Of a stretch of 32,000 nucleotides of DNA, positions 1 through 32,000 are shown piece by piece (within the stretch, counting starts at the first letter, position 1; every line of letters begins with the position of its first letter). The notes beneath the pieces were generated by a model that saw nothing but the letters and a program-made list of their open reading frames with translations, was not told the DNA's origin and ran no database searches. The stretch comes from an uncultured archaeon (lineage in GTDB: Archaea > Asgardarchaeota > Thorarchaeia > Thorarchaeales > Thorarchaeaceae). The position numbers and the translations under genes were made by a program. The stretch is taken from the NCBI GenBank assembly GCA_964354495.1, contig CAYHAA010000001.1, forward strand, positions 646,936 to 678,935, written 5' to 3'.

Positions 1-2
1 AG

Positions 3-335
3 ACCCTTGCAATGCTCCCCTCGACTGAGGACGTTAAGTCGCTCTTATGGCTCTTGAGGCACGCTGTTTCAATTGAAACTGGGATGTCACTCGACGACGG
101 ATTTGACAATTTGATCAGCTATCTTGTGACCACTGATATGTCGATAGAGGACTTGGCGCAGCAGTTTGAATTAAGCATTGGCGATGTCTGTGGCTTGCTG
201 GACACTTCTAGGTGGCTTCTGCACGCCATTTCTGTTTTAGCTGAATTGGGATGCCTTGAGAAGGCCACTGAGATAGCTCAGGGTCTTCGTGAGGCATTGG
301 ATCGACGACTGATAAACAATGTAGAGGAGGACTAA
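3..335 (+). CDS. C-terminal end of a Hel308/Ski2-like SF2 helicase paralogue (partial; runs off the left edge)
   Basis: The frame is open to the window edge. SIEDLAQQFELSIGDVCGLLDTSRWLLHAISVLAE...L.RRL.NNVEED resembles the Hel308 domain-4 ratchet region (f.v.pGDl......a.WLl.a...la ... Rl.yGv.eE). The ORF stops where the HhH domain 5 would begin. Confidence 0.6.
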   Translation, partial: TLAMLPSTEDVKSLLWLLRHAVSIETGMSLDDGFDNLISYLVTTDMSIEDLAQQFELSIGDVCGLLDTSRWLLHAISVLAELGCLEKATEIAQGLREALDRRLINNVEED

Positions 336-340
336 CAATT

Positions 341-2029
341 TTGGATACTCATCTGATTGACGCGAATGAGATTGATGAAGAAATAACGGAAAAAGGATCG
401 ACCGTGAGTCCAAGTGAAGCTGACGTATCAGAAACCTTGAAACTCACCGGTCATATCACAACAGACTATCCAAATGGATTGACACTAGGGGTCAAGCTCG
501 AATCTGTTCCAGGAACTCGAGGCGTGCACGCCGACGTTGTATATGCCTTGGATTTGCGACGAGCTACATTTGGAAAGGGCGGACTTGCCATCCGAGCTGC
601 AGTGCTAGAGACCATAAGTCGAGACCTCGACAAGGTCCTAAATGATGTTGGACTGGGCGAACTTCTTCGTGAACGTGCAGTCCTGACTCCATGGGGTCAC
701 ATGCGATTGCCGTTGTTGCAGGGTGCGTCGCATGGGTCTCTGTCCCTGATGCATGAAACTCGGACCGTGTATGTCATCGTTGAGAACGCAAAGCCTACGT
801 TTGACCTCACCTGGCTTACAGAGGCCGGCAGAATTGTAGCTGCTGACCAGTTCGCTCTTATCAGTCAGAGTGATTCTCGGTCGAAGCTCTCAGATCTGAG
901 GAAGAGCGTTGGGGGCGAAAAGTGGCAGCTTCTTGAAATGGGCTTGACAAAGGGATGGTTCGGTGTCCTTGCCCTGCTCTCGTTCATGATAGGTCTGTCG
1001 ACATCATTCACTATACTCTTGGCAGGTTCGAGTTCGCTCATCATACCCGTACTAGTAAGTCTCGCATCTGGTGTTGTGAGCGGGTGGCTGCTACGCTCGT
1101 CGAGAACCTGCGTTTCAGCGTTTCAGGAAACACTGGCCAAGGAACGTGAGCGTCTTTGTGAGTTGGGCGACACAACTCGAATAACGCGCTCTATTGCGGA
1201 AAACGAGGACAGGCTTCAACTCATTGCTGATCTCAACTTCATAGTTTCGCCTCTTATGGCAGCTGTGGGTACGGCCATCAGCAACGGTGACGTTGATGCA
1301 ACAGTCAGTGTTGCCTGTTCTATTCTTGATGAATGTGTCAGATTGGCTCCCAGACCCTCTGAGTCATCTCCTGTGATTCGTGGAGACGATGGCTTGCGCC
1401 ATTTCATAGGGTTATTCGAGTATCTAGGAGGAAACATCGAGGAGGCGAGTCTTGCACTCGCATATGTTGGCCTCACAGGACACCTGACTAAACGAATAAC
1501 ATTAGGTGAAGCAGTTGCACACCTGACGCAGCTGAACAACGCCCTTTATGACATTGGTGCACTCAGACCCAATATCAAAGAAGCTTTGGACGACCACCTT
1601 AACATGATAGGTTTCAAAGAGACGGTGGATGAGATAGATAAGGAGATTAGGAGTGCAGAGGAGCCCACCCCTGCGTCAAGGGCAAAAACTGATGAAGAGG
1701 GCGTTCGCGACGAGCTGCAACCGGAAGAAGCAGCGCATCTGAAGCGTTTCGACAGCCTCACTGAGGATGACGAACTTCATGATCAGATTCGACAAGCCTC
1801 TGTAGAGGTATCTCCAGATGATGAACCAGTTGCTTTGGTTGATTCTGGTACTAAGATATCTGACTCGACTGAGGAAGTGACCATTGTCGCTACTGACATT
1901 ATTGCTGGGAGGATGAAGAAACAGAAGAGTGAACCTGCCGAACCAGCACAGCTTCTCCTAATTGAGGACTTTGAGTGTATGAAATCAAGCAGTGAAGCAA
2001 AAGAGGAGCGTGGATCTGCTGGCGTCTAG
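341..2029 (+). CDS. Hypothetical membrane protein (2 predicted TM helices, helical middle, acidic C-terminal region)
   Basis: 562-aa ORF with a TTG start after GGAGG. Hydrophobic hairpin GWFGVLALLSFMIGLSTSFTILLAG...LIIPVLVSLASGVVSGWLL. No family recognised. Confidence 0.8.
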   Translation: MDTHLIDANEIDEEITEKGSTVSPSEADVSETLKLTGHITTDYPNGLTLGVKLESVPGTRGVHADVVYALDLRRATFGKGGLAIRAAVLETISRDLDKVLNDVGLGELLRERAVLTPWGHMRLPLLQGASHGSLSLMHETRTVYVIVENAKPTFDLTWLTEAGRIVAADQFALISQSDSRSKLSDLRKSVGGEKWQLLEMGLTKGWFGVLALLSFMIGLSTSFTILLAGSSSLIIPVLVSLASGVVSGWLLRSSRTCVSAFQETLAKERERLCELGDTTRITRSIAENEDRLQLIADLNFIVSPLMAAVGTAISNGDVDATVSVACSILDECVRLAPRPSESSPVIRGDDGLRHFIGLFEYLGGNIEEASLALAYVGLTGHLTKRITLGEAVAHLTQLNNALYDIGALRPNIKEALDDHLNMIGFKETVDEIDKEIRSAEEPTPASRAKTDEEGVRDELQPEEAAHLKRFDSLTEDDELHDQIRQASVEVSPDDEPVALVDSGTKISDSTEEVTIVATDIIAGRMKKQKSEPAEPAQLLLIEDFECMKSSSEAKEERGSAGV

Positions 2030-2705
2030 TGGACCGTTGATGGACGCGCTCGGTCTTAGAGGCCTGATTCACCTGTGGGGAGATGCAGGGTCGGGCAAGA
2101 CACTTTTCGCTGTTGCGCTTGCCTGCGATGTTTCAAGGAATCATCGTGTTGAATGGATCAATACCGATGCGAAGAGGAGTTTCATTTCTCATCTCAAGAA
2201 GAATGCTGTTGCATCAGGTGGCAAAACGGAGAATATTGCAGTCACATTCACGGAGGACCATACAGAGCTATGTACGCTCATCGAAGGACTACCGAGTGCG
2301 ATTGCTGATGTTTCTCTGGTTATTATTGATCCGATCACACGAGTCCTTGACCTGGCTCGGCATAATCCAGTCTTGTGGGGTCGTGAGATCATCGAGGACG
2401 TGTTACCGACACTGACAGGTATTGTGACTCAAAACAACATCGATATCATCATCACTAGCGAAAGCCGCATGATGCAGGACTCAACTAATCATGCAGTCCA
2501 TCACAACTCGATATCAAGATGGGCTGACCATGATCTCTGCATGACCCGCAGCACAGACAAGCCCTATTCGCAGGTATCAAGATTTTCAGAGGATGGAATG
2601 AAGGAACTTGCTTCGATGCGGATAGACAATCGAGGAGTGATTGAAGTCGTACCACAGATGGTTCTGCCGACTGCATCAAGAGGGGTGAACGAACTTGTTT
2701 GGTAA
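1992..2705 (+). CDS. RecA/RadA-superfamily ATPase, RadB/aRadC-like paralogue
   Basis: Walker A GDAGSGKT, WINTD strand, Walker B LVIIDPIT and IIITSE strand. No N-terminal HhH domain. An alternative start exists at ATG 2040. Confidence 0.8.
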   Translation: MKQKRSVDLLASSGPLMDALGLRGLIHLWGDAGSGKTLFAVALACDVSRNHRVEWINTDAKRSFISHLKKNAVASGGKTENIAVTFTEDHTELCTLIEGLPSAIADVSLVIIDPITRVLDLARHNPVLWGREIIEDVLPTLTGIVTQNNIDIIITSESRMMQDSTNHAVHHNSISRWADHDLCMTRSTDKPYSQVSRFSEDGMKELASMRIDNRGVIEVVPQMVLPTASRGVNELVW

Positions 2706-3663
2706 TGTTCTGACGAAGATGATTGTGCTAGTCGTGGGTGGAGCGATAGTTCTCGCTACCGGAGCTGAGTTACTAGCATCGGTGGTTTCCGTGGTACTAG
2801 CGTTTCGATTTGGTAACTTCGTACCGCTTCTCGCTGTAGCTGTGTTGACAATTGTCATACAGATAGTTACCAATCATGCTTCCCATGATTCTCGAGGTTT
2901 CATCGTCATTAAGACGCTAGCGTATGCCATCACTGGCTACCTTGCTTTGACTGTCTTCCTGATAGCTTTTCCCTACGGTCTGATTATATCTATTCTGACA
3001 AGTGGAGCGGTGTGTGTGTTATCATCGGCATTTCGTAAACAGAAGCTAGGCATATACTGGACGAAAGTCAAACAGTCACTCAGTCACTCACAGAACGGAC
3101 TTCACGGACTGGCCAATAGGCAAGTCCCTGTGGGCGATGGGACTTCCTTCAAGCTGAATTCGTTCCATACCATAGTGATTCTGGAGGAAGGCGTCAGAGA
3201 GAAGATTGTTCAATTGCTACGAGAACGTCCGCTCTTGCCAGTTTCGTTCACACACTACGAAGACTGTGATGTCATATTCATCGCTGATGAAAACGATCCT
3301 GTACGATATGAACATGTCATGAAGCTTCTGAAGGACTCGAGTATCGGAGTAAAGGGCCCTGCGTCACCATTGCTTGCAGAGGCTGTGCAGATGGTTCCTA
3401 TACTTGATTCTCGGAATGGCCTGAAGTTCGAGGACTACCGGCTTGCTCGTGATGAGAAGACAATCTGCAGCTTGCTTGCTCAGGCGCCATCGCGTCTGAC
3501 GGTCTTTCCTTCACCCCTCGGGCTTGGCGTACTAATTCCCGCCATGGAGGCTCTAGGAATGAATGTAGAACGCCTCAAACGAGGATGTGAAGCTGATATC
3601 CTACTAAATCGAGAACACTCGCATCTTGAGGAGGTCGAAGAACCTATTGAGGGCACCGCTTGA
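2695..3663 (+). CDS. Hypothetical membrane protein (about 4 N-terminal TM helices, soluble C-terminal domain)
   Basis: 322-aa ORF with a TTG start after GGGGTGA. The first ~115 aa are strongly hydrophobic. Overlaps both neighbouring genes. Confidence 0.8.
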   Translation: MFGNVLTKMIVLVVGGAIVLATGAELLASVVSVVLAFRFGNFVPLLAVAVLTIVIQIVTNHASHDSRGFIVIKTLAYAITGYLALTVFLIAFPYGLIISILTSGAVCVLSSAFRKQKLGIYWTKVKQSLSHSQNGLHGLANRQVPVGDGTSFKLNSFHTIVILEEGVREKIVQLLRERPLLPVSFTHYEDCDVIFIADENDPVRYEHVMKLLKDSSIGVKGPASPLLAEAVQMVPILDSRNGLKFEDYRLARDEKTICSLLAQAPSRLTVFPSPLGLGVLIPAMEALGMNVERLKRGCEADILLNREHSHLEEVEEPIEGTA

Positions 3664-4363
3664 GTCACTTGAAGCAACAACCGAACCATTGTTTCGAATA
3701 CATCCTAGAATATTGAATGATAGTATAGGGAAGCTGTTTCTTCCTCAGCAGATTAGTCTCTTTCACGGACGAGAACGTGCGCCGCTCAGCATACTCGCTC
3801 ACGCAATGGGAGTCTCGGCAGCCAGGATTGAAAACGCAAGCTGTGCTTTCTTGGATTCAGGTACGAACTATATTCCAGCTCTGGTTCGAACACTCTGCGA
3901 CTCAAAGAAAGAGTCGACAGAACTCCTGAAGAGAATCGTAGTTGGGCAGGTCTTCGGATTGGATGATGTTATTGAGAAAGTTCAGCTGCTCCATGATATG
4001 GGCAACATTTCTCTGATCGTTCTCGATAGTATTACTGGCGCCCTAAACCTATCAGGAGCTCCAGGCTGCATTGGTCGCCAGAGAACTCTCTTTGGCACTT
4101 TGGATGTCATTCGACGAGCAAACAATGACCTGAATTCCCACGTAATGATTACTGACCACTCGTCGCAAAACTGGATATCTGGGGCGCCGACTCCCATCGG
4201 CGGGAATGTCCTGTCACATGCTGTAGACAGCGTTGTGCTCGTCGATAGACTGCGCCAAGGCGAGGAACTCGTCCGTATCCTGATTGAACGAAGCCCATCT
4301 CCATCAGCAGCTCCTGGCGTCATAGTCATGGCTGGACCGAAGGGAATCCGGAGTATCAGGTGA
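3626..4363 (+). CDS. RecA/Rad51-fold paralogue with degenerate Walker A (probably an inactive ATPase)
   Basis: Retains AFLDSG, Walker B LIVLDSIT, VMITDH and the RadA-type PIGGNVLSHAVD motif. The P-loop position reads HGRERAPLS (no GKT/S). Start codon uncertain. Confidence 0.75.
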   Translation: MRRSKNLLRAPLESLEATTEPLFRIHPRILNDSIGKLFLPQQISLFHGRERAPLSILAHAMGVSAARIENASCAFLDSGTNYIPALVRTLCDSKKESTELLKRIVVGQVFGLDDVIEKVQLLHDMGNISLIVLDSITGALNLSGAPGCIGRQRTLFGTLDVIRRANNDLNSHVMITDHSSQNWISGAPTPIGGNVLSHAVDSVVLVDRLRQGEELVRILIERSPSPSAAPGVIVMAGPKGIRSIR

Positions 4364-4368
4364 ATTCA

Positions 4369-5364
4369 ATGGGCGTGAAGAATTGGGGCGATGATGTCAT
4401 TCCGTGGAAATGGACGTCAGCATCCTTAATCGCTCCTGGAGCAATCGCTATAGATGTTCCAAACTATCTCACTCGAAGACTTGTCGTGATGCGTGAGAAG
4501 AGGGAGCGAGAAGGAAGGTTACCCTTGAATCATGTTGGAATGTTTCTCAGCCTCCTCAAAGTTGCATTAGGTGCTCACGTTCTTCCCGTCTTCATCTTCG
4601 ATGGTCCCCCAGAATCACGAAAACGCAGCCCGAATCCTGGACTAGTGGAGAAGGCTTCAACTCTCTACAAGAGATTCCAACAGGAGCGGGACCCCTTCAA
4701 CGAAGAAATGTCTGCTGAGCTTCGGAGAAGTCCTGCGCTCAGAGCATACTTTGCTGCCGCGCATTTGAAAGACCTCGGAAGTATCGTGGGCGTTCCAACG
4801 CTTACAGCACCTTCTGAGGCAGAGATGTTTGCAGCTGTTCTCTGTAGGGACGGTGCCGTAAAGACAGTTGTGTCAAATGATGCAGATGCTCTTCTCTTTG
4901 GGAGTCCTCATGTCACGAAACAGATACAGCTCTCATCGAATCGCATTCTCTCCGTTGCATTGAATGATTTTGAGAAGCATCTTGGCCTCGACATCGAGCT
5001 CCTCCGAGATCTTGCAGTCGTTTCAGGATGTGATTTTCATAAGAAGGGTGTTAGGGGTATTGGAGTGAAACGTGGAACGGTCCTTCTTCGCCGATATGGA
5101 GGTCTCGAAGGATTGCTCAAGGCTCACGGCTACTCCCATGCAGAGCGGAGTGAGTTCATCGAGGCGAGGGAAGTGTTTGATGAGGCTTCCTATATGTCTG
5201 CCAAGGATCTGTATCTGACTCTGAACCCTCCGCTTGTGTCCAAATTTGTTGGAGCTCTTGAGATTATCATGTCCTCGAAACATGCAGAAACAATCGCAAG
5301 CAGGATAGTTACCCTATGGCGCGGCTTTGACAACAGGCAGTCAACATTGGAGCAATGGCTCTAG
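4369..5364 (+). CDS. fen1: Flap endonuclease 1 / XPG-Rad2 family nuclease, divergent paralogue with C-terminal PIP box
   Basis: MGVK N-terminus, AID, PVFIFDGPP..K, APSEAE, SNDADALLFG, GCDF, GVRGIGVKRG (H3TH) and the C-terminal PCNA-binding motif RQSTLEQWL. Confidence 0.88.
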   Translation: MGVKNWGDDVIPWKWTSASLIAPGAIAIDVPNYLTRRLVVMREKREREGRLPLNHVGMFLSLLKVALGAHVLPVFIFDGPPESRKRSPNPGLVEKASTLYKRFQQERDPFNEEMSAELRRSPALRAYFAAAHLKDLGSIVGVPTLTAPSEAEMFAAVLCRDGAVKTVVSNDADALLFGSPHVTKQIQLSSNRILSVALNDFEKHLGLDIELLRDLAVVSGCDFHKKGVRGIGVKRGTVLLRRYGGLEGLLKAHGYSHAERSEFIEAREVFDEASYMSAKDLYLTLNPPLVSKFVGALEIIMSSKHAETIASRIVTLWRGFDNRQSTLEQWL

Positions 5365-7406
5365 AATCTCCTCTGTGCTGACCAGATGTCTTTCCATCTC
5401 TGGCTATCCCTGTTTCTTATCTGATGAAGGACTGACATTCTATATGTCTGCGATGACTTGAGTCGTGCGGTGAAGGAGCGATCAGATGCTTCCTCCATAA
5501 TGTCACGCAGTATTCCGGCAACATGATCATTCTTCTTCGCGGGTACCTGTATGTGCGCAACTACGTCATTCGAGTTTCCGACCAACAATCTGACGAAGGG
5601 AAGTCGTCCGGTCATATCATCGATGAGAGAGTCTCTTGACCTTCTATCGTAGCAGTTTGCCACCGCCATCAGTCCATCAGGAAGCCCACAGAATTCTAAT
5701 GCCGGGAAGTAGACTCGATTCAGCACATGGTCACTTATCATCTGATGAAGCAATCTATTTGCTGTCCGAATCGGGAAATCTACCTGGTCAAACAACCATT
5801 TCCTCTGCGTTTTGGAACCCTCGAATCTCCATAGAATACTGAGAAGCTCCGTCTGCCTCTCTGTCAACGAAAACGGTTTGCTATCTATATGCAATGTGGA
5901 GTATTGAACGGTTCTCTTCTTATTCTTCTTCTTGGGTGAATCAATGTCTCCAATATTCTCAAGATTCCACTTTCCAGTTTGCACATTGAAGTAGTCCAAA
6001 TTCATCGATATGATTTCATCCTCAACGACTGCTTCATGCGATCCTCTAGGTAGAGAAATGACCTCAGGTCCGTTGGTCAGGAACGGTTCAATATATACAG
6101 CGCAGCCACGGATTTTCTGCTCGGTCAAAATCATTCTCTCGACAAGTCCGTCATTGAGTATCTCTGACCTCTGAAGAGGCGTGAATATGTACCTATAACG
6201 AAGTCCAAGTTTTCGAAGCGATGGAATATAACGCTCGTGCAGTAGGTGTTCAAGCTTCTGTAGTGCATAGTAAGCTGTGCGCCCTCTGAACTGAGATACT
6301 TGCTCAAGATCCTTGGCGTTTAGGCTTCTGGAGATATTCCGTTTAGCAAGATTCATGCAAAGCCCTGTAAGAGGAGCGTATTTCAGCAAGTTGATCTCTC
6401 GACGGAATAGTTGCAGGAGCTTCTCATATTCGTTCGCTGCTGGTCCATCAGGTCTGAGCGCCAGGACATCCAAACGAGTAGCTGATACAGAACGAACATC
6501 GATTTCTTCTTGGAGATGACCGCTAAATCCCTTCAGCATCGCCAGCTCATCAGAGATTTCTCTCCTGAGAGATGTCCTCAGTTTTTTGCTGTCAGAGTCT
6601 CTGGATTCAATTCTCCGATACCAGTCACTTATCTTTCTAGAGAGAGGATTTGGTTGTGCTATAGAGACATCCAGTTTCGGATCTTGACCAAGGGCTTCAT
6701 TGATCAGCTCATCAGCTTGTTTCAATCTTGTAGCGAGGTCATCCCAAGAAAACTTGCCAGAATAGACACTTAGTGCACGGTCGAGGACTTCTATCTTGAC
6801 CTCTTCCATCATATAGGACCATAGACTGTATAGCCATGGGACGCTCTGGTCAACAATCCGTGAGATGAAGTAGACGCTTAGAATTGCGGCTGACAAGGAA
6901 TCCAAGCCCGGCATCACTGCTGACCAATCTGCTGCACTCGGAACATGCTCTGTGACAATCCTGCTGAGAGCATAAGAGAAAGAGTTAGCCTCTTCTGACT
7001 CCTCTTTCTCCTCTGCCACTTCCGCACCTGTTCCCTCTTCTGTTTCCTCTTCTCCCATCTCTTCTTTAGCCTGTTTTCCAAAGCTCTTGGGCAACAGTGA
7101 TTTGACTTGTTCTCTGAGGGTTCCTCCTGTGGGCTTGAGTGGCCTCATTCGAGTTGTTATCTCATCCATAACCTTTTCATAATTGAGAGGCTTGTTGAGT
7201 GACGCTGGCGTAACTGCGGTATCAGGAAGAGGCGACAGATGAAAGGTCTTCTCGAAAAGCGTTTCATCTAATCTGCCTGAGTCTGTTTTCCAAGAGGATG
7301 AGTCCATGATTATGTGCCTAAGTATATTCAGATCAGAAGTCCGCCTGCTTCTTTTCATCCACTCCAAGTAGCTCTGCTTTTTCTCAGTCAAGCTTGCATA
7401 CATCAT
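5361..7406 (-). CDS. Large hypothetical protein with tandem C-terminal wHTH + Lrp/AsnC-like modules; putative transcriptional regulator
   Basis: 681-aa ORF. HTH-like SLNAKDLEQVSQFRGRTAYYALQKL followed by PSLRKLGL; a second HTH-like LTERQTELLSILW...TANRLLHQM followed by YFP...GL and LP...VP. The stop codon overlaps the fen1 stop in CTAG. The domain call is by pattern only. Confidence 0.55.
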   Translation of the reverse strand: MMYASLTEKKQSYLEWMKRSRRTSDLNILRHIIMDSSSWKTDSGRLDETLFEKTFHLSPLPDTAVTPASLNKPLNYEKVMDEITTRMRPLKPTGGTLREQVKSLLPKSFGKQAKEEMGEEETEEGTGAEVAEEKEESEEANSFSYALSRIVTEHVPSAADWSAVMPGLDSLSAAILSVYFISRIVDQSVPWLYSLWSYMMEEVKIEVLDRALSVYSGKFSWDDLATRLKQADELINEALGQDPKLDVSIAQPNPLSRKISDWYRRIESRDSDSKKLRTSLRREISDELAMLKGFSGHLQEEIDVRSVSATRLDVLALRPDGPAANEYEKLLQLFRREINLLKYAPLTGLCMNLAKRNISRSLNAKDLEQVSQFRGRTAYYALQKLEHLLHERYIPSLRKLGLRYRYIFTPLQRSEILNDGLVERMILTEQKIRGCAVYIEPFLTNGPEVISLPRGSHEAVVEDEIISMNLDYFNVQTGKWNLENIGDIDSPKKKNKKRTVQYSTLHIDSKPFSLTERQTELLSILWRFEGSKTQRKWLFDQVDFPIRTANRLLHQMISDHVLNRVYFPALEFCGLPDGLMAVANCYDRRSRDSLIDDMTGRLPFVRLLVGNSNDVVAHIQVPAKKNDHVAGILRDIMEEASDRSFTARLKSSQTYRMSVLHQIRNRDSQRWKDIWSAQRRF

Positions 7407-7423
7407 CCGTTTTCGTTCTCTGT

Positions 7424-7463
7424 GCCGCTATTGAGAAGTATGTACGCTTTTGTAAATAGCGGC
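7424..7463. promoter_or_regulatory. Perfect 9-bp inverted repeat GCCGCTATT-N22-AATAGCGGC in the divergent promoter region
   Basis: Arms at 7424-7432 and 7455-7463. The spacer contains the TATA-like TTTTGTAAA. Confidence 0.5.
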
Positions 7464-7519
7464 TAATGCTTCTTTCTGCAATTCTACGTGCTTATTAGTG
7501 TCAATTCAGACTTATTGAC

Positions 7520-8098
7520 ATGAAGCGGAATCAACTTACACTTGTCGCTCGGGATTCAATGGCTTACTTCTCAGAATCTGCTCTCGCCGATACCTTGACT
7601 GAGAGTCTATGGGACACCACCAAGAATCACACGCTGAACATTATCTTGCGTGAGCCTGCCCTCATTGAACTTGCTAATCGAAGGGATTCCGGCGTCATTC
7701 CCTTTTGTGACAACCTGCTTCATTCTGAGGACCAGGAGTGTTGGTTCTCTGCTCTCAAGGCACTAGAGGCTCTGAACACATATGATGCTGCACAACGACT
7801 TCTCATTCTGTGTGGGGATTCTGGGACAAGTGACAGAAGAATAGTCCTGAATGTGTTGGCTCGTGTTCTGACATCTTCGCAACGTGAAGGCTTTAGGAGA
7901 CTCCTACGCTCGGTTCTGGCCCCTGGGGAACTTGACATATCCAGATGGACGCCAACGGCATTGCGTGTTCTTGAGTCCGTGTGTCACGAACTTGGATTCT
8001 CTCTCGAAGATACCACAGGGAAGCTCTATGAAACAAACAGATTTGAAGCCGCAGAAGTGCAGTTTGGTACCTTGAGAAGAAGCAAGAAACCACTATAG
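7520..8098 (+). CDS. Hypothetical alpha-helical protein, HEAT-repeat-like
   Basis: 192-aa ORF. LLHSEDQECWFSALKALEAL and DRRIVLNVLARV resemble HEAT/PBS-lyase helical hairpins. Confidence 0.55.
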   Translation: MKRNQLTLVARDSMAYFSESALADTLTESLWDTTKNHTLNIILREPALIELANRRDSGVIPFCDNLLHSEDQECWFSALKALEALNTYDAAQRLLILCGDSGTSDRRIVLNVLARVLTSSQREGFRRLLRSVLAPGELDISRWTPTALRVLESVCHELGFSLEDTTGKLYETNRFEAAEVQFGTLRRSKKPL

Positions 8099-8125
8099 TC
8101 CTTCTTGATGCACTCAAAGGCACCA

Positions 8126-8137
8126 TTCTTCTTTTTT
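8126..8137 (+). terminator. Oligo-T archaeal terminator candidate
   Basis: TTCTTCTTTTTT about 30 nt after the 8098 stop. Confidence 0.45.
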
Positions 8138-8202
8138 GGCTGCAGAAATAAGCCAAAATTGTCTATTTCATGTTATACGAGTTGATGTTCGATTTCTTGA
8201 GA

Positions 8203-8226
8203 CTTGGACAATGCTTTGAGTCCAAG
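8203..8226. promoter_or_regulatory. Palindrome CTTGGAC-N10-GTCCAAG upstream of the surface-protein operon
   Basis: Perfect 7-bp arms at 8203-8209 and 8220-8226, downstream of a weak TATA-like TTATAC at 8173-8178. Confidence 0.35.
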
Positions 8227-8310
8227 GCACCTTGTTACAACGTGAGAGAATGATGTACAGCACGTTGGATACGCATGGCCGATTGCTCGTCGAGCAGAGG
8301 AGGAATTGCT

Positions 8311-8904
8311 TTGCAGACTGATCTTCTTACACTGATGACCGCAAACCTACTCTTCTCTGTAAAGATTACTCCATTGGTGGTAGTGATTGCCACCCTAATT
8401 CGTTCCCTTCTTCTCTTCTCAGGGAACAAGAGAGCTTTCAAGTCTTGGACTAGAAATGCTCTCCTATCAGCTATTACCATCGTGTTTCTTCCGGGCAGCA
8501 TTGTGAACACTGCAGTTCGTTATGTAGTCTGTTCGCTTTTCAGAATTGACTTGAACGGCGTTGGCGCAGGAAGCACATATGCTGAGCTCAACCTCTTTCT
8601 GAAAGTGGATTCTCCTCCACGTGTGGCTGTTCTCGTTTCTGCCCTCTATGTCAGCACAGTTGCATCCATCTTCATTGGGTTCTCACTACTTGTTCTTCCA
8701 GTGGTCTTCGTTGCCGGTGCTCCTCTGCAGCTGCTTTGTTGGTACTTGGCACTCGGAGTGCTTTTCAACAGCTCACTTCGCGGAGGCGATGTGTCCCTGC
8801 TCGGAGCCGCGCTGCATGGTCACCCTGGAAAAGGCATTGCTGAGTTCATTATTGCTGTCATTGTCCTCGCAGTCTTCTACTCATTTGTGGGGGTCGGAGT
8901 ATGA
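8311..8904 (+). CDS. Polytopic membrane protein resembling membrane zinc metallopeptidases but lacking HExxH
   Basis: 4-5 hydrophobic segments. FLPGSIVNTAVRYVVCSLF matches the 'PG..vHE..H...c...' pattern with NTAVR in place of HExxH. TTG at 8311 follows GGAGG at 7 nt; the ORF track starts it at 8275. Confidence 0.55.
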   Translation: MQTDLLTLMTANLLFSVKITPLVVVIATLIRSLLLFSGNKRAFKSWTRNALLSAITIVFLPGSIVNTAVRYVVCSLFRIDLNGVGAGSTYAELNLFLKVDSPPRVAVLVSALYVSTVASIFIGFSLLVLPVVFVAGAPLQLLCWYLALGVLFNSSLRGGDVSLLGAALHGHPGKGIAEFIIAVIVLAVFYSFVGVGV

Positions 8905-9086
8905 GTCTTGTACAAGACAACCAATCAATCATGTCCCGGGTCGATCCGTTCCCCGACGAACCACACCGTTTTCTACCATGCTGGACCTGCAGCTTGATGC
9001 AATTCCTGATCCGTCTTTTCCTAGAAGATCGACCCGTTGGACACCCTCTCATCAGCTTAGAAGAATCGGGAGTGGATATCCTGTGA
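8901..9086 (+). CDS. Small 61-aa protein with a CxxC motif, translationally coupled on both sides
   Basis: The start overlaps the upstream stop (ATGA, 8901-8904) and its stop overlaps the downstream start (TGATG, 9084-9088). Contains CWTC. Confidence 0.55.
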   Translation: MSLVQDNQSIMSRVDPFPDEPHRFLPCWTCSLMQFLIRLFLEDRPVGHPLISLEESGVDIL

Positions 9087-12000
9087 TGAAACAAGCCCTC
9101 ATCTGCACCTTATTTGTATGCACCATTCTGTTTGCTATTCCGATGACTGCAGTCATAGCTCCAATCGGCGATACAGCAGAAGAGCAGTTTAATGTCGAAG
9201 AAACTGACTTGAGCGCTGCTGACGCTGGCATCACACGTCCCAGCAATCCTTACATTGTCCTAGAACTCACTTCAGGTGATGTGCCTGCCCGAGGAGATGC
9301 ATGGTCTCAGCTGTTGAGTTCCAAAGGAATCCCGAACGTACTACTGAGAACTGAAGATGTTCTATTGAATTCCTCGGTGATATCGGACACGCCTGCGATT
9401 CTTCTTGACGGAAGCCTTGGATCCTACAGCGGAAATCTTGTTTCGCAGTCTCTGATTGATTTGCTCATCCGCCTAGATACATCTCTGATACTTACTGGAC
9501 GTTCGGCCTGGTTATTGCACAGATACTCGGGCCGAGGTTCACCCTCTCTGACCGCTCCAGCTGAGACGAAGCTACTCGGCTCGTCAACGTACTCTGGAGC
9601 GGTCTTCCTCTCACAGCCTGAATCTCTTACTGTTGGCCTGCCTCTGACGTCTGAGAATGGTCTAGTGTTCCCAGTCGATGAAGCTCAAACTGAGATGTCA
9701 CTACTCGTGAATCTCACTCGGAGCACAGACTCCTCGACTATAGCTCCTCTCAGACATGATTCTTGGCCGCTAGATGTCTTCCTGTTCGCACCTGAGAATC
9801 CTGGTTTCCTGACATCGACTGGAGAGGGGCTTCTCGTGAACGTCATCGCATTCTGTACTGCGATACGTGAGTCTTCTACTGCATCTATTCTATCAGGGTT
9901 TCAAACCACGCAGAGTGCTCTTCTTGCAGGAGGAATGAGGTACATGCATGAACCCACGATTTCGTCTACGTATTTTGCAGTGCATACGATGGAGTCCCTC
10001 CTAGTGGGTTCCTCGTGGGAGAACTGGGTGTTGACAAACGCACCTCTGGTTCAAGACATACTCACGAGTCTTCTTGTAGACTATGGCTCAGAAGCAGGCT
10101 TTATGACATCGCAGACAGATACTGTTGTCGACTGCAGAAGCACTGCTCAGGGCCTCTGGCTTGTAAGTGAAATGAGTCTTACTGTTTCTTTCCCTGTTAC
10201 TGAGATTGTTGCATACCTAAGTGCCCGACAGAGTTCTGATGGAGGATTCGAGAATTATGTTACCACAACCTTTCACGTCACCGAATCACTTTGGGCTTCA
10301 GGGTGGCTTTCCAGCATCGATTCAAACCAGCTGGAGATTTGGTTAAGGTCTCTGGTCATTGATGGCGCAAAGACCTCCAATCCTGATCTCTGGGGTGCAA
10401 TAGGTTCGAATCCCACTAGTACCTCACCGTTGAGCAACTATGCAACAGAGTATCTGAGGTCTCTGTTCTTCCTCGGAAGAGCTCACGCAGACCCGTCAAA
10501 GTTGACAAGCTGGATTCTGACTAGAACCTCAAATGGCGACGGCTCATTCAGGAACTCAATAGGTCTTGATGAGGAGGTCGTCACTGGTACGGCTTCGGCC
10601 TTGACAAGCATGCAGATACTCGGTACTCTGAATGGGCTGAACAGGACCTCTGGGCTAAGCTGGCTCACTGATAATCAACTTGCATCAGGTGGTTTCGGTT
10701 TGAAGACTGCCACATCTGACCTTGTTGGCAAGACGCGCGAAACCTCTCGAGTGGCAGCCTGTCTTAAGATGCTCGGAGAAACCTCAGGACCTCTTGTGAC
10801 TGGAGCCGTAGCTTATGTCTATTCAATCACTACTGATGTTGGGTTCGAGCCTATGGACCCACTGCCATCGCTTATGTGGACAAGCTGGCTTCTCGAGACG
10901 GGTAGGCTGATACATGCTTCCCAGAGCGTCGACCTTGACCTCGCCCGAAACTACATCTCCTGTTATGACGGACCATCTACGCTCACTGTCTATCCGTTCT
11001 GGGAGAATCTCACTACCATGAGCTCACCTGAGTATGGCATGAACCAGTATAGAACAAAGAGTGTCTGGATACAGTACTTTGGAGTTTCTGCAGCTCGTTC
11101 TCTTGGCATAGAACCTGCGCCGAGTGTTGCTTCAGACATCGTCCTCTATCTCTCCCAGACTCAATACGCCACTGGACATTACCGACCAACGCCGCTCACA
11201 GGCACAGCTCACATGCAGCACTCAGTGGCTGCTGTAGAAACTCTCTATATCTTAAATGAGCTTGACACAATCCTCTATAGAGAGGCCTTGGAAACAGCCA
11301 TTCTCTCGATGTATAGCGCTGGTTCGTGGAATACTGCTGGGTGGACTCTCAAACCATTCGCTGGCTCTCAACACGCCATCGACTATCTGTCGACATGTGC
11401 TGCCATTCGATTGGGAATCGTTACTCCTGCCATGGCCGCTGAGATAGCAGCCTGCATAGACGCTCGTCTACAGTACTCTGATCTCTTGGCATTGAGCTGG
11501 GATGTTGCTACGTTGTCTCTCTTGCAGACTTCAGCCTTCTCCGCAGGGCTTGAGTCCGTGGACACATCACTTGTGCTTGATGCCCTGAAGTCATCTCATT
11601 TTGTTGATGGATGGTTCAATGCAACCAGACTCTGGCAACCTGTCTTGACAATGAGTGTGCTCAAGATGGTGTCCATTCTGGGGCTTCGATGTCTTCTTGA
11701 TGACATTCCTGGTTCTTCATTCACTGCTAGCGCCAGTCCGACAGCAGAACTTGGGACTGTGCTTGATATCTCCATAAGTATAGCCTCCTCGTCAGAAACT
11801 CACTCTGTCATAGTCAGAGCACTCGACATATCACTATTGTTCAATAATGTAGGAAACAACGACACGCTGCAGCTACCGATACCTGCAAACAGAGAATGTC
11901 TTGGTCCCTGGAGCATTTCGTTGATGATTTCCGATTGGGGCTCTTCTCGTGCCTTTGGTGCATTAGAGATTGTCCTCGAAGGAACGTTACAGGGTTCTGC

Positions 12001-15000
12001 AGCGTTGACGACTCCAGCTGTGAAAATGGGCGCATTCATAAACGGAACTATTCTGTGGACACTCTCAAACGGCTTAGACGCTGGTCCTGCTCATACAACA
12101 ATTCGCCTAGGCAATCCACCAACGTATCGCCAATGGAGCTATGATACACCTTCCCCCTTCGTATTCTCAGTGCCCACTTCCGACTTTGATGCTGGTATCT
12201 ATTCGCTCACGGTCACGGTGGAGGTGCCATACTGTGTATCCCTCATACTCAGCGAAGAGGTAGTGATTGCAGAGCCGAATCCAACCTACATGAGCGCTCC
12301 GACAAGCTCTGATGGTCAGGTGGGCAACGAACTCCGCATAGAATGGTCATTACATTGCGTTGAGGACAACACCCTGATTGGAAGCCAGGCGGTGAGCTTG
12401 GTCATCAGAGACAATGCTAATTCAATTGTATTCACTGATGCGCTGATTTCCAGTACCAGCGGCAATGTGTTTCTCTGGATTCCAGAAGTGAGGGGCGACT
12501 TTACGTTCCAGCTGCTCTTTGATGGGAATGGCACTTTGGATAGTAGCCAAGTGGAAGGGAGTATTCGTGTCTATGAGGAAACCGTTCTTTCTTGGATGGG
12601 TGGAGGCACGATGAATCAGTATTCAACTGTGAACCTCTCAGTCCTTCTGCAGACCTCGCAAGGAGCGGCTCTCAGTGGGCAGGCAATACAAGTACTCGTC
12701 CAAGCTCCTTCGTCAGTCACTGTTATAGATAGTTGGTGTGTCACGAATTCAACAGGATATGCTACGATTCTGTTTTCATTATCACAGAATGGTGTCTATC
12801 TGCTCCAGGCTCAATACCCTGCAAGCAGTTTTCTCCAAGGCTCTAGTGCCTCAGAATCTCTGACCTCATGGTCATCAAGCTCTCTAGTACTGGGTGGAAT
12901 CGAATCTGAGGTGACGATTGGTGGTACTTTTCAGCTACGGGCACAGCTTGATGATCTTGTACTGAATCCTGTGCCTGGACAGCCCGTTCTTCTGCGAATA
13001 ACGTTCCTGCCATCCACAGTCCTTGTGGAGCAGACACTCACGTCGGACTCGGGTGGCTACGTGTTTGTTGAATGGACAGCAGGCTCAGCAGGTACCTATA
13101 GATTTGAGGCGATCTATAGTGGAACGATATCGAGAGCCTCCTCTACCGAGAACATTGATTTTCAAGTTCTCATTCCTGTTGCACTCACTCTCACTACTGC
13201 CACATCATCTGAGACAGGCTCTGAAGAATCAATACTCGTAGTGACAGTTGATCATCTTGGTAATCCTATCTCCGGCATCTCTATCTCATTGATTGTGCGT
13301 GGGCCCGGAGGCACAACTCTGTACACGAATCAGTCCTCCACAACGGGTGGCTCTGTCACATTTCTGTGGGCACCATCCCAGAGAGGAGTGAATGAAATCA
13401 CCGTGGTTTCGGCGCGACAGACTTGGTATCACGAAGCATCATCTTCAGTCACGGTGAATGTGTACGAGACTCCTGCTATTGATGTTGAGATTCCGTTGGA
13501 TGCCATTGCACCAACAAGTGATACAATCGAGATTTTCATCTTCGACCATGAGAGTCAACCAGTGCAAGGAGTCACTATTCGAGTTCAGATTAAGCTGAAT
13601 GCAACGACAATAGTCGATGGCAATTTCGTGACAGATGGCAACGGGCTTGTCAGTATCACAGTGAATCTTGACATTCCAGGTTTCCTTCAAGCCGAGACTA
13701 CGCTCTTGCCTCAGGGATGGTTCCTCGAGGCTACTGCAAGTTCGAACAGTGTAGTATCGTCTGCCACAACTCTCCTGATCATAATCCCTGGCCAACCCGT
13801 GCAACAAAGCTCGACAGTTGGAATATCATTTTCTCTTAGCGACTTCTCAGGTGCTCCCTTGGCCGCATCAATGATTCAGATTGAAATTGCCTGGGGTAAC
13901 GGAACAGTCATTCGGTCTGTTACTCGTGTGACTGATAGCACAGGCCATTGTGCTCTTGCACAAACCTTCAATTCTGTCGGAGACTTTGTCATTCGTGGTT
14001 CATACAGTGGCTATGGCTCAAACTCTTCTGCTACTCATGCTGTTGCACAGCGTGTGTTCGTCACGCCATTGATTGATGTAGCTCATGAACCAAGCTGCAT
14101 TTCTGGAGAAGCCATGGAGTTCATTGTCAATCTCACCGATGCCCTTGGCAACAACATCATGGGAAGGACAGTGCAACTGAGCATTGAACAGGGAGGATCA
14201 ATTGTCTTCGAGGCCCAGTTTCTGTCGGGCGCGGGTCCATCAACAATCACTTGGTATCCGACTCAGGGAGGTATTGCTACAATCACAGTAGTCCATCTTG
14301 GGAATATGTACTACCTCACAACATCGATGGACACAGCAGTATCCATCATGGAACTCGTCAGCGGCTCTATCGTTCTATTGCCATGTGAGATTGACATATT
14401 CGATTCAGCAGTTCTTGTTTACATTCTCGAAACCGCTATTCCGAGAAGCGGCGTTATAATCCGTTTTGAAGTACTTGGAATGGACTTGGTTCCTGTGTGG
14501 ACAGCTGATCGTCTGACAAACGCTTCAGGTATGGCATCAGTTATCTACACCGCGACAGAAACGCATGGAGTCCTTCACGTGAATGCAGGCCCTATCGCTG
14601 ATGAGTTCCTGATTGGCGGCGACGTCCGAGAGCAACTCATTGTCAAGACGTTCTGCAACATCACAGCATCTCTGCAGCCAACACCGCCGCGCGTGAACAC
14701 TCTCACTAATATCACAGTTCATGTAATAGACGACCTGGGCGGAACTATCGACGGTCCAACAGTCACTGTAAGTCTGTACAATCCCTACGGAGAGATTGTG
14801 AAGCTAGGCCTCTGGACTAATTCTGAAACAGTCCCTATTGAGAACGGCTTGGCTGTTGTGGACTTCGTACCCACAATGGCAGGTCTATATACTGTAGTTT
14901 CGAGCTCGTCAGGTTCAACCACAGTTCATGGATTCAGCGGTACGACTCAACACACGGTCTATTCTGTGACCCAGCTCGTGCTGATTGCATCTGCATACGA

Positions 15001-16912
15001 GCTCGAGGTGGGACAGACACTAGATGTTATGGCAAGACTTCTTGATCACAATAGTATGCCGCTTGTGGGGAGAAACATTACCCTATACCTTGATGGTCTA
15101 GGTACTGGTTCCTTAGGTCCCATTGTACCGGCTACGAACTCGACTGGTTATGTGTCGTGGAGTGTCACGATTGATGATGAAGGAGTCTGGGTTTTGACTG
15201 CGTCTTTCGGTGGGTTGGGTGTGTATCTTCCTGCAAGCACTGATGCTGCGATCAATGTCAGATACGGGACGGTGATTAGCCTCTCGCTCGAGACCTCTGG
15301 CGATATTGTTGCAGGCGAAACAATAGCATCGTTTTCCATCCTGTTGGCAGATTCAGGAGGAACGCCACTTGAGGGCTTCACGGTTCATTATGAGGTCCAT
15401 GAAGAGAATCTTGGGCTTGTTGTCCAAGGGAGCATAATTCAGACTGACACTGATGTGATTATTCTGAATCTTACCATCGAGCAAATGGGCATCTATGCAA
15501 TCCTTGTTTCCTTCAGTGGAACGAATCACTATCACGCATCAAACGCCGGGATTCAGTTCCTGGTTCTCGGCACTACCAATGCTGTATCACCAATTTCAGA
15601 GCGCATCGATAGATCAACGGAGAATGCAACTCGGATTGTGATAGAGGATGAGGTTTCCGTGCCGATTCCTCCGGCCGAACTTGATGTCACAATTGAGCTC
15701 CATGGTCCGGATGGACTGGTTGACCTCTCAGGTCGCCTTGTGTGGAATGAGTCTTGGGTGGACTTCTACATCTATGGACTCCCTACCGGCGATTATGTCC
15801 TCGGCGTCACCGTGCTAGCAGCAGACATGCGCCAAGGATGCAGCGCTCAATTCGATTTTGCCATCACTAGTACTGCGTGTCTCGCTGTTTCTGAAGAAAC
15901 CCTCCCTGGACTGATTTCTAAACCTCATTCTCTAACTTTCGTCTTGATGGACTCTTTGGAGGAGGTTGTGGACGCAGTTGATGTCTGGGTGAGTCTGTAT
16001 GATCCACTCGGCCGTGAGATCTATGGGCATCCACTTTCGACGCGAACACTGCTTCATTCCTCTCTCATGGGAACTGAGGTCTCTTGGACTCCGACTCTTA
16101 TTGGTGAGTATCGCCTCGTTCTTGTCTTCGAGGGTGATGACTTCTTCGATGCAACATCGCTAGAGGTCATTGTTCTGGTACTTCATGAGAGCTCGATAAC
16201 TCTGGCTGCACCATCCCAGTCCGAATTCGGCGAGATGATACCTGTATCCTTAACACTGCAGGGCGCCCTCGGAGGTATCTCAGGAGTCACAGTCATACTG
16301 ACAGTGTCAATGGAGGGAGAAATCGAACAGCAGCTATCTCTTGTCACAGGAAGTCGTGGCATCGTAAGCACCAATCTTGTAGGTCTCTTGGCAGGGTCTC
16401 ATGCTATCGTAGTGGCATTCTCGGGCTCTGCCACGCAGGCTTCGTGCATAGGAAATATGACTGTAGTCGTTGTTCCTGTTTTTGTGATTGCGCTTGATTC
16501 AAGGGGTGACCTCTTTGTGGGACACAACTGTAGTGTTGATGTTTCGGTGAGCATCCTTGGGCTGTCCTCTGCCTGGAATGGATCTCTTGAAGCTGTTCTC
16601 TTCGACACCGCTCGCTCTAGGGTCGACACATGGAATATTGAGATAGGTCCATACTCGCTCTTTGTCATCGATTTCCTGCCTCTCGCTGAAGGCGCCTATT
16701 CGCTGAATGTCACCATCACAGGCTTGCCTATCATTGCAGAGAGGGTTCTTCCGATGGCGATTGCGATAGTGCGCGAGACACTAACACTGCAGTTGGATCC
16801 ACAGACCACACCAATGTTTGGCGGGCTAGGCATCCTCGCTATTGTGGGGTTGGTCATTAGGAAGAAAATGAAGAGCATGCTCGAGTCGATGCCAGGAGAA
16901 TGGAGAGAATAA
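9086..16912 (+). CDS. Giant cell-surface protein (~2608 aa): signal peptide, prenyltransferase/squalene-cyclase-type alpha/alpha repeats, many Ig-like repeats, C-terminal TM anchor
   Basis: ATG 9086 follows GGGAGTGG and opens the signal peptide MKQALICTLFVCTILFAIPMTAVIA. QW-like repeats: LSARQSSDGGF, WILTRTSNGDGSF, WLTDNQLASGGFG, YLSQTQYATGHY. At least 11 Ig-type 'L.D..G.P..G..V' motifs and at least 25 NxS/T sequons. C-terminal FGGLGILAIVGLVI-RKKMK. Confidence 0.85.
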   Translation: MKQALICTLFVCTILFAIPMTAVIAPIGDTAEEQFNVEETDLSAADAGITRPSNPYIVLELTSGDVPARGDAWSQLLSSKGIPNVLLRTEDVLLNSSVISDTPAILLDGSLGSYSGNLVSQSLIDLLIRLDTSLILTGRSAWLLHRYSGRGSPSLTAPAETKLLGSSTYSGAVFLSQPESLTVGLPLTSENGLVFPVDEAQTEMSLLVNLTRSTDSSTIAPLRHDSWPLDVFLFAPENPGFLTSTGEGLLVNVIAFCTAIRESSTASILSGFQTTQSALLAGGMRYMHEPTISSTYFAVHTMESLLVGSSWENWVLTNAPLVQDILTSLLVDYGSEAGFMTSQTDTVVDCRSTAQGLWLVSEMSLTVSFPVTEIVAYLSARQSSDGGFENYVTTTFHVTESLWASGWLSSIDSNQLEIWLRSLVIDGAKTSNPDLWGAIGSNPTSTSPLSNYATEYLRSLFFLGRAHADPSKLTSWILTRTSNGDGSFRNSIGLDEEVVTGTASALTSMQILGTLNGLNRTSGLSWLTDNQLASGGFGLKTATSDLVGKTRETSRVAACLKMLGETSGPLVTGAVAYVYSITTDVGFEPMDPLPSLMWTSWLLETGRLIHASQSVDLDLARNYISCYDGPSTLTVYPFWENLTTMSSPEYGMNQYRTKSVWIQYFGVSAARSLGIEPAPSVASDIVLYLSQTQYATGHYRPTPLTGTAHMQHSVAAVETLYILNELDTILYREALETAILSMYSAGSWNTAGWTLKPFAGSQHAIDYLSTCAAIRLGIVTPAMAAEIAACIDARLQYSDLLALSWDVATLSLLQTSAFSAGLESVDTSLVLDALKSSHFVDGWFNATRLWQPVLTMSVLKMVSILGLRCLLDDIPGSSFTASASPTAELGTVLDISISIASSSETHSVIVRALDISLLFNNVGNNDTLQLPIPANRECLGPWSISLMISDWGSSRAFGALEIVLEGTLQGSAALTTPAVKMGAFINGTILWTLSNGLDAGPAHTTIRLGNPPTYRQWSYDTPSPFVFSVPTSDFDAGIYSLTVTVEVPYCVSLILSEEVVIAEPNPTYMSAPTSSDGQVGNELRIEWSLHCVEDNTLIGSQAVSLVIRDNANSIVFTDALISSTSGNVFLWIPEVRGDFTFQLLFDGNGTLDSSQVEGSIRVYEETVLSWMGGGTMNQYSTVNLSVLLQTSQGAALSGQAIQVLVQAPSSVTVIDSWCVTNSTGYATILFSLSQNGVYLLQAQYPASSFLQGSSASESLTSWSSSSLVLGGIESEVTIGGTFQLRAQLDDLVLNPVPGQPVLLRITFLPSTVLVEQTLTSDSGGYVFVEWTAGSAGTYRFEAIYSGTISRASSTENIDFQVLIPVALTLTTATSSETGSEESILVVTVDHLGNPISGISISLIVRGPGGTTLYTNQSSTTGGSVTFLWAPSQRGVNEITVVSARQTWYHEASSSVTVNVYETPAIDVEIPLDAIAPTSDTIEIFIFDHESQPVQGVTIRVQIKLNATTIVDGNFVTDGNGLVSITVNLDIPGFLQAETTLLPQGWFLEATASSNSVVSSATTLLIIIPGQPVQQSSTVGISFSLSDFSGAPLAASMIQIEIAWGNGTVIRSVTRVTDSTGHCALAQTFNSVGDFVIRGSYSGYGSNSSATHAVAQRVFVTPLIDVAHEPSCISGEAMEFIVNLTDALGNNIMGRTVQLSIEQGGSIVFEAQFLSGAGPSTITWYPTQGGIATITVVHLGNMYYLTTSMDTAVSIMELVSGSIVLLPCEIDIFDSAVLVYILETAIPRSGVIIRFEVLGMDLVPVWTADRLTNASGMASVIYTATETHGVLHVNAGPIADEFLIGGDVREQLIVKTFCNITASLQPTPPRVNTLTNITVHVIDDLGGTIDGPTVTVSLYNPYGEIVKLGLWTNSETVPIENGLAVVDFVPTMAGLYTVVSSSSGSTTVHGFSGTTQHTVYSVTQLVLIASAYELEVGQTLDVMARLLDHNSMPLVGRNITLYLDGLGTGSLGPIVPATNSTGYVSWSVTIDDEGVWVLTASFGGLGVYLPASTDAAINVRYGTVISLSLETSGDIVAGETIASFSILLADSGGTPLEGFTVHYEVHEENLGLVVQGSIIQTDTDVIILNLTIEQMGIYAILVSFSGTNHYHASNAGIQFLVLGTTNAVSPISERIDRSTENATRIVIEDEVSVPIPPAELDVTIELHGPDGLVDLSGRLVWNESWVDFYIYGLPTGDYVLGVTVLAADMRQGCSAQFDFAITSTACLAVSEETLPGLISKPHSLTFVLMDSLEEVVDAVDVWVSLYDPLGREIYGHPLSTRTLLHSSLMGTEVSWTPTLIGEYRLVLVFEGDDFFDATSLEVIVLVLHESSITLAAPSQSEFGEMIPVSLTLQGALGGISGVTVILTVSMEGEIEQQLSLVTGSRGIVSTNLVGLLAGSHAIVVAFSGSATQASCIGNMTVVVVPVFVIALDSRGDLFVGHNCSVDVSVSILGLSSAWNGSLEAVLFDTARSRVDTWNIEIGPYSLFVIDFLPLAEGAYSLNVTITGLPIIAERVLPMAIAIVRETLTLQLDPQTTPMFGGLGILAIVGLVIRKKMKSMLESMPGEWRE

Positions 16913-16914
16913 TC

Positions 16915-18888
16915 TCAGGACCTGATTTGATTGAGAAAACCAGTTATATCATCATCCCAAGTCCCATCAGGTAGCAATAGCCTTTGATAGAGGTTGTTAA
17001 CATATCCTGCGTAAGCAGAGACTCTGTAACCCTTGATGACGACATCATGCTCACTGGCCTTTCTAGGGAGGTCAACGAGAATATCATACGCCCTCTTCTC
17101 CGGCACCCTTGCCATGACTACACAAAGATTGCTGCTTTCAGAAACCATGGCTGTCGTGGTTGGAAGGTGCATCAATGTGGATCTCGCAATTGAATAGAGT
17201 TGAGGAATCTCACCCCTTATTTCAAGGCAAATCGAAGCGAGTCCATAGATAGTAGGGAAGTACTGCAAGTTCGCTATCTTTGCCTGTATAAATGAAGCCA
17301 GCTTTTCTTTCAATGACTCCTTGCTCATATTTAGAATGCCATCATATTCGCTGAGCTCCAGCGACTGGTTGTATATTCCCCATGATATCAGATCCAGCAC
17401 CCTTGCATCTTCATCTGATAGTACACTTATTTCTCCGCAGCTTGTCAGGTCAAATTGCCGGTTCATTTGCTTGAATGTTCTTCTACCATTCAACGAACTC
17501 TGCAAGCGGACAGTGTTGTTCTTCCAAGTTTCATGTCTTGGTGAATACAATCCGTAGTTCAATCTTGACGCGCTCCAGTCAATTGAAGCAATATTCTGTC
17601 TTGTACGCATGATTCTGTCAACAGCTGTCTTTGGCATTACAAGGACCTGAATATGCGGAGGCTTCTGACCAGGATTTCCAAGTCTGGCTGTATACTGAAG
17701 GTGCTTGTGCGGCCACCTGTGTGCTCCTCCAATGTAAACGAGTTTGGCCAATCCAAGTCTTTCATCTTGCACATACCCTCTCATGATGAGGTTGCTTCTA
17801 ATCAGCGAAAAACGGTCAAGCCATGCTTCCTTTGATTTCTTAGCCTCTTCTCTTGATATTGGGATACCCGTGTGTACTTCTTGCCTCAGATTAAGAGAAT
17901 GAGCCAGACCAATTACCCTTGCTTTGCGATCAGGAAATGTTTCTGATATCCTATACCATGTAATACTCCAAGGATCATTTTCGGTCTCTTCTGTCCTTGG
18001 TCCAAGGTCAGACTCGGGCCCGCCTCGATTAACAAGTGCCATTATTCGTACATACTGGGGCGGTGGTGTTCCTTGTATTAGACATTGAGTGTGCCCAAAC
18101 ACAAGGTTGGATAGGATTGCTCCTGACGGAAAGCTTTGGTTGACTCTTGCCAGAAAGTCTAGAGGGTCTTCTGTGGGAGGCTCCAGTTTAGTTGTCCATG
18201 CAAGAAACGCTATCAATTCCTGCCTGATTCTCTCAGAGAAGACCTTTGGCACCAGCTGATTCACCGTTTCACCCATTGTTCTCTTACGTTCGAGTTCGGG
18301 TATGTCTACACCTTCCACGAGCTTTCCCAGGCTTGACCAAGATGGTGCCGGTTTGTCCAATAGGTCCGCTAATGACACATCTGTCAAAGCCCGTTTTTGG
18401 CTCGCGAACAGCCTATTATACAGCTCCCAATCAGATTCCTGTTGGAGGATCGAGACTTCAAAACCGTTTATTGGGTGAAATCGGACCAGATTGCCCGTGG
18501 AATTCTCTAGGACACTCAGGAGATACCGTGAGTCCTTCCTGACTTTTTGAATTGCCAGAGTTGCATCTATTCCCTCAGGCGATAGATATGTTATCCATCT
18601 GTTGGTGCTTGGGGGATAGAGATCATCTTGACCGACTGATTCTCGTCTGTGCTTCCTCTTGAATATAGATGCAGCGAACTCAACTCGATCATCAGGTGTC
18701 AATGATATTGACCGACACAGAGCTTCATCCGTTATTGAGAAATCGATGTTGCTGTCGGACAACTCCATCTCGGAATTATCTGCATTCAGTAGCTTCGGCC
18801 CTTCTCTCGTGTAACATAGATTACTCGGAATTACTCTGCCGCTTGATAGGAATACCCTAACAGGAAGCCTCATGAGGTCTGCATCCAT
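16915..18888 (-). CDS. Large hypothetical protein with C-terminal wHTH + Lrp/AsnC-like modules, paralogous to 5361-7406
   Basis: 657-aa ORF with ERLGL, LNYGLYSPRHETW, LSDEDARVLDLISW, YFPTIYGL, LP...RVP and a terminal Y...Y.RLL..DGTW. This is the same motif order as the 681-aa protein. Confidence 0.55.
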   Translation of the reverse strand: MDADLMRLPVRVFLSSGRVIPSNLCYTREGPKLLNADNSEMELSDSNIDFSITDEALCRSISLTPDDRVEFAASIFKRKHRRESVGQDDLYPPSTNRWITYLSPEGIDATLAIQKVRKDSRYLLSVLENSTGNLVRFHPINGFEVSILQQESDWELYNRLFASQKRALTDVSLADLLDKPAPSWSSLGKLVEGVDIPELERKRTMGETVNQLVPKVFSERIRQELIAFLAWTTKLEPPTEDPLDFLARVNQSFPSGAILSNLVFGHTQCLIQGTPPPQYVRIMALVNRGGPESDLGPRTEETENDPWSITWYRISETFPDRKARVIGLAHSLNLRQEVHTGIPISREEAKKSKEAWLDRFSLIRSNLIMRGYVQDERLGLAKLVYIGGAHRWPHKHLQYTARLGNPGQKPPHIQVLVMPKTAVDRIMRTRQNIASIDWSASRLNYGLYSPRHETWKNNTVRLQSSLNGRRTFKQMNRQFDLTSCGEISVLSDEDARVLDLISWGIYNQSLELSEYDGILNMSKESLKEKLASFIQAKIANLQYFPTIYGLASICLEIRGEIPQLYSIARSTLMHLPTTTAMVSESSNLCVVMARVPEKRAYDILVDLPRKASEHDVVIKGYRVSAYAGYVNNLYQRLLLPDGTWDDDITGFLNQIRS

Positions 18889-19006
18889 CTGTGTTCAGGG
18901 AGTATAGGTAGTGTATTTGTAGTATTTGTTCTCGTCTTGATAGTCCATATAACAATGAGAAAGATGCAATGAGATACTTCTATACTACCTGGGAAACTGG
19001 GAATTT

Positions 19007-19051
19007 GAGGGCCTTGCGAATCCTAAACAAATCTTCGGATCCCAGGCCCTC
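19007..19051 (-). terminator. Stem-loop immediately 3' of the 40-aa ORF
   Basis: GAGGGCCT (19007-19014) pairs with AGGCCCTC (19044-19051), with an inner GGATCC/GGATTC stem. Begins 10 nt after the stop codon on the minus strand. Confidence 0.45.
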
Positions 19052-19060
19052 TTGTTCTCT

Positions 19061-19183
19061 CTACCAGGGTTCTGGAGGTTTGTCGGTCGGTGTATTGCAG
19101 GTGACTGCGACATAGCTCCAAGGCTCTGGAGGTTTGTCTGTGGGTGTACCAGCGTATCTTTGGTAGTTGTGTTTGTTGATCAT
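19061..19183 (-). CDS. Unannotated 40-aa peptide MINKHNYQRYAGTPTDKPPEPWSYVAVTCNTPTDKPPEPW with two identical 10-aa cores
   Basis: Hand translation. The two 30-nt copies differ at 4 positions, all third-codon and synonymous (CCC/CCG, ACA/ACC, GAG/GAA, CCT/CCC). The stop follows the last Trp directly. An alternative GTG start lies at 19192. Confidence 0.65.
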   Translation of the reverse strand: MINKHNYQRYAGTPTDKPPEPWSYVAVTCNTPTDKPPEPW

Positions 19184-19332
19184 TGCGTTCACGAAATTCC
19201 ATGACGCACCCTACGCCTCAGATTCCTATGGAAATCATACGCACATTGAGACTCGTCTTTTGCTTCTAAACAAGTCAAAACTCACATCAATTCCTCCAGG
19301 AGATTGGTGAGTATATTAGGCAAAGGAGTGTA

Positions 19333-19377
19333 CAGATATTTTCAGATATTTCTATCTAGAAGATGATAGCAGATATT
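19333..19377. promoter_or_regulatory. Three copies of CAGATATT (19333, 19343, 19370) upstream of the peptide ORF
   Basis: The first two copies are in tandem at 10-bp spacing. A minus-strand TATA-like TAATATA lies at about 19312-19318. Confidence 0.35.
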
Positions 19378-19390
19378 CATTGATTGGATG

Positions 19391-19400
19391 AAAAAAAAAA
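19391..19400 (-). terminator. T10 tract (minus strand), likely terminator of the tfb-tfb transcript
   Basis: A10 on the + strand, about 145 nt downstream of the distal tfb stop. A 7-bp hairpin GGCTGCA-N6-TGCAGCC at 19517-19536 lies 10 nt after that stop. Confidence 0.55.
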
Positions 19401-19546
19401 CACTGGCACTCGTTCTAGTGGGAGGATGTCCACAATTGACTTGCCAGGCTGCTTGCGTTCTCTACGAAGGAGAGAACCAATTCACCATTATAATGAACTT
19501 GAGAACAGAATGAGATGGCTGCATCTTCCTGCAGCCCTCTCTGATT

Positions 19547-20527
19547 CTATGCAGTCAGTGCCAGAGCCTCAGGCAGTATCGTCAGACGCAATTTCGCCAC
19601 GAGTTCCTTGTACCTGTTGCGAATCGTGACCTCAGTGACACCACTCACTTGCGAGATATCATGTTGTGTGACCCTGCAATCATGCATGATTGCTGCCACA
19701 TAGATAGCAGCTGCTGCAAGGCCTCTTGGGTCTCGACCTGTCACAAGACCGCGGACTTCCTTTGCCTTCTCGAGGATTTCCATGGTGGTGTGCTGCACCT
19801 CTGTGGGTAGATCAAGTTCTGAGATGAACCTAGGAACGTACATGGCCGGGCTCGAGATTGGCATCCTGAGCTTCAGCTTTGTCACAAGCATTCGATAGTG
19901 TGCAGAGATCTTTTTCTTCGACTCCCTTGAATGCTCGGCTATCTCTTCAATCGAACGGGGCGAGCCCCGATGCCTGCAGGCAGCATAAACAGCTGCTGCA
20001 GCGGTTGCATCAATGCTTCGGCTTCGCCAGAGTCTTCCCGCAATGAGTTTCCGATACATACGTGCTGCCTCATCTTTCAAGCTCTGCGACATACCTAGTT
20101 GCGATGATAACCGATCAATCTCAGTCATGGCCTGAGCCAAATTCCTATCAAGCGAGCTGTGTACTCGGGTTCGAATCTGCCACTTGCGAAGCCGGTAGAT
20201 CTGTGCTCTCTGTTTTGCACTGAAAGCCACTCCCTTTCCATCTCTGTCACGCCAGTCAATGGTCGTGCTTAGCCCTTTATCGTGAATCGAAGCGCTCTCG
20301 GGCGCGCCAGTCCTTGAGCGAGAGTCTTGTTCATCTGACGTGAATGCACGCCACTCAGGACCTGAGTCTATACGGTGGTCGCTGAGCACTAACCCGCACT
20401 TTGCACAGATCAATTCTCCCTTCTCATTATCCCTGACAACCTCTACTCCCCCACACTCGGGGCATGAGGCGTTCAGGGTTTCTACTTCTCCTAGTCCCTC
20501 TCTTTTATCTAATGAATTGCTTGCCAT
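19547..20527 (-). CDS. tfb: Transcription initiation factor IIB (TFB), paralogue 2
   Basis: Zn ribbon CPECGG...CAKCG, B-reader GPEWRAF, LRKWQIR, two cyclin repeats and the HTH VTQHDISQVSGVTEVTIRNRYKEL. Confidence 0.96.
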   Translation of the reverse strand: MASNSLDKREGLGEVETLNASCPECGGVEVVRDNEKGELICAKCGLVLSDHRIDSGPEWRAFTSDEQDSRSRTGAPESASIHDKGLSTTIDWRDRDGKGVAFSAKQRAQIYRLRKWQIRTRVHSSLDRNLAQAMTEIDRLSSQLGMSQSLKDEAARMYRKLIAGRLWRSRSIDATAAAAVYAACRHRGSPRSIEEIAEHSRESKKKISAHYRMLVTKLKLRMPISSPAMYVPRFISELDLPTEVQHTTMEILEKAKEVRGLVTGRDPRGLAAAAIYVAAIMHDCRVTQHDISQVSGVTEVTIRNRYKELVAKLRLTILPEALALTA

Positions 20528-20614
20528 TCTTGCACTTTTCCCTCCAACTACCCGGATTGACCTGAGGGTCCGGGAGCCCTCGATCTTAGTTACGATTCTT
20601 CCTCTCAGTCTGTG

Positions 20615-21574
20615 TTACGGTGCCATTGTGATGCTAAGTTTCTGAACGAGTTCCTTGTATCGATTCCTCACGGTGACCTCAGTCACGCCTGCCGCCATGG
20701 CAATATCGCGCTGAGTCACACGGTGATCCGTGAGAATGCTTGCTATGTAGATGGCAGCAGCCGCTAGACCTCGTGGATCTCTCCCAGTCACGAGAGTCCT
20801 GTTTTCCTTGGCTTGTTCTAGGATTTCGATGACTTTCTGTTGCACGATACCTGGTAGATCGAGCTCTGTGACGAAGCGTGGCACATAGTTCGCCGGATCT
20901 GAGATGGGCATCTTCAGACTCAGTTTTTCCACTAGTAGTCTGTAGTGCTGTCCAATCTTCTTTCGGCTCACTCGTGAGTGTCTCGCTATCTCCTCAAGAG
21001 AACGTGGTGCATTTCTCAGTCTGCATGCGGCGTATATTGATGCTCCGACCATTGCATCGATTGATCTGCTACGAGCAAGTCGTCGAACAATCAGTTTTCT
21101 GTACAGTAGTGCAGCAAGTTCCTTGATACTCTTATTGAGTCCCAGCTGTGAGGACAGTCGGTCAAGCTCAGACATTGCCTGGGCAAGATTTCTGTCGACC
21201 GAGCTATGAACTCTAGTTCGTATCTGCCATTTACGAAGACGATAGATCTCTGAGCGCTTCTTCGCCGAGAATCGCTTTCCCTGCGAGTCATGGTCGCGCC
21301 AGTCGATCATGGTGCTGAGACCCTTGTCGTGTATCGCGTAGTTCGTTGGGGCGCCAGCTCGTGAGCGAGCGTCCTTCTCATCGCTCGTGAAAGCTCTCCA
21401 TTCAGGTCCTGAGTCTATCCGATGCTCTGAAACGACCAGACCGCACGATGCACAGATTCGTTCTCCCTTCTCAAGGTCTTGTACTGCCTCCTTACCTCCA
21501 CATTCGGGGCAAGTGAAGCCAGTATCTCCTCTAGAAGACCGTTCTGGTTGTTTTCTTTCACTGCGCGATGACAT
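20615..21574 (-). CDS. tfb: Transcription initiation factor IIB (TFB), paralogue 1
   Basis: CPECGG...CASCG, GPEWRAF, IHDKGLST, LRKWQIR and VTQRDIAMAAGVTEVTVRNRYKEL. Confidence 0.97.
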   Translation of the reverse strand: MSSRSERKQPERSSRGDTGFTCPECGGKEAVQDLEKGERICASCGLVVSEHRIDSGPEWRAFTSDEKDARSRAGAPTNYAIHDKGLSTMIDWRDHDSQGKRFSAKKRSEIYRLRKWQIRTRVHSSVDRNLAQAMSELDRLSSQLGLNKSIKELAALLYRKLIVRRLARSRSIDAMVGASIYAACRLRNAPRSLEEIARHSRVSRKKIGQHYRLLVEKLSLKMPISDPANYVPRFVTELDLPGIVQQKVIEILEQAKENRTLVTGRDPRGLAAAAIYIASILTDHRVTQRDIAMAAGVTEVTVRNRYKELVQKLSITMAP

Positions 21575-21734
21575 GGTTATTCAGCTCCTCTGCTATGGGA
21601 ATCGACAATTCGGTACGCATGATGTTGCCATGTAAAACAGTCGTTGCATCGAGGTGGCGTCGATGTTGTAAAGAATTCAGTCCAATCCCCGTTCAGTGCC
21701 GTTACCTTTATATACCCTGATATACTCTGAAGTG

Positions 21735-21749
21735 CTTATAAAGCTTTCG
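21735..21749 (-). promoter_or_regulatory. BRE-TATA promoter of the tfb pair
   Basis: The minus strand reads CGAAAGC-TTTATAAG, a near-consensus archaeal BRE/TATA, about 160 nt upstream of the tfb start. Confidence 0.65.
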
Positions 21750-22101
21750 TTCCTTTTGTACACTAAGGATTGCTTCGGGGGCGCAGACAATACGACGCAT
21801 TTTTTTTGATATAAGCGTTGCGAAAGGGCTGGCCGGCGGTGATACCTCTACCCCTGCAGGTTCTTTGCTGATCCTCTATTCATAGTCTTCTCGACACTGT
21901 GCAGACAGTCACCTCGTTGTCGGAGGCTGTGGTCTATACTGGCGCTGGTGGTACAATCAACAGGAACTTCCTCTCCCTTGCACTTGGCTTGCGATGCCTA
22001 GCTTGGGGGCCAACCTGTGACGTGCTCGCCTCCTAGAACCTCGTGGACGGGCTCACGCACGGCTAGTACATGCTACATCCTGTCAGGTCGTGGGATCTTT
22101 G

Positions 22102-23754
22102 TCATTCTCGCTGCTTCTCAATCTCACTCCATGGTTTGTTCCTGTCCATCTCAATCCTGTACCATGGCCTACCACTGTATTTTGCAATCCACAGGATGGT
22201 TTGCCTTAGTTCATTGCTCATCTTCACCCCTGATCTTGAGGTTGTGCTTGTCTTCAGGTCGAATCCCAGCTCAGTAAGGGCAGTGCTGACTTGCTCGACA
22301 CCCTCCAAGTCAGTTGTGAGCCCCATGCCTAGACTGGTCAGCACCATGTAACCATAGGCCGTCAGCCAGACCTCTCTAAGGTCTACTTCATCACCTTCTG
22401 CTCCAACTCGAACGAGGTGCATCTCTGCCTCTCGCAGATTGATAATCCGATGAGCAATCTTTGCTATCGCGCTGTGCTGACTGCTCAGCTCCTCAATCCT
22501 CAAACCTGTTGAAGTTCTCTCTTGGTCTACAGCCCGTACAATTTCCGCTAGCAGTCTCTCTTTCACCTGCTGATGAACCATTTCGGTAGAGGCGTCCGAG
22601 GAGAAGGAGAGAAAGAGCCCCGATAGGTTGCTATCGATGAAACCATAGTCCTTCAATCCCATAGCATAGAGGATGTCCTGCTGTACCTGGCAGTTGTTCC
22701 GATTCTTCCTTGCCACTTGATGCAAGAAATGCCATGAGTATGAATCTTTGGGTCGTTCGTATACCATATTATAATCTCCAAGTGCCACGAACCATGGGTA
22801 TGAATCTTTGGGTCGTTCGGATACCTTATCTTTCTCCAGCCAAGAGTATGGCGCTTCACTGTGGAACGGATTTCTAAACAGAGCGAGCTCTTCCAGGTTG
22901 GTGCATTGACTAAGCGGAGTTAGGTCAACAGACTGCAGGCGGTTCGCGTTCAGCCAGAGTGTTTGCAGGCTGGTGCAAGAGGCGAGAGGACGCAGGTCGA
23001 TTGAATGTAGATAGTTCTCATTCAACCCGAGTTTTTGCAGGCTGGTGCAAGAGGCAAGGGGATTCAAGTCGATGTAATGTAGTCGATTTGCATGTAGCCA
23101 GAGTCTCCCAAATCTCGTGCAATAACTAAGAGGGCCCAAGTCGATACTATGGATTACATTCTCACTCAGCTCGAGTTCCCAGAAGCTTGTGCAGTAGCTG
23201 AGCGGATTCAGGTCTATTGATTGGAGATGGTTTCCATTAAGCTCGAGTTTTCGCAAGCCGGTACAGGCGCTAAGGGCTGATAGATCTATGGTCTGTAGCT
23301 GATTGTAATCCAAAGAGAGCTCCAGTAGATTAGTGCATGTTTCAAGGGCCGTCAGGTCGATGTTCTGGAGCTGATTCTTTCCCAGACGAAGTCCCTGCAA
23401 GCCAGCGCAGGCGGCCAGAGGTGCGAGGTCGATACTCCAGAGTTGGTTGTAGTCCAAGGATACCGCACGCAGGCTGGTGCAAGTAGCAAGGGGTGATAGG
23501 TCAATAGTCTTGAGGTGGTTGCCAGATAGCCCGAGTTCTTGCAGATTAGAGCATGAGGCGAATGGGGTCAGGTCTACGGACTGAAGCTGATTCCCATGTA
23601 GCGAAACTCTCTGCAGGTTAATGCACGAAGCGAGAGGACTAAGGTCAATATCGATCATTCGCCTCAGTTCGAGATTAATCATAGTAACATTATCCTCGAA
23701 CTCAGCCAGTTCCTGAGTCCCATCCACCGTGGCAAGTGTCAGCACAATCGTCAT
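22102..23754 (-). CDS. Leucine-rich repeat protein (about 11 tandem 24-aa LRRs plus a non-LRR C-terminal domain)
   Basis: Repeats of LxxLxLxxNxLxxIDLxPLaxCTx, e.g. LQELGLSGNHLKTIDLSPLATCTS. No signal peptide or TM segment. Confidence 0.93.
   Translation of the reverse strand: MTIVLTLATVDGTQELAEFEDNVTMINLELRRMIDIDLSPLASCINLQRVSLHGNQLQSVDLTPFASCSNLQELGLSGNHLKTIDLSPLATCTSLRAVSLDYNQLWSIDLAPLAACAGLQGLRLGKNQLQNIDLTALETCTNLLELSLDYNQLQTIDLSALSACTGLRKLELNGNHLQSIDLNPLSYCTSFWELELSENVIHSIDLGPLSYCTRFGRLWLHANRLHYIDLNPLASCTSLQKLGLNENYLHSIDLRPLASCTSLQTLWLNANRLQSVDLTPLSQCTNLEELALFRNPFHSEAPYSWLEKDKVSERPKDSYPWFVALGDYNMVYERPKDSYSWHFLHQVARKNRNNCQVQQDILYAMGLKDYGFIDSNLSGLFLSFSSDASTEMVHQQVKERLLAEIVRAVDQERTSTGLRIEELSSQHSAIAKIAHRIINLREAEMHLVRVGAEGDEVDLREVWLTAYGYMVLTSLGMGLTTDLEGVEQVSTALTELGFDLKTSTTSRSGVKMSNELRQTILWIAKYSGRPWYRIEMDRNKPWSEIEKQRE
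22732..22825. repeat. Near-perfect 34-bp direct repeat at 60-bp period inside the LRR gene
   Basis: CCATGAGTATGAATCTTTGGGTCGTTCGTATACC (22732-22765) versus CCATGGGTATGAATCTTTGGGTCGTTCGGATACC (22792-22825), 2 mismatches. Encodes ERPKDSY(P/S)W twice. Confidence 0.9.
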
Positions 23755-23932
23755 GACGCCCGTTCCCTCATCTCACGATTCTTGTCGAAACAATCAGAAA
23801 AGCATTGTGTGGAGAGTCAGACTCGACTTTCATTAGCCTCCTTAAGCGTGTTGTGTCGGAAAATCCTGGGATGAAGACACTTAATAGCCCCTTCAGCCCC
23901 CACTTTCCGGTGCAATAGATGGAGGAGGTCGT

Positions 23933-25270
23933 TTGCTCACACGTGTCCAGAAGATCTACTTTGGCATGGCTCGTCTGGGTCCAAGTATTATGCTTGACAT
24001 GCTAGATTTGGCAAGCGCATTGTTCTATTTTTCAATCCAATTGCTGCCAGCTATCTATACTGGTTCTGCGATAGCCCTGAGTTATCTCTCAATCATGGTG
24101 TCGGAGTTGACATTTGGAAATCTGAGTGATAGAATGCGATCAAAGAGATGGGGGCGACGAAAGCCATTCATCATGGTCGGAGCTCCACTCATGGCCGCAT
24201 CATTCCTATTGGTGTTCAGCCCACATCTGTTCCTGGCAGAAGGGAATGTCCTGGGTCTCTTCTTCTATGCCACAATCACAATGAGTCTGTTCAAGGTCTT
24301 CTATGGCATGACAATGACTCCCTTCCAGGCATGGATGCCTGAGCTCACTGAGCCTGAAGAGCGTCCTGCAGTGTCTTCTTGGCAGAATGTTGCCAATTTC
24401 ATTGGGTTTGTAATTGGTACATTCGGTACGACTCTTCTAGCTGCACTAGCGGTTGGGTGGGGTCTTCCAAGCGAGATTCTCTACATGATTTTGGGCTTTA
24501 TTGTCATTCAACTTCTAGGATTCACTCCATCACTGATGGGTCTCCACAAGGAAGGGAAATTCATACCGAATCCTTCCATCATGAAGGATCTTCGCGTAGC
24601 TATGAAGGATAGGAATTATGTTGGTTGGCTTGCAGCTCAGGGCCTCCTCTCGGTTGGTATATCGACTGTCATAAGGACTACGTTCCCGTACATCAACGAC
24701 TATCTCACGTTCAGTATGACGGAGCTCATCATATTCGGCGTCGAACTCCTATCCGTAGTCTTTGTGTTTTTCGTGGTTTACCAGTTCACTATCCGCATGA
24801 AAGGCAAACGTTTCACATTGCAGCTCTCTATGCTGTTGGCGGTAATTTCTTTACCATTTACGCTGGTAATCACAACATCCACTGCTGCCTTTATGCTCCT
24901 GGCATTTGCCGGTGCCGGCGTGGCTGGATATTATCTATTCCCATACATTGTCTATGCAGACTTCGCACACAAGAATGAGATAATGACAGGCGAGGGTCGA
25001 GCAGGATTCTACACGAGCTTTCCATCAATACCGCTGAATGGGATGCAGGCTCTCTCGGCTTTTCTTTGGGGTTTCATCTTTGCTCTACCTGAAGTTGTTC
25101 CTGTCCCCGGTCAAGCTACCTTTGTTTCACAGGGGTATTTGATCTGGGGCCCAATAGCAGCTCTATTCATCCTCCTGGCTGTGCTGGTACTCTTCCTAGT
25201 GGATATTGACCCGGATTTCGAAAAAATAAAAGCAGAAGCCCCCCCCTCTGGATTGGAAATCAATCCATAG
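23933..25270 (+). CDS. MFS transporter, glycoside-pentoside-hexuronide (GPH/MFS_2) type
   Basis: About 12 TM segments, motif GNLSDRMRSKRWGRRKPFI, PFQAWMPELT..EER and GRAGFY. TTG start after GGAGGAGG. Confidence 0.88.
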   Translation: MLTRVQKIYFGMARLGPSIMLDMLDLASALFYFSIQLLPAIYTGSAIALSYLSIMVSELTFGNLSDRMRSKRWGRRKPFIMVGAPLMAASFLLVFSPHLFLAEGNVLGLFFYATITMSLFKVFYGMTMTPFQAWMPELTEPEERPAVSSWQNVANFIGFVIGTFGTTLLAALAVGWGLPSEILYMILGFIVIQLLGFTPSLMGLHKEGKFIPNPSIMKDLRVAMKDRNYVGWLAAQGLLSVGISTVIRTTFPYINDYLTFSMTELIIFGVELLSVVFVFFVVYQFTIRMKGKRFTLQLSMLLAVISLPFTLVITTSTAAFMLLAFAGAGVAGYYLFPYIVYADFAHKNEIMTGEGRAGFYTSFPSIPLNGMQALSAFLWGFIFALPEVVPVPGQATFVSQGYLIWGPIAALFILLAVLVLFLVDIDPDFEKIKAEAPPSGLEINP

Positions 25271-25324
25271 TATGAGTCTGCTATGCAATGCACCCATTAG
25301 CATAACACGATGGGTCATGAGATA

Positions 25325-28159
25325 CTACCAACGGAAGCGGCACATCTTGATCTCTCTTGCACCGAATGCGAGTGTTATGCTGTGAGCTGAGACAGAGAGT
25401 TCGCTGATGACAGCGCCGTCCACTCTCACCTCCGATGCTGCCCTAATATGCTCTGCTAGTTTCACATCTGTTTTGGCGTCTCTGTTCTCAAGGTTATAGA
25501 GTGTCACCAGAATGGAGTCACCGAGCATTCTCATAGAGGATATCCTCACCGCAGGATTGCTGAGTTGCGCAATGGGGTGGAACAGACCATGCGGAGGCTT
25601 GGCGCGATCTAGCGCGATTACTACTGGCTGGCTCTGAAACACGTCTGCATGCTCTGCGCTAGTGGCCAATGGATCTTCCCGTGAGTGTACAAGAAATCCA
25701 TAGTGAAACTCATACTCCTTGTTCATCTCTTGAGCACCCGGAGTCTCTTCCGCTGGGCCTGCATGCATAGGTCTCTCGAGGAAGTCAGAACGCGAGAGCC
25801 AACCGACGCAACGAAGAAGTGTCACCGCTATACGATGACCATCAGCGAGCTCCACTTCTGGAAGTCCTCTATTGAGGACAGTCACTGCATCTTTGCCTCT
25901 CTCATCTTCAATCCGTATGAATCCCTTCTGAGGCTGGACGCCAGATGGTTTCTCTGGATACTGTGTTCTGGTTCTGTCCAGTTCGCTGGCATTTGGTACT
26001 GGTTCTGCCATCGCTGATCGTTTCACATAGCCAAAATGAGTCGCAGTCAAAGTAGTGTCTGATTCGAACGGAAGGTCAAAACATATTCTGAGTCGATGGT
26101 CCTTCGCAGTGTTCGTGAGCCTGGTAGTCACCTCAATCCTCGGAGTATCTCGATAGAACCTGAACACGGAGATAACGGGGATCTCGGCCCTTCCAGTCCT
26201 CTTCTCCCTAGAGGAATCGACCGAGCCATAGACATCTAGTGTTAGCGTTTGTCGAATCTCCGCCACTATGGGCCCCGTGCTGACCGCAGTTCGCTTGACA
26301 CTTTTGACCTGCGCTTTTTCTGGTTCAACATTCCCGAAGGAATATTCGTCGCCGCGATCGCCGTAGTCCTCGAACACATGCAGCTTCTGATACTGTATTC
26401 CGCTGCTCTTATTCGTGAGACTGATGCTTCCGTCTTTGTTAAAGGATACTGAATAAAACTTGTTTTCGACATAGTTCTCGCGGACCTCAAGCTTGCCTTC
26501 GGATACAATATCAGCGTGCTCTCCGACTGGCACGAGCTTAGAGAATGCCCATGGTCTTAATGGTATGACCGCAGCATATACACTCTGAGTCGGGCGAGCA
26601 GCGACAAGGTGAATTCTCTTGTATTTCTTACTCCCTATAATTCTGTCAGCCTCTCTCTTAAGGCTCTCCACGTCGAAGTCGCCAACAGGATGCCTATCCG
26701 CAATGAACCTCAGCTCCAGCTGACCTGGCTCATCTCCCTCAAAATACTCCACGCCATTTATGTAGAAGTCCATCAACTTCCTTCCTGGGAGTAGTCTCAT
26801 GCCCATCTTAGCCGTAGTCATGCCGATTGTCGTATCCATGAAGACGTCCTCTCTGGATTTGAGGAGCTGAACATCGTATGTTCTCCCATCGTCTGTACGG
26901 AGCCCTTTCACGGCCTCCTCTCTTGGGCCAGCGAATTCAACGTAGACTGGTGTTGAGGAGCTGCCACCTGCATTATAAACAACAACAGCTGATTCATTTG
27001 ATTGCGCAGCAATCTTGTGAATGCTCTTCTCTGCGTCTGCCAACGCGCCTTCACAGATTGACTCTGCCCACGAGAATCGAGTCTTCATCTCTTCATGCGT
27101 CTGATCCACTGAGCAGCCACATATCGAGTCATGAGGCTGATTGCGGAGCAGCCATTTCCAGGATGTCTTCAGGAAGCCGCTGGGATATTGAAGTCCCATA
27201 GTAGAAGACAAGTACGCCCAAATTGGCTCAGTTCTCCGCGTCAGCAGGTCCTCGATTCTCTGGTTCGACTGCTTGATCCATACTCGAACTGAATACGTGT
27301 TTTGTAGAAGATGCGCTCTCGATGGAGATCTGAATTCGCCGGCATATACTGGACGATTGTAACCGTACTCTGCAATTGCGCAATCCAGTTTCTCAACATA
27401 GTGCTTCAGAGTAGATACGGAGACATCACACTCTTCCTTCGTCATTCTTCCTGCGTATTCCTTCGCAAAGGGCTGTGGAAAACGATGGTCCGACCCATTC
27501 ATGAGAAGGTAGACAGGCACCGGAGAGAATGGCTCCAGTTCAGCTGTCTTCTCATCGACAACTCTCACGAACTCCTCATAGTCCGCTGGAAGCATAGATG
27601 CGTTACCATAGCCAAATGGGAGATAGATTCCATTGACTGAGGTGTCTGAGCTCTCGTGAGACTTCCATACGAACGGGACAGTCATGATGCCTGGAGGAAC
27701 ACCACGCCATAGTACAACGGTCTTGAGATTTGTTAGATCACCAAGTAGTTGTGGTATTCCGCTCGAGTGCCCAAACTGGTCGGGCAAGTAGGCAATATCC
27801 ATTAGAGGTATATCAAGGTCTGCCGCCAATTCACGACTATACTCGAGGTTGCGAATGAGACTCTCTCCTCCAACCAGCCATTCATCGGGAAGAAGATACC
27901 ATGGCCCAACTGCTATCTTGCCCTCGCGAATTCGCTGCAGCAGCTCCTGAGCTCTCTCAGGGCGTATTTCCAGGTAATCCTCGAGGACGACTGTCTGCCC
28001 ATCCAACATGAACACATAGTCCTGGTCCTGCAATATCCTGAGAAGCTCATCAACGAGCTGAACGAGCATGTATCGAAATCTCTGGAATGGAAGGTACCAC
28101 TCTCTATCCCAATGGGTGTGTGGTACAATGATGACTTTCTTGGCAACCATCTGTATCAC
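25325..28159 (-). CDS. Glycoside hydrolase family 38 alpha-mannosidase (MngB-like)
   Basis: HTHWDREWY (Zn ligands), LDGQ, GPWYLLPDEWL, YLPDQFGH (nucleophile Asp), NGSDH, QPHDSICGCS and a C-terminal TLLRCVGWLSR. Confidence 0.93.
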   Translation of the reverse strand: MIQMVAKKVIIVPHTHWDREWYLPFQRFRYMLVQLVDELLRILQDQDYVFMLDGQTVVLEDYLEIRPERAQELLQRIREGKIAVGPWYLLPDEWLVGGESLIRNLEYSRELAADLDIPLMDIAYLPDQFGHSSGIPQLLGDLTNLKTVVLWRGVPPGIMTVPFVWKSHESSDTSVNGIYLPFGYGNASMLPADYEEFVRVVDEKTAELEPFSPVPVYLLMNGSDHRFPQPFAKEYAGRMTKEECDVSVSTLKHYVEKLDCAIAEYGYNRPVYAGEFRSPSRAHLLQNTYSVRVWIKQSNQRIEDLLTRRTEPIWAYLSSTMGLQYPSGFLKTSWKWLLRNQPHDSICGCSVDQTHEEMKTRFSWAESICEGALADAEKSIHKIAAQSNESAVVVYNAGGSSSTPVYVEFAGPREEAVKGLRTDDGRTYDVQLLKSREDVFMDTTIGMTTAKMGMRLLPGRKLMDFYINGVEYFEGDEPGQLELRFIADRHPVGDFDVESLKREADRIIGSKKYKRIHLVAARPTQSVYAAVIPLRPWAFSKLVPVGEHADIVSEGKLEVRENYVENKFYSVSFNKDGSISLTNKSSGIQYQKLHVFEDYGDRGDEYSFGNVEPEKAQVKSVKRTAVSTGPIVAEIRQTLTLDVYGSVDSSREKRTGRAEIPVISVFRFYRDTPRIEVTTRLTNTAKDHRLRICFDLPFESDTTLTATHFGYVKRSAMAEPVPNASELDRTRTQYPEKPSGVQPQKGFIRIEDERGKDAVTVLNRGLPEVELADGHRIAVTLLRCVGWLSRSDFLERPMHAGPAEETPGAQEMNKEYEFHYGFLVHSREDPLATSAEHADVFQSQPVVIALDRAKPPHGLFHPIAQLSNPAVRISSMRMLGDSILVTLYNLENRDAKTDVKLAEHIRAASEVRVDGAVISELSVSAHSITLAFGAREIKMCRFRW

Positions 28160-28258
28160 TCAGCACATCAGATCAATTCCCTCTACAGAAGAACCATGTC
28201 CAATAAACATGTTGCGAGAAACCCAGCTAGGCACCTCCGGGGTCAGCCAAGTTCTTGC

Positions 28259-28816
28259 TCACACCGCGGCTTCTTCGCTAATCTCCATGGCTAGGCTCTT
28301 GAATGATTCATCGATATTCTCTCCTGTGCTCAACTTGACGAAGAACACTGGGACCGACAGCGTCTTGGCGATCTCACGCAATGCATCTGTCTGACCCCTC
28401 AGAAGCCTACTTGAGCGGTCGACTATCATGATTGTAGGCAGTGGATGCCCCACATGGATGTTCAAGGAGTCCAGAAAGTTCGATAGTTCAGAAGGCAGAT
28501 TGACTCGAGCTGGATCAGCACAGAGTACGATACCTGTGAATCTACGGAAATAGTCCCTTGGTTGAAGAGCGTTATAGAGCTCCCAGACCCAAGCACCATG
28601 AAGCTCCAAGTCAAATTCAAGCGTAAGAATGACGCCATTCCTCATAATAGTAATGTGCTTGACCCACTCGTCTTTTGGCCAAGACCTCTCAAGGGACTTC
28701 TTGGCCAGTTCTCTCGGGTCTGCCAACTTCTTGTTTAGTAGTTTCTCACAGAAACTGAAGCCAAGCTCCTCATCTCCCGCAACTAGTATTCTGTAGGTAT
28801 CAGGTCTCGAGCTCAC
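28259..28816 (-). CDS. Small Ras/Rab-fold protein with degenerate G-boxes (putative pseudo-GTPase)
   Basis: YRILVAGDEELGFS (G1 position), YFRRFTGIVLCAD, PTIMIVDRS (G4 position) and FVKLSTGENIDESFKSLA (G5 region) follow the Rab motif order. GTG at 28816 follows AAGGAGG. Confidence 0.65.
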   Translation of the reverse strand: MSSRPDTYRILVAGDEELGFSFCEKLLNKKLADPRELAKKSLERSWPKDEWVKHITIMRNGVILTLEFDLELHGAWVWELYNALQPRDYFRRFTGIVLCADPARVNLPSELSNFLDSLNIHVGHPLPTIMIVDRSSRLLRGQTDALREIAKTLSVPVFFVKLSTGENIDESFKSLAMEISEEAAV

Positions 28817-28992
28817 ATGGCCGCCTCCTTTAATACTCCGGGATGAAATAGATTCTATGTTTCTATTAATCACAACATATGCAGAAAAACGATTCGTTGG
28901 TCAACAGTATACGTCAGAGTTTCATAGGTGCGTAGTATTACAGACCGCAATCGTTACATGTGGAATTGAGAATGATGCAACAGGGATATCCT

Positions 28993-30375
28993 ATGGCCTA
29001 TCACAGCACTCCACTGAAATACGGCGATCAAGAGATTGATGACTTCATTCCTAAGAAGATCAAGGATGTGAAGGTCCTTCGCATCGACCAATACACTCCT
29101 GACTTCACGGACCTGAAGAAGAAGCTTAAGCAAGTACTCGATTCACCACTGGGTACAAAGCCCTTCAATGAGCTGGTGAAGAGTATCTACTCCAAGGGCA
29201 AGCGGATTCTCTTCATGGTAGATGATAAGACCAGGCCAAACCTGCATACCAAGATACTTCTGCCACTCATAGCTGACCGACTGCTGAAGATTGGTGTGAG
29301 AAAAGAGGATATTGGCATCATCATCTCAAGTGGTTCACATACTCCTGCCAGTCCTAAGGAAGTAGAGGATAGAATCCTGGGCTCAGCTCTCTACAAGGTC
29401 TGGAAGGACAATGTGCTTGCTCATGACTGTGATAGCGGAAACGAGCATGTCGGAGTAACTTCCAGAGGTACGCCGATTCTCATAGATAAGAAGGTTCTAG
29501 ACTCGAGTCTGTTGATTCCCCTCTCAGATAGCGAGTATCATTACTTCGCTGGACAAGCGGGAACGGTCAAGCTCTTCTGTCCCGGCGTTGCAGGGCGTGA
29601 AACCATCAGGGTCAACCATCCACGAATGTTCGATTTAGAGAAGGGGTTTGTTGATGGCTGCCGACTGGGCAACTGCGAAGGAAATCCGGTCATAGAAGAC
29701 ATGATCGAAATAACAACAAAGATGATGGAGCGAATCCCTATCTTCTGTGTCGATGTCATAGTCAATCACGATGAGATGGTGTATCTTCAGGCCGGAAACA
29801 TAATTGAGTGCCACAAGGCTGCTAGAGAGCCTTTGCGTGAGCTCAGAGTCATCGATGTTGATAAGCCCGGCGACATCGTATTCGTGTCTGTTGGGGAGCT
29901 GGGAGTGAATCTCTACCAAGCCGGCAAAGGAGTCCATGCAGCATGGAATGCAGTGCGTCATGATCGTAAGGGGTGGATTGTCCTCTTAGCTCCTTGTGCT
30001 GACGGAATCGGAAGCGCACCGTATGCTGATGCGATGCAGTCTGCCAAGGATCTCGAAGTCAGGGATGCTCTCCGGTACGTTATTGAGAAGTACTGTTCGG
30101 AGAAGACTTTCAAGATTGGGAATCAAAAGCCACCTGACCTATTTCGTATCCTACTCGATGTGGCAGAAGGAAACATCAAGGTTGTGAGTGGATTAGATTC
30201 AACCGAGCTCCGCGATGTGTATCGCATGGAAGGATGCAGACCTAATAGCCCTGATGACGTACAGGGGATTCTGCGAGAGCTCATGGATAGATTCCTAAAG
30301 GAACATCCTAATCCCAGAGTGTATGTGCTTGATGACCCAGGTCTCCTAATCAATGTCAAGTCGCAAATTCATTAG
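28993..30375 (+). CDS. larA: LarA-family nickel-pincer-dependent racemase/epimerase
   Basis: DDKTRP, SGSH, HYFAGQAGTVKLFCPG (cofactor Lys), VNH and NLYQAGKG match LarA motifs. Substrate unknown. Confidence 0.85.
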   Translation: MAYHSTPLKYGDQEIDDFIPKKIKDVKVLRIDQYTPDFTDLKKKLKQVLDSPLGTKPFNELVKSIYSKGKRILFMVDDKTRPNLHTKILLPLIADRLLKIGVRKEDIGIIISSGSHTPASPKEVEDRILGSALYKVWKDNVLAHDCDSGNEHVGVTSRGTPILIDKKVLDSSLLIPLSDSEYHYFAGQAGTVKLFCPGVAGRETIRVNHPRMFDLEKGFVDGCRLGNCEGNPVIEDMIEITTKMMERIPIFCVDVIVNHDEMVYLQAGNIIECHKAAREPLRELRVIDVDKPGDIVFVSVGELGVNLYQAGKGVHAAWNAVRHDRKGWIVLLAPCADGIGSAPYADAMQSAKDLEVRDALRYVIEKYCSEKTFKIGNQKPPDLFRILLDVAEGNIKVVSGLDSTELRDVYRMEGCRPNSPDDVQGILRELMDRFLKEHPNPRVYVLDDPGLLINVKSQIH

Positions 30376-30442
30376 TCAGTCATATTTCTGGGAGTACTGG
30401 TATTCATACCAGACTCTCATGACATGTCAATTCAAGAAGAAG

Positions 30443-30515
30443 GACCAGCTAACCCTTGCGGGGCTGTCTTGCACCGGCCACAACTTTACGCCTGTGCGTT
30501 CATCCACCGCTGGTC
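30443..30515 (-). ncRNA. Putative structured RNA element (SECIS/K-turn-like) 3' of cysS
   Basis: Closing stem GACCAGC/GCTGGTC; inner ATGA...GA core flanking GCAC-A-GGC/GCC-G-GTGC; apical loop containing AAA; side hairpin with a GCAA tetraloop. Folded by hand only. Confidence 0.4.
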
Positions 30516-30531
30516 TGATACTGTTTCTACC

Positions 30532-31968
30532 TTAGCGGAACTTCCAGGTCGGACCGTCCTTAGTATCCGCAATAACGATTCCGAGCTCACCAAGACGGTC
30601 TCGAATCTGGTCAGCTGCTGCAAAGTCCTTTGATTTTCGAGCCTGCTCTCTGAGTCCAAGTAAAAACTCCACAACGCCATTGAGGATTCTCTCAGACGCG
30701 CCAGATTCGTCCGCTGTGCTGCTTGCTTGCAGGTCGATTCCGAGAATTCCCACGAGTTCAGACAGAATTGCCAGAGCCTCTCTCAGGACGGCTGCTCCTC
30801 CTACATTCTTTGAATGAGTGTTGATCTCACGGATGAACGTGAAGATCTCGGCAAGAGCTCCTGGGGTATTGAAGTCGTCATTCATGGCGGATTCGAAGCC
30901 CTCTCTCACCTTCTTTGATGCCTCTGCGAGTCTCTTGTCTGCCTCCGACTCGCGGCTTCCTGTTCGTTCCAGAATGGAGATGCGGCCCTTTATTGCGTCG
31001 ACAGCATTCTTCATTCTATCAAGCGACTGGATAGCCTGTTTCAAGGCGCCATCATTGTAGTCAAGTGGTTGCCCATATTGACCCGAAACTAGGTAGAGTC
31101 GAACAGCCTGGTGGTCGTAGTTGTCAAGCACCTCTCTGGCAGTGAAGAAATTGTGTTCTGACTTTGACATCTTCTCGTTGTTGATGGTCAAGAATCCGTT
31201 GTGAAGCCAGTACTTGACTGGAGTATCTATCCCATAGGCTACAGAAGACTGAGCAATCTCGTTCTCATGATGAGGAAAGATTAGGTCCTGTCCGCCTCCA
31301 TGAATATCAAAGGGTAGCCCTAGGTAGTGCTTCCCCATGACTGAGCATTCTGCATGCCATCCTGGTCTTCCTTTTCCCCAGGGACTCTGCCAGGAGGGTT
31401 CTCCGGGTTTCTCCGCCTTCCAGAGAGCGAAATCACGGGGGTCCTGCTTCTTGTCGTCCTCCTCGATTCTCGCCACTGCTGATTCGTCGGTGAGGTCTAG
31501 CTTTGAGAGAGTTCCATACTTCTTCCATTTGCTGATATCAAAGTATACGTCACCATCGACAACGTACGCCTTGCGATTCTTTATGATCAGGCCGACCATC
31601 TCGATGATATCATCAATGTGTTCCGTTGCACGAGGATTGACAGATGCTGGTTTCAGGTTCAATTGCTGGGCTATGACTCTGTACTCAGTGATGAATTTCG
31701 CTGCAAGATTTGCAACAGCAACTCCTTCTTCCTTTGCACGGTTGATCATCTTGTCATCGATATCAGTAAAGTTTGTGATGAATCGCACATGATAGCCTAA
31801 GTACTCTAGATACCTCCGAATCGTATCAAAGACTGCGAAGGACCTTGCATTACCGATGTGTGGGTAATCATAGACAGTCGGACCACAGACATACATACGC
31901 ACATTATTTCCATTAAGTGGGACGAATTCTTCCTTTTGCTTGGTCAGCGTATTGTACACTCTTAGCAT
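30532..31968 (-). CDS. cysS: Cysteine--tRNA ligase (class I CysRS)
   Basis: MYVCGPTVY, HIGN, DFALWK, GRPGWHAEC, DIHGGGQDL.FPHHENEIAQ, KMSKS, MNDDFNTP and ADQIRDRL..LGI. An alternative GTG start lies at 31974. Confidence 0.98.
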   Translation of the reverse strand: MLRVYNTLTKQKEEFVPLNGNNVRMYVCGPTVYDYPHIGNARSFAVFDTIRRYLEYLGYHVRFITNFTDIDDKMINRAKEEGVAVANLAAKFITEYRVIAQQLNLKPASVNPRATEHIDDIIEMVGLIIKNRKAYVVDGDVYFDISKWKKYGTLSKLDLTDESAVARIEEDDKKQDPRDFALWKAEKPGEPSWQSPWGKGRPGWHAECSVMGKHYLGLPFDIHGGGQDLIFPHHENEIAQSSVAYGIDTPVKYWLHNGFLTINNEKMSKSEHNFFTAREVLDNYDHQAVRLYLVSGQYGQPLDYNDGALKQAIQSLDRMKNAVDAIKGRISILERTGSRESEADKRLAEASKKVREGFESAMNDDFNTPGALAEIFTFIREINTHSKNVGGAAVLREALAILSELVGILGIDLQASSTADESGASERILNGVVEFLLGLREQARKSKDFAAADQIRDRLGELGIVIADTKDGPTWKFR

Positions 31969-32000
31969 GGTCACTACCCAACAACTCCTTGAGGTTATTC

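Follow-up and report, generated by a model that had tools for sequence, protein, structure and literature searches.

The six genes at the start of the window, the 32,000-nucleotide stretch of thorarchaeal DNA analyzed here, belong to a 15-gene operon that may encode a membrane-docked accessory machine for homologous recombination, a second, dedicated toolkit assembled on the cytoplasmic side of the membrane. We give this reading a probability of roughly 45%. Among known prokaryotes, the Asgard archaea are the nearest relatives of eukaryotes, and the origin of dedicated recombination pathways (Rad51 versus Dmc1, the Rad51 paralogues, and HELQ) is still debated. No published account of the 15-gene operon was found in the literature.

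Results

Extent and organization of the operon

As seen in the ORF listing, positions 3 to 5364 hold six closely spaced genes on one strand (Table 1), with junctions of +5, -38 (or +10), -11, -38, and -4 (or +5) nt, in agreement with the gaps of at most 10 nt or overlaps described in the first-pass annotation. That annotation also took the six genes for an operon; they do form a conserved same-strand unit, but they are only the distal third of the whole, which comprises 15 genes over approximately 16 kb, beginning 10.6 kb to the left of the window. The upstream part encodes RadA2, an XPD-like helicase, and two further membrane proteins, as well as a product that is weakly HerA-like, and hydrophobic segments mark four membrane proteins in the operon (genes 7, 9, 11, and 13). 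The setting is chromosomal and nonmobile, with conserved flanking genes including GH3, TFB, and CysRS, and a search of viral contigs gave no match.

Table 1. Features of the window at the distal end of the operon and downstream of it
Feature	Position (nt)	Strand	Remarks
Gene 10, C-terminal 110 aa, Hel308-like helicase	3..335	+	Pfam Helicase_dom4_arc, below cut-off here
Gene 11, TM562, 562 aa, no family	341..2029	+	Two hydrophobic helices at 209-251
Gene 12, RadB/KaiC-like RadA paralogue, 237 aa	1992 (GTG) or 2040 (ATG)..2705	+	AAA_25/KaiC/RadB-like matches
Gene 13, TM322, 322 aa, no family	2695 (TTG)..3663	+	Four TM helices within 2-115
Gene 14, RadA-derived pseudo-ATPase, 245 aa	3626..4363	+	Pfam Rad51, 24.8 bits (cut-off 22)
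Gene 15, FEN1 paralogue, 334 aa	4360 (GTG) or 4369 (ATG, MGV..., likely)..5364	+	XPG_I, 63 bits
681-aa protein, no known family	5361..7406	-	Convergent; adjoins FEN1 paralogue in most genera
209-aa polytopic membrane protein	8275..8904	+	Precedes giant surface protein
Giant surface protein	9086..16912	+	Signal peptide; Pfam prenyltransferase-type alpha/alpha toroid

Conservation and loss among relatives

The first-pass annotation had allowed that the gene order might not be conserved in relatives. The same 15 genes, in the same order and on the same strand, were present in 11 of 14 related loci (13 genera; 23 to 72% amino acid identity), the remaining three being truncated at a contig end or broken by scaffold gaps, and conservation of this extent places the cluster far beyond chance. 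The order is largely retained in G108, the only sister-family genome examined, where the distal RecA-like, TM protein, RecA-like, and FEN1-like genes stay together and two other genes part them from the proximal genes. Genes 3 to 15 have been cleanly deleted from a congeneric genome, G251, which retains genes 1 and 2 and the flanks, indicating that the system is not needed for viability; being kept there, genes 1 and 2 may lie outside the system. The convergent 681-aa neighbor is also still present where the operon is deleted. Moreover, 6 of 37 genomes of at least 90% completeness had no match to either gene 9 or TM562. The operon is probably inherited vertically within Thorarchaeota.

The operon enzymes are divergent second copies

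Higher-scoring counterparts of the operon enzymes lie elsewhere in the genome: a RadA (304 bits versus 179 for the operon copy), a Hel308 (835 versus 325), an XPD-type protein (99 versus 66), and, on contig C20, a canonical FEN1. This upholds the earlier view of every enzyme as a divergent second copy and, given the separate canonical radA, fen1, and hel308 genes, removes the concern that the operon might carry the only ones. The motifs of the operon's RadA2, Hel308-like, and XPD-like enzymes are intact, and RadA2 has a Pfam match to HHH_5. The full product of gene 10, a 730-aa protein (L001 13079-15271; Pfam DEAD, Helicase_C, and ResIII), exhibits a Walker A sequence SPTGSGKT, a motif II DEIQ, and, upstream of the window, a SWIM-like CxC-x12-CxH motif.

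Against the NCBIfam model fen_arch (TIGR03674; cut-off, 352 bits), gene 15 scored 102 bits and the canonical FEN1 424 bits, so that gene 15 is not the housekeeping orthologue. In an alignment that took in this canonical FEN1, the seven metal-binding acidic residues of the active site (D, D, E, E, D, D, and D) are all kept among the orthologues listed. The C terminus, QSTLEQWL, is a PIP-like motif that fits the consensus Qxx[LIM]xx[FWY][FWYLI]; it is conserved among the orthologues listed, where it reads Q[ST]TLEQW[L/V/I] or, more loosely, is of the Q[ST][ST][LM][ED]Qx type. As judged from these motifs, gene 15 encodes a motif-intact, predicted 5'-flap nuclease with a putative PCNA-type tail.

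An intact and a Walker A-dead RadA paralogue

The two RadA paralogues of the window had been described as a RecA-fold ATPase and a RecA fold with a dead Walker A motif, a description that holds across orthologues. Gene 12 is a short RecA core without the N-terminal HhH domain; its Walker A sequence is GDAGSGKT, and among 15 sequences the pattern G..G.GK[TS] has an invariant Lys and is accompanied by an invariant Walker B Asp. In gene 14, the P-loop position reads GRERAPLS, a sequence of the HG[PR]ERAPL[ST] type in all 14 orthologues; GK[ST], and with it the P-loop Lys, is absent from every one of them, while the Walker B Asp and a GGN motif are retained. The Rad51 match of this protein begins at model position 31, and no HHH_5 domain (N-terminal HhH) was matched by Pfam; at 245 aa, it lacks both the N-terminal DNA-binding domain and the polymerization motif of RadA/Rad51. 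Profile alignment with hhalign relates gene 14 to RadA2 (98.8% probability; E value, 8e-17; 203 columns) and to gene 12 (94% probability). Neither paralogue scores as a RadB equivalog, with 29 bits for gene 12 and 33 bits for gene 14 against a model (NCBIfam TIGR02237) whose cut-off is 172 bits, and gene 12 had no match among PDB sequences.

TM562 and TM322 as possible membrane anchors

Hydrophobic segments, predicted models (pLDDT, 86 for TM322 and 76 for TM562), and basic residues next to the TM segments, on the side of the folded domains, confirmed that the two proteins earlier singled out as unknown membrane proteins are membrane proteins. In TM562, a beta-rich N-domain (residues 26 to 167) is followed by an extended helical hairpin with a hydrophobic tip that provides the two TM helices, an acidic helical bundle (residues 278 to 439), and an acidic, disordered tail (residues 440 to 562) with a semiconserved G[AP][DE][IV]V..R..KK motif. 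The median net charge is -15 for the C-domain and -18 for the tail, suggesting protein rather than DNA binding. For TM322, the TTG start is supported by its orthologues, which all begin with MFG, MLG, MIG, MFS, or similar; its TM helices are followed by a variable linker and then by a cytoplasmic alpha/beta domain (residues 143 to 311; block pLDDT mostly 88 to 97).

No structural match was found for either predicted fold, and TM562 had no homologue beyond the order among 1.84 billion representatives, nor in viral contigs. On present sequence comparisons, both proteins are Thorarchaeota-only orphans. The models place their large folded domains in the cytoplasm and predict that only a few residues are extracellular, an arrangement more in keeping with anchors or scaffolds than with a pore or receptor. 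A scaffold role, argued from topology and gene order for proteins without a recognizable fold or motif, may apply to both.

Discussion

A proposed membrane-docked recombination machine

In the reading that we favor, the active gene 12 and the dead gene 14 would act as paired mediators, nucleating or capping RadA2 filaments, much as Rad55-Rad57, Shu, and BCDX2 act on Rad51. TM322, whose gene lies between those of this pair, and the strongly acidic TM562 would anchor this pair and the helicase to the membrane. The helicases could then open or remodel joint molecules, and the FEN1 paralogue, recruited by PCNA, would cut the 5' flaps arising from strand invasion and repair synthesis. Such a machine would be accessory and dispensable, working alongside the canonical RadA/FEN1/Hel308/XPD set, and its candidate substrates include the membrane-attached chromosome, broken ends, and incoming DNA. 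A shared archaeal operon alone does not prove a physical complex. Binding of HELQ to the RAD51-paralogue complex BCDX2 has been reported, a precedent for cooperation between a helicase and paralogues (PMC13623763).

The eukaryotic Rad51-paralogue mediators with HELQ (BCDX2, Rad55-Rad57, and Shu/SWS1-SWSAP1) and archaeal RadB/aRadC offer a possible analogy, in that a recombinase is accompanied by short RecA-core paralogues. Those mediators and the operon alike have paralogues without the N-terminal domain, with one ATP site kept and one lost, and the operon's helicase is of the Hel308/HELQ type, here with the SWIM-like CxC..CxH motif. Unlike in the Rad51-paralogue systems, all components are held together in one operon, with the paralogues interleaved with membrane proteins. 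The archaeal HerA-NurA-Mre11-Rad50 operon likewise combines homologous recombination with a HerA-type protein and a nuclease; in the thorarchaeal operon, however, RadA paralogues, Hel308, XPD, and FEN1 replace Mre11, Rad50, and NurA, four membrane proteins are present, and the HerA-like member is membrane anchored and probably inactive. The first-pass annotation had also drawn an analogy to PolB2- and ImuA-type damage cassettes, which finds no local support, as Pfam detected no polymerase (PolB2/ImuB type) in any gene of the locus.

Possible DNA import and genetic exchange

The operon might instead encode an apparatus for DNA import or cell-to-cell exchange, with four to five membrane proteins as the conduit, a proposal that we consider somewhat unlikely. 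Here, the helicases would draw DNA in, RadA2 and its mediators would coat and integrate it, leaving the FEN1 paralogue to trim flaps. In bacterial competence, the ComFA helicase, the DprA mediator, and RecA act at the ComEC channel, so that the likened logic is that of a helicase, mediator, and recombinase at a membrane site; only the RecA superfamily is homologous, however, and the operon has no ComEC-like channel. The Ced/Ted systems of Thermoproteota (CedA, CedA1, CedA2, and CedB; TedA-C) import DNA, and Ced consists of two 2-TM proteins, a polytopic protein, and a membrane-anchored HerA/VirB4-type protein; some of these loci, including those of Ted, adjoin HerA and Rad50 genes (PMC9905601). 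This parts list is crudely mirrored by genes 7, 9, 11, and 13 together with the 209-aa polytopic protein, and in both cases small 2-TM proteins and membrane-anchored proteins resembling the HerA/VirB4 superfamily are linked to homologous-recombination genes. Gene 7 encodes a 201-aa, 2-TM protein without a family match, and gene 9, located 1.9 kb left of the window, encodes a 786-aa, 2-TM protein. The earlier statement that no HerA/VirB4 ATPase is visible is correct as far as the window goes but fails in the operon, where gene 9 is weakly HerA-like: it has no Pfam match, and its PDB profile matches are HerA-type chains (E values, 0.1 to 0.4) and one receptor fusion, with nothing else.

The downstream neighbors also lend some weight to import. 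Searches of Pfam, NCBIfam, and PADLOC gave no family match for the 209-aa polytopic protein. In 10 of 11 own-family genera checked, it and the giant surface protein follow closely after the operon and are encoded on its strand. In G108, their homologues, the surface protein with Pfam Ig-like repeats, are embedded in the operon itself, with overlaps of 4 and 25 nt. Nevertheless, the operon and the surface-protein unit are separable, as G251 lost the former and kept the latter elsewhere in its genome. Moreover, gene 9 probably does not act as a translocation motor, since CGGxxxxR replaces GxxGxGK[ST] at the P-loop site and Walker B is degenerate in all 13 orthologues. No homology to CedA, CedA1, or CedB was detectable (the polytopic protein and gene 7 were judged by family-profile searches), nor was any sequence or profile relation of the operon proteins to VirB4, VirB6, or VirB2. 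No pilin or secretin was seen within 50 kb; the pilin sought left of the window was not found by Pfam in any locus gene. TM562 and TM322, with so few residues predicted outside the cell, fit a conduit poorly, and the recombination enzymes lie within the operon and not beside it as in Ced/Ted.

A related and unlikely reading joins these elements into a stand-alone apparatus for genetic exchange docked at the membrane, in which DNA from the envelope would pass to tethered helicases, then to a dedicated recombinase with eukaryote-like mediators (the active and the dead Rad51-type paralogue and the HELQ-type helicase with its SWIM motif), and finally to the FEN1 paralogue. The DNA would perhaps arrive via contacts made by the giant surface and polytopic membrane proteins.

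Improbable alternatives: defense and passenger genes

Antivirus or antiplasmid defense, with helicases, a nuclease, a HerA-like sensor, and membrane effectors, is in our view very unlikely. The patchy occurrence in the family, the clean deletion in G251, and the lineage-specific, fast-evolving accessory proteins would suit it, as would the HerA-type matches of gene 9, some of which come from bacterial defense systems. The operon helicases also match the PADLOC models DinG (248 bits) and HamB (137 bits), but these are generic matches of XPD- and Hel308-like genes, with no HamA, Cas, or system-specific partner, and the 11 unknown proteins had no match in PADLOC-DB 2.0. Defense is further opposed by the operon's occurrence in 13 genera as a single copy, always at the same chromosomal site between conserved housekeeping genes, and by the lack of TM562 matches outside the order and in viral contigs in the searches above. 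A recombinase with two mediators and a PCNA-linked flap nuclease is a repair, not an abortive-infection, toolkit.

Finally, it is highly doubtful that there is no common machine and that the membrane genes, neither of whose products gets a family assignment, are unrelated passengers historically fixed in a repair operon: descent alone can preserve gene order in closely related MAGs, but the interleaved helicase-TM562-RecA-like-TM322-RecA-like-FEN1-like order, with overlapping stop and start codons, persists at 23 to 45% protein identity, its last four genes stay together despite insertion or rearrangement in the sister family, and G251 lost membrane and enzyme genes together.

Implications

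One operon of Thorarchaeota preserves a full second recombination toolkit, whose genes are interspersed with those of membrane proteins lacking relatives elsewhere. It also makes several orphan families available for structural work, and for two of these the predicted folds are confident. If the products form one machine, it would represent a new way of localizing homologous recombination in a prokaryote and, with approximately 15 proteins, would be tractable for reconstitution. If the exchange reading is true, the operon would reveal a hitherto unrecognized way for archaea to exchange genes, found in the very group nearest to eukaryotes, as well as a prokaryotic precedent for a specialized, nonhousekeeping recombination pathway.

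The six genes form the distal part of a 15-gene operon

The window corresponds to G000:C1:646936-678935, in a 3.3-Mb assembly that is 98% complete. The ORF listing and family scans recovered the six plus-strand genes as the first-pass annotation had described them, and the ORF listing showed that they are joined by small gaps or overlaps, as had been claimed. The 15 kb to the left of the window (L001) was also fetched and scanned for genes, revealing ten further co-oriented, tightly packed genes, the last of which (gene 10) runs into the window. Therefore, the proposed gene order and packing are real, but the unit is larger than six genes: these correspond to the end of gene 10 through gene 15 of an operon of 15 genes and about 16 kb. 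No gene of the locus had a Pfam match to a polymerase or a pilin, and scans of Pfam, NCBIfam, and PADLOC with nine more unknowns from this region were negative. An origin by internal duplication was ruled out, as all-against-all hhalign comparisons showed RecA-family relations only. A full-text literature search found no description of this operon.

Features of the operon and its neighborhood (window positions unless marked L001)
Feature	Position	Strand	Description	Evidence or remark
Genes 1, 2	L001	co-oriented	unknowns, 287 and 155 aa	
Gene 3 (RadA2)	L001	co-oriented	363 aa	Rad51 match (178 bits) and HHH_5
Genes 4, 5	L001	co-oriented	unknowns, 152 aa with Cys4 ribbon and 206 aa	
Gene 6	L001 7781-9823	co-oriented	XPD-like helicase, 680 aa	family scan
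Gene 7	L001	co-oriented	2-TM protein, 201 aa	
Gene 8	L001	co-oriented	unknown, 102 aa	
Gene 9	L001	co-oriented	786 aa, two TM helices	
Gene 10	L001	co-oriented	Hel308-like helicase, 730 aa	C-terminal end opens window
Gene 10, end	3-335	+	helicase end	ORF listing, family scan
Gene 11 (TM562)	341-2029	+	562 aa, no family	ORF listing, family scans
Gene 12	1992/2040-2705	+	RecA-fold protein, 237 aa, Walker A GDAGSGKT	ORF listing, family scans
Gene 13 (TM322)	2695-3663	+	322 aa, no family	ORF listing, family scans
Gene 14	3626-4363	+	Rad51-like protein, 245 aa, GRERAPLS at P-loop position	family scans
Gene 15	4360/4369-5364	+	FEN1-like protein, 334 aa	ORF listing, family scans
Convergent gene	5361-7406	-	681 aa, no known family	orthologues in most genera; in place in G251
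Polytopic membrane protein	8275-8904		209 aa	
Giant surface protein	9086-16912		signal peptide, prenyltransferase-type toroid	
657-aa protein	16915-18888	-	no known family	orthologues in most genera; in place in G251
Two tandem TFB (TFIIB) paralogues	19547-20527, 20615-21574	-		
Leucine-rich-repeat protein	22102-23754	-	550 aa	LRR_8, LRR_4, BspA-type LRR_5

The operon enzymes are second copies with largely intact motifs

Whole-genome family searches supported the suggestion that each operon enzyme is a second copy, since a higher-scoring copy lies elsewhere in the genome: 304 bits versus 179 bits for the operon copy of RadA (RadA2); 424 bits, above the cut-off, versus 102 bits for FEN1; 835 versus 325 bits for Hel308; and 99 versus 66 bits for XPD (DEAD_2). 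Motifs are intact in RadA2 (GPARGGKT, LDTES, and GGH), in the Hel308-like helicase (SPTGSGKT and DEIQ), which also carries a CxC-x12-CxH SWIM-like motif, and in the XPD-like helicase (GIGKT and DEAH), which has at least four cysteines in the region matching the Fe-S cluster region of XPD. The XPD-like gene scored 248 bits against PADLOC's model of "type IV-A CRISPR-associated DinG" in a nearly full-length alignment, which is probably a generic XPD/DinG family match. The FEN1 paralogue retains seven of seven acidic residues and ends in a PIP-like motif, QSTLEQWL, which is kept among the orthologues displayed; the canonical FEN1 of the genome ends in QSSLSDFF. Its PDB matches were best to archaeal and human FEN1 (87-76 bits, versus at most 46 bits), so that its assignment as GEN1, EXO1, or XPG was discarded.

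The two smaller RadA paralogues differ at the P-loop. Gene 12 keeps the Walker A lysine and the Walker B aspartate across 15 sequences, whereas GK[ST] is absent from all 14 sequences of gene 14, in which the Walker B aspartate and a GGN motif are retained. Profile comparison related the two to each other at 94% and either one to RadA2 at 97-99%; in the family scan, neither reached the RadB and RadA equivalog cut-offs. A complex prediction of both proteins with the TM322 cytoplasmic domain scored 0.00; it was run without controls and weighs neither way. RadA duplications have been reported in Heimdall-, Njord-, Gerd-, and Loki-type Asgard archaea in a 2025 preprint, which mentions neither Thorarchaeota nor gene context.

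Gene 9 had no Pfam match. When its profile was compared with the PDB, four of five matches were HerA-type chains, at E values of only 0.1-0.4; in 13 of 13 sequences, the P-loop position reads CGGxxxxR and Walker B is degenerate. A HerA-like pseudo-ATPase is a plausible, though weakly supported, reading of this sequence. Several Asgard families have remote homologues of gene 9, with a length of about 540 aa.

The operon is conserved within the family and dispensable

Within the family to which the window belongs, TM562 was present in 53 of 76 sampled genomes, as a single copy apart from split or fragmentary matches; none of the 224 genomes sampled from other Asgard families had it. For the gene-order comparison, 14 loci from 13 genera were fetched, and all 15 genes were observed in the same order and strand in 11 of them (23-72% identity); the remaining three are truncated at the end of a contig or broken by gaps in the scaffold. 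One locus lacking genes 1-9 (G242) was uninformative, given runs of N in its scaffold. Conservation is highest for the enzymes and lowest for the membrane proteins. It extends to the convergent downstream gene and an upstream GH3 gene, and the wider neighborhood is of the housekeeping type, with two TFB genes, a CysRS gene, and genes for transporters and sugar hydrolases.

In the only sister-family genome sampled (G108), the genes form one co-directional array with 0-25-nt junctions. Its first part runs from RadA2 through the Hel308-like gene and a remote TM562 homologue (hhalign, 94%), its middle encodes a 196-aa polytopic membrane protein and a surface protein of ~2,600 aa, and its last part encodes a RecA-like protein (226 aa), a TM protein with an N terminus resembling TM322, a Rad51-like protein (223 aa), and a FEN1-like protein (305 aa). 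Therefore, the distal four-gene module is older than the family. A looser cluster was seen in a distant Asgard family (L029, G038:C1:2527500-2547000). It encodes a RadA2-like protein, an M28-peptidase-like protein (888 aa), two unknowns, and a gene 9 homologue (520 aa) that carries a winged helix, as well as a Hel308-like protein whose gene is in divergent orientation.

The operon occurs in 31 of the 37 family genomes that are at least 90% complete. In five genomes without TM562 and gene 9 matches, the gene 14 search retrieved canonical RadA only. At the orthologous site of a congeneric genome, G251 (L043, G251:C97, 6286-9455), GH3, gene 1, and gene 2 are followed directly by the convergent downstream gene, with about 84 nt from gene 2 to the end of that gene. 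Genes 3-15 are cleanly deleted here, with genes 1-2 and all flanks kept. The giant surface protein was not lost along with the operon, as the surface unit lies on another contig of this genome.

A defence role is unlikely, because the operon occupies a fixed chromosomal site, is restricted to one order, has no system-specific PADLOC match, and carries a toolkit suited to repair.

TM562 and TM322 are lineage-specific membrane proteins with putative cytoplasmic domains

Profile searches of a word index covering 5.8 billion proteins retrieved only Thorarchaeota-type MAG proteins, all unannotated, as did an exhaustive search of 1.84 billion representatives with TM562 (63 matches, one weak); viral contigs gave no match. 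By all-against-all hhalign, the four membrane proteins are unrelated and thus not paralogues of one another.

Confident AlphaFold2 models were built from alignments of 37-46 sequences. In TM322 (pLDDT 86), four TM helices are joined through a disordered linker to an alpha/beta domain (143-311). In TM562 (pLDDT 76 overall and about 90 across most folded parts), a beta-rich N-domain precedes a helical hairpin of 35+42 residues whose tip is hydrophobic, followed by a helical bundle and a disordered tail. Fold searches with both models (PDB Foldseek, AFDB clusters, VIA-align wide, and ESM Atlas) gave no meaningful match, a result that for TM562 concerns the model of the whole protein. Each model had one strong, unnamed AFDB match, taken as a close homologue. 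The TM322 candidates (ESX EccE-like, VAO-type cap, VirB4 N-domain, and ACT/NIL-like) were noise (Z at most 7.8), those of TM562 were generic helical hairpins only (Z at most 10.5), and language-model Atlas look-ups gave no usable match for either soluble domain.

Where they face the domains, the TM segments are flanked by basic residues, and the loops outside the cell are only a few residues long (e.g., AGSSS and PYG), so the folded domains are predicted to be cytoplasmic. The C-domain and tail of TM562 are strongly acidic (median net charge, -15 and -18). Within the very acidic disordered tail, residues 516-529 (window 1886-1927) carry the motif [TV]G[AP][DE][IV]V..R..KK+, followed by a basic patch; a strict pattern for it matches 20 of 46 homologues. 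These features argue for protein docking over DNA binding, and the motif may be a docking peptide.

A surface-protein unit lies next to the operon

In 10 of 11 genera of the family, homologues of the polytopic and surface proteins are encoded just downstream of the operon and on its strand. In the sister-family genome both are inside the operon (L028 1-5978 and L031 4591-7098), overlapping their neighbors by 4 and 25 nt, and the surface protein homologue has Ig-like repeats by Pfam. The 681-aa and 657-aa proteins bracket this unit in the window. The TFB paralogues share 85-91% identity with the corresponding proteins of relatives; in G251 they adjoin the GH3 gene. In Sulfolobales, the Ups/Ced DNA-damage response is controlled by a TFB paralogue.

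Possible role of the operon

The DNA import raised by the first-pass annotation is possible: polytopic and surface proteins are embedded in the sister-family operon, and the parts list is Ced-like (PMC9905601). However, the HerA-like motor appears dead, neither VirB-type homology nor a pilin was detected, and the operon and the surface-protein unit are separable in G251.

Overall, the operon is accessory, vertically inherited, chromosomal, and dispensable, and it constitutes a complete second recombination toolkit in which membrane proteins with cytoplasmic domains are interleaved with RecA-family mediators. We propose that the active and dead RadA paralogues (genes 12 and 14) would pair up as a mediator for RadA2, that TM322 and TM562 may tether these paralogues and the helicase at the membrane, and that the FEN1 paralogue would act with PCNA on the resulting flaps.

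What the first reader, a model, noticed from the sequence alone, without database searches (positions are those of the whole stretch)
19061..19183. Hidden 40-aa peptide with two identical TPTDKPPEPW cores, upstream of a putative regulator
Seen: the 650-bp gap between tfb and the 657-aa gene holds a minus-strand ORF below the 60-aa cutoff, MINKHNYQRYAG-TPTDKPPEPW-SYVAVTCN-TPTDKPPEPW-stop. The two copies differ at 4 of 30 nt and all 4 changes are synonymous in this frame. In the overlapping 59-aa minus frame, 2 of the 4 change the amino acid. The + strand frame in which they are also silent has a TAG between the copies (19113-19115). The ORF ends exactly on the core Trp and is followed by a hairpin. 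Established: leader-plus-repeated-core layouts occur in multicore RiPP precursors (cyanobactin PatE; graspetide precursors such as plesiocin, whose cores use T/K/D/E side chains), and small peptide genes lie beside their cognate regulators in RRNPP signalling systems. Inference: this is a selected peptide product, possibly a signalling peptide or RiPP precursor, linked to the co-oriented downstream wHTH-module protein. I do not recognise the core from any described family, and no maturation enzyme is visible in the window.
Basis: partly seen in the sequence, partly recalled or inferred. Interest (0 to 1): 0.85.

Follow-up and report, generated by a model that had tools for sequence, protein, structure and literature searches.

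The report
Conserved proline-rich peptide gene beside regulator
The hidden 40-codon reading frame is a real, strongly selected micro-gene of a Thorarchaeota (Asgard) genome; together with the neighbouring Lrp/AsnC-fold protein it forms an undescribed peptide-plus-partner module found three times in this genome and across the family.

Summary
The minus-strand ORF 19061-19183 encodes 40 aa with two identical 10-aa cores (4 nt differences, all silent). A co-oriented tiny ORF ending in EPW lies upstream of the homologue of the 657-aa gene in 37 of 37 loci of the genus, covering both paralogues, and in 28 of 45 loci from other genera of the family.

Twelve-plus genomes carry 2-3 identical cores. 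The copies differ at 64 nucleotide positions, all synonymous, while cores differ between genomes. Of 7 strain variants in the ORF, 6 are silent.

Each micro-gene has a TATA-like box, a Shine-Dalgarno-like element and a hairpin plus T-run. The large gene has its own promoter.

The 657-aa protein has no Pfam match. Its C-terminal half folds as a fused Lrp/AsnC pseudo-dimer (NirDL, Z 11.4).

A third module in the same genome pairs a 12-aa peptide, divergently oriented, with an unrelated-in-sequence 571-aa protein that has AsnC-type HTH domains. This rules out a cis-acting leader peptide.

Best reading: the peptide is the cognate ligand or partner of the adjacent regulator-like protein. Whether it is exported, processed or modified is open. 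I found no described equivalent.

The parts
19061..19183 (-). Micro-gene of 40 codons plus TAG stop: a 12-aa N-terminal part, core 1, an 8-aa spacer with the single Cys, then core 2 ending on Trp directly before the stop
   Evidence: Orthologous ORFs with the same start, frame and EPW-stop occur in 16 of 16 type-1 loci. Six of 7 strain variants are synonymous.
19118..19147 (-). Core copy 1, TPTDKPPEPW
   Evidence: It aligns with the weaker E-S-P-F motif of single-core orthologues.
19064..19093 (-). Core copy 2, TPTDKPPEPW, identical in protein and different at 4 silent positions
19187..19192 (-). Shine-Dalgarno-like GTGAAC, 4 nt before the ATG
   Evidence: Read. The same position holds GGTAAT or AGTGAT 5-9 nt before the ATG in nearly all 37 loci. 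That this is a ribosome-binding site is inferred.
19311..19318 (-). TATA-like box TAATATAC about 130 nt upstream of the ATG, implying a 5' leader of about 100 nt
   Evidence: Conserved between G000 and G012. An A/T box of type TAAATAAAG sits at the same distance in the other loci. Function as a promoter is inferred.
19345..19378 (-). Conserved block upstream of the TATA-like box, with repeated AATATCTG words and a TCTAGA-centred inverted repeat; a candidate operator
   Evidence: Nearly identical in G000 and G012 although the surrounding spacer has diverged; repeats D3. No motif shared by all loci was found.
19007..19051 (-). GC-rich hairpin starting 10 nt after the stop, followed by a pyrimidine/T-rich tract; terminator-like
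   Evidence: -24.6 kcal/mol. G012 keeps the stem through paired changes (GG to AA with CC to TT) and has a T6 run. A strong hairpin, mostly with a T-run, follows the small ORF in nearly all 37 loci, but the sequences differ.
16915..18888 (-). 657-aa partner gene: N-terminal beta domain (1-140), helical region, then a fused Lrp/AsnC-like pseudo-dimer (about 322-657) with an invariant Y385, G387, W392, H394, H396 motif
   Evidence: AF2 model pLDDT 85.7. NirDL 4ch7: Foldseek E 1.9e-5 and VIA Z 11.4 with 266 aligned residues. AFDB Lrp/AsnC regulators: E 1e-13 to 1e-8. Invariant columns. No Pfam or NCBIfam match.

Best explanation
Window 19061-19183 (-) is a translated micro-gene. It is an independent transcription unit with its own promoter-like box, SD-like element and terminator-like hairpin, and it sits just upstream of the separately promoted 657-aa gene. 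Its product is a proline-rich peptide with two identical TPTDKPPEPW cores. I read this peptide as the cognate ligand or binding partner of the adjacent protein. That protein's C-terminal half is a fused Lrp/AsnC-type pseudo-dimer (wHTH plus RAM-like domains). The proposed mechanism is inferred, not shown. The acidic-Pro-aromatic end of each core (E-P-W) docks into the basic, His-rich cleft formed by the RAM-like domains, where Lrp/AsnC regulators bind amino acids and where sirohaem decarboxylase binds its carboxylated substrate. Docking changes the oligomeric or DNA-binding state of the protein and so changes transcription, probably including transcription of the peptide gene itself. Two or three identical cores would either engage several identical pockets at once or be cut into several identical peptides. 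Either would explain why the copies must stay identical within a genome while the core drifts between genomes together with its fast-evolving partner. The module exists in three versions in this genome and throughout the Thorarchaeota family sampled. Whether the peptide acts inside the cell or is exported as a cell-to-cell signal is not decided by my data.
For: 1. Coding and selection.
- Cores are identical in protein although the copies differ at 4-8 of 30-42 nt, in 12 or more genomes. All 64 differences are synonymous; the naive probability is about 1e-40.
- In G012 the two Arg codons are CGG and AGG where G000 has AAA in both copies. This indicates parallel replacement rather than gene conversion.
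- Of 7 strain-level variants inside the ORF, 6 are silent third positions. The 172-nt spacer carries 17 variants and an indel.

2. Linkage to the neighbour.
- One co-oriented ORF ending in EPW (plus 0-2 aa) lies 85-331 nt upstream of the large gene in 37 of 37 loci of the genus, covering both paralogues.
- Similar ORFs occur in 28 of 45 loci from other genera, some with 2-4 cores.
- Genome-wide, only 4 small Pro-rich ORFs end in [ED]P[WF]. Three of them sit beside the only three genes of the two partner families.

3. A second, sequence-unrelated partner family.
- A 571-aa protein with Pfam HTH_AsnC-type (36.5 bits, cutoff 27) and HTH_24 hits has a divergently oriented 12-aa peptide ending PPEPW. 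Eight of 9 close orthologues in three genera keep this arrangement.

4. Separate transcription units.
- The small gene has a TATA-like box, an SD-like element and a hairpin with T-run. A second TATA-like box precedes the large gene.

5. Fold of the partner.
- NirDL scores Z 11.4 over residues 322-657. AFDB Lrp/AsnC regulators also match.
[quoted passage not shown] Family A has an invariant W-x-H-x-H on the first RAM-like domain.

6. Complex prediction: weak support.
- The score was 0.48 (runs 0.48, 0.27, 0.55) against a best control of 0.01.
- The mark was reached by 58 of 80 solved complexes and 2 of 110 mismatched pairs. At 0.60 or under it was reached by only 7 of those 80 and by both mismatches that passed.
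- The runs agree in at least 40% of contacts. The partner's pLDDT is at least 39.

7. RNA library.
- Contigs of an RNA library cover 18798-19173 and two stretches around the second tfb, and apart from a few short partial matches nothing else in 19.5 kb.
Against: - No binding, DNA-binding or expression experiment exists.
- The complex prediction gives only weak support, and no interface was reported.
- Family A has no sequence match to any HTH or AsnC model. Its best solved structural match is an enzyme, not a regulator.
- Some peptides carry 1-3 residues after the aromatic residue, so a free Trp carboxylate cannot be a universal requirement without trimming.
- No operator shared by all loci was found.
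- Seventeen of 45 loci in other genera, and the distant paralogues of the 571-aa family, showed no such ORF with my simple pattern.
- The RNA evidence is a few low-depth contigs from a near strain and could include DNA.
- The genomes are related, so locus counts overstate independence.
Confidence: 0.55

Rival explanations
1. RiPP or peptide-derived cofactor precursor. The small ORF is a (multi)core precursor, and the adjacent Lrp/AsnC-fold protein is its maturation enzyme, as sirohaem decarboxylase is an enzyme with that fold. The enzyme would act on the invariant Glu/aromatic end, for example by decarboxylation, cross-linking or cleavage after the aromatic residue.
For: - The layout is a leader plus identical repeated cores, with an invariant E-P-[WF] end.
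- The best solved structural match is the enzyme NirDL (Z 11.4).
- Invariant His, Trp and Tyr residues lie on a RAM-like domain. These resemble the HXYXR catalytic pocket motif of AhbA/B.
- A hairpin directly after a short precursor gene is common in RiPP clusters (my own knowledge).
Against: - No ATP-grasp, radical SAM, peptidase, cyclodehydratase or transporter gene lies beside the modules in this genome.
- Type 2 and type 3 peptides are only 12-13 aa with no leader.
- The second partner family has clear AsnC-type HTH domains typical of regulators.
- The divergent arrangement of peptide gene and partner is typical of a regulator and its target.
- Cores diverge quickly between species, which is unusual for a cofactor precursor.
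Confidence: 0.2
2. The peptide is an independent micro-protein whose real target is elsewhere, for example a proline-motif-binding domain, a protease or the translation machinery. The neighbouring Lrp/AsnC-like protein merely regulates its transcription without binding it.
For: - The two genes are separate transcription units.
- Regulators often sit beside their targets. The divergent type 3 layout fits a regulator-target pair.
- The complex prediction gives only weak support.
Against: - Within-genome core identity combined with between-genome drift points to a co-evolving specific partner.
- The adjacent proteins themselves evolve fast: 33-45% identity within one genus.
- Slow-evolving type 3 proteins go with slow-evolving type 3 peptides.
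- The peptide kind pairs with two different partner families of the same fold.
Confidence: 0.15
3. Cis-acting regulatory leader peptide or upstream ORF. Ribosomes stall on the Pro-rich PPEPW-stop, which would be dependent on aIF5A or proline supply. The stall controls read-through of the following hairpin into the large gene. This would be analogous to tnaC, mgtL/mgtP or the PPW-stop upstream ORF of antizyme inhibitor (comparisons recalled from memory).
For: - The tiny ORF is rich in Pro-Pro motifs and ends at a conserved aromatic residue plus stop.
- A hairpin with T-run follows it, upstream of and co-oriented with the large gene in types 1 and 2.
- One RNA-library contig runs from the ORF into the large gene.
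Against: - In the type 3 modules the peptide gene is divergent from its partner, so no cis read-through is possible.
- The large gene has its own conserved TATA-like box after the hairpin.
- The stop-to-hairpin distance varies from 0 to 57 nt.
- The residues before EPW drift quickly between species but stay identical between copies. An arrest peptide read by the conserved ribosome tunnel would not be expected to do this.
Confidence: 0.05
4. Non-coding direct repeat, either a protein-binding site or a chance repeat, inside a promoter region. On this reading the ORF is accidental.
For: The repeat lies in an intergenic region near promoters. Short ORFs arise easily by chance.
Against: - All 64 copy differences are synonymous in one frame.
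- Start, frame and stop are conserved in 37 of 37 loci although the DNA has diverged beyond recognition.
- An SD-like element is present at the right distance.
- Population variants are concentrated at third codon positions.
- There is no Rfam match.
Confidence: 0.01

Closest known systems
RRNPP(A) peptide-receptor pairs of Bacillota and their phages (Rap/Phr, PlcR/PapR, Rgg/SHP, AimR/AimP), including propeptides with tandemly duplicated pheromones (PMC11343458)
   Same: - A very small peptide gene lies directly beside the gene of a cytoplasmic, regulator-type receptor, in either co-oriented or divergent layout.
- The active part is at the C-terminal end of the peptide.
- Cores are sometimes tandemly duplicated.
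- Several orthogonal pairs occur per genome.
- Peptide and partner diverge quickly and in a correlated way.
   Different: - The partner has a fused Lrp/AsnC (wHTH plus RAM) fold, not TPR repeats.
- The peptides have no signal sequence or hydrophobic segment and are Pro/acidic-rich.
- No export, processing or Opp-type import has been shown.
- The organism is an Asgard archaeon.
- There is no sequence homology on either side.
Multicore RiPP precursors (cyanobactin PatE, graspetides such as plesiocin) and multi-copy pheromone precursors cut from repeats (fungal alpha-factor type, PMC6339444)
   Same: - A leader is followed by two to four identical cores separated by short spacers.
- Core identity is maintained by selection.
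- A hairpin follows the precursor gene.
   Different: - No known maturation enzyme, protease or transporter lies in the neighbourhood.
- Most family members have a single core, and types 2 and 3 have no leader at all.
- There are no dibasic or other recognisable cleavage signals. The only constant is the aromatic residue at each core end.
Lrp/AsnC (feast/famine) regulators and their enzyme offshoot sirohaem decarboxylase AhbA/B and NirDL (PMC2995911, PMC4145669)
   Same: - The partner's C-terminal half superposes on the fused two-unit NirDL (Z 11.4, 266 residues).
- The family B partner has Pfam AsnC-type HTH domains.
- In this fold, ligands bind between the RAM-like domains.
   Different: - Known ligands are free amino acids or a tetrapyrrole, not gene-encoded peptides.
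- Family A has no detectable sequence similarity to the family.
- Family A carries an extra 320-residue N-terminal part whose beta domain has no fold match.
Proline-rich 14-codon micro-gene between two wHTH genes in Korarchaeota
   Same: An archaeal, proline-rich, selected micro-gene is paired with DNA-binding protein genes and was read as an RRNPP-like analogue.
   Different: It is in another phylum and forms a three-gene module, often inside CRISPR-Cas loci. I did not compare sequences or folds. This is an AI note, not independent evidence.

Membership tests
RRNPP(A) quorum-sensing pairs | Receptor built of TPR repeats | tested here: not met
   The fold is Lrp/AsnC-like. There are no TPR hits in Pfam or Foldseek.
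RRNPP(A) quorum-sensing pairs | Peptide gene adjacent to its receptor gene | tested here: met
   37 of 37 loci in the genus; 8 of 9 type 3 orthologues
RRNPP(A) quorum-sensing pairs | Propeptide exported (Sec signal or PptAB), processed outside the cell and re-imported by Opp | not testable with these tools
   No signal peptide or hydrophobic stretch is visible in any peptide. Exporters and importers were not searched.
Multicore RiPP precursors (cyanobactin or graspetide type) | Leader peptide followed by repeated cores | tested here: inconclusive
   Met in G000 and about a dozen other genomes. Most members have one core, and types 2 and 3 have no leader.
Multicore RiPP precursors (cyanobactin or graspetide type) | Class-defining maturation enzyme (ATP-grasp, PatA/PatG protease, YcaO, radical SAM) encoded nearby | tested here: not met
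   None is in the window neighbourhood or beside the type 2 and type 3 loci of this genome. Co-occurrence elsewhere in the genome was not searched.
Lrp/AsnC (FFRP) family, for the 657-aa partner | wHTH followed by a RAM (beta-alpha-beta-beta-alpha-beta) domain | tested here: met
   By predicted structure only: NirDL Z 11.4 over residues 322-657; AFDB Lrp/AsnC entries E 1e-13 to 1e-8
Lrp/AsnC (FFRP) family, for the 657-aa partner | Sequence match to HTH_AsnC-type or AsnC_trans_reg models | tested here: not met
   No match in any of 37 members at E up to 1. There is no PDB sequence match. The separate 571-aa family does match HTH_AsnC-type.
Lrp/AsnC (FFRP) family, for the 657-aa partner | Sequence-specific DNA binding modulated by a small ligand | not testable with these tools
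   Needs EMSA or DAP-seq with and without peptide.
Leader-peptide attenuators (trpL, tnaC, mgtL type) | Small ORF in the 5' leader of the regulated gene, on the same transcript, with no promoter in between | tested here: not met
   A conserved TATA-like box lies between the hairpin and the large gene. Type 3 peptide genes are divergent from the partner gene.

The most novel reading that the evidence does not exclude
Thorarchaeota possess a gene-encoded peptide communication system. Short Pro-rich peptides ending in E-P-W/F, some released in several identical copies from one precursor, would be exported and sensed by cognate fused Lrp/AsnC-type receptors. Three orthogonal channels per genome and rapidly diverging 'pherotypes' would exist. 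This would be the first ribosomal-peptide quorum-sensing or kin-recognition system in Archaea, in the lineage closest to eukaryotes, and it would use a receptor fold not known to read peptides.
Probability: 0.2. Interest if true: 0.95.

Novelty: new variant of a known kind. Interest (0 to 1): 0.85.

Why it matters
- Gene-encoded peptide-partner cassettes are well known in Bacillota. In four full-text literature searches I found no comparable archaeal system described.
- This micro-gene is invisible to standard annotation at 12-45 codons, yet it shows some of the cleanest protein-level selection one can get from sequence alone. It is tied to two families of Lrp/AsnC-fold proteins that have no assigned function.
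- If the peptide is the ligand, the known ligand range of this very common archaeal regulator fold would extend from amino acids to peptides.
- It would also give Asgard archaea a specific, diversifying signal-receptor system that can be tested with synthetic peptides and recombinant protein, without needing a culture.
- The case shows that repeat copies differing only synonymously are a powerful flag for hidden peptide genes.

Tried and rejected
- Pfam and NCBIfam gave nothing on the 657-aa protein or the peptide. Pfam gave nothing on all 37 family members at E up to 1. A PDB sequence profile search also gave nothing.
- Rfam on 18700-19650 gave no match, so no known RNA explains the region.
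- The sigma-70 promoter scan is irrelevant for an archaeon. Its one 'terminator' hit is on the wrong strand, inside the ORF.
- The N-terminal beta domain (1-150, pLDDT 91.5) was folded alone to test an EVH1-, SH3- or GYF-like proline-binding fold. No match reached Z 5 or Foldseek E 0.001, so the idea is unsupported.
- I searched for an operator or palindrome shared by all peptide promoters. None was found beyond lineage-specific blocks.
- The palindromic TCGTCC...GGACGA stems after type 2 ORFs could be operators or terminators. This is undecided.
- hhalign of family A against the 571-aa protein gave probability 7%, so homology is not shown.
- The 681-aa Lrp-like gene in the window (5361-7406) has no EPW-type ORF upstream and is not a sequence relative of family A.
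- A fourth genome-wide pattern hit (contig C12) is not beside any partner gene. It is matched by 3 hits of a reversed control pattern, so it is probably chance.
- Exact look-up of the peptide and both partners in the protein collection found nothing.
- Complex prediction gave only weak support (reported with its controls above).
- Between-species dN/dS of the whole ORF is not low: 18 non-synonymous against 12 synonymous changes between G000 and G012. The selection signal lies in copy identity, the invariant end and population variants, not in overall conservation.

Full report
**1. The observation**

The minus strand of the window carries an ORF with ATG at 19183-19181 and TAG at 19063-19061. 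It encodes 40 aa in four parts: a 12-aa N-terminal part, TPTDKPPEPW, an 8-aa spacer (SYVAVTCN), and TPTDKPPEPW again.

The DNA repeat is 19064-19094 / 19118-19148, with 27 of 31 nt identical and a spacing of 54 nt. A degenerate back-translation of the core matches only these two places in the window, with none in 100 shuffles. It also matches only these two places in the whole 3.3-Mb genome.

The four differences are all third-position and silent.
- There are two amino-acid changes in the overlapping 59-aa frame.
- A stop at 19113-19115 lies in the + frame.
- A hairpin follows directly after the stop.

**2. It is a conserved gene, not an accident**

The window comes from a Candidatus Thorarchaeota MAG. 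Record titles of the relatives confirm this.

The downstream 657-aa gene has homologues in all 24 other genomes of the genus that were searched, mostly as two paralogues per genome. It had no homologues in 16 genomes from elsewhere in the phylum. A profile search found it in 74 of 85 genomes of the family and in 16 of 17 genera of the class. Worldwide it has only 143 clusters at 50% identity among 1.84 billion representatives.

I oriented 37 loci from the genus on the large gene. Every one has exactly one co-oriented small ORF ending in EPW, followed by the stop or by 1-2 further residues. This ORF lies 85-331 nt upstream of the large gene.
- Type 1 comprises the orthologues of the window's pair. 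The ORFs are 36-45 aa, with a conserved N-terminal part, an S-P-F motif, one Cys and the terminal EPW.
- Type 2 comprises the paralogue, which in this genome lies on contig C24. The ORFs have a 12-16-aa unit of the form M-x-P-x(6-9)-EPW. In this genome the peptide is MRPTMEPSLPEPW.

In other genera, 28 of 45 loci have comparable Pro-rich ORFs ending in [ED]P[WF]. Several have two to four identical cores, such as KPFTPPPEPW three times. In 17 loci my simple pattern found nothing.

**3. Selection acts on the peptide and on copy identity**

In every genome with repeated cores the copies are identical in amino acids but differ at 1-8 nucleotide positions. Over 16 copy comparisons, all 64 differences are synonymous. 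About 22% of random substitutions would be synonymous, which gives a naive probability near 1e-40. The genomes are related, but the differing sites are mostly different from genome to genome. Similarity stops exactly at the core edges.

Between G000 and its nearest relative G012 (657-aa protein 75% identical), the core changed at three positions, and it changed in both copies: TPTDK to VPTGR. The two new Arg codons are CGG and AGG. Synonymous divergence between copies (4-5 of 10 codons) is at least as large as between the species (12 of 40 codons). This pattern indicates parallel replacement under selection for identical copies, not recent gene conversion.

At the population level, contigs of near strains show 7 variant sites inside the ORF. 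Six are silent third positions and one changes Ile2 to Met. The 172-nt spacer downstream carries 17 variants and a 3-nt indel.

**4. Gene anatomy**

About 125-135 nt upstream of each ATG there is an A/T box. In this window it is TAATATAC at 19311-19318; in most other loci it is TAAATAAAG. An SD-like GGTAAT, AGTGAT or GTGAAC lies 4-9 nt before the ATG. In type 2 this element marks the M-x-P methionine even where longer in-frame ORFs exist.

Between 0 and 57 nt after the stop there is a strong GC-rich hairpin, usually followed by a T-run. The hairpin sequence differs between genomes but the structure is kept. G012 keeps the window's stem through paired changes.

After the hairpin the large gene has its own conserved TATA-like box. 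The two genes are therefore separate transcription units. There is no Rfam match.

In one RNA-seq library of a soil metatranscriptome, contigs from a near strain cover 18798-19173. They also cover two stretches around the second tfb gene. Apart from a few short partial matches, they cover nothing else in 19.5 kb. This is modest evidence of transcription and does not prove it.

**5. The partner protein**

The 657-aa protein has no Pfam, NCBIfam or PDB sequence match.

An AlphaFold2 model built on 37 homologues has mean pLDDT 85.7. Residues about 322-657 superpose on NirDL, the fused two-unit sirohaem decarboxylase, which has an Lrp/AsnC-type fold:
- Foldseek gives E 1.9e-5.
- VIA-align gives Z 11.4, 266 aligned residues and rmsd 5.8, well above the next rows at 7.8.
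- AlphaFold DB clusters named Lrp/AsnC or ArsR regulators match residues 149-656 with E 1e-13 to 1e-8.

The N-terminal beta domain (1-150) was folded alone at pLDDT 91.5 and has no convincing fold match.

The invariant residues include Y385, G387, W392, H394 and H396, on the first RAM-like domain. In AhbA/B, a conserved HXYXR motif on the equivalent beta-sheet domain lines the substrate cavity between the two units (PMC4145669). I infer, but have not shown, that this cleft receives the acidic-aromatic end of the peptide.

**6. A third module settles the leader-peptide question**

A genome-wide search for P-E-P-W-stop found a third site on contig C10. It is a 12-aa ORF, MNDPPKNPPEPW. It lies about 130 nt from, and divergent to, a 571-aa gene whose product has Pfam HTH_AsnC-type and HTH_24 domains above their cut-offs.

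Eight of nine close orthologues (48-75% identity, in three genera) keep a divergent 12-14-aa ORF of the form M-x-x-P-P-x-N-P-x-E-P-[WF]. The 571-aa family is not detectably homologous in sequence to family A (hhalign probability 7%).

In the whole genome only four small Pro-rich ORFs end in [ED]P[WF]. Three of them lie beside the only three genes of these two families. A reversed control pattern gives three hits.

This peptide kind therefore goes with the protein fold, in either gene orientation. That is what a ligand-receptor or substrate-enzyme pair predicts, and it is incompatible with a cis-acting leader peptide.

**7. Direct test of binding**

A complex prediction of the 657-aa protein with the 40-aa peptide gave weak support:
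- The score was 0.48 (runs 0.48, 0.27, 0.55) against a best control of 0.01.
- The mark was reached by 58 of 80 solved complexes and 2 of 110 mismatched pairs.
- At 0.60 or under it was reached by only 7 of those 80 solved complexes and by both mismatches that passed.
- The runs agree in at least 40% of contacts, and the partner's pLDDT is at least 39.

I count this as a small increment only.

**8. Interpretation**

Shown by these analyses:
- The ORF is a translated, selected micro-gene with its own expression signals.
- It is obligately linked to Lrp/AsnC-fold proteins.
- Its copies are kept identical while the core drifts between genomes.

Inferred:
- The peptide binds the adjacent protein through its E-P-W end.
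- The peptide thereby controls a transcriptional response.
- Identical copies serve either multivalent binding to identical pockets or release of several identical peptides.

Open: whether the peptide is exported, processed or modified.

Confidence in each reading:
- Ligand or partner of the adjacent protein: 0.55.
- RiPP or substrate reading: 0.2. It remains alive because the nearest solved structure is an enzyme and the invariant residues look pocket-like.
- Independent micro-protein: 0.15.
- Cis leader peptide: 0.05.
- Non-coding repeat: 0.01.

**9. Comparison with known systems**

Functionally the closest analogues are the RRNPP(A) peptide-receptor pairs, including those with tandemly duplicated pheromones (PMC11343458). 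This module is not a member of that family. The receptor fold differs, the peptides lack export signals, and there is no homology.

It is also not a member of any described RiPP class, because no class-defining enzyme is present.

Family A is Lrp/AsnC-like by fold only. Known ligands of that fold are amino acids or a tetrapyrrole (PMC2995911, PMC4145669).

Four full-text literature searches found no description of such peptides or of this protein family.

It is a lead suggesting the theme may be wider in Archaea. I did not test it.

**10. Verdict**

This is a real and unusually well-supported hidden gene, and an undescribed, family-wide peptide-partner module in Asgard archaea. I class it as a new variant of a known kind (peptide plus cognate regulator-type partner). 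Interest is 0.85.

Noticed in passing
G000 contig C24, L024:1503-1544 (+) and L024:1739-3760 (+): The second module of the same genome: a 13-aa ORF MRPTMEPSLPEPW lies 194 nt upstream of a 673-aa paralogue (30% identical to the 657-aa protein). The neighbours are an RNase HII-like gene and unrelated genes.
   Followed up: yes
G000 contig C10, L113:1470-1508 (+) and L114:1623-3338 (-): The third module: a 12-aa ORF MNDPPKNPPEPW is divergent from a 571-aa protein with two AsnC-type wHTH domains. The arrangement is conserved in 8 of 9 close orthologues across three genera.
   Followed up: yes
window 5361-7406 (-): A 681-aa protein that the first stage described as having Lrp/AsnC-like halves. It has no Pfam match, is not a BLAST relative of the 657-aa family, and has no EPW-type small ORF upstream. 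Only 113 nt separate it from a divergent gene.
   Followed up: partly
window 19547-20527 (-) and 20615-21574 (-): Two tandem TFB (TFIIB-type) paralogues lie directly upstream of the micro-gene. This neighbourhood is kept in G012 but not in other genomes, so it is not part of the module.
   Followed up: partly
L024, L025, L028, L029, L033, L036, L040, L042 and others, about 200-300 nt upstream of the type 2 peptide ATG; also L004: A highly conserved stretch (GGAGCCCGT..ACCGG.CTAGGCCACG.CCC) upstream of many type 2 loci looks like a tRNA gene on the opposite strand. L004 has a tRNA-like sequence ending in CCA upstream of its type 1 peptide. I did not run ARAGORN on them.
   Followed up: no
L085 (G057 contig C134, 4357 bp): Two copies of a two-core peptide gene (DPSDPLTEPF twice, then a third P-F end) lie on opposite strands of one short contig. 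One copy is cut by the contig end.
   Followed up: no
type 2 loci, 25-60 nt after the small ORF stop (for example L028, L030-L033, L037, L039, L042): The hairpins after type 2 ORFs share a palindromic sequence, (A)TCGTCC(C)-N5-7-(G)GGACGA(T), across genomes. Type 1 hairpins share none. This could be a conserved operator for a dimeric wHTH protein as well as, or instead of, a terminator.
   Followed up: partly
window 21584-21775: An RNA-library contig of a near strain covers the region upstream of the second tfb gene and carries a 10-nt deletion at 21710 relative to the window.
   Followed up: no
G000 contig C12:74463-74513 (-): This 16-aa ORF MDFPYQAPLREPFEHP fits the loose pattern, but no partner-family gene is nearby. 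It is probably chance, since the control pattern gives 3 hits.
   Followed up: partly
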